DNA of 64,000 bases, taken from the NCBI GenBank assembly GCA_003193925.1, contig PSPG01000002.1:1-64000 (forward strand). Reading direction: 5' to 3'. This document shows, in pieces, positions 1-64,000 of this stretch. This DNA is from Candidatus Thalassarchaeum betae (GTDB lineage: Archaea; Thermoplasmatota; Poseidoniia; Poseidoniales; Thalassarchaeaceae). Every line of letters starts with the position of its first letter. Position 1 is the first letter of the stretch. A program made the position numbers and the translations under genes. Below the pieces are notes generated by a model. It had not been told where the DNA came from. It was given only the letters and a program-made list of their open reading frames with translations, and made no database searches.

Positions 1-566
1 ATGGTGTTCGAGGTGATCGTCATGGTGGGCTTGGTCGCGTCTTGCTCCACGGTGAGAGAGACTGTGGCTGTGGCGTCCGGGTTGGTGACGGACGCGGTCA
101 CGTCGATGCTCGTGCCGTCGGCCACACCACTGCCGCCGTTTCCGGCAGCCAGCTGAGCGGCGCTGAAAGTTACTGTGAATGAGTTGTCCGATGCCACTGT
201 AGAGGTCCGCTCGACACCGCCGTAGTCGACAGTCACGGTGCAGGCCGAACTGCCGGCGCACTCATCGTCAGCGTTGGAGGTCAGACCGGTGACGGTGAAG
301 CCGTTGGTCACGTACTCGTCATAGTCGACACCGTCGCCCCCGGCAACTGACGTAACGGCGATGGTGGGATCGGCAAAGCGCTTCTCGGCGCTGTCCTCGA
401 GATAGGTAGCGCTGGCGCTATCGCTGCCGCTATCGGAAATTTGGCCAGCAACCATGACCAGGGCAATCGCGACGGCGAAGCCGATGGCGACGTTTCTCAG
501 GTCGGTCGTTCGGAGCCCGAAGGCGGTCTTGTCGTTCTGTATTGTTAGCGGCATGCCTGCAACCAT
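1..566 (-). CDS. N-terminal part of a secreted/membrane-anchored Ig-like (Big-type) adhesin; runs off the window start; absent from the ORF track
   Basis: Hand translation from ATG 566: MVAGMPLTIQNDKTAFGLRTTDLRNVAIGFAVAIALVMVAGQ...DPTIAVTSVAGGDGVDYDEYVTNGFTVTG...DATKPTMTITSNT, with no stop before base 1. Hydrophobic N-terminal helix, Thr/Ser/Val-rich strands, a DxTxP Ig-domain linker and GGGGAG upstream of the ATG. Confidence 0.75.
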   Translation of the reverse strand, partial: MVAGMPLTIQNDKTAFGLRTTDLRNVAIGFAVAIALVMVAGQISDSGSDSASATYLEDSAEKRFADPTIAVTSVAGGDGVDYDEYVTNGFTVTGLTSNADDECAGSSACTVTVDYGGVERTSTVASDNSFTVTFSAAQLAAGNGGSGVADGTSIDVTASVTNPDATATVSLTVEQDATKPTMTITSNT

Positions 567-1151
567 GTTGCTCCCCACGCCTTATCTGGATTTAGAACAT
601 TTCGGAGCCCACCCCTAAGGGTGGGGATTTCGCAGCACGGCCGATAAGCAACTCTGGCGACACTGGAAAATAGCGGTTTCGGCCCTACGGGGCCGCATTC
701 GGGCTGATAATGCTCTGTAAAATAACAGCCTGAAAGCGCCTCAAGCCGCCATATTCCCGCGTAGCGGGAGATTCCGCCGCCGACGAGGATCGGCAAGGGC
801 GGATCCAAAGCTCGGTCGGCACCTGGGCCAGACCAGATCGGGCCCGGGATCGGCCTCGTTCGAGGGGCAAGATTGATACCATTGGCATTCAGGATTCAGA
901 ATTTCTCTTTATAAGTAAAAGGGCCGAAATCTGGGCTGTTATTGGCCTCTAACCCTAGGCTTTTCGGGTCGTTTTCAATCCCGTTTCACGCCCGTTCTGA
1001 TGCCGATAATCCGGCTTCGGCCGTTATCGCCCGAGACGGTCCCGAGGTGGTTCTGCCCTCGCGCGCGAGCGCATTACATGAGTATTCAGAGTTTGGCCGG
1101 TTCCGCCAGGGCTCCCTGAGGAGCCCCGACGAGCCGGTTTCGTCTCGAGGA

Positions 1152-6062
<4,911 letters not shown>

Positions 6063-6253
6063 GGGTGTCACTAACGTTCATCAGGCTATATGAATGATAT
6101 AATCATGTCGCCAGATGCTCGTCACACCCCCTTTAGGGGTGGTTCCCAAATAATGCCTCCTGTTGGGCGTTTTTCCGGGTTCGTGGCCGATGAACAGGGG
6201 AGGTGCAGTGGAAATTATCGTTACGCGGGGTGCTTGACTTGTACACGCGCTGC

Positions 6254-9200
6254 TCACTGCAACTCCCAGCTGTCGTCGGGCTGGCGCACCCAGGTCCCGC
6301 AGTCCTCGCCGACGTACTGCATCGGCTCGACCTGGACGTAATCGCCACCGTCGGGCAGGTCCTCCCAGCTGGCGACTGTCACCGGGCCCTCGGGCTCGGA
6401 CTGAGCGAGCTCCTCGTAGCCGGGCGGCGGCGGTGGCGGTGGCGGTGGCACGGTGGTCGCCTCGGGCTGCTCGGGCTCAACCTCCTCGACCTCAGGCTCC
6501 GGCTCGGGCTCTGCCTCAGGCTGCGGGATCTCCGGCTCCCGAGGCAATGGGGGCCGGGCTGGCGGCGGCGGAGGCACCTCACCCCACGAGGCCTTCTCCT
6601 CCCTGAGGGCAGGCTGCCGGTCGTAGCGCTGGTGGTCGTCATCCTTCCAGGTCTCGTCGGTCTGCCCTGCGCGACGTCCCATCGTGAAGGCGACCGCGCC
6701 GGCGATGAATGCGAGGATCAGCGCGATGACGACGACGGTGAGCACCGGGTTGAGCTCCATCTTGTCCACTAGGGTCAGCGGGTGGGCGTTGTCGCCCAGA
6801 CCGTCGCCATTGCGGTCCTCCCACTCGGTGCCGTCGAGCGGGAACACGTCGTTCGGATCGCCGACCCCGTCGTTGTCATCGTCGGCGTCGATGACGTCGC
6901 AAGTGCCGTCACCGTCCGTGTCGACGGGGACAGAGGTGACGGACAGCGCATCAGTCAGGCACATCGCCTCGATGTTGTCGGGCCAGCTGTCACCGTCGTC
7001 GTCGGTGTCGGCGTTGTCGCCGGTGCCGTCGTCGTCGGTGTCCTTGGACTCGCTCGGGTCGTAGGGGAAGGCGTCGTTGATGTCGAGCACCATGTCGTTG
7101 TCGTCGTCATTGTCTACGACATCGCAAATCCTGTCGCCGTCGAAGTCCAGGGGGAACGAGTTGGCGTCCATCGGGTCGGTGCCGCAGTTCGGCTCCTCGA
7201 GGTCGGACCAGGTGTCGCCGTCGTCGTCCTCGTCGGCGTTGTTGCCGATGCCGTCGAGGTCGAGGTCGGCCCACTCGGTGTCATCGAACGGGAACATGTC
7301 GTACACATCGTCGGTGCCGTCGCCGTCGTCGTCGGCGTCGACGCGGTCGCACACGTGGTCGTCGTCGAAGTCATCTGGGACCTCGAAGGCGGAGAAGGGG
7401 TCGGTCTGGCAGTCGCTCTCGTCGCTGTCCGACCAGCCGTCGTTGTCATCGTCGAGGTCGGCGTTGTTGCCCACGCCGTCGCCGTCGTTGTCCTCCCACT
7501 CGGTCGCGTCCAGCGGGAAGGCGTCGCTGTTGTCGGGGACCGAGTCGCCGTCGTCGTCGATGTCGGCGTTGTCGCCCGTGCCGTCGCCGTCGGTGTCGAT
7601 CCATTCGCCCGCATCGAGCGGGAAGGCGTCGGTCACGTCGGCGAAGCCGTCGTTGTCGTCATCGCCGTCGACGGCGTTGCAAGAGCCGTCCTGGTCGGTG
7701 TCCGGAGGCAGTGAGTTCGCATCCAGTGGGTCGGAACCACAGGTCGCCTCGATGGCGTCGCTGAAGCCGTCGCCGTCGTCGTCGATGTCGGCGTTGTCGC
7801 CGGTCCCGTCACCGTCGGTGTCCAGCCACTCCTCGGCATCGAGGGGGAACGCGTCGTTGACGTCGAGGTAGCCGTCGTTGTCGTCGTCATCGTCCATCAG
7901 GTCGCAGATCTGGTCGTTGTCGAAATCGGCGGGCTGGCTGTTGTAGTCCAGCGGGTCCGTGCTGCACTGGTACTCCTCGGCGTCGGTCCAGCCGTCGCCG
8001 TCGTCGTCATCGTCGGCGTTGTTGCCGATGCCGTCGTTGTCAGTGTCCTCCCACTCGGTGTCGTCGAGCGGGAACGAGTCGTTGGCATCGTCGTAGCCGT
8101 CGTCGTCGTCGTCGTTGTCCATGACGTCGCAGACACCGTCGCCGTCGGTGTCCTGCGGCACGCTGCTGGCATCATCGGGGTCCGAGCCGCAGGTGATCTC
8201 GTCCTCGTCCCAGAAACCGTCGCCATCGGTGTCCAGGGTGAAGATCCAGATGGTCATGTTGTAGTCGCCCTCGCCAGAGTAGGCGTAGATCTCGACCAGG
8301 ACGGTTCCCCCTCCGACGTAGGTGCCGTTGGAGGTGACCGTCTCAGGACTGCTGAACGTCGAGGAGGTATCGATGATGTTGCCCGCTGGATTCGGCATCT
8401 CGGCCAAGGCTATGTCGAAGTTGACCTCGCTGGTATCGAAGGAGACGCTGACAGCGATGCCGTGATCGGCGGGGACGTCCACCGAGTACTCGTCGACCAC
8501 GTCGCTGTCGGCAGAGGCCCAGCCGGTGAAGTCGTTCTGGCCTATGTTGGTGATGATCCCGGTGGGGTTGTCGTAGTCGTCCGAGGCGTCGTCGCCGGTT
8601 CCCGAGTCGTTCTGGTTGAAGACAGGGGAGGAGGAGATGTTGTCGAACCAGAGCGACAGCGTGTAGTCGTCACCGCTGATCCAGGCCCGGACCAGTAGGG
8701 TGACCGTCGTCCCGCCGATGGAGGCGTTGCCGCTGGAGACGTTCTCGGGGTTGTCGTTGAAGCTGTAGTCGATGTAGGCGCCGTTCTGGTCGAACAGGTG
8801 CAGGTCAAGGTCGACGGTGGAGGTGTTCCAAGAAAGGCTCGCGTTGATCGAGTGGTACATCGGCATGGCGATGCTGTACCAGTCGTACTCGTCGTTGCTG
8901 TTGTTGGCGTAGCCGTAGTAGGTGGCGTTTGTGGCATTGAGAGGGGTGGCTGTGGACTGCGTGTCAGACGCATCCCCTCCGGTGTTGGCGTCGTTCTGGC
9001 CCGAGCCGCCCCCTCCGCCGGAGGTCGAGAATATCCAGATCTGCAGGGTGTACTGGCCCGAGCCGGTCCATTGGTTGACCTGGACGTAGACCGTGGTGCC
9101 ACCAACGCTGGTCCCGTTGGAGGTGACGCTGTCGTAACTCGATATCGAGTAGCTGGAGTCTATCGTGCTCCCGGACGAGGTGTACAGCATCAGATCGAAA

Positions 9201-9457
9201 TCGGCGCCCGACGGGGATGTCAGACCGACCGCTATGCCGGTGTTGCTCGACATGTTGACCCCGTAGTAGTCGTCGGTGTCGTTGCTCGCGGTCAGGTTGC
9301 CGTAGTAGGTGGCGTTCGAGGCGGGCAGCCATGCAGCTGTGGAGATGGAGCCGCCGGCATCGCCGCCGGTCCCGGCGTCGTTCGCCAGCACCAGCCCGGA
9401 GAGGCAGGAGAGGACTAGGAGTGCGGCCAGTGTTCTCGCAGCCCCGACGTCCGTCAT
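6254..9457 (-). CDS. Cell-surface protein with three PPC-like modules, TSP3-like repeats, TM helix and Pro-rich cytoplasmic tail (same architecture as 1152-6062)
   Basis: Start revised to ATG 9457 (MTDVGAARTLAALLVLSCLSGLVLA, a signal peptide). ADFDLMLY and VDLDLHLF motifs; DTDGDG repeats; TM VLTVVVIALILAFIAGAVAF. Confidence 0.85.
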   Translation of the reverse strand: MTDVGAARTLAALLVLSCLSGLVLANDAGTGGDAGGSISTAAWLPASNATYYGNLTASNDTDDYYGVNMSSNTGIAVGLTSPSGADFDLMLYTSSGSTIDSSYSISSYDSVTSNGTSVGGTTVYVQVNQWTGSGQYTLQIWIFSTSGGGGGSGQNDANTGGDASDTQSTATPLNATNATYYGYANNSNDEYDWYSIAMPMYHSINASLSWNTSTVDLDLHLFDQNGAYIDYSFNDNPENVSSGNASIGGTTVTLLVRAWISGDDYTLSLWFDNISSSPVFNQNDSGTGDDASDDYDNPTGIITNIGQNDFTGWASADSDVVDEYSVDVPADHGIAVSVSFDTSEVNFDIALAEMPNPAGNIIDTSSTFSSPETVTSNGTYVGGGTVLVEIYAYSGEGDYNMTIWIFTLDTDGDGFWDEDEITCGSDPDDASSVPQDTDGDGVCDVMDNDDDDDGYDDANDSFPLDDTEWEDTDNDGIGNNADDDDDGDGWTDAEEYQCSTDPLDYNSQPADFDNDQICDLMDDDDDNDGYLDVNDAFPLDAEEWLDTDGDGTGDNADIDDDGDGFSDAIEATCGSDPLDANSLPPDTDQDGSCNAVDGDDDNDGFADVTDAFPLDAGEWIDTDGDGTGDNADIDDDGDSVPDNSDAFPLDATEWEDNDGDGVGNNADLDDDNDGWSDSDESDCQTDPFSAFEVPDDFDDDHVCDRVDADDDGDGTDDVYDMFPFDDTEWADLDLDGIGNNADEDDDGDTWSDLEEPNCGTDPMDANSFPLDFDGDRICDVVDNDDDNDMVLDINDAFPYDPSESKDTDDDGTGDNADTDDDGDSWPDNIEAMCLTDALSVTSVPVDTDGDGTCDVIDADDDNDGVGDPNDVFPLDGTEWEDRNGDGLGDNAHPLTLVDKMELNPVLTVVVIALILAFIAGAVAFTMGRRAGQTDETWKDDDHQRYDRQPALREEKASWGEVPPPPPARPPLPREPEIPQPEAEPEPEPEVEEVEPEQPEATTVPPPPPPPPPGYEELAQSEPEGPVTVASWEDLPDGGDYVQVEPMQYVGEDCGTWVRQPDDSWELQ

Positions 9458-9537
9458 GGCCTTAGGGCCATGAATTCCGCTTTGAACTTTGGCACGGCAC
9501 GATGGTGCATAAAATGCACCGCTACAGCACGACGGTT

Positions 9538-10389
9538 TCATTCGTAGAAGTAGAATCCCTGACCGCTCTTGCGCCCGAGTTTGCCCTCATAGACCATCTG
9601 AACCAGCAGAGGGGCGGGGGCGTACTTGTCGTCTGCCAGTCCCTCGTGCAGGACGTTCATGATGTGCAGCACCGTGTCCAGGCCGATAAAATCGGCCAGC
9701 GCGAGCGGCCCGATGGGGTGGTCCATCCCGAGTTTCATGATGCCGTCTATGACCTCTGCCTCTGCCACTCCCTCCTGCAACGTCAGGATGGCTTCGTTGA
9801 GCATCGGGCAGAGTATCCTGTTGCTGACGAAGCCCGGCGAGTCGTTGCACGACAGCGCCGTCTTGCCCATCCTCTCGACAGTCCCGACCACAGCGGCGTT
9901 GACCTCATCGGAGGTCTGGGCGCCGTTGATAATCTCGACCAGCCGCATTATCGGGACGGGATTCATGAAGTGCATCCCGATGACCCTGTCCGGCCTGCTC
10001 GTCGCACCGGCGATCGCATCGATGCTGATGCTCGATGTGTTACTGGCGAGGATGGCCTCGGGCTTGCAGATGCCGTCGAGCTCGGCGAAGGCCGAGAGCT
10101 TCAGCTCGGGGATCTCCGGGATCGCCTCGATGACGAGGTCGCAGTCTGACGCCGCCCCCTTGTCGGTGGATGTGCGCACGCGCGCGAGAGCCGAGTCGGC
10201 ATCCTCCCGGCTCATCCTCTCCTTGGCGACGAGCTTGCCCAGAGAGCGCTCTATGGCGTCCATCCCACGCTCTATGAATTCCTGCTCGATGTCGATCATC
10301 GTGACGTCGTACCCCGCGCATGCCGCGACCTGCGCTATGCCGTTGCCCATCTGACCCGCACCGAGCACGGCTATGCTGCGAATCTCCAC
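9538..10389 (-). CDS. hbd: 3-hydroxyacyl(butyryl)-CoA dehydrogenase
   Basis: GAGQMG Rossmann motif, [40 protein letters not shown]. Confidence 0.93.
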
Positions 10390-10420
10390 GGCCTAGCGAG
10401 TCGCAGGCAGGGGATGAGCC

Positions 10421-13400
10421 TTACTCGTCCTCTCCGGCAGCTGAATCAGCGAGGGACAGGTCTGCTGCAGCCTCGATCTCGGACATTATCTCATCGAGGT
10501 CGGGGCCGTGCCCCTCCATCCTGAGCTTGCGCGCGCGCCTGCGCCGGAGCATGGTCGCCGGCAGCACGGTGGCGGCGAGCAGTGCTATTGCGGCCAGAGA
10601 GAACCACCAGAGCATCGGCCCCGAGTTGCGGGCGTCATCGATGGCCCAGTCGATCCACTCCTGTTCGAGCACTTCTATGGACATCGAGTTCTGGTTGTTC
10701 GCTGCATCGACGGAGAGCCCATTGATCGAATGGTTCCCCGGTGTGGGGGGGATCTCGATGGTGACTAGGAACTCCTCGGATGACGGACACACGAACTCCG
10801 CGTCGTCCGCCTCCGTCCACAGCATCACCGTGGAGCCGGGCTCGCACACGCCGCTGACCACCCGGCTGGTCTCGAGCGGGGTGGTCCGATTGGCTACCTC
10901 GTAGAAGTTCAGGACGGGTGCGATGGTGTCCTTGACTATGGACAGCGTGTAGTTGTCGATATGGTCGAGGGCGTGTATCTCGATGAGGAACTGGTTGTCG
11001 CCCTCCTCGAGGTCGAAGACCACAGTGACCACGCTGGCCCCCGGCTCGATCAGGTGCCTCCCGCCGGCATCCGTCCTGCTCCACCAGATCTCCTGGTCGG
11101 GACCGCGCTGCAGAACCGCCTCGACCTCCTCGATGGCCGCCAGCCCGCCGTTCCAGTTCGCAGTGACGTGGGTGCTGTATATCGAGGGGTCCAGCAGCAT
11201 GCTCCTGCACTCGAGGAACCTGTTGTCGTTCTCCTGGGGCTCGGTCATGTCCACTGCCTCGAAGCAGACCTCGTGCACCCCCGTGTGATTGAGCTCGAAC
11301 AGCGCGCCGCTGGTTACTCCGGTGCGCTCGCTGATGAGCGCCCCGTCGATGGTGAACCGGATGTGGACCTCCTCACTCGACAGCCAGGACAGGCCCTGCC
11401 TGTGGTCGAAGAGGGCATCGTGGGTGCCGGGGCTGACCTCCCATTCGACCAACGGTACCGAGCGGTCGAGCCTGAGGGGCCATTCCTCGACAGCGCTGTT
11501 GTTGGCCCAGTCGGTCAGCTCGAGGGAGATGAGGTAGTCGCCGTCGGGCAGCGTTGTGGTGTTGATCTCGTACTCCGAGAGGTAGGTGCCCTGCCCGGGG
11601 GCGTCCTCCATGGTGATCCGCGGTATCAGCGGGTCGGACTCGCACTGCACCGTCTCATGAAGGGAGTTCAGGGCCTGTACCCTCAGGCACCAGTCCCTGA
11701 TGTCCACGGGAATCGAGATGGTCAGCGTACCCTCGCTCATGTTGACCGGGGTCGTTATCTGCTCCGGAGTGTAGTGGTAGTCGGCTTGGTCGGCAACGTC
11801 GAGCAAGGCGGCGCTGGGCGTGTGAGGGTCGAAGACGACGACGAAGTCCCTGGTTAACGAGTTACCCGCAGCGTCCCTGACCTCTATGTCGAAGACGCTG
11901 CTGCCGTGCACGTAGAAGAACGACGAGTCGGCGTCGGCTCGCTCTTCGGCCTCGGTCAACTGGAAGGTGAACTCACCGAAGCCGCTCTCGTCGAGCTCGA
12001 TCTCGGTGTCGCCGTGCCTCACGCTCGCGTCTGGCTCGGTCTGTAGCGTGTACGTCAGCGTGGCTTGGTTGGTTATCCACGGGATGTTGGAGATGGACAC
12101 GATGGGGGCGGTGGCGTCGTAGGACACCGAGAGGTAGGTTTCGGCAGAGTTGTTGGAGATGTCAGTCAAATCAGCCCTGTAGTCGTGCCACTTCTCCACC
12201 TGCGGCAGCGTGGCGTTGACCCATATCTCCCTGAACGAGACGTTCTCGGGCATGGCGAAGTGATTGCCGCTGTTCCATATGGCAGTCAGGTTGTGGTGGT
12301 TGCCATCGGTGTCGATTGCCTCGACGAGGTCCGCATCGGGGATGCTGGTGCCCTCGTCGGCCGGCTCCCAGTTCAGGTCGTCGAGGCGGAACCCGATGCC
12401 CGTGTCGAGCGCGTGCAGCCTGACGGGCACGATGACGTTGGTCTGCGTCAGGTTGGCGGGGACCTCGAAGCCGACCTCCGGGTCAAGCTCGACGAGCTCG
12501 TAGGTGTAAGGCAGGCGCAGGCTGATGTCGCCCTCGATGATGACGTCGATGAACCCGGTCCAGATCCCGGCGGTCTCGGGCCTGTCATATGCCAGATTGA
12601 CCTGCAGGGCCGAGGCGGGGACCTGTCCTGCGAGGGTATCACTGCCGTTGGGCCAGATCGCGTCGATCTCCCCCTGCGTGAGCGATAACTGGTCTGTGAT
12701 TACCAGATCGTCGCCGCCCACGATCTCTATGTCGATCCAGAACTGGACGGTGCCACTCGGCACCGAGTAGCCGTGAACGGCTACCGAGTAGTTACCGTCA
12801 GCCGGGTCCACGATGCGAATCGTCTCGGCAGAGGAGCCGCTCCATGAACGGGCCACCTCCTCGCCGGAGGAGAACACGCCGTCCCCGTTAGAGTCGCGAA
12901 ACAGGAACAGGTCGAGGTCGGCATCATCATGCGCGTTCATCCGGATGTTCAACTCGCTGGCGTTCTTGACGGTCATGTTGTGCCACCAGGAGGCGGTCAT
13001 CTTGTTGTTGTAGACATCCTGGAAGGCCGTCTCGTTATCGAAGTGGGCCGGTTGGCTCCAACCGTAGGCGGTCACCGAGTCGACGGAGAGCGGTACAGTG
13101 GAGACTACGTGGACCGCGTCGACCCCGCTGCCCTCGGCCCAGTCGGTGACCACGCGCTCGAAGCCGGACTCCTCGGCTGCGATGTAGCCGACGGAGATGT
13201 TGAGCGCGTTGTCGTTAGTGGAAACCCCGTGCAGCGCGGTGTGCAGGACCATCTGGTGCATGCCCTGGGAGGTGGGCACGGCGAACATCTCACGTGAGGT
13301 GTCGGTGAAGGTGCCCCAGTTGTGCGAGCCGCCGCCCGCGTGGTTGTTGATCGAGCGTGACTCGATGAAGAAGGTCGACTCGCCGTAGGCGTCCGGGTCG

Positions 13401-16400
13401 TCCTCGGCGTAGCCGTGGGCCATCTCGGAGAGCCACAGGATGTCGATGTCGGTGTAGGGGTTGTCGTTCCAGTCGACGTCGAGGATGGCCGTGCCGCCGG
13501 TGTCCCACTCCTCTGGCCACTCGACGGAGAGGAAGCGCCAGTCACCGCTCTCGGCCCGCCAGTCCCAACGGGTGGCACCGCTGATCCACTCCTCGGTGTA
13601 CAGCGTCTGGTTCGATACGTTGCCATCGATCGGGCCGGCGTTCAGCGTGAAAGGCCCTGTCCAAGGGACGTTCGTCACCACTGGCAGAGTCCAGTTCCTG
13701 TGAGGCATGACGGAGGTGATGTTGCCTCCGCTGTCGAGCTCGAAGGCCTCGACCAGCACCCCGTGCTGGTGCAGTCCGGACCTTGCGTCCGTTGGCACTG
13801 ACACCGTCATCTGCGTGGAGCTCGAGCCGTTCGCCGGGACGACCATCGAGGTGGTCATGGAGATCCAGTCGTCGTCGGCGCTGCCGAAAGCGGTCCAGTC
13901 GATCTCAATCCTGACCGGCTCGTCCGACAGGTGCCCGTTGTAGTTCCACACGCCGAGGAACAGGCCATCCTTCGCGTCCTCGAAGGGCAGACCGATCCGG
14001 ACCTCGGCATTCGGCCCATTGTCCCACCAGTAGGTTACCTCCTCGAGCTCTCCGCCCTCGGTCCAGTCGTCGGAGTCGACCATGGAGTCGTTGTCGAAGT
14101 CCTCGACGTAAACGCCGTCCCCGTCATCGTCGCTCCATCGGTAGACCTCCAGGAACACGCGCTCCTCGGAACTGCGGTCCTGATTGGCGTCGAATGCGGA
14201 GTACTCTATGGTCGCGCGTGCACGCAACTGCCTGGTGTCCGAAGGCAGACTGGCGTTCGAGTGGTTGGTGATGTGGAGCGGGATCAGCAGGTCCGGTCGG
14301 TCTCCCTGATGGCCGTCCCAGGTGTCGTTGGCGCCGCCCTCGCTGCCGTTGCCGAGGCTGTGCCAGACCTGCACCGTGTGCTCGAGTGGCGTGAAGACCG
14401 TGGGAGTGTATCTGAGCAGCACGTCGGTCTGGCCATAGTTGGTGAACTCGAGGTCGACAGCTTGGGACTCGCCGGGCCGCATGACGTTGATGTTAGCAGC
14501 CCTATGCTGGCCTTGGAAGGTGCCGCTGTTCCACTGAGCGGGACTGACCCACCAAGTCCCGTTGAGGCCGTCCAGCGTGGCTGTGGCCCTCGATGCGTTG
14601 AACCAGCCGCCGCCCTGCACGAACGGCTCGTAGCCCCTGTCGTCGGAGGTCGAGAGCACGAAGTCCCTGAACTCCTGCGAGCCGGGGTAGTCGCCGAGGT
14701 TGGCCTGCCACGCCTGGGCGACCAAGGCCATCAGACCGGCTGCGATCGGCGTGGCGAGGCTGGTACCGCCCCAGCTGGTCCAAGCGGAGTTGGCGTCGCT
14801 GCGATAGTAGAGGGGTATGTCGCCTGTAGCAGACCAGCCGACTGCGACGATGTCAGGATCCATCCTGCCGACCACGTTGGGGCCCCGGTTGGACCAAGGC
14901 GCGTTCTGGCCCCAGGAGTCACTCGAGCGACTGGTGAACGCTCCCACGGAGAAGATGCCGTGAGCCGCGCCCGGCACCTTGGCGGTGCCGAAGCCGTGCC
15001 CGCCGTTCCCGATGGCGACGGAGTAGGACGTGTTCCGGTTGTACACCCTTGTCAGCCAGTCGAGGTAGAGCGAGTAGCCGTCGGCACCGGCCTCGTCGAC
15101 CGAGGAGTAGCCGAACGAGAAGGAGCCGATGTTGGGCTGGTCGCCCACGGTCTGGGTGACACCGTCGTAGCCTTCGGCGATGAATCGCCAGCCGTCGAGT
15201 GCGTGCCCGCCCGAGTAGTGGTTGCCGATTGCTGAGATGGTGGCGTTGGGCGCCATGCCGAGGACCTTGCCGCTGCTCACTACGCCCTGTGCGGCGACCG
15301 CACTGGCGCACAGCGTCCCATGGCTGCCGGATTCGAGCATGAACAGAGTCAGGTTGCCTGCACCGGGAATGCGGTTGGCATAGCCGTGGCGCGCCGAGTA
15401 GGTGTCGGTGTAGGGGGCGCCGTTGACCCCGTCTGCCACCCAGTAGACAAGGCCTCCAGAGATGTCCCATAACCCGTCATCGTTGGTATCCAGGCCCGCT
15501 GTCTCCTCACCGGGCCTCATAGGCGTGTCATTGTGGAACGCCCCGTCGAGGTTGATGTCTGGGTAGACAGTCTCGTACAGGCCCGAGACGCGGTCGTCGA
15601 CGACCAGTATCGGCACGTCGGCGCCGACCTTGCTGCGCAGGTAGTAATCAGGGTGCTCGCCAAGGTGGTACTCTCCCGAGAGGGATTCGTTGACCCCGGT
15701 TATGTTGTACCCCGAGGCGTCAAGCACGCCGTCGCTGTCGTTGTCGTAATCGATGAAGGAGGTGTCGGCGTACCAGGTGTTGCGAGCCGGGTAGGCATCG
15801 CCGTACACCAGCCAGTAGTACATGCTGTTGTGGTCGAACATCAGGGGCCAGCCCTGGTAGGGCGACTTCGCATCGGTTACCCTAGCCTGAGTGCCATTGA
15901 GGTCGGGGTGGGCGAAGTCGACTCCGGTGTCGGCGATCGCGACCACAATGCCCTCGCCGGTGTAGCCCCGTTCCCAGGCATCATTGGCGCCGTGGATCTC
16001 GCCGCTGCGCACTGACTCGGGCTGGTATCCGGGGGGGCTGTCGAACGTTATGGTGTCATACGGTTCGGGAGCCTTCTCAGCGTCCAGGATGGCGATCACC
16101 CCGGGCACCCCGGGGAGCTTGTGGAAGAGTTCGGCGCCCATCCAGAAGGTCCTGTGGTCGATCTGGCCATCGATGGGGTCTTCGGCCAGCAGTGTCTCGC
16201 CGCTCTTGGCCGGCTTCTGCTCCTCGAATGCCCCGTTAGCGTGCTGCCACTCATTGAGAGTCTGCAGCGAGCGGGTGATGACCGTGACTCTGATCTCCTC
16301 GACCCCCCGGTCTATACGCTCCCAGAGGCCCGAGTCGACCCACGGGGAGCCACTGGCGAATCCCTCGGTCAGCTCGGGTGACTGCTGTGAATCAGCATCT

Positions 16401-16507
16401 ACGATGCTGTTATCCCGATTCGTGGACAAGCCTGCTGATGCGAGTCCGGCGGACAGTGATGAGAGCAGCATCAGCAGAACCATGGCCGATGCAGTACGCT
16501 GACGCAT
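10421..16507 (-). CDS. Very large membrane-anchored S8 subtilase (pyrolysin-like) with PPC and Ig-like domains
   Basis: Catalytic triad motifs VAIADTGVD, SHGTLCAS and GGTSLATP; oxyanion GNGG; signal peptide; ADLDLFLF PPC motif; C-terminal TM WWFSLAAIALLAATVL followed by RRRRARK. Confidence 0.92.
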   Translation of the reverse strand: MRQRTASAMVLLMLLSSLSAGLASAGLSTNRDNSIVDADSQQSPELTEGFASGSPWVDSGLWERIDRGVEEIRVTVITRSLQTLNEWQHANGAFEEQKPAKSGETLLAEDPIDGQIDHRTFWMGAELFHKLPGVPGVIAILDAEKAPEPYDTITFDSPPGYQPESVRSGEIHGANDAWERGYTGEGIVVAIADTGVDFAHPDLNGTQARVTDAKSPYQGWPLMFDHNSMYYWLVYGDAYPARNTWYADTSFIDYDNDSDGVLDASGYNITGVNESLSGEYHLGEHPDYYLRSKVGADVPILVVDDRVSGLYETVYPDINLDGAFHNDTPMRPGEETAGLDTNDDGLWDISGGLVYWVADGVNGAPYTDTYSARHGYANRIPGAGNLTLFMLESGSHGTLCASAVAAQGVVSSGKVLGMAPNATISAIGNHYSGGHALDGWRFIAEGYDGVTQTVGDQPNIGSFSFGYSSVDEAGADGYSLYLDWLTRVYNRNTSYSVAIGNGGHGFGTAKVPGAAHGIFSVGAFTSRSSDSWGQNAPWSNRGPNVVGRMDPDIVAVGWSATGDIPLYYRSDANSAWTSWGGTSLATPIAAGLMALVAQAWQANLGDYPGSQEFRDFVLSTSDDRGYEPFVQGGGWFNASRATATLDGLNGTWWVSPAQWNSGTFQGQHRAANINVMRPGESQAVDLEFTNYGQTDVLLRYTPTVFTPLEHTVQVWHSLGNGSEGGANDTWDGHQGDRPDLLIPLHITNHSNASLPSDTRQLRARATIEYSAFDANQDRSSEERVFLEVYRWSDDDGDGVYVEDFDNDSMVDSDDWTEGGELEEVTYWWDNGPNAEVRIGLPFEDAKDGLFLGVWNYNGHLSDEPVRIEIDWTAFGSADDDWISMTTSMVVPANGSSSTQMTVSVPTDARSGLHQHGVLVEAFELDSGGNITSVMPHRNWTLPVVTNVPWTGPFTLNAGPIDGNVSNQTLYTEEWISGATRWDWRAESGDWRFLSVEWPEEWDTGGTAILDVDWNDNPYTDIDILWLSEMAHGYAEDDPDAYGESTFFIESRSINNHAGGGSHNWGTFTDTSREMFAVPTSQGMHQMVLHTALHGVSTNDNALNISVGYIAAEESGFERVVTDWAEGSGVDAVHVVSTVPLSVDSVTAYGWSQPAHFDNETAFQDVYNNKMTASWWHNMTVKNASELNIRMNAHDDADLDLFLFRDSNGDGVFSSGEEVARSWSGSSAETIRIVDPADGNYSVAVHGYSVPSGTVQFWIDIEIVGGDDLVITDQLSLTQGEIDAIWPNGSDTLAGQVPASALQVNLAYDRPETAGIWTGFIDVIIEGDISLRLPYTYELVELDPEVGFEVPANLTQTNVIVPVRLHALDTGIGFRLDDLNWEPADEGTSIPDADLVEAIDTDGNHHNLTAIWNSGNHFAMPENVSFREIWVNATLPQVEKWHDYRADLTDISNNSAETYLSVSYDATAPIVSISNIPWITNQATLTYTLQTEPDASVRHGDTEIELDESGFGEFTFQLTEAEERADADSSFFYVHGSSVFDIEVRDAAGNSLTRDFVVVFDPHTPSAALLDVADQADYHYTPEQITTPVNMSEGTLTISIPVDIRDWCLRVQALNSLHETVQCESDPLIPRITMEDAPGQGTYLSEYEINTTTLPDGDYLISLELTDWANNSAVEEWPLRLDRSVPLVEWEVSPGTHDALFDHRQGLSWLSSEEVHIRFTIDGALISERTGVTSGALFELNHTGVHEVCFEAVDMTEPQENDNRFLECRSMLLDPSIYSTHVTANWNGGLAAIEEVEAVLQRGPDQEIWWSRTDAGGRHLIEPGASVVTVVFDLEEGDNQFLIEIHALDHIDNYTLSIVKDTIAPVLNFYEVANRTTPLETSRVVSGVCEPGSTVMLWTEADDAEFVCPSSEEFLVTIEIPPTPGNHSINGLSVDAANNQNSMSIEVLEQEWIDWAIDDARNSGPMLWWFSLAAIALLAATVLPATMLRRRRARKLRMEGHGPDLDEIMSEIEAAADLSLADSAAGEDE

Positions 16508-16593
16508 GTTCCAAGGTTACTCCGAGAACCTTTGATACTGCCGGTTGGCTGTCCCGTCAAATCAAAAGCGGGGACTCGTCAGGAATGCCTCGG

Positions 16594-16669
16594 AGTCCCG
16601 TGGTGTAGTGGTCCATCATACCGGGTTTTGGTCCCGGTGACGGAGGTTCGAATCCTCCCGGGACTACCA
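16594..16669 (+). tRNA. tRNA-Gln(TTG), CCA encoded
   Basis: Acceptor AGTCCCG/CGGGACT with the A1-U72 pair typical of archaeal tRNA-Gln; anticodon arm CCGGG-TTTTGGT-CCCGG; T arm GGTTCGAATCC; ends ACCA. Confidence 0.97.
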
Positions 16670-18088
16670 CTAACGCTGGATGGCGTCGGAGTCATCAGCG
16701 AGATCACGGGTGATGTTCTTCTGATGGCCCTCAAGGGTGCCGCCGCCTATCTCCAGCAGCTTCGCGTCGCGCCACAGCCGCTCCACCACGTACTCACCGA
16801 CGTAGCCGTAGCCGCCCATCACCTGGATGGCTCTGTCTGCTATGTTCTTGGCCGCAGTCGTGCCGTACAGCTTGACGCCGTCCGAGTCTAGACGGTTTCC
16901 CGCCTCTGATAGGTCGATCTGTCGGGCTGTGTCGTAGACGTAGGCCCGCATGGCCCTGTACTCCGCCCATGACTCACCGATGTGCCGCTGGATCTGTCCG
17001 AACTCGCGTATCTGCCTGCCGAAGGCCTCGCGTTCACTGGCGTAGCGGTTCATCGCAGTGAGGCAGCGTCTCGATATGCCCAGGCCCATCGCGGCAAGGC
17101 CGAGCCTCTCGAGCTCGAGGTTCCTCATCATGTGGACCATCGACTCACCGGGCTGGCCGACCAGGTTCTGGGCCGGCACGATGCAGTCGTCGAACACCAG
17201 CTCGGCGGTGTTGCTCGCCCTCATGCCGAGCTTGTCGTAGATCTTCTGGCCGACAGAGTAGCCGACCATGCCGTTCTCGACGATGAAGGTGGTGAGCTCG
17301 GCACGGCCCTTATCGTCGGTACCGGTGCGGGCGTAGAGCCAGACTACGTCGGCAGGAGTGCCGTCCTCGTCTATCGAGCCGTTCGTTATCCACATCTTGC
17401 GCCCATTGATCACCCAGTTCCCATCATCGCGCTGCTCGGCACTGGTCTGCATGCCAAGCACGTCGGTGCCATAGCCTGGCTCACTCATCGCCATGCAGCC
17501 GATCCATTCGCCGCTGCACAGCCTGGGCAGGATTCTGAGCTTCTGCTCCTCATTGCCGTTCTGAGCGAGGTTGTTGGCCATCAGCTGGTCGTGAGCTAAG
17601 TAGGCGAGGCAGAAGCCGGGGTCCGAGTACGACATCTCCTCGTTGATGATAGCCACGGCGGTGGCGTCCATGCCGCCGCCGCCGTACTCGTCCGGAACCG
17701 AGATTCCTAGTAGCCCCTGATTGCCGAGGCTTCGGAACAGACCGGTGTTGAACCTCTCGTCGCGATCATGCTCCAAAGCCTGAGGCTCGACCTCAGCGGC
17801 GACGAAGTCGCGGATCATCTCGCGGAGCATCGCGTGCTCCTCGGTGGGGTTGGCGATGTCGAGGTCCCGCCAGCCCACGCTCGTGGACGTGCTGCCATCT
17901 GTCTCCGTATGAGCCAGATCGGACTTGATGGTGCAGCCGTTGGCGCATATCCAGCCCACGCTCCTGCGCGTGGCAGAAGCCATGGACTTGGCCTGCCCGC
18001 CAGGAACAGGCAGGCGTGACTCGATGCGGTACATGATGCGCTGGCAGAGATTGCAGCGAGGACGGGGGTTGAGTGGCTTCTTCGGCAC
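16670..18088 (-). CDS. Acyl-CoA dehydrogenase (isovaleryl-CoA dehydrogenase-like) with Cys-containing N-terminal extension
   Basis: AMSEPGYGTD, NGRKMWITNG, KLGMRASNTAEL, REAFGRQI, GGYGY, RLWRDAKLLEIGGGT. Confidence 0.92.
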   Translation of the reverse strand: MPKKPLNPRPRCNLCQRIMYRIESRLPVPGGQAKSMASATRRSVGWICANGCTIKSDLAHTETDGSTSTSVGWRDLDIANPTEEHAMLREMIRDFVAAEVEPQALEHDRDERFNTGLFRSLGNQGLLGISVPDEYGGGGMDATAVAIINEEMSYSDPGFCLAYLAHDQLMANNLAQNGNEEQKLRILPRLCSGEWIGCMAMSEPGYGTDVLGMQTSAEQRDDGNWVINGRKMWITNGSIDEDGTPADVVWLYARTGTDDKGRAELTTFIVENGMVGYSVGQKIYDKLGMRASNTAELVFDDCIVPAQNLVGQPGESMVHMMRNLELERLGLAAMGLGISRRCLTAMNRYASEREAFGRQIREFGQIQRHIGESWAEYRAMRAYVYDTARQIDLSEAGNRLDSDGVKLYGTTAAKNIADRAIQVMGGYGYVGEYVVERLWRDAKLLEIGGGTLEGHQKNITRDLADDSDAIQR

Positions 18089-18151
18089 ACTGCCGGCTCA
18101 ATCCGGCTAATATTAGAGGTTTTGGATACAAAGATTCCATTTGGAGCACGC

Positions 18152-19480
18152 CTACGGCGTGACCCTTCTGCTGTCCCTTGGGAAGGGGATGACCTCGCGG
18201 ATGTGGTTGGCACCGGATAACCATGCGCAGACACGGTCGACGCCGAGCCCGAAGCCGCCGTGGGGAACTCCTCCGTAACGACGGATGTCGATGTAGAACT
18301 CGTAGGGCTCGCGAGGCGTTCCCTCCTCATCGATCCGCTCGAGTATCTCCTTCTCGGACCAGGTGCGCTCACCGCCTCCTAGAATCTCGCCATAGCCATC
18401 GGGAGCGAGCAGGTCGTGGCACAGCACGTACTTCGGCTCCTTCGGGTCGGGGCGGTGGTAGAACGGCTTGGTGATTCTGGGGTAGTGGGTGACGAAGTGA
18501 GGAACGTCGAAATCAGCGGTGAGCACCTTCTCCTTCGAGTAGTCGAGATCCTGCCCCCACTCAACGGTCACTCCCTTGCTCTGCAGGGTCTCGATGGCCT
18601 CATCATACCTCATCCTCGGGTAGGCATTGTCAGCATAGCGGGAAATCAGTTCGAGGTCGCGACCCAGTTCTGACAACTCGTCCGACCTCTCATCGAGAAG
18701 GGTCTTAGCGATGTGCCTAACGACTCCCTCGCCGTACTCCATGATTTCCGCGTTGGACGCCCATGCGACCTCCATCTCGGCGTGCCAGAACTCGGTCAGG
18801 TGCCTGCGAGTCCTGCTCTTCTCCGCCCTGAAAGAAGGCGCCATCGTGTACAGCCTCTCGAGGGCGGGCATCGCCGCTTCGGCGTAGAGCTGCCAGGACT
18901 GCGTCAGGTATGCCTTGCGGCCGAAGTACGGGACCTCGAACAGAGTGCTTCCGCCCTCGACAGCGCCGGCCACGAAGTTCGGCGCCTGATACTCGATGAA
19001 GTCGAGCTCGCGGAAGTAGGAGTGGATGGCGCCGAAGACCGTGGAGCGCAGTTTGAGCATCGTCGTCATCCGGCCGGTGCGCAGGTACAGGTGACGGTTG
19101 TCGAGAAGGAACTCCGTCTCGCCTCCGTCAGCCTCAGCCATAGACGACTCTGTGATCGGGAAGGGGCGGTCTGGGTTGACCGGGCCGACGACCTCGCCCG
19201 ATGAGACCTGCACCTCGTGGCCATGCTCCCGTTCAGTCGGCTCGACCGTCCCCCGGAGGATGATGCTGGACTCGATCAACGCCGTGCGGAGCGCTTCGAA
19301 GGCGTCATCGCCCACTGACTCGCGCTTGATCACGCACTGTACGACTCCTGTGGAGTCGCGTAGCACCATGAACCAGATCTTGTTCGAGCCGCGGGTCCTG
19401 TGGACCCATCCCTTCAACTCAACTTGGGCGCCGTCATGGGCGCCTGCTCGGACGTCCCCTATCCAATGCTGCTTGCCCAT
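18152..19480 (-). CDS. asnS: Asparagine--tRNA ligase
   Basis: OB-fold GWVHRTR; YLTQSWQLY; motif 2 FRAEKSRTRRHLTEFWHAE; motif 3 PHGGFGLGVDR. Confidence 0.9.
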   Translation of the reverse strand: MGKQHWIGDVRAGAHDGAQVELKGWVHRTRGSNKIWFMVLRDSTGVVQCVIKRESVGDDAFEALRTALIESSIILRGTVEPTEREHGHEVQVSSGEVVGPVNPDRPFPITESSMAEADGGETEFLLDNRHLYLRTGRMTTMLKLRSTVFGAIHSYFRELDFIEYQAPNFVAGAVEGGSTLFEVPYFGRKAYLTQSWQLYAEAAMPALERLYTMAPSFRAEKSRTRRHLTEFWHAEMEVAWASNAEIMEYGEGVVRHIAKTLLDERSDELSELGRDLELISRYADNAYPRMRYDEAIETLQSKGVTVEWGQDLDYSKEKVLTADFDVPHFVTHYPRITKPFYHRPDPKEPKYVLCHDLLAPDGYGEILGGGERTWSEKEILERIDEEGTPREPYEFYIDIRRYGGVPHGGFGLGVDRVCAWLSGANHIREVIPFPRDSRRVTP

Positions 19481-19552
19481 GGACTCCCTTCCTGTGAGCG
19501 ACTCGCCCGCTTATGGGTTAAGAAACCTCGATTCTCAGAGGGCCGGATGAGG

Positions 19553-19626
19553 CGGGTCTGACGGGATTCGAACCCGCGGCCGACGGGTTAAGAGCCCGTC
19601 ACTCTACCTGACTAAGCTACAGACCC
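19553..19626 (-). tRNA. tRNA-Lys(CTT), CCA not fully encoded
   Basis: Reverse complement GGGTCTGTAGCTTAGTCAGGTAGAGTGACGGGCTCTTAACCCGTCGGCCGCGGGTTCGAATCCCGTCAGACCCG; anticodon arm ACGGG-CTCTTAA-CCCGT. Confidence 0.96.
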
Positions 19627-19673
19627 AGTGTGCCGAATTGACGCCACTCTATAACCGCGACGGAGCCAGTGAA

Positions 19674-20375
19674 TCAGCTGAGTCTACCGTTATCCTTCAG
19701 CAGAGTCCGGACACTCGATGAGGAGGACATAACGACCGCATCGCAGATGCTCACAAACAACCCGACATCGACGACGCCGGCAACGGACCGTATCTGTGAC
19801 TGGAGCGATTCGGGGTCGGAAATAGTGGGGCCGAACTCGCAGTCGAGGATGTAGCCGCCGTCGTCGGTGAGGTAAGGGGCGCGGCCCCCTCTGAGGCGGA
19901 CCTCGCCCGGGCAGATTCTCGCCATGTGATCCCTGACATCCTCCCAGTCGGAAGCGACGACCTCCATCGGCAGGTCGAACGCCCCTAGGACACCAACCTG
20001 CTTCCGGTCATCGGCAACCACCACCATCGCCCTCGATGCCTCAGCGACCCTCTTCTCGCGGGTCAGCGCCCCGCCGCCGCCCTTGATGAGGTCGAAATTC
20101 GGGTCGAACTCGTCAGCCCCGTCGATGGTCAGGTCGAGCTCGCCGGCCTCGTTTAGCGTCAGAAGCGGGATTCCCAGGCTCTCCGACAACTCGCGCGTGG
20201 CCTCACTGGTCGGCACGCCAGTCACATCGAGCCCCTCCTCGGCCACGCGGCGTCCGATCTCAAGCACCGTGTAGCGAACTGTGGAGCCAGTGCCCAAGCC
20301 CAGTTTCATGCCACTGCGCACGAATGAGCAAGCAGCGATCCCGGCCTCGCGCTTGAGCGCCTCGATATCGTCCAC
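19674..20375 (-). CDS. rpiA: Ribose-5-phosphate isomerase A
   Basis: GLGTGST, DGADEFD, IKGGGGALTREK, GVVDVGLF. Start revised to GTG 20375 because the track extension runs antisense through the RNase P RNA. Confidence 0.93.
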   Translation of the reverse strand: MDDIEALKREAGIAACSFVRSGMKLGLGTGSTVRYTVLEIGRRVAEEGLDVTGVPTSEATRELSESLGIPLLTLNEAGELDLTIDGADEFDPNFDLIKGGGGALTREKRVAEASRAMVVVADDRKQVGVLGAFDLPMEVVASDWEDVRDHMARICPGEVRLRGGRAPYLTDDGGYILDCEFGPTISDPESLQSQIRSVAGVVDVGLFVSICDAVVMSSSSSVRTLLKDNGRLS

Positions 20376-20484
20376 GATGCGCGCTGGAGGCGCGCCGCGC
20401 ATGATGGTTTCCGCCTCGGATTCGCCCGGAGATGGGTGATTTCGGCGACCGAGGGGTTCATGCGAGGGTCGCGCGCCCGCAGAT

Positions 20485-20784
20485 GCGAGGGAGCAGGAGG
20501 GTCGCTGACAGTGTACGACACTGAGGAAAGTCCCCTCTCCGCGATGCAGGTGGTCCGACGTGAGTCGGAGGTCCGGGAGGGCCGGCTCTGCAACAGAAAC
20601 GAACCGCGCCAGGCGCACTGTGAACCCGAAAGGGGGAGGTTTCCTGACCGTGGCTGGAACGAGCACCCCCGCCGGAGCAAGTCCAAGCAGGTCCGCATGG
20701 CATCGACAGGACCGGGTAGGATGCATAGTTGAATGCGACCAGCCGCAAGGTGAACAGAAAGGGGCTTACTCCCTGCACCCTCGC
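20485..20784 (+). ncRNA. rnpB: RNase P RNA (archaeal)
   Basis: CR-I GAGGAAAGTCC near 20523, central ACAGAAA, CR-V AACAGAAAGGGGCTTACT near 20753-20770; terminal P1 helix GCGAGGGAGCAGG / CCTGCACCCTCGC; about 300 nt. Confidence 0.93.
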
Positions 20785-20813
20785 CCTGTTTCGCTCAGCG
20801 AGAGCGTTCGCTG

Positions 20814-23800
20814 TCACTCGATCACTGCATCGAGCACGGCCTCTTCGGACAACGTCCCGCTCTCCTCGTAGTCGAGCCACGAGCCGGAGCCCGTGATGCG
20901 GGAGCTGAATTCGTGGAATGCGACGATCAGCGCAGGCAGCAGGATGGAGCTAGTCAGCAGGGCCAGAATCAGCAGCAGCATCATCAGGACGAAGAAGTTC
21001 TGCAGGCCTGGGATAGCGACGAACAGGCCTGCTGATAGCCCGGCGCAAGTCGTCACGGTCGTCTCGAAGATGGTCTGACCGGTCTTGGCCACCGACTTGA
21101 CGATGCCAGCTGGGGTCTCTCGTTCGTCCTTGATGCGATCGATGATGTGAATCGAGTCGTCGACCCCGATGCCGAAGACGATTGTCCCGATCATCGCCGT
21201 GAAGACGTTTACGTTGACTCCGCCGCCGCGCATCAGCAGAGGCTGCCAGATGACTACGACGCCCACTGCGACCATGGTGAAGAAGGCCAATCGGGGAGAG
21301 CGGAACAGGATTGCCATGGTCAGCAGCAGTATCAGCATGGTCGCTACGGTTGTCTTCGATTGGGCCTCGTGTATCCCGTCGTTGATGTCTATCGATACCG
21401 GCAGGCCACCGGTCAGCAGCGAGTTGAAGACCTGCGTTATCCCGAGGGCCTGGCAGGTCCAAGCGGTGCCGCAGCCTGCCGGGCCAGTCAGGTAGCCGTC
21501 GATGGCGTCGCGCAGGACCCCTGCGTCTGCGAGGTTGATGTAGGGCTGATTAACATAGACTAGGGTCTTGGTCTCGCCCGTGCCCTGGTCAACGTTCATC
21601 AGCATCGATCGAACTTCGGGGGAGAGGGTGTCGAAGGCGATGTTCACCATGTCCTCGCGACTCGAGACCGAGTACGCCCAGCAGTCGGGTCTGAGGGGAT
21701 TGGTGGACTCGTCCCAGCATTCGTCGTGCAGAATCTCCCACAGGCTCTGGTCGTAGATCTCCAGCCCGCCGACAACGACGTCCACGTGTATCGATCTCAG
21801 CACCGTGACCAGGCTGATCGTCGTGGTGTTGGCAACTAGGTCTATCTTCTGCACTTGCATGTAGTCTATCGCGTCTAGTATGGGTAAATCGCGAATGGGA
21901 GCTGTTCCGTTCTGCCCGCCCCTTCCGGTCGCGTCGACGATGAACATGTTCGTCTGCCCGGCCTCGAAGACCTCGCTGTACTCGCTCAGGGCCTCGTAGG
22001 ACTCGAGCCCGGGCGGGACCTCGTCCGAGGCGCCCGTGATGCCCTTGCCTAGTTCCTCGCTGAGGATGCTGGCTCCTGCTGCTGTGAAGAACGTGGCTAC
22101 TAGGATTACCACCAGAGTGGCCTTGATTGGCACTTCGCCGACCTTCTCCCAGAAGGCGTCGAATGCCTTGAACTGCACCTTCCTGTACCTGAGCAGCTGC
22201 ACGAGGGCCGGTACCATCAGCATGGAGAGGACGAATGTGGTCGAGATGCCGAGCAGCAGGGTCGTGCCCACGGTCCGCATGGGCTCGATGGGCACTAGGC
22301 TCGGCCAGCGGAGAACGCTGAACCCGATGATGGTGGTGAGCGCGGACAGGAAGATCGCGTGGCCGGTGGTGAGCACTGCTCGCACTGTCGCCATGAGGCT
22401 GATGTGGGGGTCCCACGGATCGACGTCCTCGGTCTGGAGGCCGTCCCTCTGGGCCGCCCATGTCATCTCTAGCCGCTCCTCTATCAGGTCGATTCTGTTC
22501 TCCTCGATCCGGTTCGTCAGATGGAGGGCGTAATCGACTCCCAAGCCGACTAGTATGGGGCCGACGGAGATGATCATCGGAGTGAGCATGATGTCCGCCC
22601 ACACCGTGATGCCGAAGGTTATGGCGAGGCTCATCAGGATCGGAGCGCCGCAGATGATGATGACCTTCGGGTTTCGGTGCAGGATCAGCATGGCCAGAGC
22701 GACCAGAATGAGGCTGATTGGGAGCATCCGGTCCACCAGTTCGAGGTAGATGGCGTCGGAGACGTCATGCAGCACGGGAGTCAGCCCGGTGATGGTGATG
22801 GCCTTGCGCTCCTCGATCGAGGTGAACTCGTCCATGGTGGACGTCGGGGTGCTGTAGACCCTGTGGCAGAGCTGGCAGTCTGAGGGATCAGACTCCTCGT
22901 AGATCAGCAGCTCGGCGTGGATGATGAACGCCTTGTGGTCCCTGAGGATGCCCTCTGGGTTTTCCTCCGTAGTTCCCTTGGGGTTCGGGCGCGCGGTGAT
23001 GGCGGTATCGGACATATCGAACTTGAGGCCCATGACGACGACTCCGGTGTCCCATATGCCGTCCCCATTTGTGTCCCTGACGAAGTTCGAGAGCAGTGGC
23101 TCGGCGTCCTCGACGAAGCGGTCCACCCTCTCTTGGGCGCCAGAGCCCTCGGGTATCGAGTAGCCCTCGTACGGATTCATGGAGGATAGGATGCATTCCT
23201 CGTTGGGGCCGGTCGGAAGTCCGTGCTTCTCGACTGCGCAGTTGAACCTGTAACTCGAGGAGTTCGCCTCCTTGATGATCTGGGCTGGCGACAGGACCCA
23301 GACGACACCGTCGATGTCCCCTCTGTCCCCCTTGTTGTAATCCAGTCCGGACTGGTACCCGCCTATGCCGCGATTCTGGTCATCGCCTTCTATCCAGGAG
23401 ATTTGCTTCAGTATGTCCACGTGGGTGATGTTCTCGACGCCGCGGAAGCTCGGATCTGCTATCGCGTTATCCGTCTGGACGTACAGGATGAATATATCAG
23501 TGGCCCACTGCTCACGCACCTGCTTCAGCAGAGCCGTCGAATCGGCGCCATCGGGGAGGTAAATCTCGACATCACCATTGATCTGGTGCTCGAACTCCAT
23601 CGCGTCCCTGCCGACCACCGCAGTCAGCAGCAGAAGCAGGATGACGATGCTGGCCGGGCTCCTGAGGATCGAGGAGTAAGTGAGCTCGACTGTCCTGCGC
23701 GTAGCTCCCCGGGCAGCGTCGCTGGCGTCGTCAACGAGTTGTGCAAGGGTATCGAGGCCCTCGCCGACGAAGCTGCTAGTGAAGCCCTCTCGAGCCCTGT

Positions 23801-23918
23801 CCGAGGCCTCCTTCAGTGGCTTGAGCCTCTCGAAGAATCCCTCCCAGAAAGCCGCCTCGTCATCACGGTCCTCTCCATCTGCGATGGAGTACTTGTCCAC
23901 CGGCTCCGCATCAGGCAC
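20814..23918 (-). CDS. MMPL/RND-family membrane transporter
   Basis: Two-fold repeat of an extracellular loop plus TM bundle, with GLGVDYALH and GIGVDDSIH motifs. Start revised to GTG 23918 (uncertain). Confidence 0.85.
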   Translation of the reverse strand: MPDAEPVDKYSIADGEDRDDEAAFWEGFFERLKPLKEASDRAREGFTSSFVGEGLDTLAQLVDDASDAARGATRRTVELTYSSILRSPASIVILLLLLTAVVGRDAMEFEHQINGDVEIYLPDGADSTALLKQVREQWATDIFILYVQTDNAIADPSFRGVENITHVDILKQISWIEGDDQNRGIGGYQSGLDYNKGDRGDIDGVVWVLSPAQIIKEANSSSYRFNCAVEKHGLPTGPNEECILSSMNPYEGYSIPEGSGAQERVDRFVEDAEPLLSNFVRDTNGDGIWDTGVVVMGLKFDMSDTAITARPNPKGTTEENPEGILRDHKAFIIHAELLIYEESDPSDCQLCHRVYSTPTSTMDEFTSIEERKAITITGLTPVLHDVSDAIYLELVDRMLPISLILVALAMLILHRNPKVIIICGAPILMSLAITFGITVWADIMLTPMIISVGPILVGLGVDYALHLTNRIEENRIDLIEERLEMTWAAQRDGLQTEDVDPWDPHISLMATVRAVLTTGHAIFLSALTTIIGFSVLRWPSLVPIEPMRTVGTTLLLGISTTFVLSMLMVPALVQLLRYRKVQFKAFDAFWEKVGEVPIKATLVVILVATFFTAAGASILSEELGKGITGASDEVPPGLESYEALSEYSEVFEAGQTNMFIVDATGRGGQNGTAPIRDLPILDAIDYMQVQKIDLVANTTTISLVTVLRSIHVDVVVGGLEIYDQSLWEILHDECWDESTNPLRPDCWAYSVSSREDMVNIAFDTLSPEVRSMLMNVDQGTGETKTLVYVNQPYINLADAGVLRDAIDGYLTGPAGCGTAWTCQALGITQVFNSLLTGGLPVSIDINDGIHEAQSKTTVATMLILLLTMAILFRSPRLAFFTMVAVGVVVIWQPLLMRGGGVNVNVFTAMIGTIVFGIGVDDSIHIIDRIKDERETPAGIVKSVAKTGQTIFETTVTTCAGLSAGLFVAIPGLQNFFVLMMLLLILALLTSSILLPALIVAFHEFSSRITGSGSWLDYEESGTLSEEAVLDAVIE

Positions 23919-24137
23919 GGGGTGGGGCCTCCACGGGAGCCAAATGAAGCGTTCGCATTGGCTCCTCGTGGGAGGCGTGTTTGGAGCAGTTTCAGGATTT
24001 CTGGAACTGGCTCGCAGTCGCGACCGCCTGCTCCCCGTCGATGACTCAGCGCACAGGGTACGGTGATTGGGTTTGCGCCAGCCCCGCGCGCGACGGCAAC
24101 CCGATGCACTCAAGGCTGACGCTAGGGTCGCGCGGCC

Positions 24138-25079
24138 ATGGAACTGGTCACAGGCGGTGCCGGGTTCATCGGCTCCCACCTGGTGGATTCACTGGTAACT
24201 CAAGGGGAGCGCGTGCGCGTCCTCGACAACTTCAGCAGTGGTCGCGAGGAGTTCCTCTCCCAACACTCGGGCTCGGGTATGGTCGAGGTCGTCAGGGCCG
24301 ACCTGCTTGACCTAGAATCGGTGAATTCGGCTATGGACGGGGTCGAAACCGTCCATCACATGGCTGCCAACCCCGACATCCGGCTAGGGACCGAAGTCAC
24401 CGACACCGACCTCAGGCAGGGCACTATCGCCACCTACAACGTGCTCGAGTCGATGCGTCTCACGGGAGTGGGTAAAATCTCATTCTCGTCATCGTCAGCC
24501 GTGTACGGCGAGGCTGATCGGATGCCCACGCCCGAGACCTACGGCCCAATCAAGCCAATTTCCCTCTACGGAGCGTCCAAACTGGCCTCCGAGGCCCTCA
24601 TCACCGCATGGTGCGGCACCTTTGGCGCCAAGGCCTGGATTCACAGATTCGCCAACATCGTGGGCCCGAGGGGCACGCACGGAGTCATCTACGACTTCGT
24701 CCACAAGCTCAAGGCGGATCCGACCCGGCTTGAAGTCCTCGGCGACGGCCTCCAGGAGAAGTCTTACATGTCCGTCGAGGACTGTGTAAGCGCCATGCTC
24801 CACCTCGTCGACGGTGTCGATGACGAGGTGAACCTGTACAACCTCGGGACCGGCGACACCTGCTCGGTCCGCCGCATCGCCGAGATCGTGGTCGAGGAGA
24901 GTGGCCTCAAGGGAGTCTCCATCGAGTACACCGGGGGTGAGCGTGGCTGGGCCGGCGATGTGCCCAAGACCTCGCTAGACGTGGGGTGCCTGTTCTCCAC
25001 AGGTTTCGTGCCCGGAATGCAGTCTGAGGCAGCAATCAGGCAAACTGCGTGCGCGCTCATCGGCGAGATAGGCCTGTGA
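24138..25079 (+). CDS. NAD-dependent epimerase/dehydratase (GalE-like extended SDR)
   Basis: TGGAGFIGSH, SSSAVYG, YGASK, RFANIVGP. Confidence 0.92.
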   Translation: MELVTGGAGFIGSHLVDSLVTQGERVRVLDNFSSGREEFLSQHSGSGMVEVVRADLLDLESVNSAMDGVETVHHMAANPDIRLGTEVTDTDLRQGTIATYNVLESMRLTGVGKISFSSSSAVYGEADRMPTPETYGPIKPISLYGASKLASEALITAWCGTFGAKAWIHRFANIVGPRGTHGVIYDFVHKLKADPTRLEVLGDGLQEKSYMSVEDCVSAMLHLVDGVDDEVNLYNLGTGDTCSVRRIAEIVVEESGLKGVSIEYTGGERGWAGDVPKTSLDVGCLFSTGFVPGMQSEAAIRQTACALIGEIGL

Positions 25080-25974
25080 GCGCGACTAGCGCCGAAGCCA
25101 GCAGCACAACGCCTACAGGAAGCCACCACTGCAGTCCCTCCAGCGGCTGCTCGCCTATATCGAGGCGGAGCGCCCCGAGGGTGCTCGGGCCTTGGCCGGA
25201 CAATTCGGTCTCGTGCACTGCCACGATGCTCAGTGAGTCGGCCGAGATGCCGCCGGGCAGGGTCAGAGTTCGCTGGAGGATCACTGACTCGGCGCCGATC
25301 TGCAGCTCAAGGGCCCCCCAACCGTCGTCGGGGGCGTACGACCAGTTCCCAAGGCCGCTGAGGGAGATCTCGCTGTAGGCGAAGGCGACATCATGGTGCT
25401 CGCGAATCCCGTTGATGGCCTCGCTATCCGTGATCTCGACGCTGTCACGGTTCACGAATAGGCTGATCTGCGTCTGCTCGAGGGCCGACCACTCGCTGAG
25501 AATCACCGAGATGGAGATCGAATTCGCGCCGATCGGGGCTGCTGACAAGATCAGTTTGGTGTCGCTGCTCCGGTCGCCCTCCGCTCCCAGCAGCTCCCTG
25601 TGCAGGCTCGCGCGGTCGGGAGCGCCGCCCGCGAGCAGGGAGCCGTCAAACCAGAACGAGGGGGCCGACGGAGAGCCGTCGGTGTACCTCTGGATCCGGT
25701 AGTCTGTGACCGGAGTGCCCAGTGGGTCCTCGAAATTGTCGTGGAGGGCGACCCTGGCGACCCTGTTGCCGTTCGCCTCAGTGAACTCTGGCATCCACGG
25801 GTCCACAGTGGCGCAGATCTCGCACCAAGCCGCAGTGAACTGCTCCATCAGCACCGTGTGTCCGCCTGCGGCGGACCATCCGCCCTCGGAGTCGTCCTGA
25901 GCCGCGATGGGTGTGGGGAGCAGCACGAGGGCGGCTAGGACGAGCGCTGCGCGGCTCCGGCCCGATGTTAGCAT
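25057..25974 (-). CDS. Secreted, C-terminally anchored thioredoxin-fold protein (Omp28-like)
   Basis: Signal peptide; VLMEQFTAAWCEIC (CxxC); APSFWFDG cis-Pro-like motif; C-terminal TM. Start revised to ATG 25974. Confidence 0.7.
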   Translation of the reverse strand: MLTSGRSRAALVLAALVLLPTPIAAQDDSEGGWSAAGGHTVLMEQFTAAWCEICATVDPWMPEFTEANGNRVARVALHDNFEDPLGTPVTDYRIQRYTDGSPSAPSFWFDGSLLAGGAPDRASLHRELLGAEGDRSSDTKLILSAAPIGANSISISVILSEWSALEQTQISLFVNRDSVEITDSEAINGIREHHDVAFAYSEISLSGLGNWSYAPDDGWGALELQIGAESVILQRTLTLPGGISADSLSIVAVHETELSGQGPSTLGALRLDIGEQPLEGLQWWLPVGVVLLASALVALTGLSRR

Positions 25975-26027
25975 CGTGCAAGGCACGGCGTTCCCCTTTG
26001 ATAACCCAATGGCCTGAAGCCCATCAC
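25975..26027. promoter_or_regulatory. Probable bidirectional promoter shared by the Omp28-like gene and rlmE
   Basis: A single AT core TTTGATAA (25997-26004) centred 27 bp from both divergent start codons (25974 and 26028). Confidence 0.55.
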
Positions 26028-26774
26028 ATGAGCAAGCGGCGGTATCAGGACAACAAGCGCGACGCCTGGCATCGGATAGCCCGTTCCAAGGGCTATCGAA
26101 CACGCTCCGCGTACAAGCTCAAGCAGATACAGGAGCGCTTCGGGATCCTGCGTGAGGGCGACGTGGTGCTGGACGTGGGCTGCCATCCCGGCGGCTGGAC
26201 CCAGGTAGCCGTCGAAGAGGTCCGGGAAGGCGGCTTGGTCGTCGGCGTCGACCTGCTCGCGACCTCTCCTGTCGAGGGGGCTCGGATCATCATCGGGGAC
26301 ATCACGGATGAGGTGACGATAGGGCAGATACGGGACTCCCTCGGTGAGCGGGAACTAAACGTGGTCATAAGCGACATCTCGCCCAATCTGACGGGTCGCT
26401 ATGATACCGACCAGACTATCTCGCTGGAACTCTCCACCATGGTGCTGGACGCTTCGATGCAGTTCCTTCCGCCCGGCGGCTGCTTCGTGACGAAAATCTT
26501 TCAGGGAACCGGGATAGAGGGGCTGATCGATGCTGCGAGGGACCGCTTCTCCAACGTCCAGAGGTTCGCCCCAACCGCAAGCAGGAGCGCTTCCTCGGAG
26601 ACTTACCTGATCTGCCAGAACAGGCTCCCTCGGCCACGCGACCGGACTCGGGGCAAGACGGCCTTGGAGCAGGTCCAGCTGCATCTCTCAGAATTAGGAG
26701 TGGTCGTTGAGGAAGAGGTGGATGAGCCCCCCACTAAGGTGGGTTTCAGACGATTGCAGAAACGCGAGGAGTAG
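26028..26774 (+). CDS. rlmE: 23S rRNA 2'-O-methyltransferase RlmE/FtsJ
   Basis: GYRTRSAYKL, DVGCHPGGW, VISDISPNLTG, TKIFQG, SRSASSETY. Start ATG 26028. Confidence 0.94.
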   Translation: MSKRRYQDNKRDAWHRIARSKGYRTRSAYKLKQIQERFGILREGDVVLDVGCHPGGWTQVAVEEVREGGLVVGVDLLATSPVEGARIIIGDITDEVTIGQIRDSLGERELNVVISDISPNLTGRYDTDQTISLELSTMVLDASMQFLPPGGCFVTKIFQGTGIEGLIDAARDRFSNVQRFAPTASRSASSETYLICQNRLPRPRDRTRGKTALEQVQLHLSELGVVVEEEVDEPPTKVGFRRLQKREE

Positions 26775-26808
26775 TGAACACTTTCACCCCCCTTCGGAGA
26801 CTTACAGT

Positions 26809-27261
26809 TCACTCAGAGTCCCTGTCGTAGGGAACGATGTTCTGCCACTCTGAGGCGTCCGACCTGGCTACCAAGGCGTGGACCCAGTCGGTTTCTGAGC
26901 AGTTGAAGACCTCGTGAGGCAGTCCCGGCTCGATATAGAACATGTCACCCGCGTTGTGGACCACTGACTTCCTGCAGCCGGGCCCGTACTCGTGCCTCAC
27001 ACTGCCCTTGAGGAGGAATATCATCACGTCGAAGCCAACGTGGATGTGAGCCTTCGCTACCCCTCCCGGAGGGATGTAGGCCCTGTTCATCGACAGTCCC
27101 GTCGAAGTCGTGTTCTTACCGGACAGGCCCGCGCCGTACTCGATATTGTTCCAACCGCGGACCTTCTCGATCTGCCTGAGACTCCATATCCCGCCTTCGT
27201 CAGTCACGAACCTATCGAGGTCCACCTGCTCGCCTGTCAATGAGATCTCACCCTCGCTCAT
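26809..27261 (-). CDS. Cupin-domain protein
   Basis: Cupin motifs IPPGGVAKAHIH and GDMFYIEPGLPH. Start ATG 27261 follows GGTGGAAG. Confidence 0.8.
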   Translation of the reverse strand: MSEGEISLTGEQVDLDRFVTDEGGIWSLRQIEKVRGWNNIEYGAGLSGKNTTSTGLSMNRAYIPPGGVAKAHIHVGFDVMIFLLKGSVRHEYGPGCRKSVVHNAGDMFYIEPGLPHEVFNCSETDWVHALVARSDASEWQNIVPYDRDSE

Positions 27262-27403
27262 GCTTCCACCGCGCTTGGGTGGGGGTGCTGGCTTTGAATA
27301 CATGCTCGGGTCGGAATCGCCCTACTGCTCCGATGTCGCCGGGCTTTGACTCGGTCAACGCTAAAAGGGGGGTGTGGTTCGGCCGCCTCACCGAGGAAGA
27401 GCG

Positions 27404-27571
27404 ATGTCAGGAAGAGCAGTTGACTGTACCTCATCGGGCCTCCCGCTGGTGAGCAGGAGGAGCACTGCCTTCCCCTGCCCCGAATGCGGCAATTCGATTG
27501 GTCGTAGCGAGAGGTGCAGGGTCCAGGGAGTCTTGTACATCTGCACCGACTGCGGCTTTCAAGGTCCTTGA
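27404..27571 (+). CDS. Small zinc-finger protein (DUF1610 / HVO_2753 family)
   Basis: FPCPECG...YICTDCGFQGP end; directly upstream of EF-1beta, the conserved archaeal arrangement. Confidence 0.85.
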   Translation: MSGRAVDCTSSGLPLVSRRSTAFPCPECGNSIGRSERCRVQGVLYICTDCGFQGP

Positions 27572-27587
27572 GAGAGGGTGATGAGAA

Positions 27588-27854
27588 ATGGGGCATGTTG
27601 TTGTAAAGTACAAGGTCACTATCAACCAGTCCGATGAGGGCAGTCCGGATTACGATGGCATAGCCGGTCGGATAGACGGCTTTGATGAGGTTCAGGCCGT
27701 GGAGGTCAAGCCCCTGGCCTTCGGGATGATGTTCATCGAGGTTCAGGCTGTTCTGGGCGAAGGCGACGGAATCGTAGATGCCTTCGAGGACAAAGTCCGT
27801 GAAATCGACCCTCTAGTGGAGCGGATAGAGGCCCTTGAGATGGGGCGACTCTGA
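27588..27854 (+). CDS. ef1b: Translation elongation factor 1-beta
   Basis: MGHVVVKYKV...VKPLAFGM...; 88 aa; GGTGA SD-like element upstream. Confidence 0.9.
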   Translation: MGHVVVKYKVTINQSDEGSPDYDGIAGRIDGFDEVQAVEVKPLAFGMMFIEVQAVLGEGDGIVDAFEDKVREIDPLVERIEALEMGRL

Positions 27855-27861
27855 GTCCCGT

Positions 27862-29259
27862 CTAGTAGTGGTCCAGAGGAGACCGCATGAGCTCGCGCAT
27901 GAGCACGGTAGCGTAGGTGCCGGGCGGCAGGGTGAACCGGAGTCTGAGACTGGCCCCGTCGGGATGCCACAGGTCACCCTCCCGAGGACCCTGCTCCCAC
28001 TTCCCGGAGAGCGAGGAATCCGAGACCTCGGGGGCCTCTTCGACCGAGAATGACTGGAACGGGACCGACAGCGGCCTGCGGGTTCCCGAGGAAGTCAGCC
28101 TCGGGATCCTGGGCACCATCCAACTGACGTCGGACAGACCTGTGTCCTCTAGGGCCTGCTGCTCCAGCTCGCCTGGCAGGCCCTCGGCGAAGGATGCGCT
28201 TTTGCCGGGCAGCGGGCCGGTGACTGCGAGCCTGCCCAACTGGCAGTTCCTCCTGCACCTGTCGAGATTGGACTCGCTCACAAACGCCATCTTGGATACC
28301 TCGATCCTGCCGTTGGGCTGGACAGGAGCCACCAAGTCGCCGATGACCGGCTCAATAATGGAGAGATCCGCAGCCAGTCGGGCTGCGAGAGCGTGGTTGA
28401 AGGTGAGGGACTGCAGAGAGTGGATCGTCAGCAGCTGCAGCGAGTGAGGAAGGCTCCTGTAGGCCCTGAGCCAGTCTTCCGGGTCCTTCAGCAGGCTCTC
28501 GAGGATCCCCCTCTCGTATCCCAGATAGCGGGGTATGACCTCCAGGCAGCCTTTGGGGTCCTTGGTATCTCGCCACTTCGCCCTGAAGACGGCGACGTCC
28601 CCGCTCGAGTTCTGACCCTTCATCCCGAGATAGAGATCGCAGGCCTTCTCGTAGTCGTCCTCGAGTACGGCCCTTCCGACCTCCGGAGTCACTGGCCTCG
28701 TGGCCCCGAACCTCTGTGGCCCTATCCAGTTGGGGAATGCGTCGGCACCCATCTTCTCGGCCATTCGCGACCTGATGTCGTTCATCCTCCTCATCGCTTC
28801 CTTGCCGTCTATGGGATTGCCCTCGGAGTCACAGCAGCCGCGGACGGTGATCGTGAACCTGTTTCCATCGTGATCGCCCATACCGACCTTCTGGTGGGTC
28901 CGGCCGATCACCTCAATCACCGAGTCACTGATCTCGACCCCCTCGACCTTGCCCTGAGGAGCGTCGACCACCAGGATCTGGGTGGTGACGGCGCGCTTGT
29001 CCTTCATGCCCGATGAGAAGACCCTCCTCCGACTGATGCCGCATGCGTTGGCCAGGCGCTTGAGGAAGCGATTGGTCTCCCAGTTGGTCAGAGAGGCTCG
29101 AACGACGGTGAATCGGCCCTTTGGGTCGAGGGCGGGTATCTTCGCCATCTCCTCCACTCGGAAGTCCTCGATCCGCGACTTGAGGATGCCACCGGTGCCC
29201 TCGCCCGTGGAGGCCCAGCCGATCAGACCCAGATGCTCCTCGATAGAGCGCTCAGCCAC
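27862..29259 (-). CDS. truD: tRNA pseudouridine(13) synthase TruD
   Basis: EDFRVEE, GMKDKRAVTTQ, GNRFTITVR, PNWIGPQRFG, FTLPPGTYAT. Start revised to GTG 29259 after SD GGTGAGG. Confidence 0.93.
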   Translation of the reverse strand: MAERSIEEHLGLIGWASTGEGTGGILKSRIEDFRVEEMAKIPALDPKGRFTVVRASLTNWETNRFLKRLANACGISRRRVFSSGMKDKRAVTTQILVVDAPQGKVEGVEISDSVIEVIGRTHQKVGMGDHDGNRFTITVRGCCDSEGNPIDGKEAMRRMNDIRSRMAEKMGADAFPNWIGPQRFGATRPVTPEVGRAVLEDDYEKACDLYLGMKGQNSSGDVAVFRAKWRDTKDPKGCLEVIPRYLGYERGILESLLKDPEDWLRAYRSLPHSLQLLTIHSLQSLTFNHALAARLAADLSIIEPVIGDLVAPVQPNGRIEVSKMAFVSESNLDRCRRNCQLGRLAVTGPLPGKSASFAEGLPGELEQQALEDTGLSDVSWMVPRIPRLTSSGTRRPLSVPFQSFSVEEAPEVSDSSLSGKWEQGPREGDLWHPDGASLRLRFTLPPGTYATVLMRELMRSPLDHY

Positions 29260-29272
29260 GCCCTCACCGCCT

Positions 29273-29530
29273 TCACAGTTTAAGTTTGGACAGTTCCTTG
29301 GAGATGTCCGAGCAGAGGCTCTTGAACACCTTCTCGGCACTCTTGCCCTCAACGGTCCTGACGTATAGTTCCGGCTCGTCGAGGTCGGGGTGCTTCTGGA
29401 AGTAGTTCGAGTACTCGACATCCTTGTTCTCGTTCAGTCTGAGACGGAACAGCTGGAGCGTCGTGTGACTCTCCCCGGCGATTCGCAGGCGCAGTTCGCG
29501 GCCTTCGTTCTTGAGTACCTTTACCGACAT
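29273..29530 (-). CDS. rpoL: DNA-directed RNA polymerase subunit L (Rpo11)
   Basis: GESHT...VEYSNY...HP pattern; 85 aa from ATG 29530. Confidence 0.85.
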   Translation of the reverse strand: MSVKVLKNEGRELRLRIAGESHTTLQLFRLRLNENKDVEYSNYFQKHPDLDEPELYVRTVEGKSAEKVFKSLCSDISKELSKLKL

Positions 29531-29641
29531 TTGACAGCCGCTCGACCGGCCCGTCCCTTTTGAGGGCTTTCCCATCTATGTTGGACCCGGCAGGGTCCAA
29601 GTGGAGCCTAAGTTATACAGGGAGTGGTTTTGGCCGCGGCA

Positions 29642-32242
29642 ATGGCGAATGGCGCCTCGTCGAGGGAGTCCCTTGCCCGGACCTTCGAGAGAATGGCTCT
29701 CCCGATAGTGGTTGTGAGCATCCTGATGACGGTTGCCATGGCTGATCAGCTCCTAAACGATTTCCCGGGATTCACGACCGATCTCGACTCGTTCGCCCCC
29801 GAGACTGAAACTGATGCAGCCGAGAAGAGGATGGGCGAGGTCATGGATGCCTCACCGCACATGATCTACATCCACGTCGAGCCTTACATCAAGTCTGCTG
29901 ACGGCGGCAATGAGTGCGACGAGATCGTATGTAACGTGTTGGAGTTCGGGGCCCTCCAGCAGCTCTCCGATGACTTGAGCAGGATCGAGAACTACTCCGC
30001 TGCAAATGGGAACTTCATCGTGGCGCACCTGAATGTCGCTGATATACTCGAGAGGGCGCTCGAGGAGAGGGATGAGCAAGGTCGCGCCCTAGCCGACTTC
30101 AACGACTGGGAGGAGTTTCTGGGTGCTGTCACGGACGGGGAGAAATGCACAGACGCGATCGGCAACGACCAGGCCATCGCCTCGGCCTCGTTCGCCGCAT
30201 CTGCGATGCTCCACACCGACCTCGACTACGAACCTGTGTGTGAGTGGTTGGACACCGGCGAGGGCGACCCCACCCCGAGCGCGTCCAGCACGATGTGGGC
30301 TATCGAGATCAGCGGTGAGATCAGCGACGATGAGCGTCAGGAGGAGTCATCCAGAATACGGGACCTGCTTACTGCGAAGCACCCTCTGGGCGACGACTCC
30401 GCCCTGAAGTACGGCGTCATCTCGGACGACCTGATCAGCCACGACATCAACGAGTCGACCTTGGACAACCTAGTCTGGCTGCTGCTCATCGCCGTCATGG
30501 TCGTGGTCTTGCTGCTGGCAGTGGCGTTCCGCTCCTTCATGATGGTCGCAGCCCCTCTGCTGGGGCTCTCGGCCGCTCTAGTCTGGACCTATGGTATCAT
30601 GACAGTCATCGGCGTGCGATTCTCGGTTCTCGAGGTCGCTGTGGCCCCGGTTGTATTGGGTCTGGGCATCGACTACTCGATTCACTTGCAACGTGGCTAT
30701 GAGGAGGCCAAGAGCCGGTACGCGAGTGCCGCGCGGGCTTGGGTCGAGTCAGTATCCGTTCTGCGTTTGGCTCTCTCGCTGGCTGTGGTCACCACGGTCT
30801 TCGCCTTCCTCGCTAACTCGTTCTCCGAACTCCCTCCGCTGCGTACCTTCGGATTCACTCTGGCCCTAGGCGTGATTTCGGCCTTCGTGGTAAGCACCGT
30901 CTCCGTCGGAGCGGTGCATGTATTGGTGGAGAAGACGGCTGGTGAGATGCAGCACCGCAGCCTGCAGATGGAGAGGATGGCCGACTTGGCCACTCGGTTC
31001 CAAAGGAGGAATACCGCGAGAGTCCTGCTGGTCGTCGCACTGATCACCATGGGCTCGGTGATAGTAGCGATCAGGGAGCTCGACACCAGTTTCGAGCTGA
31101 CTGACTTCCTCTCAGAGGATGGCGTAGAGATCATTGAAGTCAGGAACGACATGTACGATTCCTACGAAGCGGCGGCTTGGAAGTCGGTCATCATACTGAT
31201 CGAGCCGGCCCCGGGCAGGGATGCCCTGACAGGCGAGAAAGACCTGTTGAAGGGACTCGGGTTCTTCGATGACAGGATAGCCGGCATTCCAGAGGTGGTC
31301 AATCCGACGAACACCGATTCGCAGCGGCCGTCTTACGATGGGCTCCATCCGATCCTGCGAGACGCCGTCGAGAACGACCCATCGTTCGGCGAGTCCTACC
31401 ACTTCGGGATATTCGACGGCGAGTTTGGCGTCGCTGATGGGTTCGAGGAGGGTGACCTGATGGGAGCCGTCACGGCCTTGATGGCCAACGACTCGGCAGG
31501 AGACGGACTCAGAGGACTCACATGGGCTGAGAGAATCGGGATGCATGTCGCACTGACCGAGGACGGTCAGTCCCTACTGTATCTCAAGATGAGAGTGGAT
31601 GTGTTAGTCAGGACCAGTGTCGAGGCTCAAGAGGTAGCGGACGTGTTCCTGAAGCAGGCTCAATTGCTGGAGGAGGACGGTCTGGTAGGAGGAGAGGTTT
31701 ACGTCTCCGGCGATGTCATCGTTCTGAACAACGTGCTCTCGGGGCTGGTGGTATCCCAAGTTGAGTCGACGACGATCAGTCTGTTTGTATCCATGTTGGT
31801 GCTGATACTCCTAACCCGCAAACTGGGGCAGTCGCTGGTGGTCATCCTGCCGGTCGGCCTGGCAGGTGCTTGGGTGGTCGGGGCAATGGCCATGCTGGGA
31901 CTGAACTGGAACGTCCTGACAATCATGATCACCGCACTCACGATCGGCCTGGGCATCGACTACTCGATTCACGTATGGAGGCGTTTCGAGGCGAACCGCC
32001 TCTCTGGCATGGGGACCTGGCAGGCCATGCGCGACATGTACGCCACCACGGGGACCGCGCTGCTGCTGTCAGCTGGTACGACGATCTGCGGATTCCTTGT
32101 ACTGATGCTGTCCCCGATTCCGGTCATTCAGGACTTCGGCATCGTGAGCTCGATCTCGGTTCTGTTCTCGCTGATGATGGCGCTGCTAGTGCTCCCCGGC
32201 CTGCTGGCCGCCGAAGTCCGCTCAGTAAACGACTACAGCTGA
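29642..32242 (+). CDS. Second MMPL/RND-family membrane transporter
   Basis: Two GLGIDYSIH motifs and duplicated TM bundles with large extracellular loops. Confidence 0.88.
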   Translation: MANGASSRESLARTFERMALPIVVVSILMTVAMADQLLNDFPGFTTDLDSFAPETETDAAEKRMGEVMDASPHMIYIHVEPYIKSADGGNECDEIVCNVLEFGALQQLSDDLSRIENYSAANGNFIVAHLNVADILERALEERDEQGRALADFNDWEEFLGAVTDGEKCTDAIGNDQAIASASFAASAMLHTDLDYEPVCEWLDTGEGDPTPSASSTMWAIEISGEISDDERQEESSRIRDLLTAKHPLGDDSALKYGVISDDLISHDINESTLDNLVWLLLIAVMVVVLLLAVAFRSFMMVAAPLLGLSAALVWTYGIMTVIGVRFSVLEVAVAPVVLGLGIDYSIHLQRGYEEAKSRYASAARAWVESVSVLRLALSLAVVTTVFAFLANSFSELPPLRTFGFTLALGVISAFVVSTVSVGAVHVLVEKTAGEMQHRSLQMERMADLATRFQRRNTARVLLVVALITMGSVIVAIRELDTSFELTDFLSEDGVEIIEVRNDMYDSYEAAAWKSVIILIEPAPGRDALTGEKDLLKGLGFFDDRIAGIPEVVNPTNTDSQRPSYDGLHPILRDAVENDPSFGESYHFGIFDGEFGVADGFEEGDLMGAVTALMANDSAGDGLRGLTWAERIGMHVALTEDGQSLLYLKMRVDVLVRTSVEAQEVADVFLKQAQLLEEDGLVGGEVYVSGDVIVLNNVLSGLVVSQVESTTISLFVSMLVLILLTRKLGQSLVVILPVGLAGAWVVGAMAMLGLNWNVLTIMITALTIGLGIDYSIHVWRRFEANRLSGMGTWQAMRDMYATTGTALLLSAGTTICGFLVLMLSPIPVIQDFGIVSSISVLFSLMMALLVLPGLLAAEVRSVNDYS

Positions 32243-32243
32243 G

Positions 32244-32855
32244 TCAGGCCTCTATGGCTAGGCTGACTTCGTGCATGTCCAGACCCTGCTCCCGGGCAAC
32301 CAACGCGAGCGCCATCCACAGGGTCACCGGGCCCAGCGCTCTTCGCTTTCGCTGGGCCCGACGCATGACCTCCTTGTTGTCCAGACCTGACTTCTCGCCT
32401 ATCATGGATATTAGGCTCGGTATGCTGCCTTCTGCCCCGTCGGGCGGCATGGAGGTCGGCTTGGGGTCGGATATCAGTGGCATGGGCTGCCGCTTGGGCA
32501 GTGGCGGCTCGACTGCCGCCTCACTGGGTCCCGGGGGCTTCTGGGGCGCTTCCATCCGGAGGGGTGGTCGCTCGAAGTGGGGCGGGTCGGCCATGCTCCT
32601 CGCTATGGGACGCCAGCCCAATGGCGGACGAGCGAGTTCGAGACCCGCAACTGGTGCCAATCTGCCTTCAACCTCAACGAGCCAGCCCCTCTCGCAGAGC
32701 ATGCCTGTTATCAGATCGGCCTCCTCGGGCGTGAACCACTGCAGTTCCAACGACCAGATGCGTGAAAGTTCCTCGCGCGCTGCAGAATCCCGTGGGAGTC
32801 CGGCCATGCTCATCTGCAGCAGGCGCCCGATCTCCTGCTCGTGGCCTTGTGACAT
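32244..32855 (-). CDS. Conserved archaeal protein, DUF2240-like
   Basis: SLELQWFTPEEADLITGMLCERGWL N-terminal motif, Pro-rich linker and helical C-domain. Start ATG 32855. Confidence 0.65.
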   Translation of the reverse strand: MSQGHEQEIGRLLQMSMAGLPRDSAAREELSRIWSLELQWFTPEEADLITGMLCERGWLVEVEGRLAPVAGLELARPPLGWRPIARSMADPPHFERPPLRMEAPQKPPGPSEAAVEPPLPKRQPMPLISDPKPTSMPPDGAEGSIPSLISMIGEKSGLDNKEVMRRAQRKRRALGPVTLWMALALVAREQGLDMHEVSLAIEA

Positions 32856-32971
32856 CAGCCCCTCCGGAGGGGTGACTGAGTCGAGGCGCTGTTTGATGGT
32901 TGCCTCTGTAATTACGCACGATATTGCATTCCATTCAAGAGAGGCGGCGCATTGCGCGGGCCGAGGCGAAG

Positions 32972-34183
32972 ATGGCGAGGGAATACATCGCGCGTGACCC
33001 ACGCACGGACAGACCGATCAGGAGGCAGCGATTGGATGGCCATGTTGACATCCGCGGGCTCCTCCCCAGTACCGGCCCGTGGCAGAGGATTCCGGTTCAC
33101 GAGATTCTTCCATTGGCCCGAGGAGAGTCGGATGGCTTGGAGTTGTCTAGGAGCGCCGGAGGGGGATTCGTTCGCAGGAGTGATGCGATCAAAGCACTTC
33201 ACCGGGTCTTTGAAAGCCAGGTCGATCTGGCCCATCAGACTCTGCTGGATGCCCTCGATGACGATGATTCCGAGATCAGGATAGCCTCTCTGGAGATTCT
33301 GCCGATCTTCGCGCTGAAGAAGCACGAAAATCTTCTGCACTGTCTCTCCGACCGTCTGCTCGAGGATGATCCACAGGTCATAGCGGCGGCTCGAGAGTGC
33401 TTCATCAGGGTCGCCCCGGTGTTCCCCTCGGGCTGTGAGAACATCCTTCGCAGGGAGTTGCGTGACACGAGGACGGATCATCGCGCCAATGCCTTCGAGA
33501 CCCTTCGTCGGACTGCCGAGAACTGGCCAGAGGCAGGGTGCCTTCACCTCGACGAGCTGATTCGCGAGGAGGACGTCGACCTCCGAAGGCGCGGCTCGCT
33601 CATTCTGAGGGCCATCGCCGCCAATGCAGGTGCCACTGGGTGGGACCTGATCGGATGGTCACTGGAGGACGAGGACGCCCAAGTGAGAAGGAACGCCTCC
33701 TATACCCTCACGACCCTTACCAGAACCGAGCCCAGAATAGCGACTATCTTCATCGAGTCCGCCATCATGGACGACGACGCGGGAGTGAGGAAGTCGGTCA
33801 TAAGAGCGCTGAAGAGGCTCGACATGCAAAATCCCCGGGTTACCAAGATGATTATCGATGGTGCCAGAAGCAGGGATTACACACTGCGCAAGGCGTGCAT
33901 CGACCAACTGTCGATCATGCTGAGCGGTGACACGCTGAGGGAGACGGCTGCCGAACTCCTGCGCCATGAGACCCGCCCCGACCTGTGCAAGAGGCTGACC
34001 TCGCTGGCGAAGGACGTGGAGATGGAGGGCTCCGAAGAGGAGAAGAACCGGTTCCTAGCCCCCCTGGACAAGGTGGAGCCATTGGTAGAGGAGTTCGATG
34101 CACCGCGCAGCGGTGAGGCCACTCCAGAGGGCGAACATGATAAACAGCGGTCAGGTCGGCCGCACAGCGAGGACTCAGCATGA
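32972..34183 (+). CDS. HEAT-repeat (alpha-solenoid) protein
   Basis: Periodic DxDxxVRxxA-type repeats: DDDSEIRIAS, EDVDLRRRG, DEDAQVRRNA, DDDAGVRKSV. Confidence 0.8.
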   Translation: MAREYIARDPRTDRPIRRQRLDGHVDIRGLLPSTGPWQRIPVHEILPLARGESDGLELSRSAGGGFVRRSDAIKALHRVFESQVDLAHQTLLDALDDDDSEIRIASLEILPIFALKKHENLLHCLSDRLLEDDPQVIAAARECFIRVAPVFPSGCENILRRELRDTRTDHRANAFETLRRTAENWPEAGCLHLDELIREEDVDLRRRGSLILRAIAANAGATGWDLIGWSLEDEDAQVRRNASYTLTTLTRTEPRIATIFIESAIMDDDAGVRKSVIRALKRLDMQNPRVTKMIIDGARSRDYTLRKACIDQLSIMLSGDTLRETAAELLRHETRPDLCKRLTSLAKDVEMEGSEEEKNRFLAPLDKVEPLVEEFDAPRSGEATPEGEHDKQRSGRPHSEDSA

Positions 34184-34464
34184 GCGACGAGTTTGATGAC
34201 AAGCTGGAGTGCTTCGAGCGTCTCTGGGAAGGCGTCACACCGAAGGGAGTGAACCGCAGCAAGGGGCTGAAGTTCAGGCAGTACATGCGCCAGCACGTCC
34301 TCCAGAAGTTTCACAAGAGGAGGAAGAACCAGTTCGCATCCGCCGACAAGGGCCACTACAATCATAGTTTTTCGAGCAAGGATCAGTATCTCACGAAGGA
34401 GAACTGCCGCAAGTACTGGATGGGCGAGCTGCAGAGGGAAATCCGCGATTCGGAAACCTTCTGA
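34180..34464 (+). CDS. Small hypothetical protein, translationally coupled to the HEAT gene
   Basis: ATGA start/stop overlap at 34180-34183; host-like codon usage; fills the gap before the helicase. Confidence 0.7.
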   Translation: MSDEFDDKLECFERLWEGVTPKGVNRSKGLKFRQYMRQHVLQKFHKRRKNQFASADKGHYNHSFSSKDQYLTKENCRKYWMGELQREIRDSETF

Positions 34465-34473
34465 GGCGATACT

Positions 34474-35898
34474 ATGAACGCTGCCAAGGCCGGTTTCAGC
34501 AGTTGGGACCTAGAGGCTCCGATCGCGGCTGCCATCGAGGCGCTTGGCTGGACCGAGCCGACCGAGATACAGCGAGAGGCACTCCCTCTTGCTCGACAGG
34601 GATTGAATGTCATAGGACAGGCGATAACCGGCTCGGGCAAGACAGCCGCATTCGGGATTCCGATTCTCGAGAGCTGCTCGCCCTCGGGCTCCCCCCAGGC
34701 CATCGTCCTCTGTCCGACCAGGGAGCTCGCCGTCCAGGTCGCCGAGGAGATGGATAGCCTACAAGGAGACAAGGGGCTCTCGATCCAAACCGTCTACGGG
34801 GGCACTGACCTCGAGAAGCAGGCGAAGAAACTCGACAAGGGCGCCGACATCGTCGTCGGGACCCCCGGACGGGTGATTGACATGACCAAGAGGGGGCATC
34901 TCAAGCTCGGAGGCATCAGGCTCTTCTGCCTCGACGAGGCAGACCGTATGCTCGACATGGGATTCTTCCCGGATGTCCTGTGGATCTTCGAGAAGACCCC
35001 CAACCGGGAGCAGACCATGATGTTCAGCGCCACCTTCCCCCAGGAGGTGCTCGATGCTGCTGAAGAGTTCATGGTCGACCCTGTCCACGTGATGAGCGAT
35101 GAAATGGAGGTCGAGATACCGGAGATCGAGCAGTATGCGATTCGAGTCGGGCGTGCCAACAAACTCTGGGCCCTCGGACGCATCATAGCGCACATGGGCG
35201 AGGGCGATCAGATGCTCATCTTCGCCAACACCAAGCGAATGGTGGATATCCTCTCCGAGAGACTCGGCAAGTTCGGGATTCGAGCTATCGGGCTGCACGG
35301 CGACCTGCCTCAAGGCAAGAGAGAGAGGATCCTCAACTCCTTCAAGGGTGGAGGTGAGAGCATCGTGGTCGCCACCGACGTGGCAGCCCGGGGTCTGGAC
35401 GTGGACGGCATCACGCACGTCGTGAACTATGACCTGTCGATTGACACCGAGTCATACGTCCACAGGATCGGTAGGACCGGTAGGATGGGGAGAAAGGGCG
35501 AGGCCTGGAGCTTCGTCACCCGCGAGGACGGGCGGCTCATCGAGAAGATCGCATCGACGTGGAACCTCACCATCCCCTTCGTCGATGCTCCCAGCCTGCC
35601 AGAAGGCATGGACAGAGACCCCATCGGCAGGAGAGACGACTGGGAGGAGGTCTCGGACCCATTCGGAATGGTCACCGTCAAACTCACCCTGGGCAAGTCG
35701 GACTCCACCAAGAGGGCCCTGGCAGACTGGATCGCTCGGGAGGCGCGGGTGCCTGACATCGTAATCGGGGAGATCGCTCAAGGCGAGGACGAGACGCACG
35801 TCGAGATCCACGTCGACAAGGTCGCCTACGTGATCGATGTGATCAAGGCGCGTGAGTTCAACGGTCGCTCGCTAGCGCCTTCCATCATGGGATCATAG
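34474..35898 (+). CDS. DEAD-box RNA helicase with DbpA-type C-terminal RNA-binding domain
   Basis: Q motif PTEIQ, TGSGKT, PTRELA, DEAD, SAT, ARGLD, HRIGRTGR. Confidence 0.95.
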   Translation: MNAAKAGFSSWDLEAPIAAAIEALGWTEPTEIQREALPLARQGLNVIGQAITGSGKTAAFGIPILESCSPSGSPQAIVLCPTRELAVQVAEEMDSLQGDKGLSIQTVYGGTDLEKQAKKLDKGADIVVGTPGRVIDMTKRGHLKLGGIRLFCLDEADRMLDMGFFPDVLWIFEKTPNREQTMMFSATFPQEVLDAAEEFMVDPVHVMSDEMEVEIPEIEQYAIRVGRANKLWALGRIIAHMGEGDQMLIFANTKRMVDILSERLGKFGIRAIGLHGDLPQGKRERILNSFKGGGESIVVATDVAARGLDVDGITHVVNYDLSIDTESYVHRIGRTGRMGRKGEAWSFVTREDGRLIEKIASTWNLTIPFVDAPSLPEGMDRDPIGRRDDWEEVSDPFGMVTVKLTLGKSDSTKRALADWIAREARVPDIVIGEIAQGEDETHVEIHVDKVAYVIDVIKAREFNGRSLAPSIMGS

Positions 35899-35906
35899 GT
35901 GGAAAT

Positions 35907-36149
35907 ATGGTCGATGTGCCAGTTACCACACTGAACCTCCTTGGATTCTTCTGCCCTGTCCCGATCCACGAGACCAGGAAGGCGGTCGAGGCATCGGAGG
36001 AGGGCTCGCTGTTCGAGGTGGTCTGCGACGACCCAGAGACCCTGCATGACATGCCAGCGCTGTGCGACAGGATCGGGATCGAGCTGCTCGCTGTGAGCGA
36101 GGAGTCGGGCGAATACACCTTCCGCATCAGGAATTCAGCGCGGACGTGA
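35907..36149 (+). CDS. tusA: TusA/SirA-family sulfur carrier
   Basis: LNLLGFFCPVP and VVCDDP motifs; 80 aa. Confidence 0.85.
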   Translation: MVDVPVTTLNLLGFFCPVPIHETRKAVEASEEGSLFEVVCDDPETLHDMPALCDRIGIELLAVSEESGEYTFRIRNSART

Positions 36150-36178
36150 GAGATTGTTCAAAGGGAGTGTGCTTCTCG

Positions 36179-36823
36179 ATGGGTTCCGTGGCTAGTGAGA
36201 CCGGCATCACCGAATTGGGGGGGGTTCCCGCCGATGCTCGCCTGCCGACCAACTACGGTGACTTCAGGATTCGCGTCTTCCACGAGGAGAGTACGGGATT
36301 CGACCATGTCGCGCTGACTCTGGGAGACCTGACTGGGCCCGACCCGGTTCTGGTCAGGGTCCATTCGGAATGCCTCACAGGAGATGCCTTCGGCAGCCTG
36401 AGGTGCGATTGCGGCGCCCAGCTCGATGCTGCGATGAGGCAGATACAGGATGTCGGCTGGGGCTGCCTCGTCTACTTGCGCCAAGAGGGGCGTGGAATCG
36501 GGCTGCACGCCAAGATCCAAGCTTACAACTTGCAGGACAGGGGAGCTGATACGATGGATGCGAACCTGTTGCTCGGCCATCCTGTGGATGCCAGGGACTA
36601 TCGAATCGCATCAGAGATCCTGCGTGCCTTCGAGATAGATGGGGTCTGCCTCCTGACGAACAACCCAGACAAGGTCAGACAACTCGGCCAGCATGGGATC
36701 GATGTAGTCGAGACAATGCCGTTGGTGGCAGGCGTGGGGGACGAGAACAGGGAGTACCTGGCCACCAAGATTGACAGGATGGGTCACGAGATAGGAGACG
36801 ATGACCTCGACGGCTCGCAGTGA
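36179..36823 (+). CDS. ribA: GTP cyclohydrolase II (bacterial type)
   Basis: VRVHSECLTGDAFGSLRCDCG, QEGRGIGL, LLTNNPDK, YLATKIDRMGH. Confidence 0.95.
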   Translation: MGSVASETGITELGGVPADARLPTNYGDFRIRVFHEESTGFDHVALTLGDLTGPDPVLVRVHSECLTGDAFGSLRCDCGAQLDAAMRQIQDVGWGCLVYLRQEGRGIGLHAKIQAYNLQDRGADTMDANLLLGHPVDARDYRIASEILRAFEIDGVCLLTNNPDKVRQLGQHGIDVVETMPLVAGVGDENREYLATKIDRMGHEIGDDDLDGSQ

Positions 36824-36828
36824 GTCAA

Positions 36829-36904
36829 TGGGGCCGTGACCGGGACTCGAACCCGGGCCGGCGGGACCACAACCCACCGTGCTAACCGCTACACCATCAC
36901 AGCC
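36829..36904 (-). tRNA. tRNA-His(GTG), with G-1 and CCA encoded
   Basis: Reverse complement G-GCTGTGA...GTGGG-TTGTGGT-CCCGC...GGTTCGAGTCC...TCACGGC-C-CCA. Confidence 0.96.
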
Positions 36905-37012
36905 GTATGTGAAACGGGGGGGGGAAGGCCTGTTTATCAACCGTTAGCGTGATTCACACGGACGCACCGAAGACCAACGGATTGAAGCCATGCACTCCGC
37001 CATTGCCGGGAC

Positions 37013-39391
37013 ATGAGGACTCGTTCAGGTGTGGCGATTATCCTCCTGTTCCTTGTCTCCATGGCACCGGTGGTGCCATTTGCCGCCGCTGACACCGTCA
37101 TCGGCGCCGAAGGGGTCGAACTCCTCGAAGCGGGAGATTTCTCGGACGCCGAGCAGTGGGAGGTGTCCGCCACCGCCGGATTCTCCAGCGAGCAGGCCGA
37201 GCATTCGGGGGGGATGGTCGCCGACGGTGAGCTGTCCTTCACCCACGACAGGCCGGACAACTTCGCGCAACTGACCTCCTGGGCCACATACAGCCCGACT
37301 TCGTCGAACGCCACCCTAGGCCAGCCGGACTCGTACTACACCTGGTCCAAAGGCCCGAACATCACTATGAACGGGTACGACTTCGCGGGACTGCACGGCA
37401 TGCAGATCGCGAACGTCTCCATGGTCCTGCACTTCTCCATCCCCGATGAGCTCTACCAGGACTCGGTGAGGGTCATCCTGCAGAATCACGGCTCCGACAA
37501 GCTGGTGGTGACCTTCGCGAGGACCTTCGGCCCGATTCACAGGATGTCCAATCCCCTCGTTCTGCCGCTGGAAGAAATTATTCAGATGGACTGGGGTTCT
37601 CTCGAGGGCACCCAGTTCACAGTCGACTACGTCTCTCAGGGGACGAGTGACGACTCCGAGATCAGAGTAGATGCGGTCGGGCTGCGGGTCAAGTACCACC
37701 AGCCCTGGTACTCCTTCGAGACCACCAAGGCCATTCACACCGTCACCGGGGTTGATTCGCCGGTGATTGACCACGATCCCTATGACGGGGAGATCGTGGG
37801 GCTGTCACAGGAGAACTGCGGGCTCACCCCCGACGGGCCCGGAATGGGGTACTGGACCTTCGACGTCGAGGTTCCCCCACTGCAGCAATTGGGGCGAATA
37901 CATGTCTATGGGACCGGGAATCACACAATCTGGGCTCTGCCTGACGGAGTCGACGGAGACTACAGCGAGAAGCAATCGGGGGAACTGCTAGATAACCCCG
38001 ATTCCACCCAGCAAATCCGCATCGACATCGAGGACGGATGCATCTCCCTAGCGAGAGTGGATGTCAACGACCCGCACCTCGTGGTCCATGGGGTCGTTTC
38101 AGGGGAGCTCGGAGGCCTAGCCGGCACGAGTTACATTCGATTCGCCATCGGCAGCGATTTAATCGCCAGCATACCGATGGAGGGCGGCGCCTTCGTTATT
38201 GATGTCCCTGTGGGTTACGCTCTGCCTGAACAGTGGGGGGAGATGGTCGCCGGGGTCGCTGCGAGGTTCCAATGGTCCTCGAACGGGACCGCCGAGACCA
38301 CCGTGGTGCACATCCACTCGATCTCCATCACTGGTGGCTACGATGTCGAGTGGGACCTCGACCCTGAGTGCATGCCGCTAGAGGACATGTCATTCGACGA
38401 GGATGACGCGGGTGTACACATCCCGATGGACGTCAGGTGCAGCGACGACATCACCGCACCTGAAGACCTAGCACTGAGCGCAGTCAGCGGAGACCCGACT
38501 GTCATCGAGGCGACCATCGTCGACCAGTATGTCAGGATCCAACCAGTCAGGGACGCTTGGGGCGAGACTACTGTCGAGGTCAAAGTCGAGGACGAACGCG
38601 GCAACATCTGGACGGGTGAGATGAGCATCACGGTGAACCCGATTGAGGACCCTCCGGTCCTCGAGGGGCTCCCCCTCACAGTTTACATCGAGTTGGGCGA
38701 GACGATGGTCGTCGACATCACCGTGAAAGATTCCGACACCCAGTCTCTAACCCTCTCGGCCAGCCGCTCCTGGGCTACTTTCGATGCCGCTGACGATCTG
38801 GTCCTGACTCCGGTTATGGACGGCACCCACATGGTCGAAATCAGTGTCAGCGACGGAACCAACCACATCTCCCAGGTGGTCGAGGTCATCGTGACGGCAA
38901 AACCCGACCTCTTGATCGATTCTATCGACGTGAGGCGGGACGGACTGACCGTTTCGGAGCTGGTACACGGGGATGTCATCGAGATCTACGCCTATGTCAG
39001 GAACGAGGGGCGAGGAGTAGCCGATGCCGTATACGTCAAGTGCACGGTCGGGGGAATCCTGGTCGGTGCTGTCATGGTCGATTCCATAGCACCTGGCGGA
39101 TTAGGCGTAGCAGTCTGCGATGCGCAGGTCTCAGGGCCCGACGATGCCTTGGCCATCGAGGTCATGGCTGACGGCACCGCATCGATAGACGAGACCTCCG
39201 AGAGCAACAACGTCCGCTCGATCACAATGATAGTGAACGAGAGGAAGACCGATTCAGGCAGTGGCCTGATGGACTCTATTGATCGGGGTCCCGCAATCGT
39301 CTTCCTCGCCATAGGGGTCAGCCTGATCGCCCTCACAGCGCTGTATTTCAGCCCCGGCAAGGTGCGCAAATCGTACGAACGCGAAAAGTAG
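37013..39391 (+). CDS. Secreted, C-terminally anchored protein with cadherin/Ig-like and CARDB-like domains
   Basis: Signal peptide; ITVNPIEDPP linker; KPDLLI...VRNEG...IDETSESNN CARDB signature; C-terminal TM. Confidence 0.8.
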   Translation: MRTRSGVAIILLFLVSMAPVVPFAAADTVIGAEGVELLEAGDFSDAEQWEVSATAGFSSEQAEHSGGMVADGELSFTHDRPDNFAQLTSWATYSPTSSNATLGQPDSYYTWSKGPNITMNGYDFAGLHGMQIANVSMVLHFSIPDELYQDSVRVILQNHGSDKLVVTFARTFGPIHRMSNPLVLPLEEIIQMDWGSLEGTQFTVDYVSQGTSDDSEIRVDAVGLRVKYHQPWYSFETTKAIHTVTGVDSPVIDHDPYDGEIVGLSQENCGLTPDGPGMGYWTFDVEVPPLQQLGRIHVYGTGNHTIWALPDGVDGDYSEKQSGELLDNPDSTQQIRIDIEDGCISLARVDVNDPHLVVHGVVSGELGGLAGTSYIRFAIGSDLIASIPMEGGAFVIDVPVGYALPEQWGEMVAGVAARFQWSSNGTAETTVVHIHSISITGGYDVEWDLDPECMPLEDMSFDEDDAGVHIPMDVRCSDDITAPEDLALSAVSGDPTVIEATIVDQYVRIQPVRDAWGETTVEVKVEDERGNIWTGEMSITVNPIEDPPVLEGLPLTVYIELGETMVVDITVKDSDTQSLTLSASRSWATFDAADDLVLTPVMDGTHMVEISVSDGTNHISQVVEVIVTAKPDLLIDSIDVRRDGLTVSELVHGDVIEIYAYVRNEGRGVADAVYVKCTVGGILVGAVMVDSIAPGGLGVAVCDAQVSGPDDALAIEVMADGTASIDETSESNNVRSITMIVNERKTDSGSGLMDSIDRGPAIVFLAIGVSLIALTALYFSPGKVRKSYEREK

Positions 39392-39538
39392 CCCAGTAGC
39401 CCGGTTTTCCCTGTTGTCGACCCCCTCTCAGGCTGATAATCAGTCATTTTCAGGGAATAGTTATACCTATCGCAAACCCGAAAAGTCACGCCGCGCGAGG
39501 GTGCCTCAGGGTGTTTGGGCCGGTGGTGTGTGATTGAA

Positions 39539-39604
39539 ATGATGAAACTGAAGATTCGTCTGGAGACAGAAGAGTGGATCTACGAAGAGCATGAGATGGC
39601 CTGA
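39539..39604 (+). CDS. Putative 21-aa small protein MMKLKIRLETEEWIYEEHEMA
   Basis: SD-like GTGATTG before the ATG; AT-rich AATAGTTATA further upstream; stop 4 nt from the convergent cbf5 stop. Confidence 0.45.
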   Translation: MMKLKIRLETEEWIYEEHEMA

Positions 39605-39608
39605 GCCC

Positions 39609-40586
39609 TCATTCCCTGGACCAACTCTGAGGATACGTCCCCGTCTCCATCATCACTGCGCGAGCAACAGCTACTTCTCCGGACTTCATTTCAGGCAGGG
39701 AGTCGGTGTCCACGGTCATCCTCGCCACAGAGACCGCTTCTCCCTTGATGCTCTGTAGCAGCACCGTAGCACCTTCAGGAACGCCTCTCGGCGCACGGAC
39801 GACGCCTGGCCTTGCCAGAGGGGCCCCGTGGGAAAGAGCGGCGGCGGCGCCGTCCTTCACGGTAATGGCCGGAAGGCCGGAGAGTAGGGTCTCGACTGGG
39901 GCTATCAGCTTGATCAGGGCGCTGTCGTCACCGTGCTCCCTAGACAAGAACGAAGCATCGGCGAGTTGCTGCATGCTGCATGACATGCTCTGGTCGAAGT
40001 TGCCTGTCCGGTCCCTGTGGAGCTCGGTCAGTTCGCATCTCGTACCCAGCAGCAAGCCAATGTCCTTGGCGAGTGTCCTGACGTAGGTCCCGGCGCTGCA
40101 GGACAACTCGAAAGCCGCGATTCGCGAGTCGGGGTCGGTATCCAACAGCATCAGCGAGTGTATCGTCCTCGTTCGGACCTGTATCTTGACTGCAGACTCC
40201 AATGGCGGGACGTTGTATATCACCCCCGTCAGCTCCGAGAAGATGGCCTCGATCTCAGTCTCCTCCACAGCACGGCCGAAGCGCAGGACACCGACGTACC
40301 TCTTGTCGACCTTGAGGGCCATTTCTGTGAGCTTGGTCGCCTTCCCGCAAAGCAAGGTCAGCAGGCCTGTGGCGAAGGGATCCAGCGTCCCACCGTGTCC
40401 TAATCTGCTGATTCCGAGCAACTCACGGGCCCATGCAGCCAGTTGGTGGCTCGTCGGGCCCCGTGGCTTTTCGACGAGAACTATCCCAGCCGCCAGGAGC
40501 TGCTCCAGCGAGCGTTCGCTGGGATTCGAACCGAAGTTGGGATTAGTTGATGCGGTTGCCAGCTCCCAGTAACCCCCCTCGCCCAT
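39609..40586 (-). CDS. cbf5: H/ACA RNA-guided pseudouridine synthase Cbf5 (TruB family)
   Basis: KPRGPTSHQ, GHGGTLDP, PPLESAVK, CSAGTYVRTL and a PUA domain. Confidence 0.93.
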   Translation of the reverse strand: MGEGGYWELATASTNPNFGSNPSERSLEQLLAAGIVLVEKPRGPTSHQLAAWARELLGISRLGHGGTLDPFATGLLTLLCGKATKLTEMALKVDKRYVGVLRFGRAVEETEIEAIFSELTGVIYNVPPLESAVKIQVRTRTIHSLMLLDTDPDSRIAAFELSCSAGTYVRTLAKDIGLLLGTRCELTELHRDRTGNFDQSMSCSMQQLADASFLSREHGDDSALIKLIAPVETLLSGLPAITVKDGAAAALSHGAPLARPGVVRAPRGVPEGATVLLQSIKGEAVSVARMTVDTDSLPEMKSGEVAVARAVMMETGTYPQSWSRE

Positions 40587-40595
40587 CGGATCACA

Positions 40596-41129
40596 TCAGT
40601 CAACCAGTTCGGAACTCACCATGCGGAACACCTCGTCGGCATCCAACTCGTCGGCGTCAACCACCAGTGAATAGGGGGCCATGTCATTGAGGTCGATGTC
40701 GTACAGCACGCAGTACCTAGCCATGTCATCCCTCTGCCTCTGCTGAGACAGGGCTAGACAGGTCCCGTAGTCGCCGCCCTCGCGGTTCTGGATCCGGCTC
40801 GCTCTCTCCTCGTCGGATACCGCGACCCAGACCCTGAGGCATTCCAAGCCGAGTTCATGAGCCCACCAGCCGCATAGCCTGCTCTCCACGACCTCAGGAC
40901 CGTCAAGGTCGGTCAGCACCTGTTTCAAGAGCGTGTCCAGAGAGCGGTCGACGTCAAGGTCCTGCTTGCACAGAGCGCTGAACCCCTCGACAGAGAGGCC
41001 TCGCCGTGAGGCCTCCTCCCTGAAGACGTCGCCACCGTTGATCGAGGACCACCCCCGCTCGTCGCACAACTTGCTGACTAGGGTCGAGGTGCCGCTGCCG
41101 GGTGGTCCGCTGACTGTCAGTCTGAGCAT
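40596..41129 (-). CDS. cmk: Cytidylate kinase (archaeal type)
   Basis: SGPPGSGTST P-loop, GDVFRE, VESRL; adjacent to cbf5 and DUF106. Confidence 0.9.
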   Translation of the reverse strand: MLRLTVSGPPGSGTSTLVSKLCDERGWSSINGGDVFREEASRRGLSVEGFSALCKQDLDVDRSLDTLLKQVLTDLDGPEVVESRLCGWWAHELGLECLRVWVAVSDEERASRIQNREGGDYGTCLALSQQRQRDDMARYCVLYDIDLNDMAPYSLVVDADELDADEVFRMVSSELVD

Positions 41130-41132
41130 AGG

Positions 41133-42062
41133 TCACCTCCATTCATCCCGGCACACTTCGCACCTCAGCCTGCCCTTTGAGGTCCTTGAGACCATGTTCG
41201 AGTCGCAGGACGGGCAAGTGGTTCCCGACTTGGGAGGCGCTGAATGCACGTTGCCGCCTCTCCTCCTCGCTGCTGCGGCGGCTTGGCCCCCCGTCTTGCG
41301 CGGTCCAGCCCTCCTGCGCTGGGCTCTGCGGACCCTCACGTCGTCGCTCGACTTGGCCTTCTCCTCCTCTAGCAGATACAGGAGAGGCTCGGGGATCGGG
41401 TCTCCGGCGACGACGAGCGGATGGCTCCGGTAGCGGAAGAGCTTGATGTGCCGGTCGATGATTCGTCCCAAAGGCGCGCTCATCGTGATGTAGGTGGCAA
41501 TCCAAGCGGGGAATATCCACATCACCCTGTCGTTGAACTCCCACATCGGCACCCAAGGCAGGCTGACGAAGGCCACTCTGAAGGTCTCCACCTCACTGGC
41601 CATCCAACTGAAGATTGCGATGATGAAGACCATCGTGAACATCATCGGCCTCATCATCGCTGACTGCATGGCCATCTGCTCGGGCATCAGTTCCATCTGC
41701 AGCTTCTGCATCTTGTCCGCCCGGGCTGTGTCACGGGCCATCTGGGCCTCTCTGAGTTGCTTACTGACCTGGCGTTGGCGGTGACTGAAATGAGCCTGTC
41801 TCAAGGGGTCCATGAAGAAGGACCGGATGATAGTGTTCACAACCATGATGCTGGAGCCGACGATGAACACCGTCGGAACGAAGTACAACGAGTGGAACGG
41901 GAGCAGGGGTATGAGGACGTAACCCGCCCCGTCGGCCAATGCTATCCGAAGGCTTGGGTTGAGCATCAGCACCACCATCATCACCAGGAGGAAGAGCATT
42001 GGAAGCATCATCGAGGACATGGCCTCGGCCTGCGAGTCGCTGCTGGTGCCCGCTGATGCCAT
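41133..42062 (-). CDS. DUF106 / EMC3-TMCO1 (Oxa1 superfamily) membrane protein with C-terminal basic region and zinc ribbon
   Basis: TM segments around a Met/Gln-rich coiled coil ending MRPMMFT; WIATY; position next to cmk; C-terminal CPSC...CEVC. Confidence 0.8.
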   Translation of the reverse strand: MASAGTSSDSQAEAMSSMMLPMLFLLVMMVVLMLNPSLRIALADGAGYVLIPLLPFHSLYFVPTVFIVGSSIMVVNTIIRSFFMDPLRQAHFSHRQRQVSKQLREAQMARDTARADKMQKLQMELMPEQMAMQSAMMRPMMFTMVFIIAIFSWMASEVETFRVAFVSLPWVPMWEFNDRVMWIFPAWIATYITMSAPLGRIIDRHIKLFRYRSHPLVVAGDPIPEPLLYLLEEEKAKSSDDVRVRRAQRRRAGPRKTGGQAAAAARRRGGNVHSAPPKSGTTCPSCDSNMVSRTSKGRLRCEVCRDEWR

Positions 42063-42131
42063 GTACCCTCGCTCCGCCAGAACAGGATGAACGCTTCGGT
42101 GGACGCCAAAGGCGTCCAATCGGTTCCGCAA

Positions 42132-44723
42132 TCAGAGGGAATAACTGCAGACGACGCATACCGATGCGCCTATTTCCGCCTCGGAACCGCATATTGGGCA
42201 GACCTCGCCCCCAGGCGCACCAGCCGCTTCCTCCTCCTCTGGCTCTTCTTCCTGCGGCTCTGGCTCCCCTTCCTGAGACTCTTCTTCCTGAGGCTCTTCT
42301 CCCTCCGGCTCTGGCTCCTCGGGTTCTGACTCTGGCTCTGGCTGTCTGGGAAGTTCGGGGACCCTCTCCGGGTCCACCCACTCTGGAAGGTTAGGCTCCT
42401 CGTCGACCTCTGCGCCGAAGGTGGCGCCGTGGAAGTCCTGAGCGTCAGAGACCTTGTACTCCGACTCGGGGTCCCCTTGGATCTCGTATGTCACCTCTAT
42501 CCTCTCTCCCCGCTCAATCCTGCCAATCTTCCACTCGGTATGGGTCCCCTCGGGGGCTGCCTCCTTCTTCATGCGCACATCACGCTCGCCGTCAATCGAA
42601 GAGCGCACCGTGGAGTCCTCGATCGAGAAGGTCCCGGGAACCACGTCATGTAGAGCGAGGTCGTCGAGGGCGCTGTCGGAGTTGTTCTCGAACATCAGCA
42701 GGACCTCGTACCTGCCGGCGTTGCCAGCTGGAAAGACCTCCTTTCCAGTGCTCACGTTGCGCCGGCGGTGGACGACTCGCATCTGAGGGGGTCTCTCTAC
42801 GACCCTGGTCGCCACAGGACCAAACTTCTCGGAACCGAAGTCGGCCCTGATGGGGGCTGCTAGGAGCTCGTTCGCCGGAGAGGGGTCTGGTGCATGCAGC
42901 GGATACCTGATCACCATGGTCTTGCCGGGCTGGAGGCCGAGTGGGGCAGAAGTGCCTACGGTGATTCTCAGTCCGTGGCCTTCGCTGTCTGGGGAGATCA
43001 TCCTCTCTTCCAGCTGAATCCCGTTGATCACCTCTATCAGGTACTGCTCCTCATTGAGGTCGGTACCCCCGATCTCGATGCTCACGTCGTCCTGCGAAGG
43101 GGGGTCGAAGATCCCCGGGACGTCATCCAGCAGACGCATGACGTTAATCGGGGCCGAGCCGTTGTTCTCAATCGATATCGTAGCCTCGATATCAGAAGGC
43201 ACGAACGACTTGATCCTAGATTTATCATACTGCTTGAGCAGTACTGCGTCCAGCACGGTCAGTTTCTGCTCCTTCAAGTCGATCGATCCCCTTGACTCGA
43301 CGGCCACACGAGGCAGGATGGAGGACCTGAACTCGTGGGTGAAACTGGGGCTGTCGGCCTCCACCCTCTTCTCCATGGAACTCCAGCTCCCCTCGGGAGG
43401 GACGTCCTGACGGAGGTCAGAGATGTCCAGTATCGGATTTTCTCTGCCGGACTGCCAGACAGTCACCCCCGACAGTGTAACCACGAAGGAGGATCTGTTC
43501 TCGAACACGGACTTGCAGTGCCAGATCCCGGGTCTGTCATCCTCGACCTTGTCGACTCTCATCATGTGTAGGGTGGAGCCGGAGACGCGGTCGAAGTCGG
43601 CTCTCGAGACCGTCGCCTCAGCAGTGTAATTCGCGGAAGCGACGCCGGCGGAAATCTTGTCGACCCCCCCGGTGGTGACTCTGGGCGAGAGGGCGAGCAC
43701 CCTGCTCTCACCGACGTTGAGCCTGCCGATCTCCCAGGAGATATATGAATCCCCGACGCTGTACTCAGGGCCGTCGGGAATGTGGAAGTTGTCCGGGAAG
43801 GTCCTGCTGACCTCGACCTCCAAGAGAGGGCCGGGCGAGATGTTCTCGACCTCGAGCTGCAACTCAATCTCCTGTTGCTCCTCGGAGAAGACCAGTGACA
43901 GACTATCCTCCTGGTCCCTCTCCGGGTTGGTGTCGATGGATTCCTTCAGGACCAGCATCCGAGGACCGCTGGCGGAGTATGGGATTACCGTGTCCTCGGT
44001 GGCCTCGAGCTCCCTCACGGATATCGAGCGCCCTCCGATGTCTGTGGCGCTAGTTGATGAGAGTAGTACCTCTATGTCCCATGCCCTGTGCTTCTTGCTT
44101 GCGTTTCGCAGTATCAGTTCGCCTTCTATGGTCTGCCGCCTGATCGAGCCGTCGGGATTCAGGGTGGAGGTCTCCACTTCGCTCAGGGTGGCGTGTAGCT
44201 TGTCGCCCGGGATCGCGTCCACCTCCCTGGCGGACCTCAGGTGGGGAGAGGAAGCCGGAGCCACTACCGCCTTGGATAGGGCGTCGGCAATGGGGGAGTC
44301 CTCTTCAGAGTCCAAGGAGTCCACGGAGGACTCGGGTTCAGCCCAGTCTATCTCGTCGGCCTCCTGGCTATCTCCCGCACCGCTCAGCGCGGCTAGCGAG
44401 TCCTGTAGAGAAGCAGGCTCCTCAGACTCCTCATCCGGGACATCCAAGCCGGGGGGAGGAGGTGGCGGTGAGTCGGGTCCGGATGGAGTGGGGGAGGGGG
44501 CGTCGAAGCCGGGAGGAGGAGAAGGGGCCTCCCCAGGCTCCTCATCAGGCTCACCCGAAATCTCCCTGTCCTCGAGTTCCATCAAGCCCGGTGGCGGAGG
44601 AGGTGGCGAGGGCGCTTGTTCGCCCTCCGAATCGTCATCCTCCTCTTCCTCGAAACCGGGTGGGGGGGGCGGAGGAGGAGGGAGGGGGAACCCTGAAGGA
44701 GGGGGAGGGGGCTCTTCTGACAT
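42132..44723 (-). CDS. Cytoplasmic poly-proline/acidic protein with beta-sandwich core (mu-homology-like or DUF11-like) and C-terminal zinc ribbon
   Basis: Start ATG 44723 after GGGGTG; no signal peptide or TM; poly-Pro tracts; repeated ExN...D..P...W.IG.L..GE modules; CPIC...CVVC end. The product call is tentative. Confidence 0.75.
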   Translation of the reverse strand: MSEEPPPPPSGFPLPPPPPPPPGFEEEEDDDSEGEQAPSPPPPPPGLMELEDREISGEPDEEPGEAPSPPPGFDAPSPTPSGPDSPPPPPPGLDVPDEESEEPASLQDSLAALSGAGDSQEADEIDWAEPESSVDSLDSEEDSPIADALSKAVVAPASSPHLRSAREVDAIPGDKLHATLSEVETSTLNPDGSIRRQTIEGELILRNASKKHRAWDIEVLLSSTSATDIGGRSISVRELEATEDTVIPYSASGPRMLVLKESIDTNPERDQEDSLSLVFSEEQQEIELQLEVENISPGPLLEVEVSRTFPDNFHIPDGPEYSVGDSYISWEIGRLNVGESRVLALSPRVTTGGVDKISAGVASANYTAEATVSRADFDRVSGSTLHMMRVDKVEDDRPGIWHCKSVFENRSSFVVTLSGVTVWQSGRENPILDISDLRQDVPPEGSWSSMEKRVEADSPSFTHEFRSSILPRVAVESRGSIDLKEQKLTVLDAVLLKQYDKSRIKSFVPSDIEATISIENNGSAPINVMRLLDDVPGIFDPPSQDDVSIEIGGTDLNEEQYLIEVINGIQLEERMISPDSEGHGLRITVGTSAPLGLQPGKTMVIRYPLHAPDPSPANELLAAPIRADFGSEKFGPVATRVVERPPQMRVVHRRRNVSTGKEVFPAGNAGRYEVLLMFENNSDSALDDLALHDVVPGTFSIEDSTVRSSIDGERDVRMKKEAAPEGTHTEWKIGRIERGERIEVTYEIQGDPESEYKVSDAQDFHGATFGAEVDEEPNLPEWVDPERVPELPRQPEPESEPEEPEPEGEEPQEEESQEGEPEPQEEEPEEEEAAGAPGGEVCPICGSEAEIGASVCVVCSYSL

Positions 44724-44847
44724 GGCGCTAACACCCCGATGGGTGGTCGCGGACGTGGCTTGGATTGGTATAACCATTACTTGTCGGACACTGAGCCGAT
44801 GGCAGGGCGTCACGAATGGTTGAAGTTCTCTCGCCCTTGGCGAGAGC

Positions 44848-45690
44848 GTGAGCAATCAGGACGGGACAGCGCCTCCAGTGCTGTTCGTCGTCGGTACCGC
44901 AGGTGCTGGAAAGAGTTCCTTGGTGACTGCCTTCCAACGGTGGGCGCGATTCCTCGAGGTCGATGTACTCGCGATCAACCTCGACCCCGGGGCCGAGAGG
45001 GTGCACTACGACGCGGAGTACGACGTCAGGGACCTCGTTTCGCTGTCTGACGTCATGGTCGAGTACGACCTAGGCCCTAACGGCGCTCAAATCCTGGCCG
45101 CTGACCTGGTGGCGGCACAGGCGACCGAAGTCTTCGACGAGATCGAGGGGCTGTCGTGCGATCTGCTGATTGTCGACACGCCGGGCCAGGTGGAACTGTT
45201 CGCCTTCAGAGAGGCCTCCAACCACCTCGTCAGCGTGATAGGCCAAGGCAGGGCCTGCCTAATCTTCCTGTTCGACCCGATGCTCTCACGGACTCCGAGC
45301 GGCTTCGTGGCGCAGATGCTCCTTTCGGCAATCGTGCACTTCAGGCTGGGGCTCCCTACAGCGAACTTCCTCTCCAAGTCGGACTTATTGGAGCCGGAGA
45401 CCCTCGAGAAGGTGATGGAGTGGGGCGACAACCTGGAGGCGCTGGAGGCCGCGTTGTACGAGGAATCGGCCCAGCAAGCCCTCGACAGCCAGTCCGGCAG
45501 CCAAAGGGCCGAGTTCGCCATAGGCCAGCTCAGGATGATGCAGCACGCGTCGATACAGCCTGGCTTGGTGCCCCTTTCCAGTGAGGAGGAGGAGGGACTT
45601 GCCGACGTGCTGACCTTCGCACAGTCAGTATTCGGCGGAATGGCTGATGCCAGAGACGGATTTGCAGGGGACATAGAGCATGAGAGGTAG
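44848..45690 (+). CDS. GPN-loop GTPase
   Basis: GTAGAGKS, NLDPG, LGPNGA, DTPGQVELF, SKSDLL. Confidence 0.93.
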   Translation: MSNQDGTAPPVLFVVGTAGAGKSSLVTAFQRWARFLEVDVLAINLDPGAERVHYDAEYDVRDLVSLSDVMVEYDLGPNGAQILAADLVAAQATEVFDEIEGLSCDLLIVDTPGQVELFAFREASNHLVSVIGQGRACLIFLFDPMLSRTPSGFVAQMLLSAIVHFRLGLPTANFLSKSDLLEPETLEKVMEWGDNLEALEAALYEESAQQALDSQSGSQRAEFAIGQLRMMQHASIQPGLVPLSSEEEEGLADVLTFAQSVFGGMADARDGFAGDIEHER

Positions 45691-46639
45691 TGATTCGAAG
45701 CGGGACTTGATGGCGATAGACGATGTGAGCGAGGAGTTGTCCGAACTCATCGCCTGGGCCATCGCCTTCAAGCACGCGGGCGACATCAACTACGAATTCA
45801 AACCGCTTGACGGGATGTCGATAGGCTCGATCTACGAGAAGCCGTCGACGAGGACCAGAGTGTCCTTCGAAGTAGGTGTGAGCAGACTCGGCGGCCACCC
45901 TCTGACCCTGTTGTCTAATGACATCCAACTCGGCAAGAGCGAATCCATCGCCGACACCGCAGCCGTCCTCTCACGGTACCTCGACGGGATCACGTACAGG
46001 TGCTTCAAGCACGGTGACGCGGAGGAACTGGCCAGACACGCCACCGTCCCGGTGATCAATGCCCTCTCTGACCTACACCACCCCTGTCAGGCGGCTGCTG
46101 ACCTGATGACCATAGCCGAGCACGGCGAGAGCGTCAGCGGCCACATCGCTTGGGTCGGCGATGGCAATAATGTGTTCCACGACCTGCTGCTTGCCGGCGT
46201 CGCGCTCGGACACGACGTCTCTTACGCGACGCCTGCGGGCTTCGAGCCCGATGAATCCGTGATGGATAGGGCTCGCAGGATCAGCGCCACCACAGGTGCC
46301 ATCATCAGCGGCTCCAACGACCCCGTCAAGGCCGTAAGTGGGGCTGGGGTCGTCTACACCGACATCTTCGTGTCGATGGGAGAAGAGCACATGGAGGGCA
46401 AGTTCAACGCCTTCGATGGCTTCCAAGTCAACGAGGAACTGGTTTCGAACGCTAACCCCGACTACCTGTTCATGCACTGCTTACCGGCGCATCGTGGCGA
46501 GGAGGTGACCGATGCGGTCATCGACTCCCCTAACAGCGTTGTCTTCGAGCAGGCCGAGAACAGAATGTGGGCACAGATGTCACTGCTCACTTACCTCTGC
46601 AACGAAACTGCTTGGCACGCATTCAGGGAACTCGAGTGA
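45680..46639 (+). CDS. argF: Ornithine carbamoyltransferase
   Basis: STRT, HPCQ, GDGNNV, SMG, HCLP, QAENR. Confidence 0.95.
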   Translation: MRGSDSKRDLMAIDDVSEELSELIAWAIAFKHAGDINYEFKPLDGMSIGSIYEKPSTRTRVSFEVGVSRLGGHPLTLLSNDIQLGKSESIADTAAVLSRYLDGITYRCFKHGDAEELARHATVPVINALSDLHHPCQAAADLMTIAEHGESVSGHIAWVGDGNNVFHDLLLAGVALGHDVSYATPAGFEPDESVMDRARRISATTGAIISGSNDPVKAVSGAGVVYTDIFVSMGEEHMEGKFNAFDGFQVNEELVSNANPDYLFMHCLPAHRGEEVTDAVIDSPNSVVFEQAENRMWAQMSLLTYLCNETAWHAFRELE

Positions 46640-47545
46640 TCAGGCCAACAGAGAGCTACCTAGGAGTGCCGCGAGGCACAAGTACATTGATTTCTTGATC
46701 AGCTGCTGAGCGGCATGATCCTCAGAGAGTACCAACTTCGGCTTGGCCAGCATCAGCACCACCACAGCCGGAATCACTCCAACAAGGTGCAGTTCGGGAA
46801 AGATTCCTATTGCGAAGGGCAGCAGCATCGAGGCGAGAGTGAGCAGGAGGAGCGCCCAAGCTAATGTGCGGGCTCGTTGTGGCCCGACTTGCATGGCGTA
46901 GGTGCTTCTCCCCTCGTCGCCCTCCATGTCCTCGACGTCCTTGACTATCTCCCGAGCGAGGGTGTACAGGACTCCGATGACGAACATGGCCCACGCACGG
47001 TGGTTAAACGGCTCGAACACGCCGGCAGCGCCGAACAGCACGACCATGCCGACGGAAAGGCTGATGGCGATGTTCCCAGACAGGCCCCTCTCCTTGAGGC
47101 GCAGGCTGAACGGGGCCGCGGACTCGTAGTTCGTCAGCAGGAAAAGCGCGCCCAGCCAAATCGCCAGTGAAGGGTACCATCCCTCAATTCCCCCCACCGT
47201 GCCGCTCGCAGTCGCAGCAGCGCCTGCAATCGAGACCACCGAGAGCGTCATCATCAGGGCTATCCCCCTCTTTGCCGAGGCCTCTGAGATGGCACCGGAG
47301 GGAAGCGGTCTGTTGGGTCGGTTGACGCGGTCAATCTCCAAGTCGAGGTAGTCGTTCAACGCGTTCCACGAGCACATGAAGCTCCAGACCGACAGCGCTT
47401 GCAATACGGTAATCAGGGCGAAATCGCCCTCTGGCAGCCCGCCCAGAGCCATCATGGCCCCCAGGAAGACCCCGAACACCCCTACGGTCGAGTTTCCCGC
47501 CCTGAACAGGACCCACCATGGCCCTAGTGCACCGCCTCCACCCAC
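46640..47545 (-). CDS. UbiA-family prenyltransferase, digeranylgeranylglyceryl-phosphate synthase-like
   Basis: NDYLDLEIDRVNRPNRPLPSG and REIVKDVEDMEGD motifs; multiple TM helices. Confidence 0.88.
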   Translation of the reverse strand: MGGGGALGPWWVLFRAGNSTVGVFGVFLGAMMALGGLPEGDFALITVLQALSVWSFMCSWNALNDYLDLEIDRVNRPNRPLPSGAISEASAKRGIALMMTLSVVSIAGAAATASGTVGGIEGWYPSLAIWLGALFLLTNYESAAPFSLRLKERGLSGNIAISLSVGMVVLFGAAGVFEPFNHRAWAMFVIGVLYTLAREIVKDVEDMEGDEGRSTYAMQVGPQRARTLAWALLLLTLASMLLPFAIGIFPELHLVGVIPAVVVLMLAKPKLVLSEDHAAQQLIKKSMYLCLAALLGSSLLA

Positions 47546-47586
47546 GCCCTGACTCAGGGCGGCTGGGCCTTCATTCCTTCCCCGGA

Positions 47587-47841
47587 CTAAGCTGTGGCCT
47601 GCAATGCCTGCTGGCTGAGGCTCCAGACGCAGACCGTGTAGGTACTGCCTCTGAACAGCCCGCGGACGTGTCCGACCTTGGAGAATCTCCTGTCCTTGGC
47701 AAGTATGTTACCGACCTGGTTCATCGTGGCTCCCCACCGGAACCTGCCGTTCAGGTGATCGAAGATCTCGACGGTGTTGGCGGTGTCGTTCTCCTCGAGG
47801 TAGACCCGGACCTCCTCACGGAGCCGTCCTGTCCTGGACAT
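47587..47841 (-). CDS. Small winged-helix-like DNA-binding protein (DUF3860-like)
   Basis: TVEIFDHLN...ATMNQVGNILAKD...VCVWSL; start ATG 47841 after SD GGTGGT. Confidence 0.65.
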   Translation of the reverse strand: MSRTGRLREEVRVYLEENDTANTVEIFDHLNGRFRWGATMNQVGNILAKDRRFSKVGHVRGLFRGSTYTVCVWSLSQQALQATA

Positions 47842-48116
47842 CAGGCCACCACCGTAGGGGCTGCGCAACTGGCGTGCAGCCTCTCGCGCAGCCCAGCCCA
47901 ACTCGATGGGCTGACGTTAATCTGCGCGGCCATGCGCGGCATTGGCCCCCATGAATCGGCCTCAGAGACCACTCCAGCGTAGCTGACCATTGTGGTAGGT
48001 GCGGGTTGCGGCACGGGTCCGTTCGTTCTTCGCAGGGTCGCGAGAGAGACCACCCTGCATGGTTCTGGACGCTTCCTGTAGAGGAGCGTCACTGTGTCGT
48101 TCGCTTGTCCGTTCAT
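47841..48116 (-). CDS. Hypothetical protein, stop overlaps the start of the wHTH gene
   Basis: 91-aa ORF whose TGA overlaps the next ATG (TGATG); no recognisable motif. Confidence 0.45.
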   Translation of the reverse strand: MNGQANDTVTLLYRKRPEPCRVVSLATLRRTNGPVPQPAPTTMVSYAGVVSEADSWGPMPRMAAQINVSPSSWAGLRERLHASCAAPTVVA

Positions 48117-48249
48117 GGTGGTATGTCATGACTTCTTCATATCAAGCGAGGCAATAGTCCCGAGAGGTGAAGGTGAAAGTGAACGGAGACCCCCCATAGG
48201 CTCTCAAGGCATTGTTTTCTTAAGCGGGTGTCCGGTGGCCGGAAAACAC

Positions 48250-48327
48250 GCTCGTGTAGTGTAGTTCGGTCCATCATGACGGACTCTCGATCCGTCGACC
48301 CGGGTTCAAATCCCGGCACGAGCACCA
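48250..48327 (+). tRNA. tRNA-Glu(CTC), CCA encoded
   Basis: Acceptor GCTCGTG/CACGAGC; anticodon arm ACGGA-CTCTCGA-TCCGT; GGTTCAAATCC; ends ACCA. Confidence 0.97.
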
Positions 48328-48382
48328 CTATTGTCTCTCATAACGGTCTTAAGCGGTCCTTCGTTGGCGTAGTAAGGTCTCG

Positions 48383-49435
48383 ATGCGCGTTGAGCACGAT
48401 GTGAAGATGACCTTTGACGATGTTCTGATACGACCTAAGCGCAGTACGCTGGTTTCTAGATCGGATGTGACTCTGTCGAGGGACTTCAAGTTCCGCCATT
48501 CCGATGAGATCTGGAGCGGGGTGCCCATCGTGGCGGCCAACATGGACACCACCGGCCTGTTCTCGGTGGCCAAGGAGCTGCAGGAGCACGGCATGCTCAC
48601 CTGCCTACAGAAATTCTACTCGACTCGCGAGTGCGCACGAGCGTGGGAAGACGGGGTGGACCCGGGCTTCGTCGCAGTCACATGCGGCTCCACGGACGAG
48701 AGCTTCGAGCTGCTGCAGCGCAAGATGGCGACCGATGACGGGATCAAGATGATCTGCGTAGACGTCGCCAATGGCTACCGCGAGGTGTTCGTCGAGTTCG
48801 TCAAGCGGGTTCGCGACAAGTTCCAGAGCAAGATTATCATCGCCGGCAACGTTGCCACCAGGGAGATGACAGAGGCCCTCATCCTCGCCGGTGCGGACAT
48901 AGTCAAAGTCGGCATAGGACCGGGCTCGGTCTGCACGACCTGCAAAGTGGCAGGCGTGGGCTACCCTCAGCTCTCGGCCATCGCGGAGTGCGCTGACGCA
49001 GCGCATGGCCTGCTGGGTCACGTGATGGCTGACGGTGGATGCTCCTCACCGGGCGATGTCGCGAAGGCCTTCGGCGCGGGTGCGGACTTCGTCATGCTGG
49101 GCGGCATGTTCGCGGGACACGACGAGTCCGGTGGGGAGCTCATCAAGGGCGATAACGGCAGGATGTACAAGTCGTTCTACGGAATGTCATCGAGCAAGGC
49201 GATGGAGTCGCATTACGGTGAGGTCGCCGGGCACAGGGCCCCCGAGGGCAAGGAGGTCAGGGTGCCTTACAGAGGGGAGCTCGGCCTCACCGTGCAGTCC
49301 GTTCTTGGGGGAGTCAGGTCGGCCTGCTCGTATGTTGGTGCTCGCAGGATCAAGGACCTTCCCAAGTGCACCACCTTCATCCGGGTGTCGCAGACCAGCA
49401 ACGAGGTCTACGAGCGCTTCAACGTCGGGGAATGA
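48383..49435 (+). CDS. guaC: GMP reductase
   Basis: [42 protein letters not shown]; no CBS domains. Confidence 0.93.
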
Positions 49436-49439
49436 CCTC

Positions 49440-49919
49440 TCAGATGTCGAAGATGACCTGTGCCATCCACCCAGGACCCTCGAAGGCCGGTATGTCGGGC
49501 TCTATCCCGGGCACCATTTCCCCGGCGGCTACCTCGCGCAGTGCCAGCTGGTGCAGGGTCACCGCCTTGACCTCGACCTCGCGCTCGACGAGATCCGAGT
49601 CGACCCAGGAGGCCTGTGCTTCGATCCTACCTCCTCCGTCTATCCTGATTGCCGCCTCAACGAGCCACTGGCCTTCGGCGGAGCCGCGATAGAGGACCTC
49701 CTCAAGCCACAGTACCATCCCGCGCTCGAGGTCCCCCCCGGGCGCTTGGACGACCCATTCGCCGGTCGAGCGAGGCAATGTGGCGAGTGCGGCGGCGCCG
49801 TTCTCAGACAGCTGGATTGATTGGAGGCCCATGGTCGCCTCGAGGATCGCATCTTGAGCCGCCATCGAGAATGCACGCAGGCCTATGTCGGCCGTAGTAG
49901 GCAGAATCCACCAAGACAC
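49440..49919 (-). CDS. Archease
   Basis: N-terminal TADIGL, EVKAVTLH, C-terminal IFDI. Start GTG 49919 after SD GGTGAG. Confidence 0.85.
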   Translation of the reverse strand: MSWWILPTTADIGLRAFSMAAQDAILEATMGLQSIQLSENGAAALATLPRSTGEWVVQAPGGDLERGMVLWLEEVLYRGSAEGQWLVEAAIRIDGGGRIEAQASWVDSDLVEREVEVKAVTLHQLALREVAAGEMVPGIEPDIPAFEGPGWMAQVIFDI

Positions 49920-49966
49920 GGTCTCACCGACCCGTCCGAGCGGTCCATCGTGCAAGAATGCAGGGG

Positions 49967-52900
49967 TCAGTCGAAGTCGCTGCACAGCTCGCCCTGACTG
50001 GGAAAGCTGACTGCCGACTTGGGGTTGGTGTTCCACTTGTTCTCGCACTTGTTGAGATACCCGTCGCCGTCCGAGTCGATGTTGGCGTCGGCCGGGTCAA
50101 ACGGATCGAAGCCGAAGTAGTACTCCCATCCTGACCACATGCCGTCGTCGTCCTGGTCCTGGTGATACACCTCCGAGCCATCGAACCACTGATCGCCGTC
50201 TGTATCCGGGTCGACGGGATTCGTCCCGTTCTCGAACTCCTCGTAGTTGGTGAAGTTCTCGAGGTCGTCGTAGAACCTCCTGCCGTTGTCTGTGGTCGGG
50301 TCGATGTGGCACTCGGAGTTCTGCGGGTTGTCCCATCCGGGGCAGTAGCGATACAACAGGTGCGTCCGATTGAGCCCGTCGCCGTCGAAGTCCTCCTGGC
50401 CGTCGTCGATGCCATCGACGTCCGAGTCGAACATCTTCGGGTCCATCGGACCGCGGGCTCCGACGGCGCTCAGGGTGTTGTTGTCGACCAGCCCCAGGCT
50501 GAGTGCTATCTCCGAGTAGTAGACCTCCCAGCCGTCGGGAAGCTTGTCCCCGTCGGTGTCGTCGTCCACTGGGTTGGTGTCCCAGCGGTCAGGGGCCTCG
50601 AGAGAGTTCATGAGTGTGTCATTGTCGATGTCGAAGGCCGAGTCGGGAAGCGAGCCCCATGCCGGGTTGAGGGCCCATCGTCCGCTGGCGGGTACGGTGA
50701 AACCTGACAGGTTCATCTCGTGCAGGAAGTACTTCGGATCCATGTCGCCGTCGCCGTCTCGGTCCCCGGAGGTCGAGAAGCCCGCGAGGTAACTGCTCCA
50801 GACCCAGCCACCGGGCCCGAGTCCACACTCGAGCATCGAATCACAGCCCGGCGGTAGCCAGTCGGTGACGCTGATCCAGAGGCTGTGGCTCTTCGTGTTG
50901 TGCTGGACGGAGAAGACCTGCATCTCCCAGCCATCGGGCTGACCGTCGCCGTCAGTGTCGTTGTTCAGTGGGTTGGTGGCACCCTGCCAAGGCCGTGGGA
51001 TGTTGAGTACCTCGCTACCGTCGAACAGGCCGTCGTCGTCACTGTCGGGGTTGTTGGCGTGGGTGATGTACTGGTCGAGGCCGTCGATGACCTCCTCCCC
51101 GTCGGACAGGCCGTCGAGGTCGGTATCGTGCGAAGAGGCATTGGTGAAGTACACCGAACCGTTCCATACGAAGCCGTCAACGGCCTCGGTGAAGTCCTCG
51201 AGACCGTCACTGTCGGTGTCCCTGTCAGAGGCATTGGTGAAAGTTTCGTAGTACTCGACAGCGTCGGACAAGCCGTCCCTGTCGGTGTCGTAGGCACCCG
51301 GATCGCTCCTTACTAAGACATCCCTCACACCCTGATCGACGATGCGAATGGTCCAGCCGATCACCTCGATGCCGTCGATGAGTCCGTCTCCGTCGGTATC
51401 GGCGACCAGCGGGTCGGTCGAGCGGCCGTCGACGAAGCCATCGCCGTCCCGGTCCCTCGCATTGTACTCGTCGAGGTTGGTGAAGCGCTCGTGCTCCTCG
51501 ACGACTACGGCGAGGTCCTGTAGACGGCTCGTGACCTCCTGGCCGATCTCGACGTTGATGTGGTAGATCCAGCCGGCGATCAGGGTCTTGATCGGGATGT
51601 TGACGTACTGGCTCTCCTGGACAGTCCTGACCCAGAGGATGGTGCTGTTGACCTGCACGTAGTCGCCGATCTCGACCGAGATGGCATGGATGGTGGTCAC
51701 GCCAACGAGCCCTGTGTATCGCACGCCCCCGTCGCCGTCGGCGTCGTAACCGTCGAAGTCGGGGTCGTCGTCAGCGTTGCTGCCGTCGTTCGGATGGATT
51801 CCGCTGAGGTGCTCCCACCCGTCGGGCATGCCGTCACCGTCGGTGTCGAACTCCAGCGGATTGGTGAAGTTCTCCGGACCCCAGGTGTAGGCGACCTCGT
51901 ACTCCTCGACGTTGTTCAGCCCGTCCCCGTCGGGGTCGCCGTAGGCGTCGGTGGCGTTGGCGGGGTTAAGGAAGCGGTCGCCCGAGGAATCGAGGCTGTA
52001 GCAGTACTCGAAGCCGTCGGGCATGCCGTCGCCGTCGGTGTCCCAGTCGCCCGGACCGTTGAGGCGGCCGTCGTTGTCCATGTCCTGCTCGAACCAGGTC
52101 CGGTCGCCGTGGCCGCTCATGTACTCCGTGTACGGCGCTTGCAGGGTCAAGGTGCCGAAGACGGGGACGCCGCAGTGGACGCCCAGTTGGATCTGCCCGT
52201 AGGCGATCTCGTACCTGTCTGCAATGAGGTCGCCGTCGCTGTCCTCCTCGAGCGGGTTGGTGTCGTACCTCTCCTCGACGTAATTGCGCAGACTGTCGGG
52301 TTCGGGCTGCTCGAGGTCCAGCAGGGCATCGCACGAGTGGCCGAACTGGCTGCCCATCTCCTCCCACTCGCTCGAGCCGATGTCCTGCTCGATCTGCCCC
52401 TGGACCTCGGGAGTCAACAGGTAGCAGTCCCAGTTGCCGTCGAGTGGGTCGAGTAGGGTGATTGACCCCGAAGGGGTCTCGATAACGAAGGTGTACTCGG
52501 ACTCCCAGCGGTCATTCAGACCGTCGCCGTCGGTGTCCCTGAGATTGGGATTGGTGCCGAGGAGCATCTCCTCGGTGTTGGTCAGGCCGTCCCGGTCCGG
52601 GTCTCCGAAGGGCCCGTTGTCCGGATTGGGGAAGGTCTCGTTCTGCTCCCCAGTCTCCTCCTCGTTGTCGGGGGAGTTGTGGGATATCTCGCTGAGGTCG
52701 GGCTCGCCGTTGTCCAGGGGATCCAGCCCATTGGCTATCTCCCACCCGTCGTCGAGCCCGTCGCCATCGGTGTCGGCCTCCCTCCAGTCGGTTCCGTAGA
52801 GCGTCTGCTCCATCCTGTCCGGCAGTCCGTCGCCGTCGAAGTCCTCCCCGCCGACGTGGGTGTCGTCGCTGGATACGATGTCCCCCGCTGCTGGTTCGAA

Positions 52901-53011
52901 GCCGCCGGAAGTGGTGGTGGACAGGCCGGCGTCGATGATGGTGTAGAAGCCGGCCAGACACAGCGTCGCTGTGATTGCAAGCACCGCATACTGGTTGTGA
53001 TTCAGAGCCAT
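49967..53011 (-). CDS. N-terminally anchored surface protein with DxDxDG(M/L)PDGWE Ca-binding-type repeats and an inserted lipoyl/biotinyl-like domain
   Basis: N-terminal TM YAVLAITATLCLAGFYTII; many DTDGDGxxDGWE and DPDxDGLxNxEE repeats. Start ATG 53011. Confidence 0.82.
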   Translation of the reverse strand: MALNHNQYAVLAITATLCLAGFYTIIDAGLSTTTSGGFEPAAGDIVSSDDTHVGGEDFDGDGLPDRMEQTLYGTDWREADTDGDGLDDGWEIANGLDPLDNGEPDLSEISHNSPDNEEETGEQNETFPNPDNGPFGDPDRDGLTNTEEMLLGTNPNLRDTDGDGLNDRWESEYTFVIETPSGSITLLDPLDGNWDCYLLTPEVQGQIEQDIGSSEWEEMGSQFGHSCDALLDLEQPEPDSLRNYVEERYDTNPLEEDSDGDLIADRYEIAYGQIQLGVHCGVPVFGTLTLQAPYTEYMSGHGDRTWFEQDMDNDGRLNGPGDWDTDGDGMPDGFEYCYSLDSSGDRFLNPANATDAYGDPDGDGLNNVEEYEVAYTWGPENFTNPLEFDTDGDGMPDGWEHLSGIHPNDGSNADDDPDFDGYDADGDGGVRYTGLVGVTTIHAISVEIGDYVQVNSTILWVRTVQESQYVNIPIKTLIAGWIYHINVEIGQEVTSRLQDLAVVVEEHERFTNLDEYNARDRDGDGFVDGRSTDPLVADTDGDGLIDGIEVIGWTIRIVDQGVRDVLVRSDPGAYDTDRDGLSDAVEYYETFTNASDRDTDSDGLEDFTEAVDGFVWNGSVYFTNASSHDTDLDGLSDGEEVIDGLDQYITHANNPDSDDDGLFDGSEVLNIPRPWQGATNPLNNDTDGDGQPDGWEMQVFSVQHNTKSHSLWISVTDWLPPGCDSMLECGLGPGGWVWSSYLAGFSTSGDRDGDGDMDPKYFLHEMNLSGFTVPASGRWALNPAWGSLPDSAFDIDNDTLMNSLEAPDRWDTNPVDDDTDGDKLPDGWEVYYSEIALSLGLVDNNTLSAVGARGPMDPKMFDSDVDGIDDGQEDFDGDGLNRTHLLYRYCPGWDNPQNSECHIDPTTDNGRRFYDDLENFTNYEEFENGTNPVDPDTDGDQWFDGSEVYHQDQDDDGMWSGWEYYFGFDPFDPADANIDSDGDGYLNKCENKWNTNPKSAVSFPSQGELCSDFD

Positions 53012-53093
53012 GGAGGCACATCCGGCCCCAATGGGGCCGTCCGCTTGAATTTGGGTCCGGATATAATGTTTCACGGCAACCGAGCACGGGCAA

Positions 53094-54227
53094 TCATCCC
53101 GCTATCTCCCTCGAAGAGCGTATCTCGAGCGTCAGTCTGCCGTCCTCGAACGAGGTCGAGACGTGTCCATTTCTTCCGTATGCTCGTTCCCAGCAGCCTA
53201 GCAGTACCCCACTTGCGATCGCCGGGTGAAAGACGGACGCGAAGACCAGCCTGACTCCGCCGTGCTCATCCGCCTGCGAGGTACTTTCGATCCCACCGAG
53301 TCCGTGCGAGCTGAGGTGCCGACGAGTGATGCTCACCCAGTCTGAGTGAGCCCGGACGAGGACGTGATGGCCCTCAGAGACGAACCTCTCCCTCGCCGAG
53401 TCGGCGGCTGCCGTCCACCACGTGGAGCGCTTGTCGTCGAGTCCTTCCCATCGATAGTCCTCGTCCCTGCCCTCGTGGACCACATCCAGATAGGGGAGGC
53501 AGTAGTCCTCGAATCGCAGGATGAGGTCGCGGTGCAGGAACATCCTGCGCTCGTTCATTATCGACCAACACCCAGAGGATTCAACTCGCAGATCAGCCCA
53601 CAACTCATCAGTCGACTCTTTGCCGAGATCACAGCCAATCTCCTGATCCCCCCAACTGGGCCTGCGGGGCTTCGGTACGGGGACTTGGGTGTCATCTGGA
53701 GTGAGTGTGATGACCAGTCCCTCACCCGCACTCTCCGACCACAGGAAGCGGTGTCGCTTGCCCGTAGCCCTCTCCCACGCTGCGGCGACCAGCCCCGAGC
53801 AGATCGGGCCCGAGGCAGGGCGGTCGATGAGGATCCGCGTCTCCTCGCCGTCATCTAGGAGCTCGAATCGGCCAAGGCCCCTGGACTCCCAGTCTTGGAT
53901 GGTACTCGACCAAGAAGCGGGGTCGCGTCCAGAAGGAGCGTCCCAGCCCTCGAAACCCATCATGTGCTCCTCGTACTCCATGGCAGCATGTGCTAGGCGA
54001 CGGCCGAGACTCTGCCCGGTCCTCTGTTCGAGCCTCTGGAACCACGACTCGAACCAGCCCACGCCGACTCGCCAAGCGAGCTTGTATGGGTCGTAGTCAC
54101 GAGCCATGTCGCTGTAGGTGCCGTCATCAATCGGCATCCATCTGAGTTTCATTTGGTTTTCGGGGGACAACGGATCTCCGTAGAAGTGCTTGAGGAAGAA
54201 GTTCCCGAGGGCATCGAACAGGCCCAT
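53094..54227 (-). CDS. Hypothetical protein with two V4R/Bet3-like repeats
   Basis: Internal duplication SRGLGRF...ICSGLVAAAWERATG versus SHGLGGI...IASGVLLGCWERAYG. Start ATG 54227. Confidence 0.65.
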   Translation of the reverse strand: MGLFDALGNFFLKHFYGDPLSPENQMKLRWMPIDDGTYSDMARDYDPYKLAWRVGVGWFESWFQRLEQRTGQSLGRRLAHAAMEYEEHMMGFEGWDAPSGRDPASWSSTIQDWESRGLGRFELLDDGEETRILIDRPASGPICSGLVAAAWERATGKRHRFLWSESAGEGLVITLTPDDTQVPVPKPRRPSWGDQEIGCDLGKESTDELWADLRVESSGCWSIMNERRMFLHRDLILRFEDYCLPYLDVVHEGRDEDYRWEGLDDKRSTWWTAAADSARERFVSEGHHVLVRAHSDWVSITRRHLSSHGLGGIESTSQADEHGGVRLVFASVFHPAIASGVLLGCWERAYGRNGHVSTSFEDGRLTLEIRSSREIAG

Positions 54228-54229
54228 GC

Positions 54230-55432
54230 TCAGCCCCGCAGAAACGCTTCGATGCGATCGAAGGCCTCGGCGAGGACCTCGACGGGCGGCAGGCACACCA
54301 TCCTGAAGTGGCCCTGTCCGAACTCAGGCGAGAAGCCCGAGCCATGGACGAGCAGGACGTGGTACTGGTGCAGCAGGTCGAGCACGAAGCGCTTGTCGTC
54401 CGCGGCCATCTTGGGGTTGGTGATGCTGACGAACAGGTAGAACGCGCCGCCCGGTGCCTCGCAGTCCAGCCCTTCGATGGTCTCGATCCTGTCCAGGCAG
54501 TAGTCCATCCTCTTCCTGATTGTGGCACGATGCCCCTCCAGCCAGCCGGTGTCGTCGGTCAAGCCCGCGAGGAAGCCGTGCTGTGCTGGCGTGGAAGCGC
54601 AGAGTCGGCTGCGGAGCAGCCGCTCGACACCATCGCGAACAAGTTCCAGCCTTCCCTGAGGGTCATGCCAAGCCATGTAGCCGACCCTCCAGCCGGGTGC
54701 GAAGTAGACCTTGGAGGCCCCGTTGAGTACGATGACCGGTACTTCTTCCGAGCGTGAGGCCACCGAGCACTGCTGGCCAGTGAAGTCCAGTCCGTCGTAA
54801 ATCTCGTCGGCGATGATGGTGCACTTGGGCCATAGGCTCGCAATCTCGATGAGCGCGTCGACCTCCTCGGGGGTGGCGACGTTGCCTGTCGGGTTGTTGG
54901 GGTTGATCAGGACCAGCAGGCGGACGCTGTCGTCCATCTTCGCGCTGATGTCGTCGAGGTCGATGCGCCAGCCGTCGTCCGGGTCCAGCCGGTACTCCAC
55001 GGTCGTTCCCCCGTACATCTGCGGGTAGGCCATGTAGGGAGGGTAGTGCGGCCCAGGTGCGAGGACGGTGTCGCCCTCTTCGAGGAAGGCTGCGAAGATG
55101 ATCTGCAGGGCCTCGGTGACGCCGTGTGTGACATAGACGTCATCAGTCGAGCAGTCCCATCCTTTCGAGCGCTCTCTGGAGGTTATGGCGTGGCGCAGTT
55201 CTGGTATTCCATAAGACGGGCCGTAGCCGTTGTCCTGCCGGTCAAGAGCCGCCTTGAAGGCGGTGACCATGTGGTCTGGAGTGGGCAATCCGTCGTAGGC
55301 CAGCGGGTCACCGATGTTGAGTCGGATTATCTCGTGGCCCTGTGCCTCGAGCTCGACGGCGGGAACCACGACGTCTCGGATGGCGTACTCTATCGCGGCG
55401 GCGCGAGCCGAGACATCAACCTGTTCGACCAC
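54230..55432 (-). CDS. PLP-dependent class I/II aminotransferase (alanine aminotransferase-like)
   Basis: IEYAIRD, LNIGDP, INPNNPTG, DEIYD, SKVYFAPGWRVG. Start GTG 55432. Confidence 0.92.
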   Translation of the reverse strand: MVEQVDVSARAAAIEYAIRDVVVPAVELEAQGHEIIRLNIGDPLAYDGLPTPDHMVTAFKAALDRQDNGYGPSYGIPELRHAITSRERSKGWDCSTDDVYVTHGVTEALQIIFAAFLEEGDTVLAPGPHYPPYMAYPQMYGGTTVEYRLDPDDGWRIDLDDISAKMDDSVRLLVLINPNNPTGNVATPEEVDALIEIASLWPKCTIIADEIYDGLDFTGQQCSVASRSEEVPVIVLNGASKVYFAPGWRVGYMAWHDPQGRLELVRDGVERLLRSRLCASTPAQHGFLAGLTDDTGWLEGHRATIRKRMDYCLDRIETIEGLDCEAPGGAFYLFVSITNPKMAADDKRFVLDLLHQYHVLLVHGSGFSPEFGQGHFRMVCLPPVEVLAEAFDRIEAFLRG

Positions 55433-55507
55433 GCTCGTGCGTGATGCGGTTCGGCCATCAAATCGACGGATGAACAAAGTCAAGCCCGGGCCCTCTCAGG
55501 GGCCGGA

Positions 55508-55885
55508 GTGGGCGAGGACCCGGGAACTTTGTCGAAACTGACCGCACTCGGCTTGGTGCCGATGGGCATAGTGCTCTCTGCGGTGCTCTTCGAGATGCCA
55601 GCTGACGGGCAGCAGAGGTTCACGATGGCCATCTTCTCTCTCGTAGTGATCATGCCGCTGTGCGCGGCATTCAGTCTGGTGCTGAAACTGAGGCACTGGG
55701 GCTTGGAACACGGCACACGACCGAAGTGGATGCCTAGGTCAAGGGTCTGGCATTTACTGGCAATGCTGGTGTTGTTCGCGCTCCTCGCCCTGATGATTAC
55801 CTCCCAGGGGGACGTGCTGGGTTTCCACGGGATGCTGGGCGCATGGCTCGTGATCTGGATTACCGCATACCGGCTGATTAACTGA
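55508..55885 (+). CDS. Hypothetical four-TM membrane protein
   Basis: 125 aa with four hydrophobic segments; fills the gap between flanking genes. Confidence 0.65.
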   Translation: MGEDPGTLSKLTALGLVPMGIVLSAVLFEMPADGQQRFTMAIFSLVVIMPLCAAFSLVLKLRHWGLEHGTRPKWMPRSRVWHLLAMLVLFALLALMITSQGDVLGFHGMLGAWLVIWITAYRLIN

Positions 55886-58754
55886 TACCTAGCAACGAGC
55901 GCGCTGCATCGAGCGCGGCCGGGATGCCATCGGGCTTCGAGCCGCCGCCTTGGGCGATGGTGGGCCTGCCGCCGCCCGCTCCCCCGATGTGACCTGCTAT
56001 CGCATTGAGGATCTCGACGGCGTTGTGGCGCTCTGCTGCGACACTGCCCTCGGTGGAGGCGACTATGAGGGTCCCTCCGCCCTCTCTGCTGCCTAGCACT
56101 GCGAGGGTCGGCGTGGATGCGTCGCGAGTCAGCTCTCCGAGCATCGCCATCATCTGCTTGGCATCCCCTCCGGATTCCATCACCACGTACCTGACGCCCT
56201 CCTTCTCGACCGCAGCATCACCGCCGCCATCGGTCCGCAATCTCACGATCTCGGCCTCCAGAGATTCGATGCGCTTCTGCTGCGACTTCCACTCGCCGAA
56301 GAAGCGCGAGACGGTGCGCGGCAGGTCGTCCGGCTGCACCCCGAGGATCTCTGAGGCGTCACCGAGAAGGCGCTCCTGGCGCCGGGTGTGCTCGCGTGCC
56401 GTCCCCCCTGCCACGATCTGCAGACGCTCCACTCCGTCTTGGACTTGACTCGACCTGATGATGAGTAACTCCCCGATTTCGCCGGCTTCGTCATGGTGCG
56501 TGCCCCCGCATGCCTGGGTGTCGTAGTCGCCGATCTTGATGATGCGAATCTGGCTGTGCTTGGGCGGTCCGCCCTGATAGATGTCGAAGCCGAAGGTGGC
56601 GTCGGCGTCCGCTCTATCCATCACCAGCTTCTCGATCCCAGGATTCGCCTCGACGATCTCGTTCGCCCTGTCCTCGATGGTGTCGAGGACCTCCCTGGTG
56701 AGTCTAGAGTGGTGGGTGATGTCCAGCCTCGCGTAGCGTGCGCCCTTGTTCGAGCCGGCCTGCCAAACATGGGGGCCGAGGACCTCTCTGGCGGAGCCGC
56801 CGACGATATGGACCGCCGTGTGGTGGTCCATCAGCTGCTTGCGGCGCTCCCAGTCGACAACCCCCCTGGCTGAGCCCCCCTCAAGTGGGGCGTCGGTGAG
56901 ATGCAGGATTACACCGTTCTCGACCCGGGTGTCGACCACGTTGGCGGCGGCGCCGTTCTGAGCCAGCATGCCTTGGTCACCGAGTTGCCCGCCCCCCTCG
57001 GGATAGAACAGGGTCCGATCTAGAACCACGGCGTGCGTAGGTACTCCGAAGACCTCGCTAGAGAGGTTCAGAGATTCTACCTCCTCGCTTGACAGAGGGG
57101 CGCAGTGCAGCACTTCGGCAGTGAACTCGGTGGCGCTGGTGTCGGCGTAGTAGTCAGGTGAGGTAGCGGGCAGCGCTGCCACCTCGAAGACGCTGTCCAT
57201 GGCCTTCGCCTTGGCCGCCACCTTGGTCATCTGCGCGTTGCGGGCAGCCATGTCGGCTGCGAACCCGACGCGCACGGACAGGCCCTCCCAGCCGAGCTCG
57301 TGCGCTATCGAGACGACCATGTCGGGATTGAGGCCTCTCTCCTCAGCGAGGCGAAACAGGGTCTCGTCAGGAGCCATGGCGACGTCCTTGGGAAGCGACT
57401 TGAGGGCGGTACGCACCGCTGCCTCACCTTTCCTCAGCATCTCGTGGTAGCGCACCTCCTCGAGCTCGAGTATCCTCAGTACGCCCTCGCGCGACTGCAC
57501 GAACGAGCCCATGTCGAGATGGGTGTCCATGTGGTGCGCGCCCAAGTCAGCGAGACTGATGGACGCGCCGAGGTCGTCCTTCATGCGGCAGACGCGGCGG
57601 GCCAGCATGCGAGCCAGGTAGCCGGCCTTGGAATTGCTCGGCACTAGGCCGTCGCCCAGCATGTTGCACAGAGCGTGCATGTGATCTGGTATGGCGTAGA
57701 TCGAGGACAGCGGCTCAGTCACTTGTTTCAACTCGTCAACGGAGAGATTGATACCGGTCTCGTAGAGTCGTTCGACCAACTTGTCGTACAGTGCTTCGAC
57801 ATCGGTTCCGACATCGATGTTGAGTATCCCGGCGAGCCTCGAGAGCTCGCCCAGCAGCGAGTCGATGCCGACCGCCATCCCGAGGGAGGATGCCATCGAG
57901 TCGAAGCCGCTCAGCTCCTTGAGCCAAGCCACCGACTCGGGGTAGATTGCCTCGTAGATGGTAGGGGTACCGGCGGCGGCCCAGCAGAATCTCTCGAGGC
58001 CGTAGCCGGTGTCGATGATCTGCAGGTCCATCTCCCTGTATCGCAGGCCCTTGATCTCGATGTCGCCGTCATCGGCCTCCTCGAGGTTCATGAAGACGAG
58101 CGTGGCGAGCTCCAGCCCGCCCACTATGACCTCCAATGCTGGTCCGGCGTTGCCGCCTCCAGACCAGGGGCTCTCGACGTAGGTGAGTTCCTTGGGATCG
58201 ATGCCCAATGAATCGACGAGCATCTCGTCGCAATAGCGAACGCACTGGTCGATCCAGTAGACGACATCGTTGTCCCCAGGCCTGTTGAAAGCGTGGTGCG
58301 CCATCATCTCGAATGCCGAGAGATGCCTTCCAGAACGGCCTACTGCGGCCAGGTCTGTCAGCCTGATGCACGGCTGACTGATACCTAGGGGGTTGGCCGG
58401 CGGCGGAACTTGGCCGCTGGTGACATGAGGCTGGAAGTCAGCTATGCTGGCGATGGTCAGGTGGATGTCGTCGCGCCATCTGGCGATGATCGGGTACGGC
58501 TCCACTCTCGTGTGACCGTGCTTGTCGAAGAAATCGAGGAAAGCTTCCCTCATGGCGTCCTTCAGGGCTTTCCCAAGCATCGGAAAGCCCTCGATGACCG
58601 GGTTGCCGATGAAAGTGTACGGGTCCTCGGTCGAATCACCGCACGTAGTGCGGCTCTCGTCCCTTGTCCAGAAGCGGACTCCGGTCACCCGGCAAGTCTT
58701 GCAGATGTGTCCCGACTCCTCCCAGAAGGGGATGTGAATCTCGCCGAACGCCAT
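55878..58754 (-). CDS. alaS: Alanine--tRNA ligase (archaeal type)
   Basis: N-terminal CKTC, TIASIADFQP, FEMMAHHAFN, DTGYGLER, editing-domain HTAVH and ACGGTH, GGGRPTIAQGGG. Start ATG 58754. Confidence 0.96.
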   Translation of the reverse strand: MAFGEIHIPFWEESGHICKTCRVTGVRFWTRDESRTTCGDSTEDPYTFIGNPVIEGFPMLGKALKDAMREAFLDFFDKHGHTRVEPYPIIARWRDDIHLTIASIADFQPHVTSGQVPPPANPLGISQPCIRLTDLAAVGRSGRHLSAFEMMAHHAFNRPGDNDVVYWIDQCVRYCDEMLVDSLGIDPKELTYVESPWSGGGNAGPALEVIVGGLELATLVFMNLEEADDGDIEIKGLRYREMDLQIIDTGYGLERFCWAAAGTPTIYEAIYPESVAWLKELSGFDSMASSLGMAVGIDSLLGELSRLAGILNIDVGTDVEALYDKLVERLYETGINLSVDELKQVTEPLSSIYAIPDHMHALCNMLGDGLVPSNSKAGYLARMLARRVCRMKDDLGASISLADLGAHHMDTHLDMGSFVQSREGVLRILELEEVRYHEMLRKGEAAVRTALKSLPKDVAMAPDETLFRLAEERGLNPDMVVSIAHELGWEGLSVRVGFAADMAARNAQMTKVAAKAKAMDSVFEVAALPATSPDYYADTSATEFTAEVLHCAPLSSEEVESLNLSSEVFGVPTHAVVLDRTLFYPEGGGQLGDQGMLAQNGAAANVVDTRVENGVILHLTDAPLEGGSARGVVDWERRKQLMDHHTAVHIVGGSAREVLGPHVWQAGSNKGARYARLDITHHSRLTREVLDTIEDRANEIVEANPGIEKLVMDRADADATFGFDIYQGGPPKHSQIRIIKIGDYDTQACGGTHHDEAGEIGELLIIRSSQVQDGVERLQIVAGGTAREHTRRQERLLGDASEILGVQPDDLPRTVSRFFGEWKSQQKRIESLEAEIVRLRTDGGGDAAVEKEGVRYVVMESGGDAKQMMAMLGELTRDASTPTLAVLGSREGGGTLIVASTEGSVAAERHNAVEILNAIAGHIGGAGGGRPTIAQGGGSKPDGIPAALDAARSLLGIS

Positions 58755-58859
58755 GCTACCGCGCCTTACCTGCGCTCGAGCCATCGGACAGGCGGTCTTG
58801 AAGGCAATTGTACGAGAGACGCCCGTTGCGTTGAAAGCGAGAGCGCAACAGGGTTGCCC

Positions 58860-60332
58860 ATGACGGCTGAGTGGAGGGATTTCCTAGAGTCTGATGGCCC
58901 AGGAAGGATGCGTATCTCGAGGCATGGGGACATGCTGACTGACGCCATACTGATCGCTGATGAGCGGCACATGTCCGAGCACTCGGACGACCGCTCGCCC
59001 GGGCAACTGGTCAACACCGCTGCCCTGCCCGGAATCGTCGGCGAGGCCTGGGGAATGGCGGACTGGCACTTCGGGTACGGTTTTCCTATTGGCGGAGTCG
59101 TCGCCACGGACATCGAGGCAGGCGAGCAGGGGGGCGCCATCTCTCCGGGAGGTGTCGGCTTCGACATCAACTGCGGAGTCAGGCTCTGCGCCACCGAGAT
59201 GAGCATCTCCGACCTCGATCCCAAGCGACTCGCAGCGAGGCTATCGCGCTCGATCCCAGCGGGAGCCACCTCCAAGGGCGGCGTCAGCCTCGGCGATGGC
59301 GAGATGGAGGCCGTCCTGTCCGAAGGCGCCGGCGCTGCCGTCGAACTGGGTTGGGGCGAGGCCCGGGACCTCGATGCCATCGAATCGAACGGCCGCCTCG
59401 ACAGCGAGGAGAGGGCTGTGAGCGAGCGAGCCATGAAACGCGGCTCCACCGCACTGGGAACGCTCGGCTCTGGCAACCACTTCCTAGAGCTCCAGGTCGT
59501 AGAACGCGTCGTCGACGATGCTGCTGCGGCCGCCTACGGTCTGAGGGAGGGACAGGTCACAGCGATGATCCACACCGGCTCGAGGGGGCTAGGACATCAG
59601 GTCTGCTCCGAGCACGTCGCTGCCATCGAGTCGAAGTATCGCAAGGCAGGGAGCGCTTGGCATTCACCCGAGTGGGGAATCACGCTAGCAGACCGGCAAC
59701 TCGCAGCCGCGCCGATCCACAGCCCCGCAGGGGCTGCTTACCTCGATGCGATGAGCGCGGCTGGCAACTACGCATTCGCCAACCGCTCGGCACTGACCCA
59801 GCGTCTGCGCAACGTGCTGCGCGAGCAATACGGCCAAGACGGCGATCTCGAGGTGGTCTACGACGTCTGTCACAACATCGCCAAGATCGAAGATCACATG
59901 GTGCACGGGGTGAGTTGCAGGTGCTGCGTCCACCGCAAGGGAGCCACTCGGGCACTGGGTGGGGACCATCCCGAGCTCGCCTCTAGGTTCTCCGGGATCG
60001 GCCAGCCGGTCCTCGTGCCGGGGGACATGGGAACCGCTTCGTGGGTCCTAGCGGGTCCTGCGAGGGGGGCCAACGACGCCTTCGCCTCGTCGTGCCACGG
60101 CGCGGGACGCCGCTTGTCTCGCACGGCTGCTCGCAAGAGAATCGACTCGGTCTCGCTCAGGGAGACGCTGGAGTCAAAGGGCATCCACGTCCATGCCAAG
60201 ACCCCCAACGTGCTCTCTGAGGAGGCTCCGGACGCCTACAAGGACGTGGACGAGGTGGTCCGCCTCACTGCGGAGGCCGGGCTGGCGAGACCGGTCGCAC
60301 GTCTGAGGCCGATAGCCGTGATCAAGGGCTAG
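58860..60332 (+). CDS. rtcB: RtcB RNA-splicing ligase
   Basis: DWHFGYGFPIGGV, VGFDINCG, GSGNHFLE, HTGSRG, HNIAK, HGAGR, EAPDAYKDV. Start revised to ATG 58860. Confidence 0.96.
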   Translation: MTAEWRDFLESDGPGRMRISRHGDMLTDAILIADERHMSEHSDDRSPGQLVNTAALPGIVGEAWGMADWHFGYGFPIGGVVATDIEAGEQGGAISPGGVGFDINCGVRLCATEMSISDLDPKRLAARLSRSIPAGATSKGGVSLGDGEMEAVLSEGAGAAVELGWGEARDLDAIESNGRLDSEERAVSERAMKRGSTALGTLGSGNHFLELQVVERVVDDAAAAAYGLREGQVTAMIHTGSRGLGHQVCSEHVAAIESKYRKAGSAWHSPEWGITLADRQLAAAPIHSPAGAAYLDAMSAAGNYAFANRSALTQRLRNVLREQYGQDGDLEVVYDVCHNIAKIEDHMVHGVSCRCCVHRKGATRALGGDHPELASRFSGIGQPVLVPGDMGTASWVLAGPARGANDAFASSCHGAGRRLSRTAARKRIDSVSLRETLESKGIHVHAKTPNVLSEEAPDAYKDVDEVVRLTAEAGLARPVARLRPIAVIKG

Positions 60333-60820
60333 TCTGACTTGTCGCGATAGTGTATCTCGATGACGTCGTTGTTCTTCATCGCGTGGCTGCCGTACTCATC
60401 GTTGAGCTCCCCATTGACGTACATGACGACCTCGCTGTCCTCGTCGGCGACGCTGTTGAGGATCTGGTTCTCGTTGAACGTCTCGCCCCAGATATCGAAG
60501 AAAGCTCCTACTGGGGCCTCCATCGTCCGAGGAGTCTCTATGTGCAGTTTGCCAGTGCCGTCGTGAGTGTGAATGCCCCTCAAGCCGTCACAGGAAGCGT
60601 CGTCGATGCCGATTTCCGCAGCTATTGCGACCTCGGAGCCGTCGAGAAATATCCTGAGAGTAGAGTGTTCGTGGGAGACCAACTCGTTGTGACCGGCGAG
60701 GCAGACATCGACGATCTCCCAGTCTTCATCGACCAGCGCATTGGGGGAGAACACCACCACTGCGAAGAATGCCGCGGTCATCACAGCGGCCCCGACCATC
60801 AGCCATGACTCTGATTTCAC
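60329..60820 (-). CDS. Membrane-anchored hypothetical protein with HxH and HTHD motifs
   Basis: N-terminal TM; HEH...IHTHDGTGKLHIE; MYVNG. Start GTG 60820 inferred. Confidence 0.7.
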   Translation of the reverse strand: MKSESWLMVGAAVMTAAFFAVVVFSPNALVDEDWEIVDVCLAGHNELVSHEHSTLRIFLDGSEVAIAAEIGIDDASCDGLRGIHTHDGTGKLHIETPRTMEAPVGAFFDIWGETFNENQILNSVADEDSEVVMYVNGELNDEYGSHAMKNNDVIEIHYRDKSD

Positions 60821-60871
60821 GCTAGGCGCACAGAGGCAGTCGTCTTGAACCATGAGGCTCCGCATTCGCCC
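60821..60871. promoter_or_regulatory. Probable bidirectional promoter shared by the HxH protein gene and alkA
   Basis: TCTTGAA (60843-60849) centred 26 bp from both inferred divergent starts (60820 and 60872). Confidence 0.45.
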
Positions 60872-61501
60872 ATGCCAGAGCCCGGAGCGGTTCCCGAGTA
60901 CTGGGAGGAGGCGAAGGCGAGGTTGTCCCGGACAGACCCCGTCCTAGCCGGGGTGATCACATCGCGCGAGGAGTCGGTGCTGACCTCGCGGGGGGACATG
61001 TTCCTCACGTTGACGGGCTCGATCATCAGCCAGCAGATCTCCACGAAGGCCGCCAAGTCGGTCTGGTCGAGATTCGAGGGGCTGGTGGGAGAGGTCACCC
61101 CCCGGTCCATCCTGTCGCACTCGCACGAGGAATTGCGGGGCTGCGGGATGTCCGGGCGCAAGGCGGAGTACATCGGCGGCATCGCCGAGGCGTGGACCAG
61201 CGGCTACGAAGACATCCTCTGGGAGGCGCTGAGCGACGAGGAGGCTTCGGAGAGGTTGATTGCTCTGAGGGGTGTGGGAGTCTGGACTTGCGAGATGATC
61301 CTGATCTTCACACTGCTCCGCCCCGACGTCTTCCCTGTTGGTGACGTCGGAGTCGTACGGGCCATGGAGATGATGTACAACGACGGCGAGGAGATGAGTA
61401 CGGAGGATCTGCTCGGCAAGGCCGAGGGGTGGAGGCCCTGGAGGACCGTTGCGACGTGGTACCTGTGGCGTAGCATAGACCCGGAGCCGGTGCAGTACTG
61501 A
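60872..61501 (+). CDS. alkA: DNA-3-methyladenine glycosylase II (AlkA family, HhH-GPD)
   Basis: IISQQIS, HhH LRGVGVWT, FPVGDVG, WRPWRT. Confidence 0.9.
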   Translation: MPEPGAVPEYWEEAKARLSRTDPVLAGVITSREESVLTSRGDMFLTLTGSIISQQISTKAAKSVWSRFEGLVGEVTPRSILSHSHEELRGCGMSGRKAEYIGGIAEAWTSGYEDILWEALSDEEASERLIALRGVGVWTCEMILIFTLLRPDVFPVGDVGVVRAMEMMYNDGEEMSTEDLLGKAEGWRPWRTVATWYLWRSIDPEPVQY

Positions 61502-61672
61502 TCACATGCAGTATCCGCGCTTTGGCTGGTCGGGGATGGACGGGGCCGCTCCCGACTGAACGCCGTCGGCCTCCTCCATGATGATCGTCAGCAGTGTGTT
61601 GACGAGCGCTTTGAGGTCCTCGACCTCGTCCCTGAGCTCTTCCACCCCACTGGCTTCGCTGTCCTCGGGCAT
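61502..61672 (-). CDS. Small coiled-coil hypothetical protein (56 aa)
   Basis: MPEDSEASGVEELRDEVEDLKALVNTLLTIIMEE...; heptad pattern; stop abuts the alkA stop (TGATCA). Confidence 0.55.
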   Translation of the reverse strand: MPEDSEASGVEELRDEVEDLKALVNTLLTIIMEEADGVQSGAAPSIPDQPKRGYCM

Positions 61673-61795
61673 CCGCGCATCCCATCCGAGGAATCGCTTC
61701 CTCAAGGCGGCGAGCGCCGTCCTGTGGCCTATAAACACGGGAGGTTTGGCGTAAGCGGAAGTGGCGGTTCCGCGGGGCCGCGCGAAGGGCCGGAC

Positions 61796-64000
61796 TCACT
61801 CGCCGCCGTCTTCCTCGCCTGCCTCGTCGTCGCCGTCCCACGAGTCGTCTTCGTAGTAGCCCCCTTCGTCATCGTCGTAGTAGAAGTCCTCGCTGTCGCG
61901 GCCTCGCATCATGAACATCGCGATGCCTAGGACAGCGAGTAACAAGACCCCTCCGATCAGCAACATCTGCGAGCTCTCGCCTCCCTCGTCCTCGGTTGGC
62001 GGAGGCTGCACGTTGATCCCGGTGATAGGCTGGTAGGGGTTGTCGAAGTCACCGTTGACGATCAGGTACAGGTTGGGCTGTCCCGGCTGCCACGACTCCC
62101 ACCGGAACTCGGCGTGGACGCTCGAGCTCTCGGCAGGCAGTAACAGCATGATATCGCCATTAGTCGCCGTCGAGAGTGACATCCTCCACTGGCCGTCGAC
62201 CAGCTCGTAGAGGCCGACTTGGAGTTCTCCTTCCCTCTTCCCTTGGTTCTCCCAGAATGTCTCGATGGTCAGGATTTCTCCCTGCAGCGGCGTCTGGGTC
62301 GGGTTGATGACAGCGCGCGTGTACTGGCCGAGGAACTCCATGATCCTCATGGTGACCTGCCTAGGGGCGACTTCGCTGGCGGCTCCGACGATCTCGTTGC
62401 CGGACTTGTCGGTGGAAGTCACCCAGAACCAGATGTAGTCCCCAGACTCCACCCTCATGCCATTCAGCGGATTGAGGTCGAGGACGGATTGGTAGACGTC
62501 GTTGGTGTCACCGTCGGAGATCATCACGAGCTCCCCTGTTACCTCCGTGCCGGGCACCGGCGCGTTGTCCCTGACATAAACCCAAGCGACCTGCAGCGGG
62601 CCGTCGACCATGCCGATCTCGTCGACCATGGTCACGGTCACGGTCACGTCGTCCAGCATATCGGAGTCGAGGATCGTCAGTGACGAGTCCGGGTACTCAG
62701 CCATGTTGAACAGAACCTGCGGTGACTTGCTGTCCACGACCACCGAGGCGTCGCTGTTCACACCCGAAGAGCCCGCCCCAGGCACGTTCAGCACGGTGGT
62801 CGTCACTACCATCTCCGGGTTCAGCGGCACTCTGGCAGGCAGAACCATCGATCCCATGAAGGTGCCATCTGGTTCTACATCGACCACGATGTCGATCTCC
62901 TGGGTTCCGTAGATCACCTCGATCTCGACTTGCAGATCGTCAGGGATCTCGCTCGCGACGACTTGGGAGCCTGAGTAGTAGATAGTGCCCTCCATCAGGA
63001 ATTCGTCACCCTGCCTAAGGTACAGTGTGTGCCCCACAGCTTCGATTTGAGGCGGAGTGAGGTCCTGCATCGAGTCCGGGACCGCCATGAAATTGTTGTC
63101 AAGATCCCAAGTCAGCTCGCCTATGTTGTTCTGGTAAGCCACGGTGCTCAGGTCATCCTCGATGCTGATGCTGGGCTTGCACCCCAACTGTCCTTCTGCC
63201 CACGGGTAATCCCATGAGAGCTTGAATCCGAGACTGAGCTGGGTTATCGCCGACGTCACCTCGGCGGTCTGGGCGCTCAACGGGGAGACCATGCTGTCAT
63301 CGGCGGTCCACAGGGTCCCCCTCGATGGGTCGTAGGTGAACTTGCCGAGGTTGGACGGACCGTCACCGCAGAGCATGATGGTGACGTTGTCCAGTGTGTG
63401 TATCCCGTTGAGCTCGTCGATCTGCATGGTGAAGGTGTGTGGGACCCCAGCGAGCAGGTAGCCGAGCTCGCGGTCGAGATCGAAACCAGTCGGGACGATG
63501 TTGGTGGGCTCGTCGGTGGCGATCACTACGGTGGACCAGGCGTTCTCGGCACCCGGACCCCCCCCGGTACCTCCGTCCTGGTAGGAGTAACCTGCCCAGT
63601 CTGTGCCCTCGATGTACATGTGGACCATGCTGTTGAAGGGCAGTGCCGCGACGTCGATGCCGACGAATTGCACCTGCTGCTGGCCCGTCATGCCAGAAGT
63701 CAGAGGCTGCTGCTGGGACAGGTACTCGTCCTCGTCAGCGATACCGTCCATGTTCACGTCGTCGACGGTCTCGCGCCAGTAGCGCAGGGCGATGATCTCG
63801 CCTCGGGCCTCTGCCTCATCTATGGTGACGAACACCGTGAGGGGGTTCTGGGGCTCCCACACCTTGCCGTGCGCTGGCTGCAGGCCGATTGCGGTATTGA
63901 CCTCTATCGGTCCGGCGGTCGGCGGGTTGGAATCGACCCTGATGATGACCTGCTGCGCGAGGCCGGTCACGTCCTCGGCCCCGGTGGACGAGCCGGAGGG
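61796..64000 (-). CDS. C-terminal part of a large surface protein (beta/Ig-like domains, C-terminal TM, acidic Tyr-rich tail); runs off the window end
   Basis: Frame stays open to base 64000; TM MLLIGGVLLLAVLGIAMFMM followed by DFYYDDDEGGYYEDDSW. Confidence 0.8.
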   Translation of the reverse strand, partial: PSGSSTGAEDVTGLAQQVIIRVDSNPPTAGPIEVNTAIGLQPAHGKVWEPQNPLTVFVTIDEAEARGEIIALRYWRETVDDVNMDGIADEDEYLSQQQPLTSGMTGQQQVQFVGIDVAALPFNSMVHMYIEGTDWAGYSYQDGGTGGGPGAENAWSTVVIATDEPTNIVPTGFDLDRELGYLLAGVPHTFTMQIDELNGIHTLDNVTIMLCGDGPSNLGKFTYDPSRGTLWTADDSMVSPLSAQTAEVTSAITQLSLGFKLSWDYPWAEGQLGCKPSISIEDDLSTVAYQNNIGELTWDLDNNFMAVPDSMQDLTPPQIEAVGHTLYLRQGDEFLMEGTIYYSGSQVVASEIPDDLQVEIEVIYGTQEIDIVVDVEPDGTFMGSMVLPARVPLNPEMVVTTTVLNVPGAGSSGVNSDASVVVDSKSPQVLFNMAEYPDSSLTILDSDMLDDVTVTVTMVDEIGMVDGPLQVAWVYVRDNAPVPGTEVTGELVMISDGDTNDVYQSVLDLNPLNGMRVESGDYIWFWVTSTDKSGNEIVGAASEVAPRQVTMRIMEFLGQYTRAVINPTQTPLQGEILTIETFWENQGKREGELQVGLYELVDGQWRMSLSTATNGDIMLLLPAESSSVHAEFRWESWQPGQPNLYLIVNGDFDNPYQPITGINVQPPPTEDEGGESSQMLLIGGVLLLAVLGIAMFMMRGRDSEDFYYDDDEGGYYEDDSWDGDDEAGEEDGGE

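Follow-up and report, generated by a model that had tools for sequence, protein, structure and literature searches.

A predicted complete mu-homology domain fold in a conserved, putatively cytoplasmic protein from marine Group II archaea

The stretch of DNA analysed here (the window) comprises 64,000 nucleotides of contig PSPG01000002.1 from Candidatus Thalassarchaeum betae, a member of the Poseidoniales, which are among the most abundant planktonic archaea. The gene of interest, P0001, is listed with its features and immediate neighbours in Table 1. Its start was chosen with reference to close homologues, which share an MSE(E/D)PPPP N-terminus that is the same as the one at the ATG of P0001; an alternative TTG-start frame (42132..44855) is also open, and starting translation at 44855 would make the CDS run into the divergent GPN gene. 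At 12 related loci, the family gene is adjoined by the GPN GTPase gene in 10 cases and by the EMC3/TMCO1-like gene in eight. Housekeeping genes (cbf5, cmk and the GPN GTPase) are found around this conserved single-copy gene. Several neighbouring genes within the window encode large secreted proteins.

Table 1. Features of P0001 and its flanking genes (window positions; residues of P0001)
Feature	Position	Strand	Residues	Remarks
P0001, whole CDS	42132..44723	(-)	863 aa + stop	ATG start; translation without internal stops
Pro-rich acidic low-complexity N-terminus	44217..44723	(-)	1-169	four PPPG[FL] motifs
Whole mu-homology domain (MHD)	43263-44213	(-)	171-487	317 residues; extent from VIA alignments; predicted
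MHD subdomain A, N-terminal part	43881..44213	(-)	171-281	six long strands; AF2
MHD subdomain B = DUF11 Ig domain	43599..43880	(-)	282-375	Pfam DUF11
MHD subdomain A, C-terminal part	43263..43598	(-)	376-487	return strand (376-383), then further strands
Ig-like D4	42768..43253	(-)	491-652	DUF11-type, pilin/cohesin-like
Ig-like D5	42381..42767	(-)	653-781	DUF11-type; sequence weakly similar to adaptin ears
Acidic Glu/Pro-rich linker	42210..42356	(-)	790-838	
C-terminal CxxC...CxxC zinc ribbon	42135..42200	(-)	842-863	
EMC3/TMCO1-like membrane insertase	41133..42131	(-)		downstream, abuts stop codon; basic tail and own Zn ribbon; Pfam EMC3_TMCO1 E 2.3e-17
GPN-loop GTPase	44848..45690	(+)		divergently transcribed; Pfam ATP_bind_1 E 4.8e-52

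P0001 is conserved in marine Group II archaea and is predicted to be cytoplasmic. A first-pass annotation had proposed a candidate MHD at 43584-44201, which corresponds to residues 175–380, and all four sequence strings that it quoted for this segment are present in the order given. Its description of a disordered, Pro-rich and acidic N-terminus agrees with the composition of residues 1–169. It had also noted the lack of a signal peptide or transmembrane segment; neither is indicated in P0001, where Kyte-Doolittle means over 19 residues peak at 1.49, inside the C-terminal zinc ribbon.

At E≤1e-3, one database has at least 561 relatives of P0001, and a second has 331 representatives. Two positions are invariant (N207 and W330) and four more are at least 90% conserved (E182, G201, Y249 and E261); judged from the sequences, the flagged region is under strong selection. 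Pro-rich N-termini (P fraction 0.21–0.23) are present in Poseidoniales-type relatives, and the core-only members that lack them are from Asgard archaea wherever a name is recorded. The last 22–25 residues, which form the zinc ribbon, are kept at nine of 12 related Poseidoniales loci, while a CxxC..CxxC tail was found in six of 68 family members scanned.

DUF11 (PF01345) is the sole Pfam match of P0001, scoring 34.3 bits (cut-off 24.6) over residues 283–380, and it is found in 66 of 69 relatives. The two Ig-like domains that follow, D4 and D5, are related to this domain (D2, with the domains numbered along the chain): hhalign probabilities are 95% for D2 vs D4, 97.6% for D2 vs D5 and 97.0% for D4 vs D5. 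In the structure search described below, D4 matches the pilin and cohesin domains with Z 11–14, with Sgo0707 N2, SpaD, BcpA and RrgB at Z 13.6–14.1 over 134–143 residues (model residues 321–483). D5 may bear a weak sequence resemblance to adaptin ears: Alpha_adaptinC2 (PF02883) is found at E≤1 in 10 of 69 members, with scores reaching at most 26.7 bits against a cut-off of 27.6, and gamma-adaptin ear PDB chains are found at E 0.011–0.47.

Extracellular proteins are the usual carriers of DUF11 and pilin/cohesin-like folds, and this, together with the large secreted proteins encoded nearby in the window, would fit a surface or S-layer-type adhesin. However, P0001 has no indicated signal peptide or transmembrane segment, only one of 69 family members has an N-terminal hydrophobic segment, the protein carries a C-terminal zinc ribbon and long acidic and Pro-rich tails, and its gene is a conserved single-copy gene amid housekeeping genes. 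We therefore regard an adhesin as highly improbable. P0001 is like the DUF11/CARDB/pilin-type Ig arrays in that subdomain B, D4 and D5 are all DUF11-type; it differs from them in its predicted cytoplasmic location and in that its first DUF11 domain appears to be inserted in another sandwich, forming the MHD.

All structural evidence presented here comes from predicted models, and the fold and its relationships rest on predictions or profile matches. AF2 models were obtained for 621 residues (pLDDT 95.3, pTM 0.81) and for residues 170–509 (340 residues; pLDDT 96.1, pTM 0.87). They were compared with 48,161 PDB chains using VIA-align, a structure search independent of Foldseek. With the 340-residue model, each of the ten best matches is an MHD (Z 15.7–12.2, 203–222 aligned residues). 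The best match is AP-2 mu2 (7ohz_B; Z 15.7, rmsd 2.9 Å, 214 residues), and other adaptor subunits include mu2 (9fiw_M, 15.3; 2xa7_M, 14.1), mu4 (14.9), mu3A (14.7) and mu1 (12.9). MHDs outside the AP complexes are matched as well: delta-COP (13.5 and 12.2), SGIP1 (13.4) and Syp1 (12.2). The first non-MHD match is a single Ig domain, with Z 10.7 over 118 residues. Model residues 2–318 align with residues 168–437 of mu2, and the strands of the N-terminal part of subdomain A (E7-95 in model numbering) align to the start of solved MHDs. The Foldseek alignments, described below, are sequential and so preserve the A-B-A order of the chain. Thus, residues 171–487 are predicted with high confidence to carry a complete MHD fold in A-B-A order.

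The extent of the domain differs from that originally suggested. The location was correct; however, the VIA alignments end at model residues 316–318, and the domain exceeds the flagged segment by about 110 residues, running from 171 to ~487. What had been taken as the closing strand (~363–380) is instead predicted to comprise the last strand of subdomain B and the first strand returning to subdomain A. The C-terminal part of subdomain A (376–487) carries insertions relative to eukaryotic MHDs, and is roughly 70 residues longer.

The pairing of the two parts of subdomain A was also predicted with the parts supplied as separate chains. Residues 170–279 and 373–509 gave an ipSAE of 0.73 (runs 0.72, 0.75 and 0.73), compared to 0.01 for the best of three controls; 58 of 80 solved complexes and two of 110 mismatched pairs attain this mark, counts that are only a rough guide here because custom alignments were used. 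Both chains, moreover, are pieces of one protein. The runs share at least 65% of contacts, with partner pLDDT of at least 75, and pair residues 377–383 with 214–221 and residues 469–475 with 174–180. Mean-field couplings calculated beforehand (mfDCA; 296 sequences, Meff ~204), too noisy alone and used as a cross-check of this interface only, are enriched in it (9 of 27 vs 2.9 expected, p 0.0015). Intradomain enrichment in the same analysis is 1.2–2x, and D1-D3 enrichment is 1.0–1.2x vs 0.6–0.8x for the D1-D5 control.

These predictions bear on the alternative already raised by the first-pass annotation, namely that the region consists simply of independent Ig/DUF11 domains in a row, whose likeness to MHD subdomain B is merely local. 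Part of it was right: subdomain B exceeds the Pfam DUF11 threshold, DUF11 is the only Pfam match, two DUF11-type Ig domains follow, and an ESM Atlas feature search returned DUF11 clusters only. Foldseek with the 621-residue model also listed only generic Ig arrays, with integrin legs and adhesins first. However, the TM-scores of those matches are only 0.04–0.33, whereas Foldseek with the 340-residue model gave MHDs in 37 of the 47 matches listed, at target-normalized TM 0.56–0.72, and in VIA-align whole MHDs rank first by Z for the full-length (621-residue) model as for the shorter one. The sequential, independent Ig domains that this alternative predicts are not seen in the models, where residues 170–279 and 373–509 are predicted to contribute strands to common sheets, D2 being an excursion from one part to the other. 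A simple Ig string is already contradicted by these models and appears very unlikely.

The sequence evidence is less direct. P0001 itself has no match to the Pfam MHD models at E≤10 (whole protein) or, for Adap_comp_sub and muHD with the core, at E≤1, and five nearest-type representatives have no Adap_comp_sub or muHD match at E≤0.01; NCBIfam and single-sequence PDB searches with P0001 yielded nothing useful. The profile signal expected for an MHD is therefore found in other family members and not in P0001. Adap_comp_sub (PF00928) matches 32 of 69 members at E≤1 and, in a rescan of 64 members, 29 at E≤0.01, seven of these 64 exceeding the curated cut-off of 31.6 bits. The matches map onto P0001 residues 173–387, and four of them cover profile positions 6–236 of 259, spanning both subdomains. 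muHD (PF10291) matches only two of 69 relatives. When family profiles were compared with the PDB, MHD chains accounted for 30 of 36, 26 of 32 and 27 of 33 matches, the remainder being mostly gamma-ear; the best matches were AP-2 mu (9.2e-5) and delta-COP (2.4e-3), the latter with a collinear alignment of profile positions 4–194 to chain residues 7–202. Subdomain B corresponds to Adap_comp_sub positions ~120–240 in relatives and to mu2 302–413 in the PDB profile searches. By sequence, membership of P0001 in the MHD family is transitive only, via its relatives.

The N-terminal part of subdomain A alone (the D1 profile) has no significant PDB or Pfam match (delta-COP E 0.52, topoisomerase II 0.49), and PF00928 matches it in only two of 123 members at E≤10. 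Hence the significant part of the sequence signal comes from the DUF11-like subdomain B plus the following strand, a region that also resembles gamma-adaptin ears. This distribution of signal fits the possibility that the likeness to MHDs is purely architectural and arose convergently, through independent insertion of a DUF11 Ig domain into another β-sandwich, with neither ancestry nor working shared with MHDs. The ordinary DUF11 character of subdomain B, which is homologous to the two downstream Ig domains and gamma-ear-like too, is in keeping with such an origin, as is the C-terminal part of subdomain A, much longer than its eukaryotic counterpart. However, relatives score over the curated Pfam cut-off, some with matches across both subdomains, and the delta-COP alignment is collinear. 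Z-scores of 12–16 against every MHD class, with a gap to single Ig domains, would be hard to obtain by chance. Moreover, DUF11 domains do not generally attract the MHD profile: among 301 Thermoplasmatota genomes, PF00928 matches in one, within a family member, and the other DUF11 proteins have no match. We consider convergence unlikely.

The reading that we favour, and which is probably correct, is that residues 171–487 of P0001 form an MHD homologous to those of AP mu subunits, delta-COP and muniscins, which would serve as a cytosolic motif-binding platform. An MHD-like fold had been proposed from the sequence pattern, and is supported both by the full-length match of the AF2 model to solved MHDs and by the profile matches in relatives. 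The subdomain A sandwich would be built from the N-terminal strands and the strands returning after the inserted Ig-like, DUF11-type subdomain B.

Clathrin adaptors, COPI, TSET and muniscins read cargo and motifs through their MHDs. The C-terminal domains of AP-1 to AP-4 mu resemble P0001 across the whole fold (Z 12.9–15.7, rmsd 2.7–3.4 Å, 203–222 residues) and have the same A-B-A chain order, with profile matches in P0001 relatives. Unlike them, P0001 has no N-terminal longin domain detectable by Pfam, the C-terminal half of its subdomain A has ~70 extra residues, and two Ig domains, a zinc ribbon and a Pro-rich tail are attached. The delta-COP MHD (Z 13.5 for bovine, 12.2 for yeast) provides the sole collinear sequence alignment across both subdomains, but delta-COP is a longin-containing subunit of the COPI F-subcomplex, and no such context is seen for P0001. 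Muniscin muHDs (Syp1, FCHo, SGIP1; PF10291) are also structurally similar (Z 13.4 for SGIP1, 12.2 for Syp1). In muniscins, the MHD is placed after a long Pro-rich disordered region. A parallel drawn earlier with these proteins holds for that arrangement, but the P0001 MHD is not C-terminal and no F-BAR domain is present.

The hallmarks of AP/COPI medium subunits and their partners (a longin domain together with sigma, large adaptins and Arf) were not found in P0001 or its genome. At E≤0.01, the genome (91.8% complete) has no match to PF01217 (longin, of sigma or mu type), PF01602 (Adaptin_N) or PF00025 (Arf), the PF01217 search being a weak one, as it gave no match in the control genomes either. 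The setting in which eukaryotic MHDs operate is therefore missing. Profilin and GYF domains, possible readers of polyproline, had no match in this genome, a negative that carries no information because the control genomes were equally silent.

The survey of homologues covered Poseidoniales, other Thermoplasmatota and Asgard genomes, and family members were found in all three groups. Of 63 sampled Poseidoniales genomes, 59 have the family as a single copy, and the branch conserved as a single copy in Poseidoniales and another Thermoplasmatota family is monophyletic. It is also present in 168 of 201 sampled Asgard genomes, and is thus not Asgard-only. Asgard relatives align with P0001 across the whole 600-residue core at 20–30% identity; the Poseidoniales branch differs in adding the Pro-rich tail and zinc ribbon and in escaping the Pfam model. 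In one Lokiarchaeon (Harpocratesius), the surrounding genes gave no useful clue.

MHDs have long been counted as a eukaryotic signature. The high-confidence MHD in a marine Group II protein indicates that the predicted fold extends beyond eukaryotes and the archaea most closely related to them. Term searches joining MHD, PF00928 or Adap_comp_sub with archaea or Asgard, and Poseidoniales with clathrin, retrieved no relevant literature. Asgard adaptor domains detected as Pfam model matches have been described as sparsely distributed (PMC10307638), and Asgard matches to the Pfam MHD model as patchy (PMC12962969). Judging by our data, the adaptor-domain proteins of the former report probably belong to the same family as P0001, whose presence in 168 of the 201 Asgard genomes contrasts with that sparseness. 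Of 52 places with PF00928 matches in these 201 genomes, 45 fall within the listed family matches. Our analysis assigns the Asgard PF00928 matches to one large family with a confidently predicted complete MHD fold. Such matches should not be read as evidence of AP complexes in Asgard genomes.

By analogy with eukaryotic MHDs, P0001 may form a platform in the cytosol for short linear motifs, carried by partner proteins or by the tails of membrane proteins, to bind to; a cargo-adaptor function is an inference on this basis. The domain would act without longin or F-BAR, preceded by a Pro-rich disordered tail and followed by two Ig domains and a zinc ribbon. In Poseidoniales, P0001 may act beside the membrane with the co-encoded EMC3-like insertase.

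The recognizable DUF11 character of subdomain B suggests a route by which the MHD fold arose. We tentatively propose, as a scenario somewhat short of probable, that the family is a prokaryotic form ancestral to the eukaryotic MHD, born by insertion of DUF11 into a β-sandwich, which predated the Asgard/eukaryote split and worked as a stand-alone motif-binding membrane adaptor, coupled to EMC3 in Poseidoniales. If so, recognition of cargo or tails by MHDs would be older than coats, longin domains and AP complexes. The family offers a testable prokaryotic model for the role of MHDs before vesicle coats.

A weak hint of transcription, to which DNA carry-over may have contributed, comes from six short RNA contigs (33–258 nt matched, 90–100% identity) in four marine metatranscriptome runs of four studies.

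The 863-residue protein P0001 is encoded by the minus-strand ORF 42132–44723 and is predicted to be a cytoplasmic protein with a mu-homology domain (MHD) fold, as seen in AP mu subunits, delta-COP and muniscins. An alternative, longer open frame starts at TTG 44855 and would run into the divergent gene. The first-pass annotation had proposed an MHD at 43584–44201 (residues 175–380), preceded by a disordered Pro-rich and acidic N-terminus, and all the strings it quoted are present in P0001, as is that N-terminus. The highest 19-residue hydropathy mean is only 1.49 and lies within the Zn ribbon; thus, the protein has no signal peptide or membrane span, as had been noted. The only Pfam match of P0001 on its own is DUF11 (PF01345) at residues 283–380 (34.3 bits, cut-off 24.6), and NCBIfam and single-sequence PDB searches found nothing.

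Predicted domain layout of P0001
Feature	Residues
Disordered tail, Pro-rich and acidic, four PPPG[FL] motifs	1–169
Subdomain A, first part	171–281
Subdomain B, also DUF11	282–375
Subdomain A, second part	376–487
DUF11-type Ig domain	491–652
DUF11-type Ig domain	653–781
Acidic linker	790–838
Zn ribbon, CxxC...CxxC, C-terminus	842–863

The second part of subdomain A exceeds its counterpart in eukaryotic MHDs by ∼70 residues, taking eukaryotic boundaries from the mu2 literature.

The MHD signal was found in relatives of P0001. Among 69 family members scanned singly against Pfam at E≤1, 66 matched DUF11, 32 Adap_comp_sub (PF00928; best E 1.9e-10), 10 Alpha_adaptinC2, 9 AP3B1_C and 2 muHD (PF10291). 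When 64 were rescanned at E≤0.01, PF00928 was matched by 29, seven of them above the 31.6-bit cut-off; four matches cover profile positions 6–236 of 259. Neither P0001 nor its five nearest-type representatives matched PF00928 or muHD in these scans. Transferred through the alignment, the PF00928 matches of relatives correspond to P0001 residues 173–387, nearly coinciding with the segment first proposed. All 28 additional Asgard relatives carry precomputed PF00928 and PF01345 labels. When PDB sequences were compared with the family profile, 30 of 36 matches were MHD chains; a second family profile gave 26 MHD and 6 gamma-ear chains out of 32 (best AP-2 mu, 9.2e-5), and a profile of residues 170–405 from 127 species gave 27 and 6 of 33, with a delta-COP alignment collinear along profile positions 4–194 (E 2.4e-3). 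When the putative domain's N-terminal half was searched alone (123 sequences), nothing significant was matched, with delta-COP (E 0.52) level with topoisomerase II (0.49) and two members matching PF00928 at E≤10; therefore, it is the DUF11-like part and the next strand that carry the significant sequence signal. This DUF11 part is also similar to gamma-adaptin ears in the profile comparison with the PDB, and is homologous to both later Ig domains of P0001 (hhalign 95–98%). Many of 301 sampled Thermoplasmatota genomes encode DUF11 proteins, and PF00928 was matched in just one of the 301, inside a family member; the MHD likeness is thus specific to the first DUF11 domain of the family.

The interleaved topology of an MHD was addressed by complex prediction, with residues 170–279 and 373–509 as two chains. 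The ipSAE was 0.73 (runs 0.72, 0.75 and 0.73), versus 0.01 for the best control; 58 of 80 solved complexes reach this mark, as do 2 of 110 mismatched pairs, counts that are rough, as own alignments were used. The runs share at least 65% of contacts, with partner pLDDT of at least 75. The model supports contact between the two segments but is not proof of it. In the complex model, strand 377–383, directly after the DUF11 domain, pairs with 214–221, while 469–475 pair with the first strand, 174–180. Mean-field DCA, for which 172 more family members were gathered from genomes, was noisy alone; its couplings fall in the predicted interface more often than expected (9 of 27 versus 2.9, p 0.0015; 43 of 212 versus 22.8, p 3e-5), in an analysis whose alignments overlap those of the complex prediction.

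AlphaFold2 models of residues 170–790 (pLDDT 95.3, pTM 0.81) and 170–509 (pLDDT 96.1, pTM 0.87) lead to the same topology. MHDs (mu2, mu3A, mu4 and delta-COP) account for 37 of 47 Foldseek rows with the 340-residue model, at target-normalised TM 0.56–0.72 for isolated-domain entries; the remaining 10 are integrin alpha legs (TMt ∼0.1). Independently of Foldseek, VIA-align against 48,161 representative chains placed ten MHDs first: mu2 7ohz_B (Z 15.7, rmsd 2.9 Å over 214 residues, model 3–318 on chain 169–437), mu2 9fiw_M (15.3), mu4 (14.9), mu3A (14.7), mu2 2xa7_M (14.1), bovine delta-COP (13.5), SGIP1 (13.4), mu1 (12.9), yeast delta-COP (12.2) and Syp1 (12.2). Single Ig domains follow (Z≤10.7, ∼110–130 residues); AP-5 mu reaches a Z of 8.9 across 212 residues. 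The first-pass annotation had offered an array of DUF11-type Ig domains as the alternative. This holds in so far as subdomain B is itself a DUF11 domain and two DUF11-type Ig domains follow; residues 491–652 of the full model match pilin and cohesin-type Ig domains (Z 11–14), and Foldseek with the full model returned generic Ig arrays only (TM 0.04–0.33). As an account of residues 171–487 it is contradicted by the models, for which whole MHDs are matched first, with the same MHD ranking for the full model in VIA-align. The MHD reading is therefore supported at the level of the predicted fold and, somewhat less certainly, at the level of homology.

The survey of homologues found family members in Poseidoniales, other Thermoplasmatota and Asgard archaea alike. 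Close relatives (65–99% identity; at least 561 matches from 8000 candidates scored) are all annotated 'hypothetical' and, where named, belong to Poseidoniales, Thalassarchaeaceae or Thermoplasmatota. Searching 50%-identity representatives exhaustively gave 331 proteins at E≤1e-3, many of them having 580–740 residues and aligning across the full 600-residue core at 20–30% identity. Proteins in these distant clusters that carry a name come from Asgard archaea (Njordarchaeia, Helarchaeota and Lokiarchaeota/Harpocratesius, the last under the label 'COG1470 family protein'). The genome of the window (1.48 Mb, 91.8% complete) has one copy. Of the 301 Thermoplasmatota genomes, those with a full-length match include 19 of 21 and 40 of 42 from the two families of the window's order, 23 of 24 from a third family and a few more; a sister family in the same class (8 genomes) and another family (36 genomes) gave none. 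At E≤1e-30, 168 of the 201 Asgard genomes sampled contain a match, many of them with two to five paralogues. In a midpoint-rooted FastTree of 190 genome-derived members (rows with >25% gaps, L004 and L018 excluded), all 54 Thermoplasmatota sequences form one clade (support 0.62), with Poseidoniales monophyletic inside it (1.0). A 5.5-Mb Thermoplasmatota assembly (G162, 980 contigs, 82% complete) holds a member (C90; L002/L004) with 25% identity to the window protein, which groups inside this clade despite an Asgard-like family-profile score (E 9.5e-196).

A hydrophobic segment at the N-terminus occurs in just 1 of 69 members; by this simple criterion, the family is cytoplasmic. Variants include core-only proteins (∼590 aa), N-terminal extensions of 80–157 residues, and C-terminal Zn ribbons or helical tails. 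HEAT repeats were found in 2 of 69 members scanned and one of 64 rescanned (P0236, an N-terminal Asgard fusion); another member, P0330, joins many TPR-type repeats to PF00928 and the DUF11 part, giving a solenoid and an MHD in one chain. A paralogous Asgard subfamily of ∼720 aa (e.g. G475:C16:12760–14175 and G496:C37:57124–58539) shows no match to the family profile before position ∼148; its first ∼240 residues must therefore differ from MHD subdomain A. Poseidoniales-type N-terminal tails (window 44217–44723 (−), P0095, P0125 and P0129) repeatedly contain PPxPPG with F, L or M as the next residue, reminiscent of proline-rich ligands of GYF-type domains; no reader domain was found in the genome by a search to which control genomes were equally silent.

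Asgard adaptor domains, called sparsely distributed by Eme et al. in 2023 (PMC10307638), are again described as patchy in a 2026 paper (PMC12962969). PF00928 reaches its cut-off in 10 of 201 Asgard genomes and the family is present in 168; because of this, the reported patchiness is a matter of model sensitivity. At least 45 of 52 PF00928 match places in these genomes fall inside the family matches listed. Beyond the Asgard reports, our literature search found none linking MHD terms with archaea, or Poseidoniales with clathrin adaptors. New here are a confidently predicted full MHD fold for the family, its Thermoplasmatota branch overlooked by Pfam, the domain architecture of that branch, and the recognition that subdomain B is a DUF11 domain.

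AP and COPI mu subunits have a longin domain and partner subunits, whereas sigma/mu longin, Adaptin_N and Arf had no match at E≤0.01 in the window's genome (91.8% complete), the longin search being equally silent in control genomes; P0001 is thus not such a subunit. Eukaryotic MHDs bind short linear motifs. By analogy, we infer that P0001 would bind such motifs along the sheets of subdomain A, perhaps within membrane-protein tails, with its Pro-rich tail and Zn ribbon perhaps serving as additional docking elements.

Directly after the P0001 stop codon begins an EMC3/TMCO1-like (DUF106-type) insertase gene (window 41133–42131 (−)), whose product has a long basic cytoplasmic tail ending in its own CxxC...CxxC Zn ribbon; the MHD protein's tail, likewise Zn-ribbon-terminated, is acidic. 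Cytidylate kinase and then Cbf5 lie beyond, while a GPN-loop GTPase gene sits upstream in divergent orientation. Of 12 related Poseidoniales loci, viewed with 1.5-kb flanks, 8 have the insertase as a neighbour and 10 the GTPase; the single Asgard locus inspected was uninformative. Gene order and complementary charge are the two grounds on which P0001 may be functionally linked to the insertase. The gene is matched by short contigs from four marine metatranscriptomes, which hints weakly at its transcription.

Elsewhere in the window are a 419-aa HEAT-repeat protein (32924–34183 (+); HEAT_2, E 2.1e-11) and two MMPL/RND-type transporters (20814–24179 (−) and 29624–32242 (+)), the second of which also matches the models for Patched and the sterol-sensing domain. 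Very large, likely secreted or surface-bound proteins form a cluster (10421–16507 (−), 1152–6071 (−), 6254–9541 (−), 49967–53074 (−) and 37013–39391 (+)) of a 2028-aa subtilase bearing a PPC domain, a 1639-aa ORF without a Pfam match, two TSP3-repeat proteins and a CARDB protein that has a membrane anchor at its C-terminus.
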